Shown here: one piece after another, positions 1 to 41,905 of the stretch
Layout: each line of letters starts with the position of its first letter
How positions within the stretch are numbered: position 1 is the stretch's first letter
Assembly (NCBI GenBank): GCA_038325635.1
Contig: JBBQJE010000001.1
Span: 1 to 41,905, forward strand
From: Bacteroidales bacterium
GTDB lineage: Bacteria; Bacteroidota; Bacteroidia; Bacteroidales; Prolixibacteraceae
Length of the DNA: 41,905 nucleotides
Direction of reading: 5' to 3'
Notes under the pieces: model-generated
Seen by the model: only the letters and a program-made list of their open reading frames with translations
Databases searched by the model: none
Told to the model about the DNA's origin: nothing
Translations under genes and position numbers: made by a program

Positions 1-676
1 GCTTGACATTTGACCCAATAATAGTGGTTGATCCAATTACAATTCCTGTCCCATGGTCGATTACAAAATACGGACCAATTACGGCTTCCGGATGAATGTC
101 AATTCCAGTCTCCGAGTGAGCCATCTCTGCAATTATCCTTGGAATCAAAGGGATACCAAATTTGTGCAAAGCATGCGCTATTCGATAACTGGAGATAGCC
201 CGAATACCCGGATAACAAAATATTACCTCGCTAACACTGGTTGCGGCCGGATCACCAAGATAGGCTGCTTCTATATCCGTAATCAAAATTTTTCTGAGTT
301 CAGGTAAGGCGGCAATAAAATCTGACGCACAGCTTTCAGCTTCCACTTTTCTGACTTCAAGGTCGGTACTATACTCCTTATCGCAAACAAAGCACAGTCC
401 GGCTAAAAGCTGCTCAGAAAGAAGATGAAATACCTCATCCACCAATACACCCATGTGGTATTGAAAAGCGGTTGCATTAAAATTGATTGATCCGAAATAT
501 CCAGGGAAGATAATCTGCCGAACCTTTTCAACAAATATTTTAAGTTTATCTGTAGAAGGCATTGGTTCACCTGCCCTCTGAGCATGAGAAACCTCACCAA
601 TAGAAGTAATATCGGTCAGCTCTGCTATAGCATCACCGATCGACTTTCTGATTTTTATCTCAGTATGTTCTTTCAT
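1..676 (-). CDS. cysE: serine O-acetyltransferase, C-terminus cut by the window edge
   Basis: Absent from the ORF track because it runs off the window. My minus-strand translation from the ATG (plus 674-676) reads MKEHTEIKIRKSIGDAIAEL...YLGDPAATSVSEVIFCYPGIRAISSYRIAHALHKFGIPLIPRIIAEMAHSETGIDIHPEAVIGPYFVIDHGTGIVIGSTTIIGSNVK. This is a SATase helical N-domain followed by hexapeptide-repeat beta-helix. Confidence 0.75.
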   Translation of the reverse strand, partial: MKEHTEIKIRKSIGDAIAELTDITSIGEVSHAQRAGEPMPSTDKLKIFVEKVRQIIFPGYFGSINFNATAFQYHMGVLVDEVFHLLSEQLLAGLCFVCDKEYSTDLEVRKVEAESCASDFIAALPELRKILITDIEAAYLGDPAATSVSEVIFCYPGIRAISSYRIAHALHKFGIPLIPRIIAEMAHSETGIDIHPEAVIGPYFVIDHGTGIVIGSTTIIGSNVK

Positions 677-731
677 CTTTTATGTATTAATAGGGTATCA
701 TAGAATTAAACGAGATCAAACCCCAAAAAGT

Positions 732-1271
732 TTATTCGATGTTATATGATTTTAAAATATTGAGCGCATTTTGTAATCTAACCTCCCCAAGACCTTCAAT
801 AATTTCATAGTTGAACCCAAATAATTCAATTTCATTGCAGTATCTCTCAAACAAACGATTTCGCATCTCGCCCCCATTCTCTCTAACAGGATCAGCAATC
901 CAAGGTACATCAGGACTGCAAACAAGGAAAAGATCAATATTTGAAGCTGAGATGTACGAATTAATCCAAGAAGGAGATGTGCCATAAACAACTTCAAACC
1001 ATACTTTCGTCAGGATCAACCAGGTATCAAACACAAAAATCCCCTTTGGGTTTGCTTTGGTAATTCTATTTTCCATACGAATCTGATACTGTGCAATAGT
1101 TTCAATATCCTTAGAGGTATATGGCCTATTAAGATTTTCAATATAATTTCGGGCATATTCCGGAATCCATTCCGCATTTAATTTTAATGCAAGAGATTCA
1201 GAAAGAGTGGTTTTACCTGTCGATTCTGGACCTGTAATAACAATTTTCTTTAGACCGATATCTTCACCCAT
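732..1271 (-). CDS. NadR-type AAA ATPase (ribosylnicotinamide-kinase-like domain only)
   Basis: 179 aa with P-loop GPESTGKTT. Similar to the C-terminal kinase domain of NadR. It overlaps the upstream pnuC end by 22 nt, which suggests coupling. Confidence 0.7.
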   Translation of the reverse strand: MGEDIGLKKIVITGPESTGKTTLSESLALKLNAEWIPEYARNYIENLNRPYTSKDIETIAQYQIRMENRITKANPKGIFVFDTWLILTKVWFEVVYGTSPSWINSYISASNIDLFLVCSPDVPWIADPVRENGGEMRNRLFERYCNEIELFGFNYEIIEGLGEVRLQNALNILKSYNIE

Positions 1272-1855
1272 TTTTCAGGATTAATTTCTTTTCGCCATTC
1301 GTAATATCCATATATTGCCAATACTGCGTAGACGAAGAACAATATTGTAGTCAGATACAACTCCTTGTAGGCAAAAAGACCTATTGATATGGTATCAACA
1401 AGTACCCACAACAGCCAGTGTTCTATTTTTTTCTTAGCAAGCATCCACGTAGCTACGATACTCAATGCGGTGGTAATGGCATCCAGTAATGGCACAGGAG
1501 AATCCGTGTAATTCATTAATATATAAGCAATAACAGCAAATAATAGGACGGAGGCCACCGAAATCTTGATCCAAGTTGATAAATCAGTTTTGGTAACCGA
1601 AAGTGTATTCCCTGCCGCACTACCATGAAGCCAGCACCACCAACCGTATATACTTATGGCAACATAATAAAACTGCAGAGACATATCTGCATAAATTTTA
1701 GAGGAAAAAAAGACAACTATATAAAATAATGCATTAAGGATACCTACCGGCCAAGTCAGAAAATGTTGCCGAATAGAAAATCCTATGTATAGGAACCCTG
1801 TTATAGTTCCACAAACCTCGACATAATTAAAAATAATCCATTGGTAAATTGTCAT
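1250..1855 (-). CDS. pnuC: PnuC-family nicotinamide riboside transporter
   Basis: 201 aa, about 7 TM helices, W-rich PnuC-like motifs (YGWWCW, YGYYEW). Adjacent to a NadR-type kinase. Confidence 0.8.
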   Translation of the reverse strand: MTIYQWIIFNYVEVCGTITGFLYIGFSIRQHFLTWPVGILNALFYIVVFFSSKIYADMSLQFYYVAISIYGWWCWLHGSAAGNTLSVTKTDLSTWIKISVASVLLFAVIAYILMNYTDSPVPLLDAITTALSIVATWMLAKKKIEHWLLWVLVDTISIGLFAYKELYLTTILFFVYAVLAIYGYYEWRKEINPEKWVKISV

Positions 1856-1884
1856 AGCATCAAGCTATCAGATAATTTTTAGGC

Positions 1885-3528
1885 TCACTTATTTAGATAA
1901 CGTGCATAAGCCTTTGGATCCGAAAGCACTTCAATGGCCTTTTTCACTTCATCATCGTCCTCAACCAATATCTTGAAATAATCTCCAGGTTCATATAAAT
2001 CACGGGCAATCAACGCTCTAATCTGTCTAAAGATAACGTTTTGCATTAACTTCAAACTTTCCTCCTCTCTTTTAACCCCGGACTTTTCGCCCAATGCCAT
2101 CAAATCATTCAATACAGTAGGAGAAACAACAAATTTATTTTTAAAGTTTTGAAAATTAGGGTATTTAACGAGTAACTGTTCCCTTTGCTGATCAATGAAG
2201 CTAATCACATAAGGGAAGAAAATATTTTTCCTGACCAAGTTATTGAAGTACTTATAATGTATTGAAGTATCAAGTGGCACAAAGATATCAGGGACGATCC
2301 CACCGCCACTAAAAACCTTCCTCTTTGTAACCAAGGTATTAGTCATTAGTGAATCAGCATACAAAATACTATCCTTACTAAATAACTCTCCATGCTCATA
2401 CCGCTTCAAATAATCATTTCTGTAATTTTCCAAATTATCTTTGTACGGTTTCTGAATATTTCTTCCTGCCGGGGTATAATAATGGGCCGTTGTAAGTCGA
2501 ATCATAGAACCATCGTTTAAGGCAAATGGCTGTTGAACTAATCCCTTCCCAAAAGATCTTCTGCCAATGAGCACTCCCCTATCCCAATCCTGAATAGCAC
2601 CCGAAACAATTTCAGATGCGGAAGCAGTCCCCTCGTCGATGAGTATAACTAAATTTCCCTTTAAAAAATCCCCATTTGTACTTGATCGGTAGTCCTTCCT
2701 CGGACTATGTATTCCCTCCGTATACACGATTAATTTATTTGCCTCCAGAAACTGATTAGCCAACTCGTAGGCAGCGCCAAGGTATCCTCCTCCATTTCCA
2801 CGCAAATCCAATATCAGATTTCTAATCTTTTCTTGTTTTCCGAGGTTTTTCATGGCCGCCAAATACTCTTCAATAGTAGTTGCTGAAAATCTGTTCAACT
2901 TAATATAGGCTGTTTCTTTGTTAAGAAGAAATGATGCATCCAGGCTATAAATCGGAATCTTATCCCTGATAATTGTAAAATCAAGGGGTGCCGCTTCTCC
3001 TTTTCTTAGAATCTTCAGATTAACTGTAGTACCTTTATTTCCGCGAAGAAAGCCAAATACATCCTGCGATTTAATTCCAATTGAAGCAATATTTTTCGCA
3101 TCAACCTTGATAATCCGATCACCAGGACGCAGTCCAACTTTTTCCGAAGGGCCGCCTGGGATGGTAGTCATCACGATCAAAGTATCCTGAATAATATTGA
3201 ATGAGATTCCAATACCTTCAAAGTTACCTTCCAAGGGCTGATTCATCTCTTCAACTTCACTCTTGGTAATATATACACTGTGAGGATCGAGTTTCCCCAG
3301 CAGATCCACGATTGCGTTTTCTGTTAACTTTTCTACGTTGGCTGTGTCGACATAGAATGCATCAACCAATCTAAGTACTCTGCCAAATTTAACCGCCTGG
3401 CTTTGGATATCCTGGCCTGAAACACATAATGATAAAAACAACGAAAAAACGGTGAATATCACACCATTAGAAACCCGATAAATAGTATTCTTCACTTTTG
3501 GAAATAAATAGGATAACAAATTAAGCAT
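1885..3528 (-). CDS. S41 family carboxy-terminal processing peptidase (PDZ domain)
   Basis: 547 aa with an N-terminal signal/anchor, a PDZ-like segment (GLRPGDRIIKVD) and an S41 catalytic region (DLRGNGGG...ASASEI). Confidence 0.85.
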   Translation of the reverse strand: MLNLLSYLFPKVKNTIYRVSNGVIFTVFSLFLSLCVSGQDIQSQAVKFGRVLRLVDAFYVDTANVEKLTENAIVDLLGKLDPHSVYITKSEVEEMNQPLEGNFEGIGISFNIIQDTLIVMTTIPGGPSEKVGLRPGDRIIKVDAKNIASIGIKSQDVFGFLRGNKGTTVNLKILRKGEAAPLDFTIIRDKIPIYSLDASFLLNKETAYIKLNRFSATTIEEYLAAMKNLGKQEKIRNLILDLRGNGGGYLGAAYELANQFLEANKLIVYTEGIHSPRKDYRSSTNGDFLKGNLVILIDEGTASASEIVSGAIQDWDRGVLIGRRSFGKGLVQQPFALNDGSMIRLTTAHYYTPAGRNIQKPYKDNLENYRNDYLKRYEHGELFSKDSILYADSLMTNTLVTKRKVFSGGGIVPDIFVPLDTSIHYKYFNNLVRKNIFFPYVISFIDQQREQLLVKYPNFQNFKNKFVVSPTVLNDLMALGEKSGVKREEESLKLMQNVIFRQIRALIARDLYEPGDYFKILVEDDDEVKKAIEVLSDPKAYARYLNK

Positions 3529-3621
3529 AAATCATTACTATAGTACTCGAAGTGTCAAAGATAAGAAGTTATCTGAACTTAATTCTGAGCAGTAAGAAAG
3601 GAACTCTTGCTTGAATCGGAT

Positions 3622-3673
3622 AAAAAAGAAATGGTCTGTAATTCCATGAAGAATTGCAGACCATTTCTTTTTT
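3622..3673 (-). terminator. hairpin terminator downstream of the NMO-family gene (could act bidirectionally)
   Basis: Perfect 17-bp arms aaaaaagaaatggtctg (3622-3638) and cagaccatttctttttt (3657-3673). A/T runs are built into both ends. It starts 11 nt past the stop codon at 3684. Confidence 0.6.
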
Positions 3674-3683
3674 ACATTTGGTA

Positions 3684-4778
3684 TTACACGGAAAGTGCAA
3701 ATTTCACATTCACGGCCATTTTATATTCATCCATCAAGGTATTGAACAACTCTTTTACCGAAATAATTTTATCTGTTTTCCAAACATTGCTTCCGGCAAA
3801 TGCGTATCCATTTCTAAAATTTCCCCGCAAAGCAGAAGCCAAGGAGGCCATTATACAATAAGGAGCAGTAGCAATATCGCACGTTTTCACACAATTGACA
3901 GGGCAAACAGTAGGACGTCTCTTTCCACTATCAACATCATCGAGGAAAGAACAGCTTATTGCGCGTCCAGGCATTCCTACCGGACTCTTTATTATTCTTA
4001 CATCACCTTCTTTTGCTTCAATGTAGGCTTGTTTGAATCCTTCTGAGGCATCGCATTCTGTAGTCGTCACAAACCGAGTGCCCATTTGAACTCCGGAAGC
4101 ACCCTTATCCAAAATCATAGCTATATCCTCCCCGGTATAAATACCACCAGCGGCAATAACAGGAATTTGTTTTCCGTATTTTTCGCCAAACTCATTGGCA
4201 ACCGCCACAACCTCTTCAAGGATGTTTTCAAGAGAATAGTTTTCATCAAAAATCTGATCCATCTTAAATCCCAGATGACCTCCAGCCTTTGGCCCTTCCA
4301 CAACGATAGCATCAGGTAAGTAATCATAATTAGTGTGCCATTTATTGCAAATCAGCGCAGCGGCCCTACCTGACGACACAATTGGCACAAGTTTTGTCTC
4401 TGAGTCAGGGCTTAAAAATTTAGGAAGATCCAAGGGAAGACCAGCTCCGGAAAAAATGATATTAACTTTTTCTCTAATAGAAGTAGTAACTAAATCCGCA
4501 TAATTGGACAAAGCAACCATGATATTTACGCCCAATACACCCTGAGATTTTTCGCGAGTTTTACGGATCTCCTGAGTCAACCCAAATATACAGTTCTTCA
4601 AATAGTCGGCTGAATGATCCTTGTATAAAAATCCAATTCCGGCAGGAGATATTACACCAACTCCACCTTCATTAGCAACAGCAGAAGCGAGTCCTGATAG
4701 AGAGACCCCTACTCCCATTCCTCCCTGAATAATAGGAAATTTAATTTTTAGTCCTCCAATGTTTAGTCCCTTCATCAT
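3684..4778 (-). CDS. nitronate monooxygenase family / FabK-like NAD(P)H-dependent flavin oxidoreductase
   Basis: 364 aa. N-terminus FPIIQGGMGVGVS and TIM-barrel FMN motifs (VIAAGGI, GASGVQMGTRF) are typical of the NMO/FabK family. Confidence 0.8.
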   Translation of the reverse strand: MMKGLNIGGLKIKFPIIQGGMGVGVSLSGLASAVANEGGVGVISPAGIGFLYKDHSADYLKNCIFGLTQEIRKTREKSQGVLGVNIMVALSNYADLVTTSIREKVNIIFSGAGLPLDLPKFLSPDSETKLVPIVSSGRAAALICNKWHTNYDYLPDAIVVEGPKAGGHLGFKMDQIFDENYSLENILEEVVAVANEFGEKYGKQIPVIAAGGIYTGEDIAMILDKGASGVQMGTRFVTTTECDASEGFKQAYIEAKEGDVRIIKSPVGMPGRAISCSFLDDVDSGKRRPTVCPVNCVKTCDIATAPYCIMASLASALRGNFRNGYAFAGSNVWKTDKIISVKELFNTLMDEYKMAVNVKFALSV

Positions 4779-4951
4779 TTATAGCTTTAATCTATAATCT
4801 TTAAAATAATAACAGCACAATGGTAGGAATAGAAATTTTATCCGCCAAAAAAATGGGTTATGCGGCCAAAAAATGGTTGAAAACAGTATGTTTTGGGACG
4901 AAATACACTATTCATGGGATGAATTGCATTGACTAAAAGTTGAAAAATCGG

Positions 4952-5812
4952 TTAGCTTAGCCTTACTTTGAAAATTTGGATCCAGTTACGAGATACTGGA
5001 ATAGTAAAATCAAGCCGATCCATTTCCAAATGGTATCCATTGGCTGATCTTTTCAATTTGGTCACCTTGTTAATATTGACCATCCAGCATCGATGGCATT
5101 TAAGCATAATATCAGAAGATTCCAATGCTTTCTCAACATTAGTAAATGATTGTCTGAATAGCCTTTTCCGAACAGCTTGTTTTCTGTCTATCCAATAAAT
5201 TTCAACATAATTACCGGAAGAGTGAATCAAGATAACACGTTCAACTTCTTCGGCAAAAGCTTGCTTTTTATTCTCTGCAACTAAGAGGACAGATTCGTGA
5301 TCCGGAACGCTCTGAAAGGCATTGATTTCGTCTTTTAACCAACTTTTTCCAGAATCGATCATATCAACTACCTTCATCCTCATGGATAAGTTATAGCTGA
5401 TCAAATTGAATAAAATAAGAGGCAATAGTGAAAGAGCTCCGGTTCTAAAAAATGGAAGATCGGTATAGGATATTGTTTTCGCAAACCATGCCATAAGTGT
5501 AAAAAGTGCAAATAGATTTGAGAACATCCAAACATTCCAAATTAATTCTTTCCGGATAGTCCACTTAGCCGGGTCAAAAAGTTTTGGAAACATTCCCGGA
5601 AGAATCAATGTATTGAGAAAAAGTGTAGCTGCAGTCAGCAGTCCCGTGCCGAGAACAAAATAACCATCATTCTCAGACTTTAAAAAATTTATTCCCAACG
5701 GTTGAATATATAATACAATGAGAATAAAACCCATACTCACCAGTAATATTGTTCGAGCATTGTGTTTAAAGTTATTATTGAACTGATATGGTTGATTTAA
5801 ATTCTCAAACAT
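4952..5812 (-). CDS. membrane-anchored LytTR-domain DNA-binding protein
   Basis: 286 aa. About 4 N-terminal TM helices, then a LytTR-like C-terminus (SSGNYVEIYW...CHRCWMVNINKV). Confidence 0.7.
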   Translation of the reverse strand: MFENLNQPYQFNNNFKHNARTILLVSMGFILIVLYIQPLGINFLKSENDGYFVLGTGLLTAATLFLNTLILPGMFPKLFDPAKWTIRKELIWNVWMFSNLFALFTLMAWFAKTISYTDLPFFRTGALSLLPLILFNLISYNLSMRMKVVDMIDSGKSWLKDEINAFQSVPDHESVLLVAENKKQAFAEEVERVILIHSSGNYVEIYWIDRKQAVRKRLFRQSFTNVEKALESSDIMLKCHRCWMVNINKVTKLKRSANGYHLEMDRLDFTIPVSRNWIQIFKVRLS

Positions 5813-5940
5813 GCCTTTGTTAACTTATTACTATTGAATAAAGAATATCATTCAAATTCTATAAACAGATTACAGTAGAAAAGGTTACAGAATACGGAAA
5901 TATACTTCGTTATTTTGAAAAGATCAGCTACTTTGCCTAA

Positions 5941-5977
5941 AAAATGCAAAAGCCTCGGAGAGTAACTCCGAGGCTTT
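5941..5977 (-). terminator. rho-independent terminator after the tRNA-Asp pair
   Basis: 12-bp stem aaagcctcggag (5949-5960) / ctccgaggcttt (5966-5977) with loop agtaa. On the minus strand it is followed by TTTTGCATTTT. Confidence 0.7.
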
Positions 5978-5978
5978 G

Positions 5979-6052
5979 CGGTCTGGACGGGACTCGAACC
6001 CGCGACCCCCTGCGTGACAGGCAGGTATTCTAACCAACTGAACTACCAAACC
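5979..6052 (-). tRNA. tRNA-Asp (anticodon GTC), copy 1
   Basis: The minus strand reads GGTTTGGTAGTTCAGTTGGTTAGAATACCTGCCTGTCACGCAGGGGGTCGCGGGTTCGAGTCCCGTCCAGACCG. It folds as a cloverleaf with a 7-bp acceptor stem, anticodon loop CTGTCAC and T-loop TTCGAGT. No CCA is encoded. Confidence 0.9.
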
Positions 6053-6074
6053 AAATAATTAAGAACTTTGAATG

Positions 6075-6148
6075 CGGTCTGGACGGGACTCGAACCCGCG
6101 ACCCCCTGCGTGACAGGCAGGTATTCTAACCAACTGAACTACCAAACC
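6075..6148 (-). tRNA. tRNA-Asp (anticodon GTC), copy 2
   Basis: 74 nt identical to copy 1, separated from it by a 22-nt spacer. Confidence 0.9.
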
Positions 6149-6198
6149 AAGTTCTAAAAGGATCTCCTTTTCAATAAAGAGCTTCCTTAAAAGCTGTG

Positions 6199-6206
6199 CA
6201 AATATA
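6199..6206 (-). promoter_or_regulatory. candidate Bacteroidota -7 promoter element for the tRNA-Asp pair
   Basis: The minus strand reads TATATTTG, which fits TAnnTTTG, about 50 nt upstream of the first tRNA 5' end. I found no clear -33 TTTG. Confidence 0.3.
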
Positions 6207-6299
6207 CGACTTGTTTTGTATATCTGCAATGGACTTTCAATAAAAATAGAAATACATGAAGACAGAAGCTACCAAACTGATTACCAGAAATAAACAAAA

Positions 6300-6848
6300 T
6301 TACCCGATGGCGGAAGGCTGAAAAAATGAAAAATGGACACTTCCATAAACTCTTTGCTGAACTAAATTCGGATGTGAAGCAAAATTGTCTGTCTTGCCAT
6401 GTTCCAGAATAAGCAAACCATCCGCATTAATTAGTTTGTGTTTCAGAATAAGATCGGGTATTTCCTTAAGGGATTTCATCTCATACGGTGGATCGGCGAA
6501 TATTAAATCGTAGGTTTCGGTACAACTTGGAATAAACTTAAGTACATCATATCTTAAAAGACGGATAACCCCTTCCATCTTAAGCTGTTTGATTACCGAG
6601 GAGATAAATGCATAATGGACATGGTCCATCTCAACAGTTGTAACTGACTGGCATCCTCTTGAAACAAATTCGAAAGAAATGCTGCCGGTTCCCGCAAATA
6701 AATCAAGAACCTTTGTGTCTTCAAAGTCGATCCTGTTGTTAAGGATATTAAACAGATTTTCTTTAGCAAAATCTGTTGTTGGTCTCGCCTTAAAGTTCTT
6801 TCCCGGTTTAAAAAGACGTCCTTTTAATTCCCCTCCGATTATTCGCAT
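6300..6848 (-). CDS. rsmD: 16S rRNA (guanine966-N2)-methyltransferase
   Basis: 182 aa. MRIIGGELKGR start, SAM motif LDLFAGTGS and catalytic FADPPY. Confidence 0.85.
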   Translation of the reverse strand: MRIIGGELKGRLFKPGKNFKARPTTDFAKENLFNILNNRIDFEDTKVLDLFAGTGSISFEFVSRGCQSVTTVEMDHVHYAFISSVIKQLKMEGVIRLLRYDVLKFIPSCTETYDLIFADPPYEMKSLKEIPDLILKHKLINADGLLILEHGKTDNFASHPNLVQQRVYGSVHFSFFQPSAIG

Positions 6849-7708
6849 TTGTAGAGATCAAGAAGTGTAGTAAAATAATGGTCAGGTAATTGATTGAAGG
6901 TATAGCTATAATTGAATAGTGAAGTTGGACGTGCGCAACTTAGTTTTCTGACATATTTTTTAAAAGTCTGGTACATCGGATCAGCCTGCTGGAAGAAACC
7001 ATGAAAAACAATTTCTGTTGTATCGGGCGAGAGTTTAAGTTGGTCGAAAACATAGAAGACAAAATAGGTAACATCATCATCACCGGCATAATTAAACTGA
7101 TTACATACCAACAGTTTTGTACCTGACATGACTACTAATTCAAAATAGGATCTGAAAAAATTTAAATGTACCTGTACTCTCTCGGGGAAATTCTTGTTCT
7201 CTTTGAGTCCTCTTTCAACCAATGGGAACAGATTGTGTTTAATAGTAGCTTTTGGGAAAATTAAAGCTAGGTATTCCTTCAAATTTTCAGGAATAGAAAA
7301 AAGGCACCATGCCTCTGCTTTTGGTAGCAGAGTTCGGTCAATAACGTATCCTTTCTCGATTTCATGGTTAAAACTAAAGTATTTTTCTACATAACTATGG
7401 TGGAAAAAGGCTTGTGGCACCAGGGTGAAATTTTCTGTGGCATAAATTATATCGATACTCTTAAATTTCAGTTTAAAGAGTTCTTCCTGACTAATCAACT
7501 CCCGAACATTCATAAAAAGCAATCGTGGGCGCTTAAGAAAAAAATTAGTGGATTTCAATACAGTGTATTTCCCTTTGGGGATATCCATGATTGCAAAAGA
7601 AAATCCGTCCAAGCTTATTTGAATGGATAAATGGTATAAATTACTCTGTTCGTGATCGAAGGATTTGTCGATAAAACAGATATCTTGCATTTGATTATTT
7701 TTTCGCAA
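6839..7708 (-). CDS. DUF3822-like protein (the conserved Bacteroidota partner of rsmD)
   Basis: 289 aa. The motif YHLSIQISLDGFSFAI resembles DUF3822. It overlaps the rsmD start by 10 nt. The true start may be the second Met at 7690. Confidence 0.55.
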   Translation of the reverse strand: MRKNNQMQDICFIDKSFDHEQSNLYHLSIQISLDGFSFAIMDIPKGKYTVLKSTNFFLKRPRLLFMNVRELISQEELFKLKFKSIDIIYATENFTLVPQAFFHHSYVEKYFSFNHEIEKGYVIDRTLLPKAEAWCLFSIPENLKEYLALIFPKATIKHNLFPLVERGLKENKNFPERVQVHLNFFRSYFELVVMSGTKLLVCNQFNYAGDDDVTYFVFYVFDQLKLSPDTTEIVFHGFFQQADPMYQTFKKYVRKLSCARPTSLFNYSYTFNQLPDHYFTTLLDLYKCE

Positions 7709-7727
7709 TAAATTGGTTTAGAAATCA

Positions 7728-7735
7728 CAAATTTA
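7728..7735 (-). promoter_or_regulatory. candidate -7 promoter element for the DUF3822-rsmD operon
   Basis: The minus strand reads TAAATTTG (TAnnTTTG), 20 nt upstream of the ATG at 7708. Confidence 0.35.
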
Positions 7736-7783
7736 GAAAAATTATGCGACTGTTGTGAACAGATCCATAAAATATCGTAACGC

Positions 7784-9208
7784 ATGAAAAATTTTGTCGC
7801 CCAATTAATAGTACAAAAACTGGGGCACGAACCAACGAATGGACAAAAGGAGATGATTGATAAATTATCTGCCTTCGTATCGTCACCTGATTCTGACTCC
7901 CTTTTCTTGTTAAAAGGATATGCAGGAACAGGGAAAACCTCAACAATCAGTGCGTTAGTAAAGGTTTTAGATGAGTTGAAAATAAAATTTGTATTATTGG
8001 CACCAACCGGTCGGGCTGCAAAGGTTCTTTCAAAACAAAGCGGGAAACCAGCATCTACTATTCATAAAAAAATCTACCGACAACAATCCGGTGCTGATGG
8101 GTTGAGTAAATTCTCGCTCGACAGGAATCTGAGTAAAAGCACACTGTTTGTTGTAGACGAAGCATCTATGATCTCGAATTTACCTCAGGATCATAGCGTT
8201 TTTGGCTCTGGTTATCTCCTTTCTGATTTAGTTGAATATATCGGCAGCGGATTTAATTGTAAACTTATAATTTCGGGCGATACCGCTCAACTCCCACCTG
8301 TTGGCCTTTCTATGAGTCCGGCACTGGAAACGGATGAGCTATCACTCTTTGGTATGGAGGTTATTTCCATGGAACTGAGAGAGGTTGTAAGACAATCGGA
8401 AGGCTCCGGAATCTTGGAAAATGCGACTTACATAAGAAACCGAATACTGGAAGATTCACCGACCGGATTCTGGCCCATCAGGATGAACGGTTTTACCGAT
8501 GTGGTAAAACTTGGCGGCGATCAGCTAATAGATGAGATATCGAATTGTTATAACCGCTTTGGCATGGAGGAAACAATTGTCGTTACTCGTTCCAATAAAC
8601 GGGCGAACCTTTTCAATGAGGGAATCCGAAAAACTATTCTTTACCAGGAAGATCAAATTATGAGGGGTGATCTTCTGATGATAGTCAAAAACAACTACCA
8701 TTGGTCTAAACAGATTGAAGAACTTGATTTTATTGCCAATGGCGACATTTCTGAGATAATTCGAATTCAAAAATATGAAGAAAGGTATGGATTTCATTTT
8801 GCCAATGTTGTGTTGCGCTTACTAGATTATCAGGATTTGGAAGTTGAATGCAAAATTCTGCTCGAAACGCTCACAGTTGAAGCTCCGGCGTTATCATCGG
8901 ATGAGAATAAACGGCTGTTTGAAGCTATTTCGGAAGATTATGAAGAAATACGGAACAAAAGGGACAGATGGAAAAAAATACGAGAGGATCCTTACTTTAA
9001 TGCGCTTCAGGTAAAATACTCTTATGCCGTTACTTGTCATAAAGCACAAGGCGGACAATGGAAGGCCGTTTTTCTGGATCATGGCTATTTGACTTCAGAA
9101 ATGATTGACCGGGAGTTTTTACGCTGGTTGTATACAGCATTTACAAGGGCGGAAGAGCGGCTCTACCTTGTAAATTTTCACAAAGAGTTCTATTCTGACT
9201 CGAATTAA
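7784..9208 (+). CDS. RecD/Dda-like SF1 DNA helicase
   Basis: 474 aa. Walker A GYAGTGKTS, Walker B VVDEASM, and C-terminal SF1 motifs YAVTCHKAQGGQW and TAFTRA. Confidence 0.8.
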   Translation: MKNFVAQLIVQKLGHEPTNGQKEMIDKLSAFVSSPDSDSLFLLKGYAGTGKTSTISALVKVLDELKIKFVLLAPTGRAAKVLSKQSGKPASTIHKKIYRQQSGADGLSKFSLDRNLSKSTLFVVDEASMISNLPQDHSVFGSGYLLSDLVEYIGSGFNCKLIISGDTAQLPPVGLSMSPALETDELSLFGMEVISMELREVVRQSEGSGILENATYIRNRILEDSPTGFWPIRMNGFTDVVKLGGDQLIDEISNCYNRFGMEETIVVTRSNKRANLFNEGIRKTILYQEDQIMRGDLLMIVKNNYHWSKQIEELDFIANGDISEIIRIQKYEERYGFHFANVVLRLLDYQDLEVECKILLETLTVEAPALSSDENKRLFEAISEDYEEIRNKRDRWKKIREDPYFNALQVKYSYAVTCHKAQGGQWKAVFLDHGYLTSEMIDREFLRWLYTAFTRAEERLYLVNFHKEFYSDSN

Positions 9209-9215
9209 GGTGGTA

Positions 9216-10130
9216 CTATAGTTCAAAAATATCCCCGTCGTTTGCAGGATAAGTCTCCGGAAAGATAGCTCTGGCCTCATCCACAAGTGGAGTAATCGTT
9301 TTATATCTCGAAGAAAAATGTCCGATTACCAACTTCTTTACATTAGCTAATTTCGCCATCTCCGCGGCCTGAACGGACGTTGAATGAAAAGTTTTTCTGG
9401 CTAATTCGGCGAGGTCGCCTGCAAATGTGGCTTCGTGGTAAAGTAAATCCGCACCTTCTATAATTGGTGCAATCCCTTTTTGGAAAATTGTATCCGTACA
9501 AAATGCATAGCTTCTGGTTGGGTTCGGGGGAAGTGTAAGATCCTTGTTTGATACTACATTACCATTTGGGAGAATCAAGTCAGCACCGTTTTTTATATTT
9601 GATCGCTGCGAGACAGGAATTTCATAAAATTCGAGAGCACTTTTATCGAGGTGCAATTCTGAGGCTAATTCCTGAAAAAGAAACCCACAGCAAGATATCC
9701 TGTGTTTCAGCGGAAAAGAGGTAATACGGACTTTTTTATCTTCAAAAAGGATCGAATTTCGCTTAAAATTTAACGGATGATAGGTAACTTTAAGATCGGT
9801 TATCTCATGCATAAACTTCATCATCCCTTCCATCATCAGTGGCAAATCTGAGTGTGCATAAATATGCAACTCTCCCTTTTTCCCATATAAGGCTAGAGAA
9901 GAGATCAATCCCGGCAATCCATATATATGATCACCATGCAAATGAGAGATAAAGATATGGTTGATTCTGCCCATCTTGAATCCAAATTTCCGCAATTGAA
10001 TCTGAGCGCCTTCACCGCAATCAATAAGGTAAAGCTGTTCGTTAAGCTTAACCACCTGTGAAGTTGGAAACCTTTGAGAAGTTGGTAACGCAGAACTGCT
10101 TCCGAGTATTGTAACCGTAAATGAATTCAT
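9216..10130 (-). CDS. rnz: ribonuclease Z
   Basis: Metallo-beta-lactamase motif HLHGDH and an N-terminus ILGSSSALP typical of RNase Z. The tracked ORF begins at TTG 10136, but I prefer the ATG at 10130 (MNSFTVTILG). Confidence 0.85.
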   Translation of the reverse strand: MNSFTVTILGSSSALPTSQRFPTSQVVKLNEQLYLIDCGEGAQIQLRKFGFKMGRINHIFISHLHGDHIYGLPGLISSLALYGKKGELHIYAHSDLPLMMEGMMKFMHEITDLKVTYHPLNFKRNSILFEDKKVRITSFPLKHRISCCGFLFQELASELHLDKSALEFYEIPVSQRSNIKNGADLILPNGNVVSNKDLTLPPNPTRSYAFCTDTIFQKGIAPIIEGADLLYHEATFAGDLAELARKTFHSTSVQAAEMAKLANVKKLVIGHFSSRYKTITPLVDEARAIFPETYPANDGDIFEL

Positions 10131-10140
10131 ATACAAAGAT

Positions 10141-10170
10141 AAAAAAACCCGACCATCTGGCCGGGTTTCT
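10141..10170 (-). terminator. terminator-like hairpin after rpsA
   Basis: Stem aaacccgacc / ggccgggttt with one mismatch and loop atct. On the minus strand a T7 run follows. It lies 25 nt past the rpsA stop. Confidence 0.6.
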
Positions 10171-10195
10171 AATTATTTAGATTTCGCGATAAGAA

Positions 10196-12250
10196 TTATT
10201 CCTTCTTCTCGTTTTCTTCCATTTGCGTACGTAGGGCAGCCAATTCGCTGATATCACCAAGAGTTGTTTTTTCCATGGTATCTTTCATCGGTTTAACACT
10301 CTTCGCAGTTTGTTTTGGAGCTGTAACTTTCTTCTTGGCTGTATCCTCAGTCTTCTTCACATCCTCATAAACACGTGAGTGAGAAAGGATGATTCTCTTG
10401 GCTGATTTAGAGAATTCAATAACTTTGAATTCCAATTTTTCGTCCATTTTCACATGGGATCCATCTTCTTTAACCAGATGACGTGGCGTAGCAAAACCTT
10501 CCACTCCGTAAGGAAGTGCGATTACTGCGCCTTTATCGAACAAATCGATAACGGTACCCTCGTGAATAGAATCGACAGTGAAGATCGTCTCGAATACATC
10601 CCATGGATTTTCTTCCAATTGTTTGTGTCCAAGGCTTAAGCGACGATTGTCTTTGTCGATATCAAGAACCTGAACTTCAATTTCAGAACCGATAGAGGTA
10701 AATTCTGAAGGATGTTTGATCTTTTTGGTCCAACTTAAATCACTGATGTGGATTAGTCCGTCGACACCTTCCTCTATTTCAACAAATACACCAAAATTGG
10801 TGAAATTGCGAACTTTAGCAGTGTGTGATGTACCAATTGTATATTTAGTTTCAATTTGTGACCAAGGATCATTCTTCATTTGCTTGATGCCTAACGACAT
10901 TTTATGTTCGTCACGGTCAAGAGTAAGAATTGTAGCTTCAACCTCATCACCTACTTTCAGGAAGTCCTGAGCAGAACGAAGGTGTTGTGACCAGCTCATT
11001 TCAGAAACGTGGATCAAACCTTCTACTCCGGGTGCTATTTCAATAAATGCGCCGTAGTCTGCAATAACAACCACTTTACCTTTCACAACATCACCTACTT
11101 TGAGATCAGCACTAACATTGTCCCATGGGTGAGAAGCCAATTGTTTTAAACCAAGAGCAATTCGTTTCTTTTCATCATCGAAGTCAAGGATAACCACGTT
11201 GATTTTTTCATCCAGCTGAACGATTTCGTTCGGATGAGCTACACGGCCCCAGCTAAGGTCGGTGATGTGAATCAAACCGTCAACACCACCCAAGTCGATG
11301 AATACGCCATAAGAAGTAATATTCTTAACGGTTCCTTCAAGAACTTGTCCTTTTTCTAATTTAGAAATGATGTCCTTTTTCTGTTGTTCTAATTCAGCTT
11401 CGATCAATGCTTTGTGAGAAACAACGACGTTTCTGAATTCGTGATTAATTTTAACCACTTTGAATTCCATCGTTTTACCAACATAAATATCATAATCGCG
11501 GATAGGCTTGACGTCAATTTGAGACCCTGGCAAGAATGCTTCAATTCCGAATACATCAACAATCATACCGCCTTTCGTACGGCATTTGATAAATCCGGTA
11601 ATAATTTCGTCGTTTTCAAGAGCAGCATTGACACGATCCCAGCTGCGCATAGCACGAGCCTTCTTGTGTGAGAGCGTTAACTGTCCCTTTTTATCTTCAA
11701 GAGTCTCAACATAAACCTCCACTTTATCGCCAATTTTCAGGCTTGGGTTGTATCTAAATTCGTTGACCGAAACAATTCCGTCGGATTTGTAGCCAATATT
11801 GACTACCACCTCACGTTTGTTCATTGAGATGACGATACCATCCACACACTCTTTTTCTTGTAAGATGGAGAGCGTATTGTCGTACATCTCGGTCATAGTT
11901 TGTTTTGAGGATGAACCTATTGTTGCTTTTTTGCCTTCATAAGCATCCCAGTCAAATTCCTCTTCTGTAGCGACTGCTGATGAAACCAATATTGGTTTAG
12001 GAGCAGCGACAACTTTTTCTGCAACTACAGATTCCTCGATTACAGCTACAGGTTCTTCTACAACCTCAGCAACCTCTTCTACTACAGGTTCTTCTACAAC
12101 CTCAGCAACTTGTTCCACTACCGGTTCTTCAATAACCGCAGATTCTTCTTCGATTATTGGAGTAACATCGGCAACTTCATTGGTGATTGGCTCAACAGCA
12201 GAATTCTCTTCTGTTTCGTTTACCTCCGGATTTTCGATAATTTCACTCAT
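10196..12250 (-). CDS. rpsA: 30S ribosomal protein S1 with an acidic repeat N-terminal extension
   Basis: 684 aa with six S1/OB repeats (recurrent G.V..I..YGAF/VFI...EGLIH.S). It is preceded by about 105 aa of E/V/P-rich low-complexity sequence. Confidence 0.95.
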   Translation of the reverse strand: MSEIIENPEVNETEENSAVEPITNEVADVTPIIEEESAVIEEPVVEQVAEVVEEPVVEEVAEVVEEPVAVIEESVVAEKVVAAPKPILVSSAVATEEEFDWDAYEGKKATIGSSSKQTMTEMYDNTLSILQEKECVDGIVISMNKREVVVNIGYKSDGIVSVNEFRYNPSLKIGDKVEVYVETLEDKKGQLTLSHKKARAMRSWDRVNAALENDEIITGFIKCRTKGGMIVDVFGIEAFLPGSQIDVKPIRDYDIYVGKTMEFKVVKINHEFRNVVVSHKALIEAELEQQKKDIISKLEKGQVLEGTVKNITSYGVFIDLGGVDGLIHITDLSWGRVAHPNEIVQLDEKINVVILDFDDEKKRIALGLKQLASHPWDNVSADLKVGDVVKGKVVVIADYGAFIEIAPGVEGLIHVSEMSWSQHLRSAQDFLKVGDEVEATILTLDRDEHKMSLGIKQMKNDPWSQIETKYTIGTSHTAKVRNFTNFGVFVEIEEGVDGLIHISDLSWTKKIKHPSEFTSIGSEIEVQVLDIDKDNRRLSLGHKQLEENPWDVFETIFTVDSIHEGTVIDLFDKGAVIALPYGVEGFATPRHLVKEDGSHVKMDEKLEFKVIEFSKSAKRIILSHSRVYEDVKKTEDTAKKKVTAPKQTAKSVKPMKDTMEKTTLGDISELAALRTQMEENEKKE
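12051..12150 (-). repeat. 36-bp in-frame tandem repeat inside the rpsA 5' region
   Basis: Plus-strand unit ggttcttctacaacctcagcaacctcttctactaca (12051-12086), a near-identical second unit (12087-12122) and a partial third. It encodes EEPVVE[EQ]VAEVV. Confidence 0.75.
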
Positions 12251-12299
12251 TTTAAAATTCCCTTAAATTAATAAATTAGACATTATTTTGAATTGGGCG

Positions 12300-12331
12300 C
12301 AAAGGTACACTATCATTACGTAAAAAACAAA
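12300..12331 (-). promoter_or_regulatory. candidate rpsA promoter (Bacteroidota -33/-7 type)
   Basis: On the minus strand: TTTG (12331-12328), a 20-nt spacer, then TACCTTTG (12307-12300). It sits about 50 nt upstream of the rpsA ATG. Confidence 0.45.
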
Positions 12332-12606
12332 CCAGGCAGACAAAAAAAAAATTCATCTAAGTGACTGATTGTTATGCTTATTAATCAGATACAAATTACG
12401 ATTATCACAAGGCTTCTCAAGTCAAAATCTACCTTTACAACCCTCCTTTCATGACGCTTTCACAACACCTCATTGAAATTCAGAAAACCCATTTTTCAAA
12501 CATACCTTTCATTTGTTTCATTCGATAAAGATAGACTCAGAAAAATTTTGTTTAGGTATTATAAGAGAATAATGACTGATATTCAAATAGAATTTTCCTT
12601 ATCATT

Positions 12607-12715
12607 ACCTCTACATATTCGAGATATTTATTCGTCACAATATTTTTTATACTCTACATAAATTTATAAATATCTCTTTATATTAATACTTTATATTTTT
12701 TTATACCTCTACATA
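12607..12715 (+). promoter_or_regulatory. three direct repeats (core CTCTACATA, two with TACCTCT) upstream of the DUF47/PiT-LuxR operon
   Basis: atTACCTCTACATAtt starts at 12605, ttataC-TCTACATAaattta has CTCTACATA at 12652, and ttataCCTCTACATAtttat has it at 12707. Core-to-core spacing is 43 and 55 bp. The last copy is about 90 bp before the ATG at 12806. Confidence 0.4.
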
Positions 12716-12805
12716 TTTATTTACACTTGAATTGACTAATTTTTTATTTCTCTCAATTTTTTATTTATTTGTGCTTGATTCAAAAGAAATTCAAAAACTG
12801 ATTGT

Positions 12806-13450
12806 ATGTTGTTTAAAAGAGCTAATCATTCTATTGACCTTATAGAAAATTTCCTTAGTACTGTCGATCAGAGTGTTCTGCTATTTAAGGAGGGGGTGAA
12901 ATATTACCTATACAATGACACAGAACGATTCAATGCGAATCTCGAATCACTTGCCAGGTTGGAATCAGATGCAGATACACTCAGAAGAGAAATCGAAAAT
13001 ACCCTTTATAGCCAATCGCTAATGCCTCAACTAAGGAGTGACATTTTAAGGTTATTGGAAGACTTTGATAAACTGATTGATCTTTCAAAAAAGAATTTAT
13101 TTCAGTTTGATGTGGAATCACCAAAAATCCCCGGAATATTGAATCAGGATTTTGTCAGGCTAACTCAAGTCTCTGTTTCAGCTGCTGAATCCGTTATTCC
13201 AGCAGCCAGACTCTATTTCAGAGATCCGCTGGGTGTTAAGGAGCAACTGCACCGGGTCTATTTTTATGAAAAGGAGACCGACCTGCTGGCTGATTCTCTC
13301 AGAAGAAAAATTTTTAACGAGTTACCTGATTTAAAATTAAGTGAAAAATTCCACCTGCGATACTTTTCACTTCATATTGAAATTATTTCTGATCAGGCCG
13401 AAGCATTGGCTGATTTGCTTTCCATAATGGCAATTAAACGAACCGTTTAG
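12806..13450 (+). CDS. DUF47 / PhoU-like (PhoU_div, TIGR00153-type) PiT accessory protein
   Basis: 214 aa, all-helical. Its length and its position 5 nt upstream of a PiT-family gene match the conserved DUF47-PiT pair. Confidence 0.75.
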   Translation: MLFKRANHSIDLIENFLSTVDQSVLLFKEGVKYYLYNDTERFNANLESLARLESDADTLRREIENTLYSQSLMPQLRSDILRLLEDFDKLIDLSKKNLFQFDVESPKIPGILNQDFVRLTQVSVSAAESVIPAARLYFRDPLGVKEQLHRVYFYEKETDLLADSLRRKIFNELPDLKLSEKFHLRYFSLHIEIISDQAEALADLLSIMAIKRTV

Positions 13451-13455
13451 CGTCC

Positions 13456-15213
13456 ATGATCTTACTTTTGTTCATATCAGGTGGTCTTTTCCTTGGATGG
13501 TCTTTAGGAGCCAACGGTGCAGCCAATTTATTTGGTACCGCGGTGGGCACCAAAATAATTAAATTCAAAAAAGCAGCATTAATTTCTGGAATATTTGTAA
13601 TACTTGGAGCATTAATGCATGGACAAGGAGGAGCAGATACCCTCAACAAACTGGGATCAATAGATGCACTTGGCGGAGCATTTACCGTATCATTATGTGC
13701 AGGCTTAACAATTTTTGCGCTCAGCTATTACAAGTTGCCTGCTTCAGCCACCCAGGCCATTGTAGGTGCCATTTTGGGATGGTGTTTCTTTACTAAAACT
13801 GGATTCGACAATACAACACTAAAAACAATTGCAATAAGTTGGATTTCAGCCCCTATACTAGGAGCATTACTTGCGCCACTTCTTTACCTTCTGCTTAGGT
13901 TTTACATGCAAAAAAGCAGGCTGCACATCATCAAACTTGATTTTTTTATCCGCGTGGCACTAGTCGTTGTAGGGGCATTTGGTGCCTATAGTCTTGGTGC
14001 GAACAACATCGCCAACGTAATGGGAGTTTTCCTATCTTCCTTTCCTGATTTAAGTTTTAATCTGGGATTTACTATACTTAGTGGAACCCAGTTGCTTTTT
14101 TTCTTAGGCGGACTTGCTATATCCGCTGGAATATATTCAAATGGCCGTAAAGTAATCGAAACCGTCGGCAACGGAATCATGGAGTTGACTCCGGAGGCGG
14201 CAATTGTTGTTGTATTTACACAGGCACTAATTCTTTTGGCATTCTCTTCCGTTACAATTTCTCATGCCTTACATTCAATCGGAATACCTGAATTACCGCA
14301 GGTTCCTGTTTCCGGTTCACAGGTTGTAATTGGCTCAATCATCGGAATCAGTCTTTTGAAAGGTGTTAATGAAGTTAAATTCAAATTGTTTGGCAATATA
14401 CTGACCGGTTGGATCCTTACCCCTCTAATTGCCCTAATTACCACATTCTTCTCACTCTTTATCGTTCAAAACGTATTTAAGATTATTGTTTCCAAATCGG
14501 AACATTCTCCGGAAACGGCTTTACAATCAGTTGTTACAAGACCAACTGAGGTAATCAATGTTCCTGTATCAGGTAATATTCCTCTTTTCATAGCGAGTAT
14601 CGTCCTTGTTTGTGTTGTCGCACTTATCGTATACCTCCAATTGCGTAAGTACCAGCTCAGCATTCAAATTCAAAGTAAAAAAAGCATTGGAGAGTCGCAA
14701 TACAGTGAGATGCAAAGGGCTCTAACGGACATTGAAATCAAAACCGTTCAACTTGAAAACAGTACGTTGGCCAGCCGACTGCAAGAAAAACGCAACGAGG
14801 TCGTCAATTTTGCACTCAATATCAGCGAACAACGCAGATTTCTTGACATGCTTGCTAAGAGGATAGAAGAAGCATATCATGAAGAGGAGACCACCAAACG
14901 AAAAGGAATTTTGAAAGAATTACTGACATCGTTACATCAAAAGATGTCCTTCTCTCACGAACTGGACGACCTATACCTGAAAGCAGAAAAAATACACCAC
15001 GACTTTCCTGCCAAGATTAATGAGAAATTTCCAGATCTAACTGAACAGGAAAAAAGACTAACCATTTTACTTCGTGTTGGGTTCTCAAGTAAAGAGATCG
15101 CATCAATTATGAATATCACCCCTAAAAGTGTGGAGATCAGCCGATATAGGCTTAGAAAAAAAATAAATATAGAGAATAAAGTCAATCTAACTCAATTCAT
15201 TAAAAGCATTTGA
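13456..15213 (+). CDS. PiT (PHO4) family membrane domain fused to a TM anchor, coiled coil and LuxR/GerE-type HTH
   Basis: 585 aa. Residues 1-345 carry the two PiT signature repeats, but as LGANGAANLFGTAVG (Gly21, nt 13516-13518) and LGANNIANVMG (Asn184, nt 14005-14007). An extra TM helix (IPLFIASIVLVCVVALIVYL) and about 130 aa of heptad-like helix follow. The protein ends in LTEQEKRLTILLRVGFSSKEIASIMNITPKSVEISRYRLRKKI, starting at nt 15037. Confidence 0.8.
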   Translation: MILLLFISGGLFLGWSLGANGAANLFGTAVGTKIIKFKKAALISGIFVILGALMHGQGGADTLNKLGSIDALGGAFTVSLCAGLTIFALSYYKLPASATQAIVGAILGWCFFTKTGFDNTTLKTIAISWISAPILGALLAPLLYLLLRFYMQKSRLHIIKLDFFIRVALVVVGAFGAYSLGANNIANVMGVFLSSFPDLSFNLGFTILSGTQLLFFLGGLAISAGIYSNGRKVIETVGNGIMELTPEAAIVVVFTQALILLAFSSVTISHALHSIGIPELPQVPVSGSQVVIGSIIGISLLKGVNEVKFKLFGNILTGWILTPLIALITTFFSLFIVQNVFKIIVSKSEHSPETALQSVVTRPTEVINVPVSGNIPLFIASIVLVCVVALIVYLQLRKYQLSIQIQSKKSIGESQYSEMQRALTDIEIKTVQLENSTLASRLQEKRNEVVNFALNISEQRRFLDMLAKRIEEAYHEEETTKRKGILKELLTSLHQKMSFSHELDDLYLKAEKIHHDFPAKINEKFPDLTEQEKRLTILLRVGFSSKEIASIMNITPKSVEISRYRLRKKINIENKVNLTQFIKSI

Positions 15214-15290
15214 ATACTATTGAAATTTAAAAAAACCAAAATGTGCGCAAAGATTAAAACAGAATTTAAAAATTTAATTCCCCGATTATT

Positions 15291-16676
15291 ATGAAAAACA
15301 GTTTTAAAATTGGGTTATTTGTGGTGATGATTTTTTCCACCGGCAGCCTGCTAAAAGGTCAGGGTCATGTCGCAATAGGTCATGACTCAGACTCAGTCCG
15401 TTACAATGCTTATGGGCAAAAGGTTATGCGATCTGATGCTGTTCCGGAGTATAGAAACGGTATTCTTTCGTTTGAGTCGCCAGATAAGATGTTTCGGACC
15501 TGGTTCGACCTTCGTGTTAATTTTGACGGAGCCTATTACTTCGACAAGAATGCACTGAATCCAATCGGCAGTGGCGTTATGTTACGTCGTTTGCGATTTG
15601 CCATGAAAACAGTACTTTACAAGCACTGGACCGGTGAAGTTGATTTGAATTTTGCCAATGGTTTGGATGTGAAAGATGCATTCATCGGGTACCGCGATGA
15701 CGATCTGAAATATTATTTTAAGGCGGGTTATTTCAAGGAACCTATTTGTGCGGAAACCACAACAACTTCGCGTTACCAAACATTTATTGAGGAACCATTC
15801 ATGACCACTTTTGCTCCTGCCCGTCAATTGGGCATAGGTGTTTCAAAATGGGATAAGAAGTATTTGGCTGCCGTTGGTATCCATTTTCAGGATGTTGAAA
15901 ATGCTCCATTGGTCGCTTTCACCCAAAATGTAAACAAAGCAGGCGGCACAGATGAAGGTTATTCAGCAAGCGGCAAATTTGTTTTCAAACCGATTAGCGA
16001 ATCGGACAGAGTGATACACCTTGGGGTTTCAGGATCATACCGTACTCCAAAAACAAGTTACGAGTTTCCCAACACTTTAAGATATTCAACTCGTGACATG
16101 ACTTCTGTTAACCGCAAAAAATATCTCGATAGCGACGATATTGCCCACGTGAAAAGTAACACTTTGTTTGGAGGTGAACTTTTTGCCAGCTATAAAAATT
16201 TCAAATTTGCCAGTGAGTATATGCAAACCAATGTTACCAGGGAAACTGGTTTTGAGAAATATAAGGCCAACGGCATGTATGCTTCGGTCGCATATTTGTG
16301 GTTTGGCGGCAGATACAGGTACAACGATGAAGAAGGTGAATACACCCAGATATCCCGCGGGAAAAAATGGGGCGATATTGAAACAGCTTTCCGTTTTGAC
16401 TACATCAATTTTAACGATAAAACTGCACAAATCATGGGTGGTAGCGCCAATGGGTATACTGCAGGAATTACTTACCATGTCAATTACAACGTAAAATTTA
16501 TGCTCAATTACTCCTATATTGATCATGATAGATATGCCAACGGTAAAGGTAAATTATTCGTAGGTCATGACTCCGGTGGAAATCTTACTTCAGATTACAG
16601 TAAGATTACTGAAGCAGCTGGTAAAGGCGGAGAAGATTACGGTTTCATCCAGGCAAGAGTAGAAATTGATTTTTAA
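15291..16676 (+). CDS. phosphate-selective porin O/P family outer-membrane protein
   Basis: 461 aa with a signal peptide. The motifs LRRLRFAMK...GEVDLNFANG...KDAFIGY and a C-terminal aromatic residue (EIDF) are typical of the OprO/OprP-like family. Confidence 0.75.
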   Translation: MKNSFKIGLFVVMIFSTGSLLKGQGHVAIGHDSDSVRYNAYGQKVMRSDAVPEYRNGILSFESPDKMFRTWFDLRVNFDGAYYFDKNALNPIGSGVMLRRLRFAMKTVLYKHWTGEVDLNFANGLDVKDAFIGYRDDDLKYYFKAGYFKEPICAETTTTSRYQTFIEEPFMTTFAPARQLGIGVSKWDKKYLAAVGIHFQDVENAPLVAFTQNVNKAGGTDEGYSASGKFVFKPISESDRVIHLGVSGSYRTPKTSYEFPNTLRYSTRDMTSVNRKKYLDSDDIAHVKSNTLFGGELFASYKNFKFASEYMQTNVTRETGFEKYKANGMYASVAYLWFGGRYRYNDEEGEYTQISRGKKWGDIETAFRFDYINFNDKTAQIMGGSANGYTAGITYHVNYNVKFMLNYSYIDHDRYANGKGKLFVGHDSGGNLTSDYSKITEAAGKGGEDYGFIQARVEIDF

Positions 16677-16688
16677 TTACATAGAACC

Positions 16689-18296
16689 ATGAAAAAGATA
16701 TTATTATTTATTGTTCTTTTCTCCAGCGCTTTACTTTTCAAAGCCTGCGTAAAAGATGAAGTATACGTTGACCCGAACCAACAACCCGGATCGGATATTA
16801 AACTATTGATTAATGAAGTTTCATCCAATGCAGGAGATCCTATTCCAGACTGGATTGAAATTTACAATCCGGGAAGTTCCGATATCGATATTACCGGATT
16901 TGGCGTATATGATAAAGTTGCGGCTATTTTCAAATTCCCCGCAGGAACTAAAGTTCCGGCCAAAGGGTATTTTGTTGTCCTTTGTGATGTGGCCACGGCG
17001 GCAACAGATCCAACTAATGTAGCTGCTTTTGGTATATCATCAGCAGGAGAGGGCGTTTCGCTCGTTGACAAAAATCTGGCAGTAATCGATCAGGTTACTG
17101 TTCCTGCTATGCCACTTGGTATTTCATACGCCCGCATACCTGATGGAGGTCCTACATTTACTAATGCCAATCCGACAAAAGGCAAGGCCAACAGCAATAC
17201 CAATAGTCCGCCGGCAATTGTTGCAACTGACATAACGAATGTAAATGATAATGAGCGGTATAAATTGAATATTACAGTTTCAGATGCATCAGGCTTGGGT
17301 GATGTAAAAATTTTCTACCAATCCTCGACTGAAGCCTCCTTTACCAGCATGGCACCTCTTGGAAGTGGATTATACACTTTCACTTTCCCATTGTTCAAAA
17401 TGGGTGAAACAGTCAAATACTATATTGAAGCAGCTGATGCGACTGGACTAAAATCCTATTACCCAATTTCGGCGCCGGCTACTCCGGGAACATTTACAGT
17501 AAAGGATGGTCTTGCACTTTTTACGAATGTTTCGCTCTCTTCAAATAACCCTCCGGCCAACGCAATGGTTACCGTCAATGCAACTCTATTTGACACCGGT
17601 GGTACTTCTGAAGCAAAATTGTATTACACAGTTAATTCTGAAGATGCCAATGCAAAGCTGACAGTAACGATGTCTTTGGTAAATGGTATTTGGACCGGCG
17701 ATATTCCGGGACAAAGTAACAATGCAATCATCCGATATTACCTAAGAGCCGTCGACAGCAAGGCTCAAAAATCCTATTATCCGATGGAAACATACGATGC
17801 AGCAGGTGTTGTGACCAGTACTTTCAATCATGACCTGGGTTCAACCTGGCCAAAAATCACGGTTGCTCCTCCGCCAAATTGGGCAGCAATCGTTCTGAAT
17901 GAAGTATGTGGTCAGCAGACTCCGGATGATGACTGGGTTGAATTCTTCAATAATTCAGATGCAGAAGTGGATATCAGCGGAATGAAGCTTATAAAGGACG
18001 GTGCTGTTGCAACTCCAATCTGGACAGCCCCGTCGGGGACAAAGATTGCTGCAAAAGCCTATAAAGTCGTTGCAACATTGCCAGCCGGTACCGGTTTGTT
18101 GGCAGGAATTTCAAATACTAAAGTTATCAAACTAGAAATGACGACACCTGCCGGAACCGTTGTAAGTACCTTCGAAAAAACGGCCAGTAATTTTCCAACC
18201 GGACATCCTGCTGACGGAAGCTACCAACGTACACCGAACGCAACAGGCGACTGGGCGGTAAAAACAGCTTATACAAAAGGGGCTGCCAATAATTAA
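16689..18296 (+). CDS. lipoprotein with two lamin-tail domains (LTD) flanking duplicated Ig-like modules
   Basis: 535 aa with lipobox LLFKAC. LTD signatures LINEVSSNAGDPIPDWIEIYNPG (N-terminal) and VLNEVCGQQTPDDDWVEFFNNS (C-terminal). There is an internal duplication (VKYYIEAADATGLKSYYP vs IRYYLRAVDSKAQKSYYP). Confidence 0.7.
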   Translation: MKKILLFIVLFSSALLFKACVKDEVYVDPNQQPGSDIKLLINEVSSNAGDPIPDWIEIYNPGSSDIDITGFGVYDKVAAIFKFPAGTKVPAKGYFVVLCDVATAATDPTNVAAFGISSAGEGVSLVDKNLAVIDQVTVPAMPLGISYARIPDGGPTFTNANPTKGKANSNTNSPPAIVATDITNVNDNERYKLNITVSDASGLGDVKIFYQSSTEASFTSMAPLGSGLYTFTFPLFKMGETVKYYIEAADATGLKSYYPISAPATPGTFTVKDGLALFTNVSLSSNNPPANAMVTVNATLFDTGGTSEAKLYYTVNSEDANAKLTVTMSLVNGIWTGDIPGQSNNAIIRYYLRAVDSKAQKSYYPMETYDAAGVVTSTFNHDLGSTWPKITVAPPPNWAAIVLNEVCGQQTPDDDWVEFFNNSDAEVDISGMKLIKDGAVATPIWTAPSGTKIAAKAYKVVATLPAGTGLLAGISNTKVIKLEMTTPAGTVVSTFEKTASNFPTGHPADGSYQRTPNATGDWAVKTAYTKGAANN

Positions 18297-18334
18297 CTAC
18301 AATGAGATTCTATTCAACCGATCCTTCTGTCCGG

Positions 18335-18360
18335 CCGCAATCGCTTCAAAGCGATTGCGG
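18335..18360 (+). other. perfect 10-bp-stem hairpin between the LTD and beta-propeller genes
   Basis: ccgcaatcgc (18335-18344), loop ttcaaa, gcgattgcgg (18351-18360). No T-tract follows. Confidence 0.6.
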
Positions 18361-18379
18361 ATCTGACAGCTCATGCAGC

Positions 18380-19108
18380 ATGCTTATTCTGATAGTCATC
18401 ATACTATTCTGCCAAAGTTGTTCAAAAAAGGCAGATGACGGATCGGTTAGTCTGATTCCCATTGAAGTACACAAACTGAATCTGCCGGAACCATCGGATC
18501 TCTGTTTTGGTCCGGGAAATCAAATACTCTATACGGTAAGTGATAATACCGCTAAAGTTTATAAGATAACTATTCAAGGTAAAATTCTGGAGACGCTTCC
18601 ATTTGTTGGCAATGACCTGGAGGGAGTATGTTATGTAAATGATCAATTTCTGTATGTAGCACAGGAACGTTTGCGGAAAATTACAAAATTGGATCTTCAG
18701 GGTAATGTGATTGCCGAAGCTTCTATCCCGGTTGAGATAAACGACCTGAATTCAGGATTGGAAGGAATTGCATACAATACCCTAAACAGATGCTTTTACA
18801 TCCTAAATGAAGTGAATCCAGGCCTCTTAATTATAACAGACGAAAATTTTAGTGTGCTCAAAAAGATCACCTTATCGTTTGCGGCTGATTATTCCGGGAT
18901 TTGCGTAGACAACCAGAATCAGGAACTTTGGATTCTCAGTGATGTTTCAGCAAGTGTTAATCGCTGCACGCTCGAAGGGCAACTAATTGAAAAATTTAGA
19001 ATTCCTGTCAACAATCCTGAGGGAATAGCTCTGGATGTAGAAAATCGCCTCCTGTACATTGTAAGTGACCAGGAGGGGACACTTTATAAATTTCAATTAA
19101 ACAAATAA
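18380..19108 (+). CDS. SdiA-regulated-domain (YjiK-like beta-propeller) lipoprotein
   Basis: I start this gene at ATG 18380 (MLILIVIILFCQSCSKK, a lipoprotein-type signal) rather than the tracked 18302, which would translate through the hairpin. Repeated EGI/EGV blades (LEGVCY, LEGIAY, PEGIAL) and a PEPSDLCF-type motif resemble the SdiA-regulated family. Confidence 0.6.
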   Translation: MLILIVIILFCQSCSKKADDGSVSLIPIEVHKLNLPEPSDLCFGPGNQILYTVSDNTAKVYKITIQGKILETLPFVGNDLEGVCYVNDQFLYVAQERLRKITKLDLQGNVIAEASIPVEINDLNSGLEGIAYNTLNRCFYILNEVNPGLLIITDENFSVLKKITLSFAADYSGICVDNQNQELWILSDVSASVNRCTLEGQLIEKFRIPVNNPEGIALDVENRLLYIVSDQEGTLYKFQLNK

Positions 19109-19116
19109 AATCAATT

Positions 19117-19758
19117 ATGGCACAAGAAGAATTAAAAGTCGGTGAAATCTCAAAACCAAGGTTCGAATTTCGCTCCTTCGGTCAAAATTTTGACAATGCT
19201 GCCAAAAGAATGGCACGCTTTTCGGTTCCTATTCCTGAAAAAGTTTGGGAACGTTACTCTGATGAAATCTACATCCTTTCCAGAACCAATGACATCAACA
19301 ATACCAAAGTTCGTGACGGATTGATGGACATAAAAACTTTTGTAAAAAACGTTGATGGATTGGAACAATGGAATCCATTGATGAAAGCCGAATTTCCCAT
19401 CTCCAGAAAAATACTGGTCGAAGAGGTTTTCCCTGCTTTCAAGGTTGATATGCCTGAATTAACAAAGGAGAGTTACATTTTTGAGGAGTTCCTCGAGATG
19501 ATAAATATTCATCCTGATTTACAAGCAGTTAAAGTGCACAAACAACGTTTTGGATACATGGTTAACAATACGATCTGTGAATATGGAGAATGTCTTTTCA
19601 ATGGAGCGCGTGTTGTAACGATCAATTCAGAGTCAACGGAAGTTGAAGACATCAAGAAAACGATCAGAGATATCGGTCTTGCAGGAGTTGAGAACATCAA
19701 TTATTTGCAAGCAATAAAAAGAGTGATTGGAATGATTAACAGACCTTTAGCAAATTAA
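19117..19758 (+). CDS. hypothetical protein, possibly a degenerate CYTH-like paralogue
   Basis: 213 aa. Starts MAQEE with the same 12 nt (ATGGCACAAGAA) as the next gene. RFEFRSF sits where EIERKFL (ExExK) sits in the neighbour, and VHKQRFGY...VVTINSES parallels IDKTRYEV...VVAEVELS. Confidence 0.45.
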   Translation: MAQEELKVGEISKPRFEFRSFGQNFDNAAKRMARFSVPIPEKVWERYSDEIYILSRTNDINNTKVRDGLMDIKTFVKNVDGLEQWNPLMKAEFPISRKILVEEVFPAFKVDMPELTKESYIFEEFLEMINIHPDLQAVKVHKQRFGYMVNNTICEYGECLFNGARVVTINSESTEVEDIKKTIRDIGLAGVENINYLQAIKRVIGMINRPLAN

Positions 19759-19763
19759 TTATC

Positions 19764-20234
19764 ATGGCACAAGAAATAGAACGCAAATTTCTGGTTACCA
19801 GTGACGGCTTTAAAGCTGCAGCTAGTAAATCGACAAGAATAACACAAGGATACCTTTCTTCACTTCCTGAGCGCACAGTCCGCGTGCGAATCAAAGGGGA
19901 CAAAGGATACATTACCATCAAAGGGATTGGTAGCGCCTCCGGGGCTTCCCGTTACGAATGGGAAAAAGAGATCCCCGTGGGAGAAGTGGATGAACTTTTG
20001 AAAATCTGTGAAGCGGGAGTAATCGATAAAACCCGTTATGAAGTAAAATCAGGCATTCATACTTTCGAAGTGGATGAATTTTACGGCGAAAATCAGGGCT
20101 TGGTCGTGGCAGAAGTTGAACTCTCAAGTGAAGAGGAAGCGTACGTCAAACCAGCTTGGATTGGACAAGAGGTGACAGGAGATGTAAAATACTATAACTC
20201 CATGCTGATGAAAACGCCTTTCACGAAGTGGTAG
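19764..20234 (+). CDS. CYTH-domain protein (triphosphate tunnel metalloenzyme, inorganic triphosphatase-like)
   Basis: 156 aa. N-terminal ExExK signature MAQEIERKFLV, RVRIKG, YEWEKEI, FEVDEF and AEVEL strands are typical of small TTM/CYTH proteins. Confidence 0.85.
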   Translation: MAQEIERKFLVTSDGFKAAASKSTRITQGYLSSLPERTVRVRIKGDKGYITIKGIGSASGASRYEWEKEIPVGEVDELLKICEAGVIDKTRYEVKSGIHTFEVDEFYGENQGLVVAEVELSSEEEAYVKPAWIGQEVTGDVKYYNSMLMKTPFTKW

Positions 20235-20239
20235 AAAAA

Positions 20240-20269
20240 ATGGATAAAAGGCACTAGCCTTTTATCCAT
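20240..20269 (+). terminator. 13-bp perfect stem-loop after the CYTH gene (weak or partial terminator)
   Basis: atggataaaaggc (20240-20252), loop acta, gccttttatccat (20257-20269). The sequence that follows is only moderately T-rich. Confidence 0.35.
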
Positions 20270-20294
20270 TCACAATTTCAATAAAATAGAGAAA

Positions 20295-21923
20295 ATGAGC
20301 AGTTTAGAAAAAGAATTGACAGCATCCGAACAACCTGAAAATATTCATGATGTCCTCGATATGAACAATTACCGTATCGAGAAGCTACCAAAAGTTCACA
20401 AAAGCGGTTTCGAGAAATGGATGGCGTTACTCGGTGCACCAATAGCTGCCATTTTCTTTATTTTGATTTACTATTTTTCTGATTTCTCATTTCTGGATTT
20501 CATTGATCATTCGGCGCTAAAAGGGGATGCGCTGGAACGTTTTCACGCACTTGGCGAAGCTAAATTCTTGCGCATCAATTATGCTATGTTGGCTATTTTT
20601 GTTACTGCCATCATTTTGTGGATAACGGAAGCAATTCCGAATTATCTCACCTCTTTTTTTGTCATCATAGCCATGGTTCTCACCGGAGTGACTACCGAAA
20701 AGAATGCCTATGCCCAATTGGGACATCCGGTGATGTGGCTGAACATCCTCTCTTTTATTCTAGCAAGCATGTTGGTAAGCACTAAAGTTGCTAAAAGGTT
20801 TGCCTTATGGTTTGTAATCAGATTTGGGAAAAATGCTACGGGAATTTTCCTGAGTTTCATCGTTATCAATGTTGTCTTGTCTGTATTTATCTCTGCTACC
20901 ACTGCAAAAGCTACTATATTGTTACCTATCTTCATGGTAATTGCGGCAATTTACGGTGCTACCCCTGACAACAGAAACAATTTTGGCCGAAATATCGTTT
21001 TGCAAAATTTGTTTCAGATCAATATTGGAGCCAGCGGGTTTATCACTGGGTCGGGAGCCAATCTCTTAGCCGGTTCAATGATAGCAGGCGCAATGGGATG
21101 GTCGATTTTCAGTTTTCAGGATTGGTTCATTGCGGCCTTTCCTCTGGCGATTTGCCTTATTCTCATTGGATGGATCGTGGGTACCAAAATCATCTTTCCA
21201 ATGAAAGCAGAAGAACAGGTTCCACAGATTCAGGGTGGAATTGATCGTTTAAAACAGGAGTACCGGTTATTGGGTAAAATGAGTTTAAATGAATACAAAG
21301 CAATCGCCATCTTTGTTGCCGTGGTCGCCCTTTGGGCAACAGATAAGCAACATGGCATCTCGCAAACAGCCGTTGCATTTATGGGTGCTTTTGTTGCGCT
21401 CTTACCAGGAATAGGTGTTGTAAAGTGGAATGAAGTTGATATCCCCTGGCATCTTTTGCTCTTCTCGGCCGGAGCCTATACTTTAGGGGCAGGCCTTGAA
21501 GCGACCAACCTGGCATCCACGATTGTCGATGCCCTATTTTCCAAATTCGGCATTTCTTCAACGACCCCCTTCTGGATGCTTTTCTGTGGATTAACTTTTG
21601 CCATGATATTCAGTGCCCTATTTTTCGAATCCAAGACAATGAGAGCCTTAATATTTATTCCAATAGCTATCGGGGTTGCACAAAAATTCAAGATTCCTGT
21701 ATTAAGTCTGGCACTTCCGGTTGCACTCCTGATTGAGCATGTTTATGTTCTTCCATTTAATAGCAAACCTGCGGCACTCCTCTATACTACAGGACATTAC
21801 AGTTGGAGCGACACCTTCAAATTTGGATTTACAATGATGGCTATAAGCTGGTTGACTTTACTACTTTACAGCGAAACCTATTTGAGGTTACTTGGCTACA
21901 CTCCCAATGGTGTATTTTTCTAA
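20295..21923 (+). CDS. DASS/SLC13-family anion:sodium symporter
   Basis: 542 aa, polytopic, with an inverted-repeat architecture and hairpin-type motifs (SATTAKATILLPI, LPFNSKPAALLYTTG) typical of the SLC13/DASS family. The substrate is not inferable. Confidence 0.75.
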   Translation: MSSLEKELTASEQPENIHDVLDMNNYRIEKLPKVHKSGFEKWMALLGAPIAAIFFILIYYFSDFSFLDFIDHSALKGDALERFHALGEAKFLRINYAMLAIFVTAIILWITEAIPNYLTSFFVIIAMVLTGVTTEKNAYAQLGHPVMWLNILSFILASMLVSTKVAKRFALWFVIRFGKNATGIFLSFIVINVVLSVFISATTAKATILLPIFMVIAAIYGATPDNRNNFGRNIVLQNLFQINIGASGFITGSGANLLAGSMIAGAMGWSIFSFQDWFIAAFPLAICLILIGWIVGTKIIFPMKAEEQVPQIQGGIDRLKQEYRLLGKMSLNEYKAIAIFVAVVALWATDKQHGISQTAVAFMGAFVALLPGIGVVKWNEVDIPWHLLLFSAGAYTLGAGLEATNLASTIVDALFSKFGISSTTPFWMLFCGLTFAMIFSALFFESKTMRALIFIPIAIGVAQKFKIPVLSLALPVALLIEHVYVLPFNSKPAALLYTTGHYSWSDTFKFGFTMMAISWLTLLLYSETYLRLLGYTPNGVFF

Positions 21924-21964
21924 TTTTAAAGCATCAACATAAATGTTTCTCACAAAATCAGGAT

Positions 21965-23428
21965 ATGATAGATGAAAATGTAAAGATTCATGATCAGTTT
22001 TCACTGGAAATTAAAGTGGGCTTTGTTGCCAGGAAGAAGCAAAAAATTAACGATTTTGCTTTCAATATTTGGGTATTTATACCTAATAGTCTTGATATTA
22101 ACAGATTCACCTATACCAAAAATGATTTTTACAGGGATATGACTTCCCATATTCGTCTGATTACTCCCTCCTTTCTTCTTCGGAATATTGCTGATCACAC
22201 AACACCACCTGTCAGTTCTTTGGAAAAGTCGTTCAACAGCCTTGCAGTTGCACCAACCCGAACAAACAAAGACAATTACGAATACCAGTTAAAAATGTTT
22301 TTGTCTATCCTGAAGAGTTCTCTCCGGGATGAAGTAGCCCATGCCATCAACAGCAAACTGGATAATGACCGGGATTTTCTGATTCAATCGTATTTGGTGA
22401 ACGTAGAATCAATTGCCACGTATTACCGTTCACTTCGCCGAATTATTAATGCACCATCCATCTCAGATGAATTAATGGATTACTTTCTGTTCGGAGATGA
22501 ATTTATGTCTAACTTGATTGAGTCTCACACTTTCCGATTGATTCAACTGTTAAAGAAGAGTCATCCTGAAAATTATGAAAGGATGAAAGGAGACTTATTA
22601 GGATTGATCAACCGCGAAATTGATTACAAAAAAGAAAAAGGATATCTGGTAGTCGAAAAACAGAACAAAGAAAACAACCAAGAGCTCGTTTTCCGGCAAG
22701 GTATGCTTAAAAAATATGCCGAAAGCAATCTTTTTCTTGATGTAAAGAAGAGAAAAGACGGAGTTTGGGTTGAACAGATTCTGTTCAGCCTTGCAGCAGG
22801 CTTATCCATGATTTTTGCTACAGTTATTGCCTTCTCCTTTCAGCTAAAATATGGCAACCTAACGATGCCTTTTTTCGTTGCCCTGATTGTCAGTTATATG
22901 CTGAAAGACAGGATTAAAGAGTTGGCACGCTTCTATTTTGCACATAAGCTAAACAAGCGCTATTTTGATCACAAAATCAACATCAGCATACACGACAACG
23001 AGATAGGATGGGTGAGGGAAAGTATGGATTTTATTTCAGAACGGAATGTTCCTTTTGAAGTGCTAAATAAGCGGGATCGCTCATCCATTCTGGAGGCAAA
23101 CAACAGAGCTAGCCGCGAACGGATTATCCTTTACCGCACCCAGATGCAATTGAACAGGGAAAGCATAGATGCCAATAGTGAATATCCCATCGCCGGTGTC
23201 AACCAAATCCTACGCCTGAATATTTCAAATTTCATTCAAAAGATGGACAATGCTGAGTTCCCACTCTATTATCCTGATGAAGAAGATGGATATAAGATTG
23301 TTCCGGGGGAAAAAATTTACTACCTAAATATGATCGTACAAGCCAAAGAAGTCGAACAATGGGACTACAAAAGATATAGAATTGTCTTTAATCGCAAAGG
23401 AATTCAAAAAATAGAATCATTTGAATAA
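21965..23428 (+). CDS. uncharacterised membrane protein (two central TM helices)
   Basis: 487 aa from ATG 21965. The tracked start at 21803 would overlap the DASS gene by 121 nt. It has a helical N-terminal half, TM helices ILFSLAAGLSMIFATVIAFSF and MPFFVALIVSYML, and a C-terminal soluble domain. I recognise no family. Confidence 0.55.
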   Translation: MIDENVKIHDQFSLEIKVGFVARKKQKINDFAFNIWVFIPNSLDINRFTYTKNDFYRDMTSHIRLITPSFLLRNIADHTTPPVSSLEKSFNSLAVAPTRTNKDNYEYQLKMFLSILKSSLRDEVAHAINSKLDNDRDFLIQSYLVNVESIATYYRSLRRIINAPSISDELMDYFLFGDEFMSNLIESHTFRLIQLLKKSHPENYERMKGDLLGLINREIDYKKEKGYLVVEKQNKENNQELVFRQGMLKKYAESNLFLDVKKRKDGVWVEQILFSLAAGLSMIFATVIAFSFQLKYGNLTMPFFVALIVSYMLKDRIKELARFYFAHKLNKRYFDHKINISIHDNEIGWVRESMDFISERNVPFEVLNKRDRSSILEANNRASRERIILYRTQMQLNRESIDANSEYPIAGVNQILRLNISNFIQKMDNAEFPLYYPDEEDGYKIVPGEKIYYLNMIVQAKEVEQWDYKRYRIVFNRKGIQKIESFE

Positions 23429-23526
23429 AATTGATCTGTAAAATTGATCCGTAAAATTATCTTGGTGATTTCAGCTTTTCTATTACTTTTACCTTTCCCA
23501 ATCGAAATCACCAAAAAGGTAATAGT

Positions 23527-24411
23527 ATGAAGATAATCGTCACAGGATCAAAAGGTCAGCTCGGTCGCTCCATTCAGGAACTTGCTATCAGGTATACTGA
23601 TCTTTCATTCGTTTTTACTGATATTGAAGAACTGGATATTTGCGATCCCAGCCTGGTTGATGCTTTCTTTGATGCCGAAAAACCCTCATTTATAGTTAAT
23701 TGCGCGGCTTATACTGCTGTTGACAAAGCTGAGAAGGAAGAATTATTAGCAGAAAAGATAAATCATCTCGCTGTTGCCAATCTGGCAAGGGCATGTAAGA
23801 AATCAGGAGCAAAACTTATTCATATCTCGACTGACTATCTTTTTGACGGAAAAAAATCGACTCCGTACCATGAAAAAGATATTGTCAAGCCACAGTCGGT
23901 TTATGGAATTACCAAATTGGAAGGAGAAACGGCAATATTACGATCCGAAATAAAAGCGATAATTATTCGCACCTCTTGGTTATACTCGTCCTTTGGTACT
24001 AATTTTGTTAAGACAATGATGCGCTTGGGTAGAGAGAAAACTCAACTGGGAATCGTTTCGGATCAAATAGGAACTCCAACTTATGCCGGAGATCTGGCAA
24101 AAATTATTCTTGATATCCTTCAAATGACTTCCAGCGACAGCAAACGCTTTGTTACAGGAATCTATCATTTTTCAAATGAAGGAGTGGCGAGTTGGTTTGA
24201 TTTCACTAAAGCCATTTTTGAATATTCCCCTGAAATAACCTGTCAGGTAAAACCAATTGATACAAGTGCTTATCCTACTCCTGCAACCAGACCGGCCTAC
24301 TCTGTATTGAATAAATTAAAAATCAAATCTACTTTTGGCATCGAGATTCCATATTGGAGAGATAGCCTTAAAATATGTCTTATCAAATTAAGAGAAGATG
24401 CAAACAAATGA
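23527..24411 (+). CDS. rfbD: dTDP-4-dehydrorhamnose reductase
   Basis: 294 aa. MKIIVTGSKGQLG Rossmann start, CAAYTAVDKAE, STDYLFDG and YGITKLEGE (the YxxxK motif). Confidence 0.9.
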   Translation: MKIIVTGSKGQLGRSIQELAIRYTDLSFVFTDIEELDICDPSLVDAFFDAEKPSFIVNCAAYTAVDKAEKEELLAEKINHLAVANLARACKKSGAKLIHISTDYLFDGKKSTPYHEKDIVKPQSVYGITKLEGETAILRSEIKAIIIRTSWLYSSFGTNFVKTMMRLGREKTQLGIVSDQIGTPTYAGDLAKIILDILQMTSSDSKRFVTGIYHFSNEGVASWFDFTKAIFEYSPEITCQVKPIDTSAYPTPATRPAYSVLNKLKIKSTFGIEIPYWRDSLKICLIKLREDANK

Positions 24412-26143
24412 AATTCCCGAAAATGTTCTGCTTAAAGCTAACGAATGGCTGAGTGGAAATTATGATGCTGCTACCAAAGCAGAAGTTAAGAAATTGTTGG
24501 ATAAAGAAGATCCAAATGATCTGATTGATGCTTTTTACCGTGACTTGGAATTTGGCACAGGTGGTTTGCGCGGCGTAATGGGTGTTGGCACTAACCGGAT
24601 GAATATATATACCGTTGGCGCTGCAACTCAAGGTCTCAGTAACTACCTCAATAAAGTATTTTCCAATCTACCGGAGATTAAGGTGGCGATAGGGCATGAC
24701 TGCAGAAATAATAGTCGGTTATTTGCAGAAACTGCTGCTGCAATCTTTTCAGCCAACGGAATTCGAGTATATCTGTTTGAATCATTGCGACCAACGCCTG
24801 AACTTTCATTCGCAATTCGTGAACTTGGCTTGCAGAGCGGGATTATTTTAACTGCTTCTCACAATCCTAAAGAATACAATGGCTATAAAGCATATTGGGA
24901 GGATGGTTCGCAAATTGTTGAGCCGCACGATCTGAATATTATTGCTGAGGTTGAAAAGGTAAAGGTAAATAAGATTCTTTTCAAGGGTCGTCCTGAATTA
25001 ATTATCTCGTTAGGGTCGGACATGGATGAGCGCTATCTAAAAAAAGTCGTTTCCGTTTCGCTTTCACCCGATTCAATCAAGAGGCAACATGACCTGAAGA
25101 TCGTATACACACCTATTCATGGTACAGGAGTTAAATTAGTTCCAATGGCTTTAGCCAAAATGGGATTTACCAATGTGATTCATATACCGGAACAGGATGT
25201 GGTGAGTGGAGAGTTTCCTACGGTTATTTCTCCAAATCCGGAAGAACCTGCTGCTCTAGCTCTGGCATTGAAAAAGGCGAAAGAAGTTGACGCCGATTTG
25301 GTGATGGCCACAGATCCTGATGCCGATCGTTTGGGCATTGCGGTCAAAAACGATAAAGGAGAATTTATCCTTGTTAATGGAAATCAAACCGTATTAATTT
25401 TTCTCTATTATATTATCACGAAGCGGAAGGAGCTTGGATTACTGACCGGAAACGAATATGTGGTCAAAACGATTGTCACCACTGAACTTGCTGCAGAGAT
25501 TGCGACCAAGAACGGAGTTGAATATTATGACTGCTATACCGGATTCAAATACATTGCAGAAGTTATTCGCGAGAACGAAGGGAAGAAAATGTATATCGGA
25601 GGTGGCGAAGAAAGTTTTGGCTTCTTACCGGCTGACTTTGTCCGCGACAAAGATGCCGTCACCTCTTGTGCTCTGATGGCAGAAATTGCCGCATGGGCAA
25701 AAGATAATAAACTTACCCTTTTCGAGTTGCTGCAGGACATTTACCTGACTTATGGTTACTCAAAGGAGAAGATGAAATACATTGTTCGAAAGGGAAAATC
25801 CGGGGCTGAAGAAATTGAGCAGTTGATGGTTAAATTCCGGAATAATCCGCCGGTTCAACTTGCCGGATCGCCATTGGAACGGGTCAAAGATTACGAAACT
25901 CTTCTGGAAAAAAATCTGATTACCGGCGAGCAGAAACCAATAAATCAGAAAACAACTTCAAATGTTTTACAATTCTTCACGGTAGATGGCACAAAAGTTT
26001 CCGTAAGGCCATCCGGTACTGAACCCAAAATTAAATTCTATATAGAAGTTAAGGCACCTATTGAATCGCGGGAAGCTTATGATGAAGTTGAGCTATCAAC
26101 CTCAAAGAAAATTGACGAAGTAATGAACGATTTAGCAATTTAA
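24398..26143 (+). CDS. phosphoglucomutase/phosphomannomutase family (PgcA-like phospho-sugar mutase)
   Basis: 581 aa. Active-site loop TASHNPKEYNGYK, metal loop TDPDADR, sugar loop GGEESFG. It overlaps the rfbD end by 14 nt. Confidence 0.85.
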   Translation: MQTNEIPENVLLKANEWLSGNYDAATKAEVKKLLDKEDPNDLIDAFYRDLEFGTGGLRGVMGVGTNRMNIYTVGAATQGLSNYLNKVFSNLPEIKVAIGHDCRNNSRLFAETAAAIFSANGIRVYLFESLRPTPELSFAIRELGLQSGIILTASHNPKEYNGYKAYWEDGSQIVEPHDLNIIAEVEKVKVNKILFKGRPELIISLGSDMDERYLKKVVSVSLSPDSIKRQHDLKIVYTPIHGTGVKLVPMALAKMGFTNVIHIPEQDVVSGEFPTVISPNPEEPAALALALKKAKEVDADLVMATDPDADRLGIAVKNDKGEFILVNGNQTVLIFLYYIITKRKELGLLTGNEYVVKTIVTTELAAEIATKNGVEYYDCYTGFKYIAEVIRENEGKKMYIGGGEESFGFLPADFVRDKDAVTSCALMAEIAAWAKDNKLTLFELLQDIYLTYGYSKEKMKYIVRKGKSGAEEIEQLMVKFRNNPPVQLAGSPLERVKDYETLLEKNLITGEQKPINQKTTSNVLQFFTVDGTKVSVRPSGTEPKIKFYIEVKAPIESREAYDEVELSTSKKIDEVMNDLAI

Positions 26144-26158
26144 CATACAATTATTACC

Positions 26159-26944
26159 ATGAAAAAATTAATATTTATTCCATTTTTGGTATTTGCCATA
26201 ACAGTATTTGCGCAAAAAGCAGAACCTACAAAAAAAGCAGAACCTACAAAAGAAGATCTGGCTAAAATGAAACCGGAGATGACAGAATTTTGGGATCCCG
26301 AAGTTGCTGTTGTTACACCAGGTGATTTGCCTTTAAACGCTCCTTCTGATGCAATTGTACTGTTTGATGGTACTCCTGAAAGTTTTAATGCTAACTGGAC
26401 GAATGTTAAGGGTGAACCTTCCGGCTGGAATGTAGCAGACGGTTGTTTCACAGTTGTCAGAGGTGCCGGAATCATCAAAAGCAAAGTGGAGTTGATGGAT
26501 TTTCAGATGCATATTGAATGGCGCACTCCGTCGGAAGTGAAAGGTGAAAGCCAGGGTCGAGGTAATTCAGGTATTTTCCTTCAGGGAAGATATGAATTGC
26601 AGGTATTGGATAATTACCAAAACAGAACCTACCGCAATGGACAGGCAGGATCAATTTACAAGCAATATGCCCCACTGGTCAATGTTTGCAAAAAACCGGG
26701 AGAATGGCAGTACTATGATGTTATCTATTCTGCGCCGCGCTTTAAGGAGGATGGAACAGTGTTCTCACCAGCCAGGGTAACAATATTGCAGAATGGAGTA
26801 TTGGTACAAAACAATATTTCACTTTTTGGACACACCGAATATATTGGAATTCCAAAATATGAGGCTCACGGTGCTGCCGCACTTGAATTGCAAGATCACG
26901 GAAACCCGGTAAGTTATAGAAATATCTGGGTCAGGAAGCTTTAA
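26159..26944 (+). CDS. DUF1080 (3-keto-disaccharide hydrolase-like) secreted protein
   Basis: 261 aa with a signal peptide. Motifs GNSGIFLQGRYELQVLD, LELQDHGNPVSYRNIWVRKL. An 18-bp tandem duplication (KAEPTK x2) lies at 26215-26248. Confidence 0.8.
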   Translation: MKKLIFIPFLVFAITVFAQKAEPTKKAEPTKEDLAKMKPEMTEFWDPEVAVVTPGDLPLNAPSDAIVLFDGTPESFNANWTNVKGEPSGWNVADGCFTVVRGAGIIKSKVELMDFQMHIEWRTPSEVKGESQGRGNSGIFLQGRYELQVLDNYQNRTYRNGQAGSIYKQYAPLVNVCKKPGEWQYYDVIYSAPRFKEDGTVFSPARVTILQNGVLVQNNISLFGHTEYIGIPKYEAHGAAALELQDHGNPVSYRNIWVRKL

Positions 26945-26970
26945 TAAGAAGTGGCTAAAGTGAACCCTTT

Positions 26971-28497
26971 ATGGAAAAAATACTCATCCTCGATTTCGGT
27001 TCCCAATACACCCAATTGATTGGTCGCAGGGTTCGCGAACTGAATGTATTTTGCGAAATACATCCATTTAATCACTACCCTGCCATTGATGATTCGGTGA
27101 AAGGTATCATCTTATCTGGTAGTCCCTATTCGGTAAGAGACGAGAAAGGACCCAGAATTGACCTATCCGAAATCAGAGGAAAAATACCACTTCTCGGCGT
27201 TTGTTATGGAGCTCAATATCTTGCCCATTTTTATGGTGGCGAGGTCGCGGCTTCCGACTCAAGAGAGTATGGCCGCGCGAAATTGAAATGGATAGAACGT
27301 ACCAATCGGCTTTTCAATCATATTAGCGATAATTCGCAGGTTTGGATGTCTCATGGAGATTCCATTATCCGGTTACCCGAAAATTACGAAGTAATTGCCT
27401 CTACCGAGGATGTTGAATTTGCGGCTTTCAAGGTAAAGCGTGAATCAACGTATGCCATTCAGTTTCACCCGGAAGTTTACCACACCTCTGAAGGCTCGCG
27501 TTTGCTGGAGAACTTTCTGGTTGATATTTGCGGATGCCATCAGGACTGGACTCCCGACTCATTTGTTGAAGCTACTATCGCCCAATTGCGCCAAAAATTG
27601 GGCGATGACAAAGTTGTGTTGGGACTTTCCGGTGGAGTAGATTCAAGTGTTGCCGGAGTTTTACTGCACAAAGCGATTGGGACCAAACTTACGTGTATTT
27701 TCGTTGACAACGGACTTCTGCGTAAAAATGAATTTTCCGATGTACTTGAATCATACAAAGGAATGGGACTTAATGTAATAGGCGTGGATGCGAAGCAGAA
27801 ATTCTGGAACGATCTTGCCGGAATTACAGATCCGGAAAAGAAAAGAAAGTCGATAGGTAAAAATTTTATCGAGGTTTTTGATGCTGAAGCCCATAAAATA
27901 CAAGACGTTAAATGGTTGGCTCAGGGAACAATTTATCCCGATGTTATTGAATCTGTGTCAGTGAATGGTCCTTCTGCCACCATTAAATCGCACCACAATG
28001 TTGGCGGTTTACCGGAGAAGATGAAACTTAAAGTGGTGGAACCGCTTAATCTTCTCTTCAAGGATGAAGTGAGAAGGGTTGGTAAGGCACTAGGTATCAA
28101 AGATGAACTTCTTGGTCGTCATCCATTTCCGGGCCCCGGACTAGGTATCCGAATACTTTCGGATGTTACACCCGAAAAAGTAAGAGTTTTGCAAGAGGCT
28201 GATGCCATTTTTACGCAAGCCTTGCGTGACTGGGGTCTTTACGACAAAGTATGGCAAGCAGGCATTATGCTGCTGCCAGTGCAATCAGTCGGTGTCATGG
28301 GCGATGAAAGAACTTATGAGAATGTAGTGGCCTTGCGGGCAGTGGCTTCCACCGATGGGATGACAGCCGACTGGGTTCATCTGCCATACGAATTTCTGGC
28401 AAAAGTATCGAATGATATTATCAACAAAGTTAAAGGAATTAACCGGGTGGTTTATGACATTAGTTCCAAGCCTCCGGCAACGATCGAATGGGAATAG
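26971..28497 (+). CDS. guaA: GMP synthase (glutamine-hydrolysing)
   Basis: 508 aa. GATase domain ([13 protein letters not shown]), ATP-PPase P-loop SGGVDSS and C-terminal PPATIEWE. Confidence 0.95.
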
Positions 28498-28500
28498 GAT

Positions 28501-28570
28501 GCGGGTAGAGACGCATTAATTGTAGAGACGCGATAAATCGCGTCTCTACAATTAATGCGTCTCTACCCGC
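28501..28570. repeat. perfect 70-nt palindrome (34-bp arms) built from GTAGAGACGC units; REP-like, probably a bidirectional terminator
   Basis: gcgggtagagacgcattaattgtagagacgcgat (28501-28534), then aa, then its exact reverse complement (28537-28570). It fills the gap between the convergent guaA stop (28497) and vapC stop (28574). Confidence 0.85.
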
Positions 28571-28573
28571 GTT

Positions 28574-28990
28574 TCATGCAATTGCTGCCAAATATTCGCT
28601 GGCGGTCATAACGGGTATTTGACATCCTTTAAAATCTTTCCCGTTTCTGGTTATCAAAAGGTGGCAACCTGCTTTTAAGGCACTAAAATATTGAAGGGAA
28701 TCTTCAAAATCCGGCATATTGGAATTTAGCCCTTTTTCAATGATTAATTCATCCAGATCGCATATTTCAGAGATAATCCTGAATTTTCTTAACTTCTCTT
28801 TCGCTATTTCTGCATTCTCAAATTTTGTCAATAAATAATTTACAGTTGCATAGGACAATGCAGAAACTACTATAGTAATTTGCCCCTTATCTGCAAGCGT
28901 CGCAATCTTTGCAATGGAATCATAAAACGGAAGTCTATTGCCCAATAAATCCAACATAATATTAGTGTCGAGAAATAACCTGGTTCTCAT
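28574..28990 (-). CDS. vapC: PIN-domain type II toxin (VapC-like)
   Basis: 138 aa. N-terminal LFLDTNIMLD acidic motif, a central acidic residue (ICDLDE) and C-terminal ITRNGKDF are typical of PIN domains. A 4-nt ATGA overlap joins it to the upstream small gene. Confidence 0.8.
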   Translation of the reverse strand: MRTRLFLDTNIMLDLLGNRLPFYDSIAKIATLADKGQITIVVSALSYATVNYLLTKFENAEIAKEKLRKFRIISEICDLDELIIEKGLNSNMPDFEDSLQYFSALKAGCHLLITRNGKDFKGCQIPVMTASEYLAAIA

Positions 28991-29244
28991 TTATACTTAT
29001 TTTCTAAATGATTTGAGTACTCTTCTTTATAATCCAGATCTGCTGGGATAGAAATCCCCGAAGAGATGCTCTTTACAAACGGAGAAATCTGAATTTCCTC
29101 CACTTTTGAAGAATCATCTGGAGTCACCAACAATTCTAGGTATGATTCAATTACCCGCGATAAGCTTCTTTTATGTGATGTAGCATATTCTTTGGCCTTT
29201 TCAATCACATTCTTATCCAGTTTCAATGTTAATTTTGTGTCCAT
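28987..29244 (-). CDS. type II antitoxin partner of the PIN toxin (Bacteroidota DUF6364-like)
   Basis: 85 aa. The N-terminus MDTKLTLKLDKNVIEKAKEYA is RHH/antitoxin-like. It is translationally coupled to vapC. Confidence 0.6.
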   Translation of the reverse strand: MDTKLTLKLDKNVIEKAKEYATSHKRSLSRVIESYLELLVTPDDSSKVEEIQISPFVKSISSGISIPADLDYKEEYSNHLENKYK

Positions 29245-29315
29245 GACGAATTAATTTATACGTACAAAAATATCAATTAAATCCGTATGATGCAAAATTC
29301 AATAGCGAATATATT

Positions 29316-29410
29316 GCCCCGCTGGGGCGCTCGTGCTGTTGTGCTACCTAAAACCCAGGGCATTGCCTTGGGCTGGGTTGTATCCGGCCTTCAGCCGATT
29401 CATTGGCTAG
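29316..29410. repeat. GC-rich structured island of unknown nature (repeat remnant or small RNA candidate)
   Basis: Clearly more GC-rich by eye than the AT-rich spacer around it. Hairpins gcccc-gct-ggggc (29316-29328), cccagggc-att-gccttggg (29354-29372, one G-U pair) and agcc-gattcatt-ggct. The minus frame reads LKAGYNPAQGNALGF, a pseudo-peptide I associate with a dispersed repeat family. Confidence 0.3.
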
Positions 29411-29475
29411 TCGATGGATTTATTTTTCAAATACGATTCGGAAAGAACAATTGATGTTGACAATTATCAATTTTC

Positions 29476-30396
29476 CTACCCTACCACCACAAAATTTTCT
29501 GCCGTTAACTCCTTCTCCCCGCTCCAACGGTAAGCTGACAGTTTTCCGGTTGAATCAACGCAACTATCAAGGCAAGCAATGTTTTTCTGAACTATTTGAG
29601 CACCATCCGGCAGGCAATAATGTCCAAAGAATACGATTGGCAGATCCGGGGAATATGGTTCATAAGAGGGAGCAAGTTCGACTGGAAAATGATAATCCGG
29701 CAAAATAAATTTATTTCCAAAATAAAGTTGCCGAAAGGTCTTATTCGTTGGGTCCGTCCACCAGTTTAGCGTGAAGACCTTCCTGCTAAGGCCTTTGGAA
29801 CATTTAATAATCAGATCTTTGGGAGTTTTGAATTCGAGACCTTTCAATAATTTATAGACGATTACAGCCATATCAGGATGTTTTTCGTGCATTTCCCGGA
29901 TGAATTTTCTTTTCAATCGACCGTTAGGCAAATACTCTTTCAATTTTGAAATCTCCTGATCATTCCAGTAAGCGTGCCCGATCCTTATTTCACCCATATC
30001 GAGAAAAAAAGGAAGCGTGCGCATCCATTTAATATGATCTAACCACTCATCATTTAAATCTTTGAAGACTGTCAGGGTTTTCTGAATCTGATTTCTGTTT
30101 CCGGCAATGTGGCGAGACATAAAAGTACCGTTATCATCTTTTATGTGGTACAGAATACAGCTGTATTCGTGGTTTCCAAGTATCGCCAAGGCACTACCTG
30201 ATTCTACCATTGCACGAACGACTAATAAAGTTTCCCTAATTTCCGGTCCGCGATTGATGAAATCACCCACAAAAATGACTTTTCGTTCTTTATGCCTCCA
30301 AATACCATCGACACGCTTGTACCCAAGTTCGGAGAGAAGCCGCTTCAACAATGAGGCATATCCATGAATATCACCAATAATATCGTATCCGCTCAT
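29476..30396 (-). CDS. calcineurin-like metallophosphoesterase (PPP/ApaH/PrpE-like)
   Basis: 306 aa. Motifs IGDIHG, GDFINRGP and GNHE, in the order typical of lambda-phosphatase and diadenosine tetraphosphatase relatives. Confidence 0.8.
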   Translation of the reverse strand: MSGYDIIGDIHGYASLLKRLLSELGYKRVDGIWRHKERKVIFVGDFINRGPEIRETLLVVRAMVESGSALAILGNHEYSCILYHIKDDNGTFMSRHIAGNRNQIQKTLTVFKDLNDEWLDHIKWMRTLPFFLDMGEIRIGHAYWNDQEISKLKEYLPNGRLKRKFIREMHEKHPDMAVIVYKLLKGLEFKTPKDLIIKCSKGLSRKVFTLNWWTDPTNKTFRQLYFGNKFILPDYHFPVELAPSYEPYSPDLPIVFFGHYCLPDGAQIVQKNIACLDSCVDSTGKLSAYRWSGEKELTAENFVVVG

Positions 30397-30591
30397 GATC
30401 TAAACGTATTCGTCGAAAAAGGTTCGGCTTGGTAAAATTATGTTCTATGTAAAATTAGATTTATCATCCGATTTACCAAAAATTATTTTTAAGACAAAAT
30501 AAACTGAATAAGTAACAAAATTTACGATTTATACTTTCAGGAAATCTTCTATTTGTCTATGTTTACATCCGGACTTTCTAAATTAAACGAA

Positions 30592-31629
30592 ATGAATATA
30601 AAAAAAGAAGTTTTTGGGCAGTGCTGTCACGGCGAAAAGGTTTTCTTGTTCACACTTGTCAATCCGAAAGGGGTATCCGTCAAGATAACCAACTATGGAG
30701 CCATCATTACCTCCATTGAGATGCCGGATAAAAAAGGGAATAAAGAGAATATCGTTCTCGGGTTTAATACACTTGATGAATATCTGTCTTCTGAATATCA
30801 AGCTAATTATCCCTATTTTGGAGCTGTCTGTGGCAGATATTGTAACCGGATTGCAAATGGGAAATTGGATTTAGAAGGACAGACGTACCAACTAGCGATC
30901 AACAATGGACCCAACCATCTCCATGGTGGCAAAGTTGGTTTCGACAAGGCAATTTGGTCCCCTAAGACTATTGAGATGCCGGATTTCGTCGGATTAGAAT
31001 TAAAATACCGCAGCGTTCATCTGGAGGAAAACTATCCAGGAAACCTAGATGTTACAATCCTTTACAAATTAACACACAAAAACGAACTTCAAATTGAATA
31101 CAAAGCAGTAACGGATAGAACCACGGTTGTTAATCTTACCAACCATACTTATTTCAATCTAAAAGGAGGTAAGGAGAATATTTTCAATCATAAACTACTC
31201 ATCAATAGCAGAAAGCGAACGGTTAACAATTCTGATTTAATCCCTACCGGGGAAATTGTGGACGTGACAAATTCTTCGTTTGATTTTTCTTCAACGAAAG
31301 AAGTTGGTTCTGATATTAGTTCCCTTCCTGAGGGCTATGATCTCAATTATGTTCTGGATAATGAAGCAAAAAAGATGATTTTTGCCGCCAAACTATCTGA
31401 AGAAGAAAGTGGAAGATCTATTTCAGTCTCAACAATTGAGCCTGGCATTCAATTGTATACAGGATATTGGATTCCATCTCTCAATAATCGCTTTGGCAGT
31501 TACAGTGGGATTGCATTGGAGACACAGCATTTCCCTGATTCGCCAAATCATCCAGAATTTCCAACGACAATTTTGCATCCAGGGGAAACTTATAAATCAA
31601 AAACAATTCTACATTTCGCAACAAACTGA
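30592..31629 (+). CDS. galM: aldose 1-epimerase (galactose mutarotase)
   Basis: Motifs NHLHGG, LTNHTYFNL and ALETQHFPDSPN. I prefer ATG 30592 (MNIKKEVFG) over the tracked TTG at 30553. Confidence 0.85.
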   Translation: MNIKKEVFGQCCHGEKVFLFTLVNPKGVSVKITNYGAIITSIEMPDKKGNKENIVLGFNTLDEYLSSEYQANYPYFGAVCGRYCNRIANGKLDLEGQTYQLAINNGPNHLHGGKVGFDKAIWSPKTIEMPDFVGLELKYRSVHLEENYPGNLDVTILYKLTHKNELQIEYKAVTDRTTVVNLTNHTYFNLKGGKENIFNHKLLINSRKRTVNNSDLIPTGEIVDVTNSSFDFSSTKEVGSDISSLPEGYDLNYVLDNEAKKMIFAAKLSEEESGRSISVSTIEPGIQLYTGYWIPSLNNRFGSYSGIALETQHFPDSPNHPEFPTTILHPGETYKSKTILHFATN

Positions 31630-31721
31630 CGATGAACAAGCCATGATTTGTCGGCCTCAATCAACGTGAATTCCGTTGGAACGGGATTCCATGAGTTCAT
31701 TAAAAAACTAACAATTGACGA

Positions 31722-33635
31722 ATGAAAACATTAATCGAACTTTTTGAAACAAGTGTTAAGAGCTTTCCTGACAATCCATTGCTTTGGGAAAAATTGACTG
31801 CAAAATATGAGCCAACCACCTACAAAGAAGTTCAACAAGCTGTCTATGAGTTTGGTGCCGGACTGATGGCTCTTGGACTAAAAAAGGGTGAGAGAGCAGG
31901 CTTATTATCTGAAGGAAGAAACTATTGGCTAATCAGTGAACTTTCCATTTTATATTGCGGAGCAATCAACGTACCACTTTCAGTCAGGCTGGAACCCTCC
32001 GAATTAAAATTCCGAATTGAACATTCTGGTCTAAAAATGATGATCGTCTCCGCTGGACAGGCATCCAAATTGTCCGAAATTATAGATCAACTTCCTTCTC
32101 TTGAGAATGTTATCTTGTTGGATGGAAATGCAAATCCGGGTACGAAAGAAATTTCATTGAAAGATGTCATCGCAAAAGGAGTGGCCCTCCTTGCAAATGC
32201 TCAAAGCAAAATAGAATTTGAGCAGGTTTGGCAAAATATCCAACCGGACGATGTAGCCAATATTTCTTACACATCTGGTACCACGGCTGATCCGAAAGGT
32301 ATTATGCTTACCCATAACAATTATGCCGTAAATGTAAAACAGGCTCACACCGTACTGGAAATTTATCCCGATTTTATTACCTTGGCAACATTACCCTGGG
32401 ACCACTCTTTTGCACATACTGCCTGCCTTTAAACATTTATGATGAAGGGTGCATCTGTCGCATCTATTCAGTCCGGAAAGACTCCTATCGAAACGCTACG
32501 AAATGTTCCGATGAATATTAAGGAAATTAAGCCGACTATTATGATGAGCGTACCCGCTCTCTCTAAAAATTTCCGTAAGAATATTGAAAAAGGGATCCAA
32601 AGCAAGGGTGCATTCACAGAAAAGCTTTTCATTCATGCCTTGAAAGTTGGCTATTCATACAACGGTGATGGCTGGAATAAAGGCAAAGGCTGGAGACTAT
32701 TTCTTAAGCCGATGGTTCTATTGTACGACAAAATCCTGTTCTCCAAAATTCGTGAAAATTTTGGCGGTAATTTAAAATTTTTCATCGGAGGTGGCGCCCT
32801 GCTAGACACGGAGTTACAGCGATTCTTCAGTGCTATCGGGATACCCGTTTATCAGGGCTACGGATTAACGGAAGCCTCTCCTATCATTTCAGCTAATTCG
32901 CCTTATGAGGTCAAGTTTGGCTCCTCAGGTAAAGTCGTCAAATACCTTGAAATTAAGATCGTTGATAATGACAAGAAAGAACTTCCAGCTGGTGAAAAAG
33001 GTGAGATTCTTGTCAAAGGCGGAAATGTAATGAAAGGATACTGGAATAATCCGAAATCGACTTCAGAGACTATTATCAACGGATGGCTGCATACCGGCGA
33101 CATGGGTTATCTTGCGAAGGATGGCTTTTTATATGTATTGGGAAGATTTAAGAGCTTGCTGATAGGCAATGATGGAGAGAAATACAGTCCGGAAGGCATT
33201 GAAGAGTCAATCGTCGATCAATCATCCATTATTGAACAAGCGATGCTGTATAACAACCAGAATCCTTATACTGTTGGAATGTTCGTTCCAAATATTCCCG
33301 AGATTAGACGTCAATTGGACAAATTTGGAACCTCGCTCAAATTTGAGGAAGGATGTGTAAAAGCCTTAGAAATGATCAAACATGAAATTGATCAATACAA
33401 AAAAGGCGGAAAATTCGAGAATGAGTTCCCTGAAAGATGGTTACCAGCCTCTATACTAATTCTTCCTGAAGCGTTTACAGAACAAAACCACATGCTAAAC
33501 AGTACCATGAAGATGGTACGTGGTAAAATTACTGAACATTTTAAAAAAGAAATAGATTTTCTGTACACTCCGGAAGCAAAAAACATTGTAAATCAGATGA
33601 ATATTGCAGCTCTCAAGAAGTGGGAGAGTCAGTAA
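31722..33635 (+). pseudogene. long-chain-fatty-acid--CoA ligase (AMP-binding family) interrupted by one in-frame TAA
   Basis: ORFs 31722-32432 and 32439-33635 are in the same frame. The joined reading is ...LPWDHSFAHTACL*TFMMKGASVA... with TAA at 32430-32432. The AMP motif YTSGTTADPKG is in the first part; GYGLTE and the hinge/C-domain (GWLHTGDMG) are in the second. Confidence 0.75.
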
Positions 33636-33709
33636 AGCTAAGTAAAATAAATAAAAAAAGGTAAATGGCTTCAGCCATTTACCTTTTTTTATTTATTTTA
33701 CTTAGCTTT
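33634..33709. terminator. perfect 76-nt AT-rich palindrome (37-bp arms), a likely bidirectional terminator/insulator
   Basis: aaagctaagtaaaataaataaaaaaaggtaaatggct (33634-33670), then tc, then its exact reverse complement through 33709. It begins inside the ligase stop codon (33633-33635) and ends just before the TPP riboswitch. Confidence 0.8.
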
Positions 33710-33711
33710 GC

Positions 33712-33795
33712 ACAGAATTAGGGGTGCCTTAAACATACAGGCTGAGATCAAACCCATCGAACCTGTCCGGGTAATGCCGGAAAGGGAAAATGAAA
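33712..33795 (+). promoter_or_regulatory. TPP (THI-box) riboswitch
   Basis: Conserved aptamer core: GGGGTGC (33721), GGCTGAGA (33740), ACCC (33751), GAACCTG-TCCGGGTAATGCCGG (33759-33780), AGGGA (33782). It lies about 80 nt upstream of the TonB-dependent receptor start. The boundaries are approximate. Confidence 0.85.
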
Positions 33796-33874
33796 TTTCA
33801 ATTTCTAAAGTATCTCGGTCTGAACATCTATCGTTGCACTTCCTTGCTCGTTATCAATAATTTAATTGAAGGCA

Positions 33875-36346
33875 ATGAAAGTTACTTGTTCAAATCTGCA
33901 ACCATCGCTCTACAAAAGAATTTATGGTTTTCATTTTATAATCCTGCTCTTCCTGTTTGCATTCTCGTCCGAGCAGCTCTCCGCTCAAATAAGTTTGCAA
34001 GGGAAAGTTGTTACAAAAGGAGGTGAAACGCTGCCTGGCGCGACCATCCGGATCGATAATCAGAAAAAAATTTTGGCGACAGATAGCAAAGGGCAGTTTT
34101 TAGTGGATGGCATTACAGATGATAATTGTCAATTGGAAGTTACCTATGTCGGCTACCATTCTTATAAGTCGAAACTCCATTTAAATCAGGGAATTAACCG
34201 GGTGATCGTTACTATGGAAGCTGCCGATATTCTGACAGAAGATGTTATAGTTTCGGCAACCAGAGCCGGGAGCAAGACTCCGATGGCTTATACCACGATC
34301 GATGTCAGTAAGCAACCGGAAAAATACACCGGTCAGGATTTGCCTTATCTGCTCAGCATGACTCCTTCGTTGGTGACAACTTCCGATGCGGGAACAGGAA
34401 TTGGGTACACCAATTTCAGGATACGGGGTAGTGATGCCAATCGGATAAATATGACTGTCAACGGCATTCCTCTCAACGATGCAGAATCTCATACCGTCTA
34501 TTTCGTCGATCTTCCGGACTTTGCTTCCTCCACGCAAAACATTCAGGTTCAGCGAGGTGTTGGAAGTTCAACAAACGGAGCAGGCGCTTTTGGAGGCACT
34601 GTCAATGTACAAACCAGCAATCTGAATCAGAAAGCTTATGCAGGTTGGAATACGGCGGCAGGCAGCTTCAGCACCCTGAAAAATACGCTAAATGTTGGCT
34701 CAGGATTGCTCGGAGGTAAATTTATTCTGGAGGCACGGCTATCCAAAATTAATTCTGATGGTTATGTCGATCGTGCCTCCAGCGATCTACGATCTGCCTA
34801 CCTAACTGCAGCGTATATCACCGAAAAGACCATGTTAAAAGCGATCTTTTTTACCGGAAAAGAAAAAACGTACCAGTCGTGGTACGGGGTTCCGTCCTCC
34901 ATGCTCCAAAGTAATAGGACTTATAATCCGGCAGGGATCATCAACGGACCTAATGGCCAAGTCACCTTTTATGATAACGAAACCGATAATTATCAACAAG
35001 ATCATTACCAGCTTCACTATACACGTCAGTTTAACAATAGATTAAGTGCAAATTTTTCTCTTCATTATACCTACGGTAGAGGATATTACGAAGAATACAG
35101 GCAGAATCAAACGCTTGCTGATTATCTCATTAAGCCGATCGTTGTCAATGGTATCACCATCAATGAAGCAGACTTGATTCGCCGAAAATGGCTCGACAAT
35201 GATTTTTACGGAGCAGTTGGCTCGATGAGTTACAAAGTCGAAAAAACAGCTATTATCATTGGATCTGCGTGGAATACCTATTCAGGTGCCAATTTTGGAA
35301 AAGTAATCAGTAATGTAACATTAAATCAATATGTTGGAAATTTGCCGATGGATCATGAGTGGTACAGATCGAATGGTGAAAAAATCGATTTCAATCTATT
35401 TGCCAAAATAAATTATCAACTTTCATCCAGGTTATCCATTTATGCCGACGTTCAATACCGCCACATTGATTACAAGATTGATGGAGTTGACGACAAGCTA
35501 AGAGATCTAACACAAGCACATTTGTTCGATTTTTTTAATCCAAAAACAGGAGTCTTTTATACACTGAATAGTCGTCAAAGCCTTTATTTCTCTTACGGGA
35601 ATGCCCATAGAGAACCTAATCGAAGCAATTACACGGATGCCGATCCAGCGAAACCAGCACCAACCCAGGAAAAATTACATGATTTTGAATTGGGTTACAA
35701 GGGAGCATTTGGAAAATATACCATGGAAATCAATCTCTATCGGATGATTTATCGTGATCAATTGATACTGACCGGTCGGATTAACGATGTTGGTTCGGCC
35801 ATTATGACCAATGTGGCTAAAAGTTACAGAATGGGCTTCGAATACACCGGCAAATTAACGCTGGCGAAGAATCTCGCCTGGGAGCATCATGCGACTCTTA
35901 GCAGAAATAAGATCAATGGATTCGTTGAATATGTCGACGACTGGGAAAATTGGGGCACTCAAATTACGCATAATCTAGGCACAACAGACATCGCCTTTTC
36001 GCCTACCCTGGTGGCTGGCAGTACAATAGCATGGAAAACAACAAAGAATCTGAATATTAATTTGCAGTCAACCTATGTTAGTCGGCAATACCTGGATAAT
36101 ACCTCCAGCACCGACCGTTCGTTAAATCCGTATTTTGTCAGTAGCTTAAAAATTGACTACACACTTCCACAAAAATTGGTAAAAAAATGGGCCTTTTATG
36201 CCTCCATCAACAATTTGTTTAATGAGAAGTATGAGTCCAATGGATGGGTATATTCCTATTATTCAGAAGGTTCCAGGCAAAAGGAGGATGGCTATTTTCC
36301 GCAGGCAGGAATTAGTTATCTTCTGGGTATGTCGATCGAATTTTAA
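33875..36346 (+). CDS. TonB-dependent outer-membrane receptor (probable thiamine-related uptake)
   Basis: About 823 aa from ATG 33875 (the track starts at TTG 33866). It has a signal peptide, a carboxypeptidase-regulatory-like domain (GKVVTKGGETLPGATI), a plug domain (IRGS...NRINMTVNGIPLND) and a beta-barrel ending in an aromatic residue (SIEF). A TPP riboswitch lies directly upstream. Confidence 0.9.
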   Translation: MKVTCSNLQPSLYKRIYGFHFIILLFLFAFSSEQLSAQISLQGKVVTKGGETLPGATIRIDNQKKILATDSKGQFLVDGITDDNCQLEVTYVGYHSYKSKLHLNQGINRVIVTMEAADILTEDVIVSATRAGSKTPMAYTTIDVSKQPEKYTGQDLPYLLSMTPSLVTTSDAGTGIGYTNFRIRGSDANRINMTVNGIPLNDAESHTVYFVDLPDFASSTQNIQVQRGVGSSTNGAGAFGGTVNVQTSNLNQKAYAGWNTAAGSFSTLKNTLNVGSGLLGGKFILEARLSKINSDGYVDRASSDLRSAYLTAAYITEKTMLKAIFFTGKEKTYQSWYGVPSSMLQSNRTYNPAGIINGPNGQVTFYDNETDNYQQDHYQLHYTRQFNNRLSANFSLHYTYGRGYYEEYRQNQTLADYLIKPIVVNGITINEADLIRRKWLDNDFYGAVGSMSYKVEKTAIIIGSAWNTYSGANFGKVISNVTLNQYVGNLPMDHEWYRSNGEKIDFNLFAKINYQLSSRLSIYADVQYRHIDYKIDGVDDKLRDLTQAHLFDFFNPKTGVFYTLNSRQSLYFSYGNAHREPNRSNYTDADPAKPAPTQEKLHDFELGYKGAFGKYTMEINLYRMIYRDQLILTGRINDVGSAIMTNVAKSYRMGFEYTGKLTLAKNLAWEHHATLSRNKINGFVEYVDDWENWGTQITHNLGTTDIAFSPTLVAGSTIAWKTTKNLNINLQSTYVSRQYLDNTSSTDRSLNPYFVSSLKIDYTLPQKLVKKWAFYASINNLFNEKYESNGWVYSYYSEGSRQKEDGYFPQAGISYLLGMSIEF

Positions 36347-36549
36347 TTTTTTTCGATCTCTTTTAATATTTTTTCTATCTCCATTTCGGTGTTATGGAGC
36401 TTCTCCCGGCAATAAGAAACAAGGGATGATAGCCGTTTTACCTTTTCAGATAGTTGATCTACATCCGGTTCGTCGTTTTCAATTTGCTGAAGAATTTCTT
36501 CAATCTCGGTGATAGCTTCTTTATAAGATAGCGCTTTTTTAATGTTCAT
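36343..36549 (-). CDS. xseB: exodeoxyribonuclease VII small subunit
   Basis: 68 aa. The SYKEAITEIEEILQQIEN...VDQL pattern is typical of XseB. It overlaps the xseA end by 11 nt. Confidence 0.85.
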   Translation of the reverse strand: MNIKKALSYKEAITEIEEILQQIENDEPDVDQLSEKVKRLSSLVSYCREKLHNTEMEIEKILKEIEKN

Positions 36550-37999
36550 TTTTATCTGATATTACTATTTCTATTACTTTACTATAGATCGCACCTTCAA
36601 AAAATAGTGTTTTTAATTGTTCGTCATTTTTCAGCAGAGTAAGATCCTTAACCAGCCTACCCTGAGAAGTGGTGATCGAATATCCCCTCTTTAAAATCGT
36701 ATCCGGATCGGACAACATTCCCTTTTGCTCTGCAATTTCAATTCTATGTTTTTCATTCTCTATCTTTCTCTGTGCAATTCGTCTGAATTTCTCTAGGTAT
36801 CCTTCCAATTGCTGCTTTTTATTAAAAATCCCTTTGTAGACGGTAACATCCAGTAGATTTTGAGCATGGATTATTTTCTGTTGGCGGATAAAAAGATAAT
36901 GATCGACAAGAAATCCTATCTTTTGAAGTTTTTTAGCCAATTGATGCTCTTTGCCTTGTAAGGTCAGTTTGATCTCCTGCTGAAATTTCCAGGTAAGTTC
37001 CATCAATTCATTTTTCTCATTTCCCAGCAGACTTCTCACTAAAGTGACAATCTCACCGGTCAGATCTTCCAACCGGCTATTTTCTCCCTCCATCCGATTC
37101 TCGACAAGCTCTATCGCTTCCTGCTGCAACAGGTTAATCCGCTCCTCAAATGCGGAGGCTCCTTCAATAATAAATTCAGCAACTGCCGTTGGAGTCTTCA
37201 ACCTGGTATGAGCGACCAGATCGACGATAGAATCATCCTTTTCGTGACCTATCCCAGTGAGTACCGGCAATGGAAACTGTGTGACATGGTAGGCGACCTT
37301 GTAATTATCGAAGCAACTCAAATCGACCTGAGATCCTCCTCCCCGAATGATAACCACAACATCAAAAAAATTCTCATAGGGGTAGATTCGGTCCAACGCA
37401 TCCACAATAGATTGTTCTGCCTGGTTTCCCTGCATGATCGCCGGGAAGAGGTGGGTATAAAAATGAATTCCTTCTGAATTTTTGGTGAGCTGCTCCATAA
37501 AATCTTCGTATCCGGCAGCCGTTGGGGAGGAGATTATGGCGATTTTCTGAGGTACCAAAGGGAGTTCCAGTTCCTTGTTCATGGTAATAACACCCTCATC
37601 TGTAAGTCTTTTGATAATCTCTCTTCGCTTTCTTGCCTGATCGCCCAAGGTATAGGTTGGATCAATGTTCCGGACGTTCAAGGAGAATCCGTAAAGTTCG
37701 TGAAACTCGACAGAAACCTGCAAAAGAACCTTGATGCCATCGGTAAGCTGCTGGCCGGTAGTCGTTTCAAAAAAAGGACGGAGCATTCGGAAAGTGTATG
37801 ACCAGATCGTGGCCCGTGCCTGTGCCACAATGCGATCTTCTGATTCACCTTTCTCAATCAGTGTAAGATAGCAATGCCCATTGGAGTGAACGTTGATCTC
37901 TGAGATCTCTCCGATCACCCAAACTGGTGCATTAAAATTAGCGGAGAGAACTTTTTTAACCTCGCCGTTGAGTTCCGACAAACTAAACCTATCCTTCAT
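36539..37999 (-). CDS. xseA: exodeoxyribonuclease VII large subunit
   Basis: An OB-fold N-terminus (SLSELNGEVKKVL...VWVIGEISE...HCYLTL) is followed by a catalytic core (IRGGGS, GIGHEKD) and a long coiled coil. I prefer ATG 37999 over the tracked 38056. Confidence 0.9.
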   Translation of the reverse strand: MKDRFSLSELNGEVKKVLSANFNAPVWVIGEISEINVHSNGHCYLTLIEKGESEDRIVAQARATIWSYTFRMLRPFFETTTGQQLTDGIKVLLQVSVEFHELYGFSLNVRNIDPTYTLGDQARKRREIIKRLTDEGVITMNKELELPLVPQKIAIISSPTAAGYEDFMEQLTKNSEGIHFYTHLFPAIMQGNQAEQSIVDALDRIYPYENFFDVVVIIRGGGSQVDLSCFDNYKVAYHVTQFPLPVLTGIGHEKDDSIVDLVAHTRLKTPTAVAEFIIEGASAFEERINLLQQEAIELVENRMEGENSRLEDLTGEIVTLVRSLLGNEKNELMELTWKFQQEIKLTLQGKEHQLAKKLQKIGFLVDHYLFIRQQKIIHAQNLLDVTVYKGIFNKKQQLEGYLEKFRRIAQRKIENEKHRIEIAEQKGMLSDPDTILKRGYSITTSQGRLVKDLTLLKNDEQLKTLFFEGAIYSKVIEIVISDKNEH

Positions 38000-38128
38000 T
38001 CTTCCAAAGTTAACAACTAATTGAAAACTTACAATTGCAGGTTGAAAGTATCGCATAAAGTGGTATTACAGGTTGCTCAAACATGCATCTTTTTACCTAT
38101 TTTTGGCAAAAAAGAGCGATTAATTACC

Positions 38129-39196
38129 ATGAAGTCAGGAAAGATTACCAGAGTGCAGTTTATTAAAAACCTACTACCGTTTCTGTTGGCGTTAGGTACT
38201 TTCTATGTAGTCGAAACAGGGGCAAACCACCCTGAGTCGATAGAAAGAATCTATTCCAGAGGCCTTTATCCGTATGTCGCTTCAGTCCTTTCTGCTTTTA
38301 GCAACCTATTTTCCTTTTCAGTTTGGGATGTATATTGGTCGCTCGTGGTTCTGGTCATTTTGTACGCTCTTTTTCTATTTGTGACCCGGAAACTACGAAT
38401 ATGGAATGTCCTCCTCCGAACGCTGCAATTTGCGGCTATTCTTTATACTTTTTTCTACCTTTCCTGGGGGTTTAATTACTTCCGGCAGCCCATAGAAAAA
38501 AGGCTCAATTGGACCCGGCATATCGAAAAAGTGGATATGTTTCCTGCCGTTTTGGATACCTTAATTTCCAATGCAAACAATAGCAGAGTGGAGTTCACAG
38601 AAAAAGACTATCCGATTATTGACAGCTTAATTGAACAATCCTACCGGAATAATGCAGCCTATTTTGGATATACTTACCCCAATGGCAGCAGAAAACCCAA
38701 AACAATGCTCTATACCTGGTTTTTTGCCAAATCAGGAGTGAGCGGTTATTTCGGACCATTTTTCAACGAGGTACATGTCAACGGTGAACTATTGCCGACA
38801 GAATATCCTTTTGTTCTGGCACATGAAAAAGCGCATCAATTTGGAATCTCGGGTGAAGCAGAAGCGAATTTTATGGCATGGTATATCTGCAATTCGAGCA
38901 TGGACAACCGATTAAAATATTCGGCTAACATCCAGTTGCTTCAATACTTTTTGGGAGATCCGTTTCATCATGATGCGATCAAAGAATACCTGAAACGCTT
39001 CGATAAAAGAGCCATGGCCGACATCATGAAACAGCGAAATCATTGGAAAGAACTGCGCAATGAAACGATAGACAAGGCACAAACGGCCGCCAACAATGCC
39101 TACCTTAAAACCAATAAGATTCACGAAGGTATGATGAATTACAACAGTGTCGTCAGGCTGGCAATTGAATGGTATCTCAATGATTTTCAACGATAA
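38129..39196 (+). CDS. DUF3810-like membrane protein with an HExxH zinc-protease motif
   Basis: Starts at ATG 38129 (MKSGKITRVQF). It has N-terminal TM helices and LAHEKAHQ (HExxH). The overall layout resembles Bacteroidota DUF3810. Confidence 0.65.
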   Translation: MKSGKITRVQFIKNLLPFLLALGTFYVVETGANHPESIERIYSRGLYPYVASVLSAFSNLFSFSVWDVYWSLVVLVILYALFLFVTRKLRIWNVLLRTLQFAAILYTFFYLSWGFNYFRQPIEKRLNWTRHIEKVDMFPAVLDTLISNANNSRVEFTEKDYPIIDSLIEQSYRNNAAYFGYTYPNGSRKPKTMLYTWFFAKSGVSGYFGPFFNEVHVNGELLPTEYPFVLAHEKAHQFGISGEAEANFMAWYICNSSMDNRLKYSANIQLLQYFLGDPFHHDAIKEYLKRFDKRAMADIMKQRNHWKELRNETIDKAQTAANNAYLKTNKIHEGMMNYNSVVRLAIEWYLNDFQR

Positions 39197-39220
39197 CTAT
39201 CAGGTATTTCAGCCATGAAA

Positions 39221-39997
39221 TTAAGGCATGCCGGAGTCATTTACTTTGGGCTCTGCGATCTTTCCTTTGAGGTTGTCATATTTTTTAAACTCCTTTAACT
39301 GCATGGAATCGAGCACCCCACTGTTGAGAATATCACCTTTAGAATATTTTATTTGATATTTGAGCTTTCCGTCTTTATCAAAGACTTTCCAGTCACCGTC
39401 TGAAAGATCATTCGTATAAAATCCTTCCATAGAGACCACTCCATCCTGATCATAAAACAGGGCAGGTCCATTTTTTATACCAACCAAATATGTAATCTCA
39501 TTCCGTTTTAGCCCTGTTGGATAATATTCTGTTGATTTCCCGTCGAGTTCATCGTTTTTCCACTCTTTTTCCCACAAAACTTTTCCATATTGATCGAATC
39601 CTGTTGATTTGCCCTCTTTTTTGCCCAAAAGATAGTTTTCAATCAGGATCACCTTCTCACCACTGTAAAAATTCCATGTGCTATCGCGCAAAGTGCCTTC
39701 AAAAACTCCTTTTGCATAGAGACTGCCCTCAACATCAAACAAGGATGTGAAGACCCTGTCTGATTTCGATCGATAAACCATCAACGCCTTAACTTTGCCG
39801 TTTTCGTGGTATCTTTTCCATTCTCCTACGGGCTTGTCATTGAAGAAGTTGCCTTCATATTTTAAGGTGCCGCCAGGATATTTGTTCGTCCACCTTCCTT
39901 GTTTCATTCCTTTGGAATCTGTCTTGTTAGCAGCTTCCTGTGAAAAGGCCAAAAAGGAGACAGCGCAGAGCAGAATGAGTAGTACTACATTTCTCAT
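39221..39997 (-). CDS. MORN-repeat-variant / YwqK-family protein, secreted
   Basis: 258 aa with a signal peptide. It has repeated G.W..Y..(N/D)GK units (GEWKRYHENGK, GDWKVFDKDGK). Confidence 0.75.
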   Translation of the reverse strand: MRNVVLLILLCAVSFLAFSQEAANKTDSKGMKQGRWTNKYPGGTLKYEGNFFNDKPVGEWKRYHENGKVKALMVYRSKSDRVFTSLFDVEGSLYAKGVFEGTLRDSTWNFYSGEKVILIENYLLGKKEGKSTGFDQYGKVLWEKEWKNDELDGKSTEYYPTGLKRNEITYLVGIKNGPALFYDQDGVVSMEGFYTNDLSDGDWKVFDKDGKLKYQIKYSKGDILNSGVLDSMQLKEFKKYDNLKGKIAEPKVNDSGMP

Positions 39998-40013
39998 AGC
40001 AATAGACTTTCAA

Positions 40014-40021
40014 CAAAGGTA
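40014..40021 (-). promoter_or_regulatory. candidate -7 promoter element for the MORN-repeat gene
   Basis: The minus strand reads TACCTTTG (TAnnTTTG), 16 nt upstream of the ATG at 39997. Confidence 0.3.
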
Positions 40022-40080
40022 TAGAATTCTTCTACTATCAACTTAATTTAATTTAAATTTAGCACTTAAAATTCTGACAA

Positions 40081-41361
40081 TTGAAAGCTTTAAAATCCAT
40101 AATTTTCATACTGCTGCTGGCCGTTTCAACAAACCGGATTTCGGTTGCAGCGACCATCCAGAGAGGAGAATCATTATCCTACACTGATCCAAAAATCCAT
40201 ACGGTTTTATTTTTTACGGAAGGATGGGAGTTTTCGTTGCCGGTATTAGAGCTTGGGAGTTCACAAAGGCTGATTTTCAAATTTGATGAGCTTTCCAGGG
40301 AACCTAAAACCTATAACTATTCGCTCGTTCATTGTGATGCGGATTGGAATCCATCCCGGGTAGTCACTTCTGAATACCTTGAAGGGTTCCCTGAAAATCC
40401 CATCAATGACTATGCCTTTTCTATAAATACAACCATTCCATTTGTCAACTACAGGCTCATTCTACCAAATGAAAATGTAAAAATTTTATTATCAGGTAAT
40501 TACCTTTTAAAAGTCTGGGAGAATAGCAACAAAGACAAGCCAATTCTCATCCGTCCTTTTTATGTCGCAGAAAAGCAGGTTGAGATATCCGGCGAAGTCC
40601 AAAAGGCAACCTACGAAGGATACAATGGAGAAAGCCAGCAGTTGGCTTTTGCCGTTAACTATCCAAAATTCACGATAACAGATCCTTTGAATGAAATCAA
40701 GACCGTGGTAATACAAAATTTACGTTTAAACAATCAACTTTCCCGAATGAAACCAACTTTTATCCGGCAAAATCAGTTGGTATATGAAGAGAAGGTCAAT
40801 CTGTTTAAAGGAGGAAATGAATTCCGAAATTTCAATGCCAAGAATCTGCAAACCAATGGGATGGGTGTCCAGTCGATTGAATATCGAGATCCGTTATACC
40901 ACCTATTTCTGTTCCCGGACCAATCCTTTCGTACTGAAATTTTTCGTTCCCGGGATGATTTAAACGGAAGCTATCTGGTAAAAAATGACCGTGCAGCAGA
41001 TAGTGATCTTGAATCAGATTACATCAATGTGCACTTCTCTTTTGTCCCGCCAGACCAGGTAACGAACGACGAGATCTATGTTTTTGGTGCCCTCTCCGAT
41101 TGGCAATGCACACCCAAAAATCAGATGACCTTTAATACGGCAACTAAGCTATATGAGGCCTCCATCCTGCTCAAACAGGGGTTTTATGATTATCAATATG
41201 TGGTTTTCAATCAAGAAAAGCAGGCAATCGATGCCTGTTTTTTGGAAGGAAGTCATGTAGAAACGGAGAATGATTACCGTATTTTTGTTTATTACCGCGG
41301 ATTTTCATCGAGGTATGACCGGCTGATCGGATATAGGGTGGTAAATTCGGTGAAGCGTTGA
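40081..41361 (+). CDS. DUF5103-like / type IX secretion plug-domain-like protein (tentative)
   Basis: 426 aa with a signal peptide. The only available start is TTG 40081, because an in-frame TGA lies two codons upstream. The motifs IHTVLFF...LELGSSQRLIFKFDEL...YSLVHCDADWNPS recall the DUF5103 family as I remember it. Confidence 0.5.
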   Translation: MKALKSIIFILLLAVSTNRISVAATIQRGESLSYTDPKIHTVLFFTEGWEFSLPVLELGSSQRLIFKFDELSREPKTYNYSLVHCDADWNPSRVVTSEYLEGFPENPINDYAFSINTTIPFVNYRLILPNENVKILLSGNYLLKVWENSNKDKPILIRPFYVAEKQVEISGEVQKATYEGYNGESQQLAFAVNYPKFTITDPLNEIKTVVIQNLRLNNQLSRMKPTFIRQNQLVYEEKVNLFKGGNEFRNFNAKNLQTNGMGVQSIEYRDPLYHLFLFPDQSFRTEIFRSRDDLNGSYLVKNDRAADSDLESDYINVHFSFVPPDQVTNDEIYVFGALSDWQCTPKNQMTFNTATKLYEASILLKQGFYDYQYVVFNQEKQAIDACFLEGSHVETENDYRIFVYYRGFSSRYDRLIGYRVVNSVKR

Positions 41362-41420
41362 GTAGTAGAGATGCATCGTCATGCGGATGTAGAAGAGACG
41401 CATAATCATGCGTCTCTACC
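41362..41420. repeat. degenerate tandem REP-like hairpins of the GTAGAGACGCAT family
   Basis: The unit agagacgcat-aatc-atgcgtctct (41394-41417) is flanked by gta/tac. It is preceded by a decayed copy, gtagagatgcatcgtcatgcggatgtag. It lies between the convergent ends of the DUF5103-like and PepSY-like genes. Confidence 0.6.
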
Positions 41421-41449
41421 ACCATTTCGTCGATCAGATCCGGATGGTA

Positions 41450-41905
41450 CTATTTTTCATCCTTTTCTTTCTCCTCTTTCTCCTCTTTAAGAGGTGACTT
41501 TGATAGCAGCTTTCCGTTTGCATCAAACTCAATAGCCAACTTATCTTTACCCTTTACTGCTTCCATTTCGAACGCCACAACGCCTTTGGCATCAGTTGCC
41601 TTTGTTATCTCGTCCAATTTGTAACCGGCAAAATCCTTAGCGATTGTAGCTTTAACTTCTTGCGGAAGTTCGTTTGCCTTAATCTCCATCTCCGTTTCGA
41701 TCAGATTCCCCTTTGCATCGACCAGGGCAGACTGTTCAATTTTGTTCAGCATAAAATCCACTTCAAATTCTCCAGGCTTTTCGATGCTCCATTTAACTTT
41801 CTGAGCTGCAGGAAATTTAGTAGCAAAGCCGGATTTTGCTTCTGCAGGGATTTTTTCTTCTTTGGTTTTCTGAGCGGAAACGCTTATGACAAGAGCCAAA
41901 CCAAC
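41450..41905 (-). CDS. PepSY-like (DUF2874, beta-lactamase-inhibitor-like) periplasmic protein, N-terminus cut by the window edge
   Basis: Two KFPAA..V.W..E...FEV-type repeats and a KE-rich tail. The reading frame stays open to position 41905 (..VGLALVISVSAQ is a signal-peptide end). Confidence 0.6.
   Translation of the reverse strand, partial: VGLALVISVSAQKTKEEKIPAEAKSGFATKFPAAQKVKWSIEKPGEFEVDFMLNKIEQSALVDAKGNLIETEMEIKANELPQEVKATIAKDFAGYKLDEITKATDAKGVVAFEMEAVKGKDKLAIEFDANGKLLSKSPLKEEKEEKEKDEK

Follow-up and report, generated by a model that had tools for sequence, protein, structure and literature searches.

Several described systems share features with the nine-gene locus reported here. 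In the Pho regulon (PhoBR-PstSCAB-PhoU, with OprP/OprO in Pseudomonas), a phosphate-selective porin, PhoU and direct-repeat cis-elements with helical periodicity are found together. Our locus likewise has a member of the phosphate-selective porin family, a PhoU-related accessory protein and direct repeats with helical periodicity, and in both cases a phosphate-carrier-like protein would inform a DNA-binding output. However, our cluster encodes neither a histidine kinase nor a response regulator, and both a Pst ABC transporter and an alkaline phosphatase are missing from it. The putative sensor and the DNA-binding domain are instead in one polypeptide, its output is a LuxR/GerE helix-turn-helix (HTH) and not a winged helix, and the box sequence is not CTGTCAT.

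The PUL/PUS loci of Bacteroidota, one example of which is the PUS of Flavobacterium johnsoniae (PMC8115612), follow an outer-membrane-to-cytoplasm logic within one locus. The same parts are found here: lipoproteins at the cell surface, a channel in the outer membrane, a carrier in the inner membrane, enzymes in the cytoplasm and a regulator that spans the membrane. The TM/coiled-coil/LuxR output module of this regulator is also found fused to Reg_prop/Y_Y_Y periplasmic sensors. Unlike PUL/PUS, our locus has no SusC/SusD pair or TonB-dependent transporter and uses a diffusion porin instead, the sensor would be a PiT-like polytopic domain, and the enzymes are of the TTM type rather than glycoside hydrolases or phosphoesterases. 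In nutrient transceptors and one-component regulators (yeast Pho84; ToxR/CadC with LysP; PstSCAB-PhoU-PhoR), a transporter fold senses its substrate and signals to transcription, and the DNA-binding domain is membrane-tethered. A similar arrangement is predicted here, but the transporter-like domain and the HTH are covalently fused, and the signature Asp residues on which PiT transport depends are gone. As for the enzymes, NeuTTM (NE1496) is known as a specific PPPase, and no physiological context was known for it (PMC3440374).

Gene layout and conservation

Nine genes on the + strand span positions 12806-23428 of the window, i.e., the whole stretch of 41,905 nt that was analysed (Table 1). 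The nine proteins were annotated by Pfam and NCBIfam profile searches. The co-directional order and the intergenic gaps of 5, 77, 12, 83, 8, 5, 60 and 41 nt given in the preliminary description were reproduced exactly from the ORF listing with starts 18380 and 21965. Alternative starts are listed for the propeller gene (18302/18380) and the 487-aa gene (21803/21965). The start at 21965 is backed by 487-aa homologues, and that of the propeller gene is ambiguous: ATG 18302 instead of 18380 would leave a gap of 5 nt and encode 268 aa. Eight of the nine domain calls made previously agreed with direct checks, whereas the ninth, a "CYTH-like" 213-aa protein, found fold evidence only; neither this protein nor the 487-aa protein had a family match in Pfam or NCBIfam. 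Genes for PhoB, PhoR, Pst or alkaline phosphatase, already described as absent, were searched for in the window and none was found.

Table 1. Features of the nine-gene cluster and its upstream region.
Feature	Position	Strand	Basis
Box 1, CTCTACATA	12609..12617	+	Repeat search and orthologous loci; about -197/-198 from DUF47 ATG
Box 2, CTCTACATA	12652..12660	+	About -154/-155 from ATG; 43 nt after box 1
Box 3, CTCTACATA	12707..12715	+	About -99/-100 from ATG; 55 nt after box 2
DUF47/PhoU_div protein, 214 aa, PiT-like partner	12806..13450	+	Pfam PF01865, E 5e-21
PiT-LuxR membrane one-component regulator, 585 aa	13456..15213	+	Pfam PHO4 and GerE
OprO/OprP-family anion porin, 461 aa, signal peptide	15291..16676	+	Pfam PF07396 Porin_O_P, E 4e-34
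LTD lipoprotein, 535 aa, N- and C-terminal lamin-tail domains	16689..18296	+	Pfam LTD x2, E 4e-26
YjiK/SdiA-regulated, phytase-like beta-propeller lipoprotein, 242 aa	18380..19108	+	Pfam PF06977, PF13449
213-aa cytoplasmic protein, upstream neighbour of CYTH gene	19117..19758	+	Foldseek, adjacency
CYTH/TTM enzyme, 156 aa, homologue of inorganic triphosphatase NeuTTM (NE1496)	19764..20234	+	Pfam CYTH, E 3e-17
DASS-family inner-membrane anion carrier, 542 aa	20295..21923	+	TIGR00785, 204 bits
487-aa membrane protein, ninth gene	21965..23428	+	Homologues, AF2 model

Conservation of the neighbourhood, a check proposed in the preliminary description, gave a clear positive answer. Among the informative GTDB loci, synteny of the cluster holds in 15 of 16; these belong to several Bacteroidota families (Chitinophagaceae, Saprospiraceae, Lentimicrobiaceae, Flavobacteriaceae and Bacteroidales MAGs), and the same synteny is seen in a 5.47-Mb contig and in dozens of metagenome contigs. 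The arrangement is far beyond chance. All related loci are from MAGs or metagenome contigs, and adjacency in metagenomes was counted over 40 loci, each 6 kb or longer. Identity among loci is 59-82% for the cytoplasmic and inner-membrane parts and 42-51% for the regulator; the propeller and 487-aa genes are absent from some loci. Two loci (L010 and L015) have an insertion of adenylate kinase genes in tandem. The nine-gene operon is widely conserved in Bacteroidota and uncharacterised, and a literature search found no publication describing it.

The regulator and its candidate operator

The DUF47 gene adjoins the PiT-like gene wherever the two co-occur, namely in 22 of the 40 metagenome loci and in nearly all GTDB loci. 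In PiT-LuxR, Pfam places a PHO4 domain at residues 18-328 (E 1e-54) and a GerE/LuxR HTH at residues 528-581 (E 9e-10). Between them lie a linker of low conservation, one additional TM helix (about 376-397) and a coiled coil, and the C-terminal module is common to membrane regulators of the Reg_prop/Y_Y_Y and TPR types. In the alignment to TmPiT (6L85), the Asp of both GANDVAN signatures is replaced (GANGAAN and GANNIAN), and the second signature Asp is gone in all PiT relatives examined. Thus, sensing is a more likely role for the PiT domain than transport.

A repeat search found three direct-repeat boxes with the consensus C-Y-M-TACA upstream of the DUF47 gene, and most orthologous loci have three boxes at matching positions. 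The box 6-mers are enriched 13-23 times, and the density of boxes is 6.8 per kb, compared with 0.5 per kb both in other DNA and in other intergenic regions. The three-box array is specific in position and strand: a triple with this spacing is unique in the window and, in other loci, occurs only upstream of DUF47. In many loci a Bacteroidota-type -7 element (TAnnTTTG-like) lies 25-40 nt before the ATG, downstream of box 3. Where the cluster is split (L010, L015 and L157), pairs of boxes with a spacing of 11 nt are found upstream of the porin gene. The array is a candidate operator or upstream activating site, and such a cluster-specific cis-element would fit a dedicated regulator. PiT-LuxR, rather than e.g. 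PhoB, is presumed to bind the boxes, and another factor could do so. Direct 7-mers with 11-nt spacing are also reminiscent of PhoB boxes, which counts against PiT-LuxR as the binder.

The CYTH pair

The CYTH protein, 65-82% identical across families, is a clear homologue of NeuTTM. Against 2FBL/3TYP (E 2e-18), the EIERK, QGY, RxR, K, SRxExE, KxR, ExDE and ExE motifs are aligned. Like NeuTTM, CthTTM and YgiF, it keeps the ExExK motif, the basic tunnel residues and the dyad Lys; most triphosphatase residues of NeuTTM are retained, with ExExK and Lys-52 invariant. The equivalent of Tyr-28 of NeuTTM, which belongs to the proposed catalytic Tyr/Lys dyad, is Tyr in 13 of 15 orthologues and Phe in the other two. 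Unlike those enzymes, it is found in a transport operon and is always paired with what is probably a divergent TTM-like protein.

This partner, the 213-aa protein, belongs to a large family without a Pfam model; all of its 3357 homologues, in 1188 clusters at 50% identity, are called "hypothetical". Residues R15, E17, R19, Y52, N62, K64, R66, K73, E83, W85, F93, P94, K142, R144, E155, E172, N193 and Y196 are invariant or nearly so in the superfamily. Its earlier description as CYTH-like stood at the level of fold, as the top 27 Foldseek matches in PDB to its model, of pLDDT only 52, are all TTM/CYTH. No sequence method supported a CYTH relation, and HMM and hhalign comparisons were negative. 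Taken from the model, a divergent triphosphate-tunnel (CYTH-like) fold is probable.

The CYTH-like gene is followed directly by the CYTH gene in 40 of 40 loci. One context of the pair is DASS-DUF47-PiT-porin-LTD-propeller. In other lineages TctCBA-DUF47-PiT replaces the DASS carrier, or an ABC importer and a Na/Pi-cotransporter-PhoU protein are found (locus L083), or the neighbour is a CHAD protein, CHAD being a polyP-binding module (PMC6537752). Since the pair occurs with varied polyanion importers and with DUF47-PiT, Na/Pi-PhoU or CHAD, the CYTH module is tied to phosphate independently of this window.

Envelope proteins and the inner-membrane carrier

The porin matches OprP (2O4V, E 3e-6). 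The lipobox Cys of the LTD lipoprotein is followed by V-K-D-E, and C-(V/I)-K-D-(E/D) is seen in 14 of 17 sequences (the window and 16 orthologues); because of this conserved surface-export-like signal, the lipoprotein is probably surface-exposed. LTD-bearing nucleases of Flavobacterium are induced by Pi depletion (PMC8115612). The propeller matches SdiA-regulated PF06977 (E 7e-26), Phytase-like PF13449 (E 6e-10) and E. coli YjiK (3QQZ, E 4e-12); it is the least conserved member of the cluster and is often absent from GTDB and metagenome loci.

As in DASS/SLC13 carriers (VcINDY, NaDC, NaS1, plant DiT, LaINDY; yeast Pho87/90/91), the 542-aa carrier matches the family model over its full length, above the cut-off of 198.6 bits, and both hairpin-helix motifs are recognisable. 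Unlike in them, the SNT motifs have become SAT(TAK) and SKT(MR) and PPN has become SKPA, so that both SNT asparagines are gone and the substrate hairpins are atypical, with extra Lys/Arg. Hairpin 1 resembles that of the Na+-independent plant DiT2.1 (STTARA vs ATTAKA). Across 16 orthologues the altered motifs are invariant or almost invariant, with one Lys-to-Arg change, and there is a conserved cytoplasmic N-terminal motif, FDxLDMNNYRxEKL. No NCBIfam equivalog model of characterised carboxylate or sulfate carriers was matched. The carrier had been called an anion symporter; both SNT Asn, which belong to the Na+ sites, are replaced, and a typical Na+ symporter it is not.

In the 487-aa protein, beta domains at the two termini flank a long helical bundle and a TM hairpin (267-332). 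None of its 1750 homologues is annotated, and its AF2 model (pLDDT 85.5) had no significant match among PDB folds. Counted as a cluster member previously, it is a frequent accessory, adjoining DASS in 9 of 15 GTDB loci, but not a universal one; in L009 and L015 it is divergent from DUF47.

A proposed route and its alternatives

It had been proposed that the cluster is a route for a phosphate-containing substrate under a dedicated regulator. We find this supported in part. Synteny, the cis-element, the CYTH residues and the DASS hairpins agree with this, and all computational tests, those of the preliminary description and those added here, favoured it, whereas we infer the regulator's part, the inducer, the regulator-DNA contact, the compound carried (Pi, PPi, PPPi or polyP) and the direction of transport. 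The best reading, held with about as much confidence as doubt, is an autoregulated route for import and hydrolysis of tri- or short polyphosphate. Its substrate would most likely be tripolyphosphate or short-chain polyphosphate, perhaps pyrophosphate. The surface LTD and YjiK/phytase-like propeller lipoproteins may capture or process the polyanion, binding or trimming it. By homology, the OprO/P-type porin would let it into the periplasm. The DASS carrier would then take it across the inner membrane, probably independently of Na+ and possibly in exchange for Pi, and the NeuTTM-type triphosphatase with its CYTH-like partner would split it into PPi and Pi in the cytoplasm. PiT-LuxR would set expression: its transport-crippled PiT-like domain may read phosphate-anion occupancy, modulated by DUF47, and signal through the extra TM helix and the coiled coil to the LuxR HTH, which would bind the three boxes and presumably activate the operon.

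Some observations count against condensed phosphate. A polyphosphatase acting outside the cell or in the periplasm is not encoded in the cluster, nor is PPX or PPK. Carriers of the DASS and TctABC types classically transport carboxylates, and none of them is known to take PPi or PPPi. A dedicated enzyme is not obviously required, since PPPi is already a substrate of E. coli pyrophosphatase (PMC3440374). In favour of a system for Pi only, the families Porin_O_P, DUF47 and PiT are each related to Pi, and the Na/Pi cotransporter-PhoU protein stands next to the CYTH pair in L083. It is thus possible, at clearly lower probability, that the porin and a DASS carrier akin to the yeast SPX-DASS Pi carriers Pho87/90/91 serve uptake and homeostasis of orthophosphate only, under a PiT-type Pi sensor; eukaryotic DASS members do carry Pi. 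The CYTH pair would then have no role on the imported substrate and would clear or sense internal breakdown products of triphosphate or polyP, much as NeuTTM was proposed to be a metabolite-proofreading enzyme (PMC3440374). However, this leaves unexplained why the importer class changes among DASS, TctABC and ABC but the CYTH pair stays as the most constant element, and why two surface lipoproteins are needed; the TctABC and ABC types seen are not known as Pi carriers. Uptake of an organic polyanion, such as phytate or lower inositol phosphates, a phosphorylated carboxylate, or nucleotides or eDNA breakdown products, is rather unlikely. The propeller would be a phytase-like esterase, and the TTM enzymes would have as substrate an organic triphosphate or NTPs, the latter being hydrolysed by CthTTM too (PMC3440374). 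The phytase-like matches of the propeller and of extra propeller genes in L002 and L004, the LTD domains of Pi-starvation nucleases (PMC8115612), the adenylate kinase genes of L010 and L015 and the carboxylate-type carriers are in its favour. Yet Pfam and NCBIfam found no nuclease, histidine-acid/PTP phytase or nucleotidase domain in the cluster, the propeller is often missing, the CYTH protein resembles the PPPi-specific NeuTTM most closely and has the dyad Lys in every orthologue, and the CHAD neighbour speaks for inorganic polyP (PMC6537752).

The remaining alternatives concern direction and the kind of anion. Synthesis or export of condensed phosphate, or triphosphate signalling, with the TTM pair as polymerase or cyclase and the membrane proteins as exporters, seems very unlikely. 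TTM domains can polymerise polyP in yeast Vtc4 or cyclise ATP in CyaB (PMC3440374), the 487-aa protein has no known fold, and the DASS hairpins are like those of exchanger-type carriers. Nevertheless, the outer-membrane porin, the surface-export signal and importers with solute-binding proteins elsewhere (TctC, ABC SBP) indicate uptake, and NeuTTM, which the CYTH protein resembles, has no significant cyclase activity (PMC3440374). The least probable substrate is sulfate or another oxyanion (thiosulfate, arsenate or molybdate), carried by a Na/sulfate-type DASS with a CysP-like PiT protein. Among NCBIfam models the PiT domain indeed scores best with CysP, a sulfate permease of Bacillus, but its 82 bits fall far short of the cut-off of 400; the carrier also matches Pfam Na_sulph_symp. 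But the SNT motifs of the solved sulfate carrier SLC13A1 are absent from it, no sulfate-assimilation gene was found nearby in any locus examined, the porin is of a phosphate-selective family, and phosphate is the common theme of the associations with CYTH, CHAD, PhoU and Na/Pi proteins.

Returning to condensed phosphate, we regard it as evenly balanced whether the nine genes form one co-regulated operon that takes up and uses extracellular condensed inorganic phosphate. The route by which exogenous polyP is used has been reported as unknown (PMC13318637). If this reading is true, the operon would cover condensed-phosphate scavenging, a process without known bacterial genes.

Organization and conservation of the cluster

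The cluster consists of nine open reading frames (ORFs) on the forward strand. The gaps between them are 5, 77, 12, 83, 8, 5, 60 and 41 nt, in agreement with the preliminary description, when the fifth and ninth genes start at 18380 and 21965. The latter start is backed by homologues of the 487-aa product, and an alternative start of the fifth gene at 18302 shortens the preceding gap to 5 nt. The reported absence of PhoB, PhoR, Pst and alkaline phosphatase genes from the rest of the window was reproduced as well. The earlier domain calls held in Pfam and NCBIfam for seven of the nine proteins; the 213-aa and 487-aa proteins were without any match. The hallmark of a polysaccharide utilization locus (PUL), a SusC-like TonB-dependent transporter together with a SusD-like lipoprotein, was absent among the nine proteins in the same two databases. 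An anti-phage defence system was ruled out, as PADLOC models matched none of the five cluster proteins searched.

A 555-nt AT-rich spacer separates the cluster from the divergent rpsA gene, and no RNA element was detected in this leader by Rfam. Downstream, rmlD, phosphoglucomutase, a 3-keto-disaccharide hydrolase family protein and guaA follow on the same strand. The rmlD and phosphoglucomutase ORFs overlap by 14 nt as listed, and the true start of the latter may lie downstream of 24398. Terminator-like matches were as frequent as in shuffled sequence, with zero in the intergenic gaps of the cluster, and the only box array of the cluster lies 5′ of its first gene. Promoter-like matches numbered 46 against about 31 expected in a sigma-70 scan, which does not cover Bacteroidota promoters. 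Elsewhere in the window, the division of an AMP-binding enzyme over two ORFs suggests a frameshift or stop, i.e., a pseudogene or a sequencing error; a PIN_3 ORF may be a toxin-antitoxin remnant; and the LytTR and T9SS plug-domain proteins appear unrelated to the cluster.

Features of the window and of compared loci (L-numbers: GTDB or metagenome loci)
Source	Feature	Position	Strand	Remark
Window	Nine-gene cluster	12806-23428	+	
Window	CTCTACATA, three exact copies	12609, 12652, 12707		spacings 43 and 55 nt; in spacer before DUF47
Window	rmlD ORF	23527-24411	+	overlap at 24398-24411
Window	Phosphoglucomutase ORF	24398-26143	+	
Window	Two tandem tRNA-Asp(GTC) genes	5978-6052 and 6074-6148	-	22 nt apart; equal Rfam scores
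Window	AMP-binding (acyl-CoA synthetase-type) enzyme, two adjacent ORFs	31722-32432 and 32439-33635	+	Pfam profile positions 1-223 and 230-384
Window	PIN_3-domain toxin-like ORF	28574-28990	-	between guaA and Metallophos gene
Window	LytTR-domain protein	4952-5812	-	fits Bacteroidota origin
Window	T9SS plug-domain protein	40081-41361	+	fits Bacteroidota origin
L010	Double adenylate kinase; 213-aa paralogue	11862-13031 and 17928-18557		Bacteroidales
L015	Double adenylate kinase; 213-aa paralogue	11853-13028 and 16752-17381		Bacteroidales
L081	920-aa protein; Metallophos phosphoesterase	13100-15862 and 16428-17762		5.47-Mb contig
L002	Extra Phytase-like propeller gene	19064-20260		
L004	Extra Phytase-like propeller gene	19439-20611		
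L087	PiT with C-terminal extension	9056-10528		
L093	PiT with C-terminal extension	10837-12309		
L095	PiT with C-terminal extension	5873-7357	-	
L092	GatE-like and GatD-like genes	2836-4737 and 6230-7612		105-kb contig, GC 0.60

When GTDB, represented by a single genome for each species, was scanned with aligned PiT-LuxR relatives as the query, 18 loci had a full-length PiT-LuxR fusion (42-51% identity). The carriers belong to Chitinophagaceae, Saprospiraceae, Lentimicrobiaceae, Flavobacteriaceae and unclassified Bacteroidales MAGs, and all comparative loci are MAGs or metagenome contigs. Conservation of the neighbourhood, proposed in the preliminary description as a check of a phosphate or condensed-phosphate acquisition regulon, was borne out: of 16 loci with sufficient flanking sequence, 15 have the order DUF47, PiT-LuxR, porin, LTD lipoprotein, (propeller), 213-aa, CYTH, DASS, (487-aa), which also recurs on a 5.47-Mb contig (L081). 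Flanking genes vary among the 15 syntenic loci, and the synteny dismisses a chance run of same-strand genes. The propeller and 487-aa genes are frequent yet dispensable members; in L009 and L015 the latter is divergent from DUF47 and shares its spacer. In L081, a 920-aa protein without a Pfam match and a Metallophos phosphoesterase follow DASS, and the 487-aa gene is missing. Identities are 63-82% for the 213-aa protein, 65-82% for CYTH and 59-76% for DASS, compared with 42-51% for the regulator, 31-71% for the porin and 27-45% for the LTD protein. This unevenness is the pattern expected of constrained cytoplasmic and inner-membrane machinery combined with fast-evolving surface parts.

The PiT-LuxR regulator and its candidate operator

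The polytopic region of PiT-LuxR is spanned by a PHO4 domain (PF01384, E 1e-54, residues 18-328), and it is matched in two stretches by the phosphate transporter TmPiT (6L85, E 1e-22). The GANDVAN motif, which occurs twice in TmPiT, is replaced by GANGAAN and GANNIAN in the protein of the window. Transport by characterised PiT proteins depends on the Asp residues of this motif. For the second motif, 15/15 aligned relatives read GANN(I/V)AN, and so do cluster-linked PiT proteins of other lineages. The Asp of the first motif is kept in most relatives and degenerate in the window's own clade. Downstream of the PiT domain come a poorly conserved linker, an extra TM helix, a coiled coil and a C-terminal GerE helix-turn-helix (HTH; PF00196, E 9e-10, residues 528-581) that is near-invariant among relatives. 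The TM/coiled-coil/LuxR module is also fused to periplasmic Reg_prop/Y_Y_Y or TPR sensor domains in other Bacteroidota. PiT-LuxR is most plausibly a membrane one-component regulator whose sensor would be the PiT fold. In source annotations it is a "PiT family transporter" or a "permease/CsgD family regulator" and nothing more. In three metagenome loci (L087, L093, and L095), a PiT protein of the GANN(I/V)AN subfamily carries instead of LuxR a C-terminal extension of about 150 aa without a Pfam match, perhaps a different output domain attached to this sensor fold.

The spacer before DUF47 contains three direct repeats, or boxes, with the consensus C-Y-M-TACA. When 6-mers were counted without bias in the 350-nt regions that precede DUF47 (19 loci), the top ten were all pieces of the box, enriched 10-23 times. 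On the coding strand of these regions, C[ACT][ACT]TACA is present 45 times, or 6.8 per kb, against 0.75 on the opposite strand, 0.51 in all other DNA and 0.52 in other intergenic regions. Since the boxes are as sparse in other intergenic DNA as in the background overall, generic promoter elements were dismissed as their identity. Their positions, about -198, -155, and -100 from the ATG, recur across loci, and no triple with this spacing lies at any other place in the window or in the 82 loci scanned. Thus, conservation, position and specificity of the boxes indicate that the cluster genes share a dedicated cis-element. A TAnnTTTG element of the Bacteroidota type stands 3′ of the boxes, so that the layout would suit an activator. 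In the split clusters L010, L015, and L157, a separate box pair stands about 100-120 nt upstream of the porin gene; its two boxes are 11 nt apart and inversely oriented. The co-conservation of boxes and regulator and the near-invariant HTH suggest binding by the LuxR domain of the cluster's own regulator; a PhoB-type factor may bind them instead.

Surface proteins, carrier and CYTH pair

The porin matches PF07396 (Porin_O_P) at E 4e-34 over 352 of 370 profile positions, and OprP (2O4V) matches it at E 3e-6 in an alignment too divergent for residue-level transfer. The LTD lipoprotein has two LTD domains in Pfam and a near-invariant N-terminal C-V-K-D-E, which we take to resemble the Bacteroidota surface-export signal. 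The propeller is SdiA-regulated/Phytase-like and homologous to E. coli YjiK (3QQZ). Extra Phytase-like propeller genes follow the 487-aa gene in L002 and L004, one of them with a T9SS C-terminal sorting domain.

The carrier belongs to the DASS family (PF00939, E 1e-51; TIGR00785, 204.4 bits against a curated cut-off of 198.6), and it matched no characterised equivalog model in NCBIfam. In Na+-coupled DASS members, two SNT hairpin motifs hold Na+ and substrate. Alignments to solved DASS proteins, among them NaDC3, NaDC1, and NaS1, show these motifs changed to SAT(TAK) and SKT(MR) and a later PPN changed to SKPA. SAT and SKT are identical in 16/16 orthologues compared, among which the altered hairpins and FDxLDMNNYRxEKL, a motif of the cytoplasmic N-terminus, vary little or not at all. 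Hairpin 1 resembles that of plant DiT2.1, which is Na+-independent. The extra basic residues would suit a substrate of higher charge and transport without Na+. The confident model (pLDDT 85.5) of the 487-aa protein, which source records annotate as hypothetical, runs from one beta domain through a helical bundle and a TM hairpin to another beta domain. No significant relative was found by Foldseek in the PDB, where Mrs2/CorA-like matches had a probability of at most 0.25.

The 156-aa protein is a CYTH enzyme (Pfam, E 3e-17) homologous to the triphosphatase NeuTTM (2FBL/3TYP, E 2e-18). It has EIERK, i.e., ExExK, at residues 4-8, and its RxR, K, RxExE, KxR, ExDE, and ExE motifs align with those of NeuTTM. 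A Tyr/Lys dyad has been proposed for NeuTTM as a specific inorganic triphosphatase (PMC3440374); in the CYTH orthologues of the cluster, the Lys is invariant and the Tyr is present in 13/15, with Phe in two Flavobacteriaceae loci. For the 213-aa protein, the earlier label "CYTH-like" found support in fold comparison but in none of the sequence methods. Pfam, NCBIfam, phmmer and two PDB profile searches gave no link to CYTH, hhalign against the CYTH family gave a probability below 1% with a narrow and then a 98-sequence profile, and the first strand reads R-F-E-F-R rather than ExExK. Even so, each of the top 27 Foldseek matches of its weak AF2 model (pLDDT 52) in the PDB is a TTM/CYTH protein (E down to 7e-5, TM 0.34-0.54); AtTTM3, class IV cyclases, thiamine triphosphatase and SaTTM are among them. 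On the predicted strands, the residues invariant across the superfamily are Arg, Lys and Glu in alternation, which fits the strands of a tunnel. Because these matches and residues stand against failed sequence links, a CYTH-like fold is only plausible. The family is large, with 3357 clusters in one database (90% identity) and 1188 in another (50%), and its members are annotated as hypothetical in source records. In L010 and L015, a tandem double adenylate kinase (389-391 aa) is inserted after PiT-LuxR, and a paralogue of the 213-aa protein (36-39% identity) lies immediately 5′ of the 213-aa gene.

The pair of 213-aa and CYTH genes also occurs in other settings. A metagenome scan with a six-sequence alignment of a distant 213-aa subfamily gave 40 loci of at least 6 kb, and CYTH lies directly 3′ of the 213-aa gene in 40/40. 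In the higher-GC loci L088, L092, and L105, the pair is followed by DASS, DUF47, PiT without LuxR, porin, LTD and propeller; in L087, L093, L107, and L095, also of higher GC, by TctC, TctB, TctA, DUF47 and PiT with a different C-terminal extension; and in higher-GC L083, by an ABC importer and a Na/Pi cotransporter with a PhoU domain. In L156 the pair has a CHAD protein, a guanylate-kinase-like protein and a histidine phosphatase as its neighbours; CHAD is a specific polyphosphate-binding module (PMC6537752). A constant enzyme pair beside interchangeable polyanion importers and phosphate-related membrane proteins is a classic signature of uptake plus catabolism. Judged by gene content, these neighbourhoods link the CYTH-pair system to phosphate independently of the window. 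In L092, GatE-like and GatD-like genes lie a few kb upstream of the cluster containing the porin-like and LTD genes. This GatD/GatE type of amidotransferase is regarded as archaeal.

Proposed pathway and alternatives

Scavenging of condensed inorganic phosphate, such as tri- or short polyphosphate, has in our view about an even chance of being the function of the putative operon. At the surface, the LTD lipoprotein and the propeller would bind or trim the substrate, which would then cross the outer membrane through the porin. The modified DASS carrier would perform the inner-membrane import step, and the NeuTTM-like enzyme and its TTM-like partner would cleave what is imported. The PiT-LuxR/DUF47 sensor would control the operon, presumably as an activator, by acting on the boxes, and the 487-aa protein would have some putative role beside these.

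Several points weigh against this reading. The cluster has no periplasmic polyphosphatase, and DASS and TctABC are classically carboxylate carriers. In addition, a general pyrophosphatase can already hydrolyse tripolyphosphate (PMC3440374). Among the alternatives, a system for orthophosphate only is unlikely, and uptake of an organic polyanion or a nucleotide in place of condensed phosphate is rather improbable; we consider synthesis, export or signalling of polyphosphate very unlikely, and a system for sulfate or another oxyanion is hardly to be expected. The condensed-phosphate reading can be put in its fullest form as the first dedicated bacterial pathway for uptake and use of extracellular tri-/polyphosphate, with a PiT-LuxR sensor devoid of transport chemistry that reads C-Y-M-TACA boxes, and a heteromeric TTM-pair core recurring beside interchangeable importers (DASS, TctABC, and ABC). 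This full form is offered tentatively, at somewhat less than an even chance.

Relation to known systems and significance

The logic is akin to that of a Pho regulon or a PUL-like locus, with a new type of sensor and probably a new substrate. The cluster is without PhoBR/Pst, unlike the Pho regulon, and without the SusC/D pair of a PUL. Its PiT protein misses the signature Asp residues of the PiT family, its carrier misses the SNT motifs of DASS, and its 213-aa protein falls outside the CYTH sequence family. According to the searched passages of a study on Flavobacterium johnsoniae, PhoBR governs the response to Pi starvation, LTD-bearing nucleases are part of that response, and OprP lies within the phoBR operon and is not induced; these passages contain no cluster of this kind (PMC8115612). 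Full-text literature searches gave no description of the PiT-LuxR fusion or of the cluster, and a search via BT3442 gave only an unrelated MACPF paper.

Irrespective of the substrate, the PiT-LuxR fusion with its conserved candidate operator, the 213-aa family and the 487-aa family are new, and PiT-LuxR is a straightforward candidate for a phosphate sensor of the membrane one-component kind, derived from a transporter. According to a 2026 paper, the mechanisms of microbial access to dissolved polyphosphate, including import into cells, remain unknown (PMC13318637), and the significance of specific inorganic triphosphatases has been called "by no means clear" (PMC3440374). The cluster makes both the use of exogenous polyphosphate and the purpose of NeuTTM-type triphosphatases testable with named genes. 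If the proposed pathway is true, specific triphosphatases of the NeuTTM type gain a long-missing physiological role. Since the cluster is common in Bacteroidota of wastewater, sediment, lake and marine metagenomes, and its signature proteins have thousands of homologues, a role in condensed-phosphate use would matter for phosphorus cycling as well as for enhanced biological phosphorus removal.

Follow-up and report, generated by a model that had tools for sequence, protein, structure and literature searches.

What does a phosphate-transporter domain do when it is joined, in a single polypeptide, to a DNA-binding domain? The question is raised by a gene in a 41,905-nucleotide stretch of DNA from a Bacteroidales bacterium (Prolixibacteraceae; GenBank assembly GCA_038325635.1, contig JBBQJE010000001.1), the whole of which is called the window here. 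According to a reading-frame check, an uninterrupted open reading frame (ORF) encodes 585 aa, in which a PiT-family domain is followed by an extra transmembrane (TM) helix, a helical stalk, and a LuxR-type helix-turn-helix (HTH) domain (Table 1). The initial annotation, made from the sequence alone, took the PiT module to have lost both signature aspartates and to serve as a transport-dead or transport-impaired phosphate sensor. In our reading, to which we give a rough probability of 0.55, the fusion is a membrane-integrated one-component transcription regulator with a PiT-type (elevator transporter) domain as its input. Because its gene heads a conserved phosphorus-related cluster, the fusion probably both senses phosphate and regulates transcription as a single protein.

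Table 1. Features of the PiT-HTH locus, in window coordinates
Feature	Position	Strand	Details
Direct repeats A[AC]CT[CA]TACA, three copies	12608-12615, 12651-12658, 12706-12713	+	Candidate cassette operator
DUF47/PhoU_div protein	12806-13450	+	214 aa; PF01865, E = 5.3e-21; ends 5 bp before the fusion gene
PiT-TM-helix-LuxR fusion, whole ORF	13456-15213	+	585 aa
PHO4/PiT domain	13507-14439	+	Pfam match, aa 18-328; fold, aa 1-339
Codon 21, GGT (Gly)	13516-13518	+	Opposite TmPiT D22 (Na1/Pi site)
Codon 184, AAC (Asn)	14005-14007	+	Opposite TmPiT D258 (Na2/Pi site)
Linker	14473-14577	+	aa 340-374; variable, partly disordered, predicted periplasmic
13th (extra) TM helix	14578-14646	+	aa 375-397; followed by RKYQ...SKK
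Cytoplasmic helical stalk	14647-15036	+	Unbroken from TM13 to aa 474, then three shorter helices to aa 524
GerE/LuxR-type HTH	15037-15198	+	aa 528-581
Phosphate-selective porin O/P family	15291-16676	+	PF07396, E = 3.8e-34; first gene downstream of the fusion
LTD-domain protein	16689-18296	+	N-terminal hydrophobic segment; domain search
SdiA-regulated/phytase-like beta-propeller protein	18302-19108	+	Domain search
u213, uncharacterised cytoplasmic protein	19117-19758	+	213 aa; most conserved cassette gene (70-93% identity family-wide)
CYTH (triphosphate tunnel metalloenzyme) domain protein	19764-20234	+	PF01928, E = 2.6e-17
DASS/Na_sulph_symp anion symporter	20295-21923	+	Conserved in the cassette
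Uncharacterised ORF	21803-23428	+	541 aa; two central TM segments; true start probably further downstream

Architecture of the fusion protein

The PiT domain matches Pfam PHO4 (PF01384; E = 1.1e-54) over profile positions 2 to 348 of 350 and scores 186 bits, against a curated cutoff of 33.7 bits; the C-terminal domain matches GerE (PF00196; E = 8.9e-10) with 38.5 bits (curated cutoff, 23.5 bits). The PHO4-GerE fusion proposed by the initial annotation is thereby confirmed, and structure prediction concurs. An AF2 model (mean pLDDT, 81.9) contains the PiT helices and the C-terminal HTH, and its best Foldseek match is TmPiT (6l85; E = 5.6e-13; TM-score of 0.67 on the target). In local Foldseek searches, the HTH region matches the C-terminal domains of VraR and DosR (probability of 1.0; TM-scores of 0.72 to 0.74). 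The predicted C-terminal domain has the four-helix HTH fold, and its start, nucleotide 15037, is as first annotated. Domain matches in Pfam and NCBIfam are limited to PHO4 and GerE/sigma-70 region 4; no kinase or receiver domain was found in the fusion protein with these two collections.

Between the two domains, the linker is only 14 to 57% identical even among close relatives, and its residues 350 to 363 have a pLDDT below 50. The extra TM helix expected after the PiT domain is present in the AF2 model, in which aa 375 to 474 form one continuous helix composed of TM13 and the cytoplasmic helix. As for the heptad-rich helix of the initial annotation, the long helix stands, and the heptad signal in it is weak and ambiguous: even the best register has hydrophobic residues at only 55% of its a/d positions, so that a coiled coil is conjectural. 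The same annotation regarded TM helix, coiled coil, and HTH as a common Bacteroidota output module; the sole support for this was a weak match to the NCBIfam BT3442 family over aa 382 to 578. By analogy with TmPiT, both termini of which face outside, the HTH is predicted to lie on the cytoplasmic side, given one additional TM helix and the positive residues that follow TM13; the loop after TM1 is positively charged as well.

Like TmPiT and human PiT1 and PiT2 (SLC20), the PiT domain comprises two inverted repeats with the G-x-N-x-x-x-N and P-x-S-x-[ST] motifs in register. Its hairpin tips, PASAT (aa 95 to 99) and PVSGS (aa 284 to 288), keep the phosphate-holding P-phi-S-x-T motif, of which S97 and S286 are invariant among 176 fusion members; the His that comes next in PiT is Gln here. 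Unlike TmPiT, PiT1, and PiT2, the fusion continues past the PiT domain into TM13, the stalk, and a DNA-binding domain.

Parts of this design are familiar. In ToxR and CadC, a DNA-binding domain is tethered to the membrane and acts without phosphotransfer, and the transporter LysP is a co-sensor of CadC. The fusion resembles these proteins in its tethered DNA-binding domain and absence of phosphotransfer, and CadC/LysP also in the proposed use of a transporter as sensor. In ToxR and CadC, a winged-helix DNA-binding domain stands at the N terminus, the membrane is crossed by one TM helix, the sensor is periplasmic, and the transporter (LysP) is a separate protein, whereas the fusion has a 12-helix transporter domain covalently attached at its N terminus and a LuxR/GerE HTH at its C terminus. 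Transporter folds are reused as signalling inputs in the Amt-histidine kinase Ks-Amt5, the SLC5-like domain of CbrA, and UhpC. These signal via histidine kinases and response regulators and belong to other transporter families than PiT, whereas the output of the fusion is predicted to be direct DNA binding. The initial annotation was aware of no PiT-HTH regulator, and our literature searches found no description of such a protein or of a DUF47/PiT-HTH/porin cassette. The fusion is a membrane protein of uncultured Bacteroidota, and its architecture is probably new to the literature as searched.

Signature residues and their history in the family

The register of the signature positions was taken from two alignments to the solved TmPiT structure (6l85), made with phmmer and with a family profile, which agree. 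As the initial annotation held, both signature aspartates are replaced in the window protein, Gly21 lying opposite D22 and Asn184 opposite D258, at the codon positions given there. Val253 lies opposite D327, the third carboxylate, and all three Na-coordinating carboxylates of TmPiT are missing. The window protein further differs from TmPiT in having Leu (L180) at the position of H254 and Gln (Q100 and Q289) in place of His at both hairpin tips. A compensating aspartate one register away was ruled out, because the two alignments concur, no Asp or Glu is present in TM1 or the TM6-equivalent helix, and the entire PiT domain contains only 10 acidic residues.

Phosphate uptake is abolished or strongly reduced by the mutations D28N and D506N in human PiT2 and by D22A and D258A in TmPiT. 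Since the single Asp mutants of TmPiT still bind Pi while uptake is lost, binding without transport is possible in the PiT fold. Pi binding is lost in the TmPiT double mutant D22A/D258A and also in D327Q. With Gly, Asn, and Val at the three corresponding positions, the window protein may, by analogy, lack canonical phosphate binding, and the behavior of the double mutant renders its continued phosphate sensing less certain.

In a search for the PHO4-GerE architecture, as the initial annotation had proposed, full-length fusion homologues were found in at least 237 species genomes, all of Bacteroidota (237 stretches matched, one per species genome), and the architecture spans well over 100 protein clusters. 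Carriers are anaerobic Bacteroidota, including Prolixibacteraceae, Paludibacter, Proteiniphilum, Lentimicrobium, Rikenellaceae, Chitinophagaceae, and others. A motif scan of 1.4 Mb of the loci for the TM-stalk-HTH module on other sensors gave only a fragment.

The motif-1 aspartate is kept by 168 of 176 fusion proteins, the remainder having N (4), A (2), G (1), or Q (1), and motif 2 has Asn in 175. The absence of both aspartates is thus peculiar to the window protein and its subclade, to which that claim of the initial annotation has to be restricted; it does not hold for the family. The motif-1 Asp has been lost in the window's subclade alone, at least four independent times (to G, Q, A, and N). 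Gly21 occurs in one sequence only, and its codon is a single transition away from GAT; this single-base change may be a recent mutation or a sequencing error. Within the subclade, the HTH is 85 to 93% identical, which argues for strong constraint on the output domain, and the PiT domain (64% identity, versus 90% for the HTH) evolves faster than the output. In the main clade, the PiT domain (71% identity, versus 68% for the HTH) is the best-conserved part of the fusion protein, its site residues included.

The nearest stand-alone PiT-like permeases, from Planctomycetota, Hydrogenedentes, and others, are 300 to 360 aa long and 30 to 63% identical in the PiT domain. They have Asn in motif 2 in 116 of 120 cases and Asp in motif 1 in 105 of 120, and all that were examined have a DUF47 gene (214 aa) directly upstream, in an ordinary pit-type operon. 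N184, Q100, Q289, L180, and V253, all present in the window protein, are the hallmark set of the “GAND...GANN” DUF47-linked PiT subfamily, as defined here. The fusion therefore shares with the stand-alone members the motif-2 Asn, the Gln hairpin tips, the Leu, the Val, and the upstream DUF47 gene, and differs from them in its TM13, stalk, HTH, and porin/CYTH/DASS cassette; in the window protein, Gly21 replaces the motif-1 Asp of the subfamily.

By these comparisons, the motif-2 Asn is ancestral to a large PiT subfamily composed mostly of stand-alone DUF47-linked permeases. The representative search thus rules it out as the mark of a sensor, and the view that Asn184 signals sensor recruitment is abandoned. 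Some stand-alone relatives, too, have N/N or G/N in the two motifs, so that the loss of Asp21 alone is no proof of a switch to sensing. Residues that are invariant in the fusions and missing in the stand-alone relatives include H157, E247, E306, and W109, and the first three would face the cytoplasm, judging from the topology. The ancestor would have been an ordinary DUF47-pit operon from a PiT subfamily in which motif 1 already had Asp and motif 2 already had Asn; in Bacteroidota, an additional TM helix, an extended helix in the cytoplasm, and a LuxR-type HTH would then have been added to the periplasmic C terminus of the permease.

The gene cassette and its upstream repeats

The gene order DUF47/fusion/porin/LTD/u213/CYTH/DASS is kept over 85 loci, and the flanking genes differ. 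Intergenic gaps of 5 to 77 bp suggest that the cassette is one operon, and inside it intrinsic terminators are in no excess over chance. The DUF47 gene directly precedes the fusion gene in 81 of the 85 loci; the porin O/P gene is found in 82 and the CYTH gene in 68. A DUF47 gene also directly precedes the pit gene in Staphylococcus aureus (pitR[phoU2]-pitA), where the DUF47 protein PhoU2/PitR is encoded in the pit operon; by analogy, the DUF47 protein is probably a PhoU-like partner or modulator of the fusion protein. No match for u213 was found in Pfam, NCBIfam, or PDB sequences, an hhalign comparison with the neighboring CYTH protein was negative, and its AF2 model (pLDDT, 42.7) is unusable because the homologues are too alike. 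The DASS protein gave generic DASS/SLC13 matches only, and domain and sequence searches with the 541-aa ORF gave no match.

Upstream of the DUF47 gene, the window contains three direct repeats of ACCTCTACA type. The copies are 43 and 55 bp apart and fall inside 106 bp, compared with 2.4 expected over the whole window. Among homologous loci, 68 of the 73 distinct upstream regions contain the motif A[AC]CT[CA]TACA; its density is 4.1 per kb upstream of DUF47 versus 0.21 per kb loci-wide (about 20-fold), and its orientation there is strongly biased (135 forward, 22 reverse). In 1.37 Mb, 57 clustered same-strand pairs lie upstream of DUF47 and 4 lie elsewhere. Their spacings gather at multiples of about 11 bp, and in 20 regions the proximal repeat lies 67 to 72 bp upstream of a TAnnTTTG -7 box. 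The repeat is absent upstream of the examined stand-alone relatives, and a search with Rfam found two tRNAs elsewhere in the window but neither a riboswitch nor any other known RNA within the 555-bp leader.

Taken at the level of sequence, the conserved operon and the repeat array fit a membrane-bound one-component regulator. The repeat is asymmetric, with no palindromic partner in the flanking logo, which is unusual for a parallel dimer of LuxR-type HTHs; no tandem 11-bp Pho-box-like copies were seen between the strong window sites. The repeats could instead be bound by another regulator, for example a PhoB-type protein, since Pho boxes, too, typically have an 11-bp phase.

Proposed mechanism and alternative readings

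We propose that the fusion protein would dimerise as PiT does, and that occupancy or cycling of the anion site would move the transport domain. This movement would pass via TM13 and the helical stalk to both HTHs, change their binding to the phased repeats upstream of their own operon, and so control the entire cassette from DUF47 to DASS, with the DUF47 protein as a PhoU-like modulator. The architecture, the residue identities, and the conservation of the fusion, the cassette, and the cis-element are observed; that the protein binds DNA at the repeats, that its ligand is phosphate, and which way regulation runs are what we infer here. PiT-HTH and DUF47 would then be a functional two-protein counterpart of Pst-PhoU-PhoR-PhoB, which likewise links a phosphate transporter and a PhoU-like protein to a transcriptional response. 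Unlike that system, the one proposed has no ABC transporter, kinase, or receiver, and its transporter and transcription factor are one polypeptide. That these two proteins make up a whole Pho-type pathway, reading Pi directly at the membrane and switching on the cassette via the phased repeats, is a tentative suggestion, somewhat short of an even chance.

Alternatively, the fusion may be a bifunctional transceptor, a reading that we consider rather unlikely. The PiT domain would still transport phosphate, perhaps with fewer coupled Na+ or with H+, and flux, not mere binding, would set HTH activity; the window protein would be a weakly active variant. The D/N, Gln, and Val pattern is indeed common to the stand-alone DUF47-linked permeases, which presumably transport, and both the main-clade conservation of the PiT domain and the invariance of the hairpin serines agree with continued transport. 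This is opposed by the uptake defects of the hPiT2 and TmPiT aspartate mutants, by the lack of all three carboxylates in the window protein, and by the presence of a highly conserved DASS transporter in the cassette itself. For most family members, which retain all residues typical of their permease subfamily, transport may persist, and these would then be transceptors in the full sense. Members of the window's subclade probably act as receptors only or have altered ligand binding, and it is to this subclade that the description “transport-dead” plausibly applies, not to the family at large.

It is improbable that the PiT domain senses another anion (e.g., pyrophosphate, tripolyphosphate, phosphite, arsenate, or sulfate), with the altered site, Asn/Gln/Leu/Val for Asp/His/His/Asp, reflecting a change of ligand. 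The systematic difference of the site from canonical PiT would suit this reading, as would the O/P-type porin (OprO-type porins prefer pyrophosphate), the CYTH/triphosphatase-type protein, and the DASS anion symporter of the cassette. The best NCBIfam match of the PiT domain is a sulfate permease model, CysP, far below its cutoff (82 versus 400 bits). Yet the same site residues are present in stand-alone DUF47-pit operons without such a cassette, the phosphate-holding hairpin motifs are kept, and linkage to DUF47/PhoU is typical of phosphate systems.

Similarly low is the likelihood that the PiT domain is a mere membrane anchor or dimerisation scaffold, the real sensor being the DUF47/PhoU-like protein or another partner that would switch the HTH by binding to the stalk or to the cytoplasmic face. 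The DUF47 protein is more conserved than the fusion protein (60 to 93% versus 45 to 69% identity to the window), its gene adjoins both the fusion gene and those of the examined stand-alone relatives, H157, E247, and E306 are confined to the fusions on what would be the cytoplasmic face, and motif 1 is degenerate in the subclade; against this, the high constraint on the main-clade PiT domain, site residues included, makes a mere anchor unlikely. An assembly, frameshift, or gene-calling artefact, in which a pit gene and a membrane LuxR gene are read as one, has a negligible probability and is ruled out by the unbroken frame, the best 120 matches (PHO4-GerE proteins of about 581 to 586 aa from independent assemblies), 80 full loci, each from a different species, and ten or so more-divergent PHO4-GerE clusters.

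Under the preferred reading, a membrane-integrated regulator with a PiT-type input, the locus bears on a wider problem. Signalling of extracellular Pi by mammalian PiT1 and PiT2 is reported not to depend on uptake (Bon et al. 2018, cited in PMC7413737), and for mammalian phosphate homeostasis it is an open question whether sensing by PiT/SLC20 proteins is independent of transport. A PiT domain wired directly to a transcriptional output would make such sensing genetically and biochemically tractable. Natural variants with and without the key aspartate exist side by side. A compact Pi-responsive regulator/operator pair could also be a biosensor part. Our analysis brings out a large PiT subfamily whose second signature motif has Asn and which is currently annotated simply as “inorganic phosphate transporter,” and it defines a conserved cassette of eight to nine genes, two conserved uncharacterised proteins among them. 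These findings suggest that anaerobic Bacteroidota have a route of phosphate regulation that has not been described. If the two-protein pathway is true, a PiT elevator permease would have been turned into a ligand-gated, membrane-bound transcription factor, the cassette would be a previously undescribed phosphorus-acquisition set, and the lineage of the window would be in mid-transition from a transporting transceptor to a pure receptor.

Architecture and spread of the fusion family

The open reading frame (ORF) encoding the fusion protein is uninterrupted, and its product matches PHO4 (Pfam; residues 18 to 328, E = 1.1e-54) and GerE (residues 528 to 581, E = 8.9e-10), both well over the curated cutoffs. 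In an AlphaFold2 model (66 input homologues; mean pLDDT, 81.9), the PiT helices are present and are followed by a disordered linker (residues 350 to 363), a single 100-residue helix (residues 375 to 474) whose initial ~23 residues are hydrophobic, and three shorter helices leading to the HTH. The sole strong whole-chain Foldseek match is the structural reference, Thermotoga TmPiT (PDB 6l85; E = 5.6e-13; TM-score, 0.67), placing the protein in the PHO4 fold family by structure as well as by profile, and the C terminus resembles the DNA-binding domains of VraR and DosR. Pfam, AlphaFold2, and Foldseek thus agree with the initial annotation, which had described a PiT domain, an extra TM helix, a further helix, and a GerE/LuxR HTH; the long helix of the stalk is borne out by the model, while its supposed heptad-rich character is weak. 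Both termini of TmPiT are extracellular; since the fusion protein adds one TM helix, its stalk and HTH would lie in the cytoplasm, and the positive charge following TM1 (TKIIKFKK) and TM13 (RKYQ...SKK) agrees with a cytoplasmic HTH.

The fusion proteins form a genuine and widely distributed family, in which PiT-fold domain, extra TM helix, long helix, and LuxR HTH form a single conserved polypeptide. The best 120 matches to the fusion protein in the protein collection have about 581 to 586 amino acids, all carry both domains, and come from many independent assemblies. Database names for them are automatic only: "inorganic phosphate transporter" or [quoted passage not shown] A scan in which a single genome stood for each species gave 237 matching stretches; the matches listed are all from Bacteroidota, nearly throughout from MAGs, the closest being Prolixibacteraceae/Tangfeifania (65 to 69% identity to the window protein), and include Paludibacter, Proteiniphilum, Petrimonas, Lentimicrobium, Rikenellaceae, Muribaculaceae, Dysgonamonadaceae, and Chitinophagaceae. 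Some 10 additional PHO4+GerE clusters are more distant. Of the fusion members found, the most divergent (38 to 39% identity), in a Rikenellaceae MAG (locus L083), has Ser at position 184 and GAKDASN as motif 1. The Paludibacter MAG CAYNGF01 has the fusion gene and cassette twice, on different contigs (L073 and L084; 48% and 54 to 55% identity to the window protein).

Signature positions in fusion proteins and stand-alone permeases

When the N-terminal 330 residues are aligned with PDB sequences by phmmer, Gly21 lies opposite TmPiT D22 and Asn184 opposite D258 (6l85 being the only solved PiT); a profile of 176 family members gives an identical register and places Val253 opposite D327, the third Na-coordinating carboxylate. 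The two alignments uphold the earlier reading that Gly21 and Asn184 replace the signature aspartates of the PHO4 family, neither of which the window protein retains. A compensating Asp one register off was ruled out, because none of the ten acidic residues of the PiT domain lies in TM1 or the TM6-equivalent helix.

In a non-redundant set of 176 full-length fusion proteins, Asn occupies position 184 in 175 and Asp in none; at position 21, 168 have Asp, the rest being Asn (four), Ala (two), Gln (one), and Gly (the window protein). Gly21 (GGT), one transition from GAT, was found in a single sequence; position 21 excepted, the window protein fits the "GAND...GANN" pattern of a DUF47-linked subfamily defined here. 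In the same set, both hairpin His residues of canonical PiT are replaced by Gln, and H254 is replaced by Leu.

The PiT domain alone was searched exhaustively against 1.84 billion representatives, giving 155 matches at E ≤ 1e-30. The majority are stand-alone proteins of 300 to 360 amino acids; another class (~490 to 500 amino acids) has an uncharacterised C-terminal extension of ~150 residues and no extra TM helix. GAND...GANN and PVSTSQ occur together in almost all of the nearest 150 matches. The subfamily as a whole carries Gln at both hairpin tips along with the motif-2 Asn. One stand-alone clade (120 proteins from Planctomycetota and Hydrogenedentes) has Asp at position 21 in 105 members, Asn in 14, and Gly in 1, with Val at the D327 position throughout; some stand-alone subfamily members thus pair Asn or Gly in motif 1 with Asn in motif 2. 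The motif-2 Asn, which the initial annotation had taken as a mark of recruitment for sensing, is present in 116 of these 120 proteins as well (Ser in 4), and that view is abandoned here. All three stand-alone loci inspected hold a plain DUF47-pit pair amid housekeeping genes. Since stand-alone DUF47-pit permeases share the motif-2 Asn and the Val, these traits are ancestral to a large permease subfamily and not sensing adaptations, and alone they are no proof of dead transport.

All eight fusion proteins without Asp21 belong to the subclade (60 to 71% identity) in which a neighbour-joining tree places the window protein. In this tree, Asp21 was replaced at least four times independently (by Gly, Gln, Ala, and Asn); it persists in the basal member and in a single inner pair. 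Lys or Arg frequently takes the place of Asn20. Within the subclade, the PiT domain is 64% identical, the stalk 67%, and the HTH 90%; the main clade, which has diverged to a comparable extent overall, gives 71%, 43%, and 68%. The PiT domain, the best-conserved part in the main clade, is thus less conserved than the output in the subclade, which indicates that the anion site is under relaxed or altered constraint with the regulatory output kept. This pattern would be expected if transport were lost and signalling retained. In TmPiT, the D22A and D258A single mutants keep Pi binding (~25 uM), with uptake of 5% and 19%, and binding is gone in the double mutant; the window protein, with neither aspartate, may therefore bind phosphate or may have lost that ability. 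The PiT domain might still transport, as in a transceptor, although we consider this rather unlikely. An altered anion site might also serve a different anion (PPi, PPPi, or sulfate), which seems less likely still.

The cassette and its upstream repeats

Features of the fusion locus and its surroundings in the window
Feature	Position	Strand	Remarks
Tandem tRNA genes	5979-6052, 6075-6148	-	Identical Rfam scores; 23 bp apart
Three direct repeats, TAC(C)TCTACATA	12608, 12651, 12706 (span 12608-12713)	+	In 555-bp leader of DUF47 gene
Whole cassette	12806-23428	+	Also in homologous loci L001-L085, L089, L090
DUF47/PhoU_div gene		+	214 aa; directly upstream of fusion gene; 81 of 85 fetched loci
Fusion gene	13456-15213	+	585 aa
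Codon 21 (GGT)	13516-13518	+	
Codon 184 (AAC)	14005-14007	+	
Region of H157, E247, E306, W109	13456-14490	+	
Porin O/P and LTD-domain genes		+	Downstream of fusion gene (85 loci)
u213 gene	19117-19758	+	213 aa; downstream (85 loci)
CYTH gene		+	Downstream (85 loci)
Phytase-like beta-propeller gene			Downstream; present sometimes (85 loci)
DASS anion symporter gene			Downstream (85 loci)
Gene for membrane protein without assigned family			Follows DASS gene (85 loci)
Window copy of this membrane protein gene (ORF with listed start TTG)	21803-23428	+	Overlaps DASS gene by ~120 bp
Inverted pair of CT[CA]TACA	28521 / 28544	- / +	23 bp apart; intergenic after guaA

DUF47 and a phosphorus-related cassette are consistently linked to the fusion gene, all downstream genes being on its strand, with flanking genes that vary by lineage. 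Intergenic gaps of 5 to 77 bp suggest that the window's cassette is one operon. Across the 85 loci, the DUF47, u213, CYTH, and DASS proteins show 60 to 93% identity and the fusion protein less (45 to 69%). The cytoplasmic protein u213 is always within the fusion cassette and keeps 80 to 93% identity over many Bacteroidota lineages (3357 matches); it had no match in Pfam, NCBIfam, or PDB and does not detectably resemble the CYTH protein encoded next to it, and its AF2 model (pLDDT, 42.7) was unusable. The TTG-start ORF encodes a protein with two hydrophobic stretches near its middle, for which no family was matched; its homologues have 485 to 489 amino acids in some loci and 920 in L089 and L090, so the listed start and the limits of the family are tentative.

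In 73 distinct regions upstream of DUF47, the highest-ranked 8- to 10-mers are variants of A[AC]CT[CA]TACA, with at least one copy in 68 regions and at least two in 48. Their density is 4.1 per kb, versus 0.21 per kb for the loci as a whole; most copies (135, against 22 in reverse) point forward, and they are concentrated 100 to 225 bp upstream of the DUF47 ATG. Same-strand pairs at most 120 bp apart number 57 upstream of DUF47 versus 4 elsewhere (1.37 Mb). Pair spacings cluster at 11, 32, 43 to 44, 54 to 56, 66 to 68, 97 to 100, and 108 to 110 bp; these multiples of ~11 bp are helical phasing. In 20 regions, the proximal repeat precedes a -7 box of the Bacteroidetes type (TAnnTTTG) by 67 to 72 bp. 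The array looks like activator-type sites and is a candidate operator; three stand-alone DUF47-pit operons lack the repeat in their upstream regions. Another regulator, e.g., a PhoB-type protein, could bind the repeats. The inverted 7-mer pair after guaA is possibly due to chance or part of a terminator.

A putative membrane-bound regulator

As to function, which we infer throughout, the fusion protein would act as a membrane-bound one-component regulator. It would dimerise as TmPiT does, and a ligand would move the transport domain; TM13 and the stalk would relay the movement to the paired HTHs, which would bind the upstream repeats and control the operon, with the DUF47 protein playing a PhoU/PitR-like role. 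H157, E247, E306, and W109 are invariant in the fusion family and absent from stand-alone relatives (e.g., E247 versus Phe; H157 versus Ser). Judging from the topology, H157, E247, and E306 probably face the cytoplasm, where they might touch the stalk or DUF47. With DUF47 so closely linked, PiT might be a mere scaffold and the DUF47 protein the sensor, an improbable arrangement in our estimate.

The one-component regulator proposed here would work much like those of the ToxR/CadC type, and it resembles the transporter-derived sensors Amt-kinase, CbrA, UhpC, and LysP-CadC as well as the proposed mammalian PiT1/PiT2 transceptors. Literature searches turned up no account of a PiT-HTH regulator, the cassette, or the repeat. 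The fusion family exposes an unstudied regulatory module, and the fusion protein would render PiT-based phosphate sensing directly testable.
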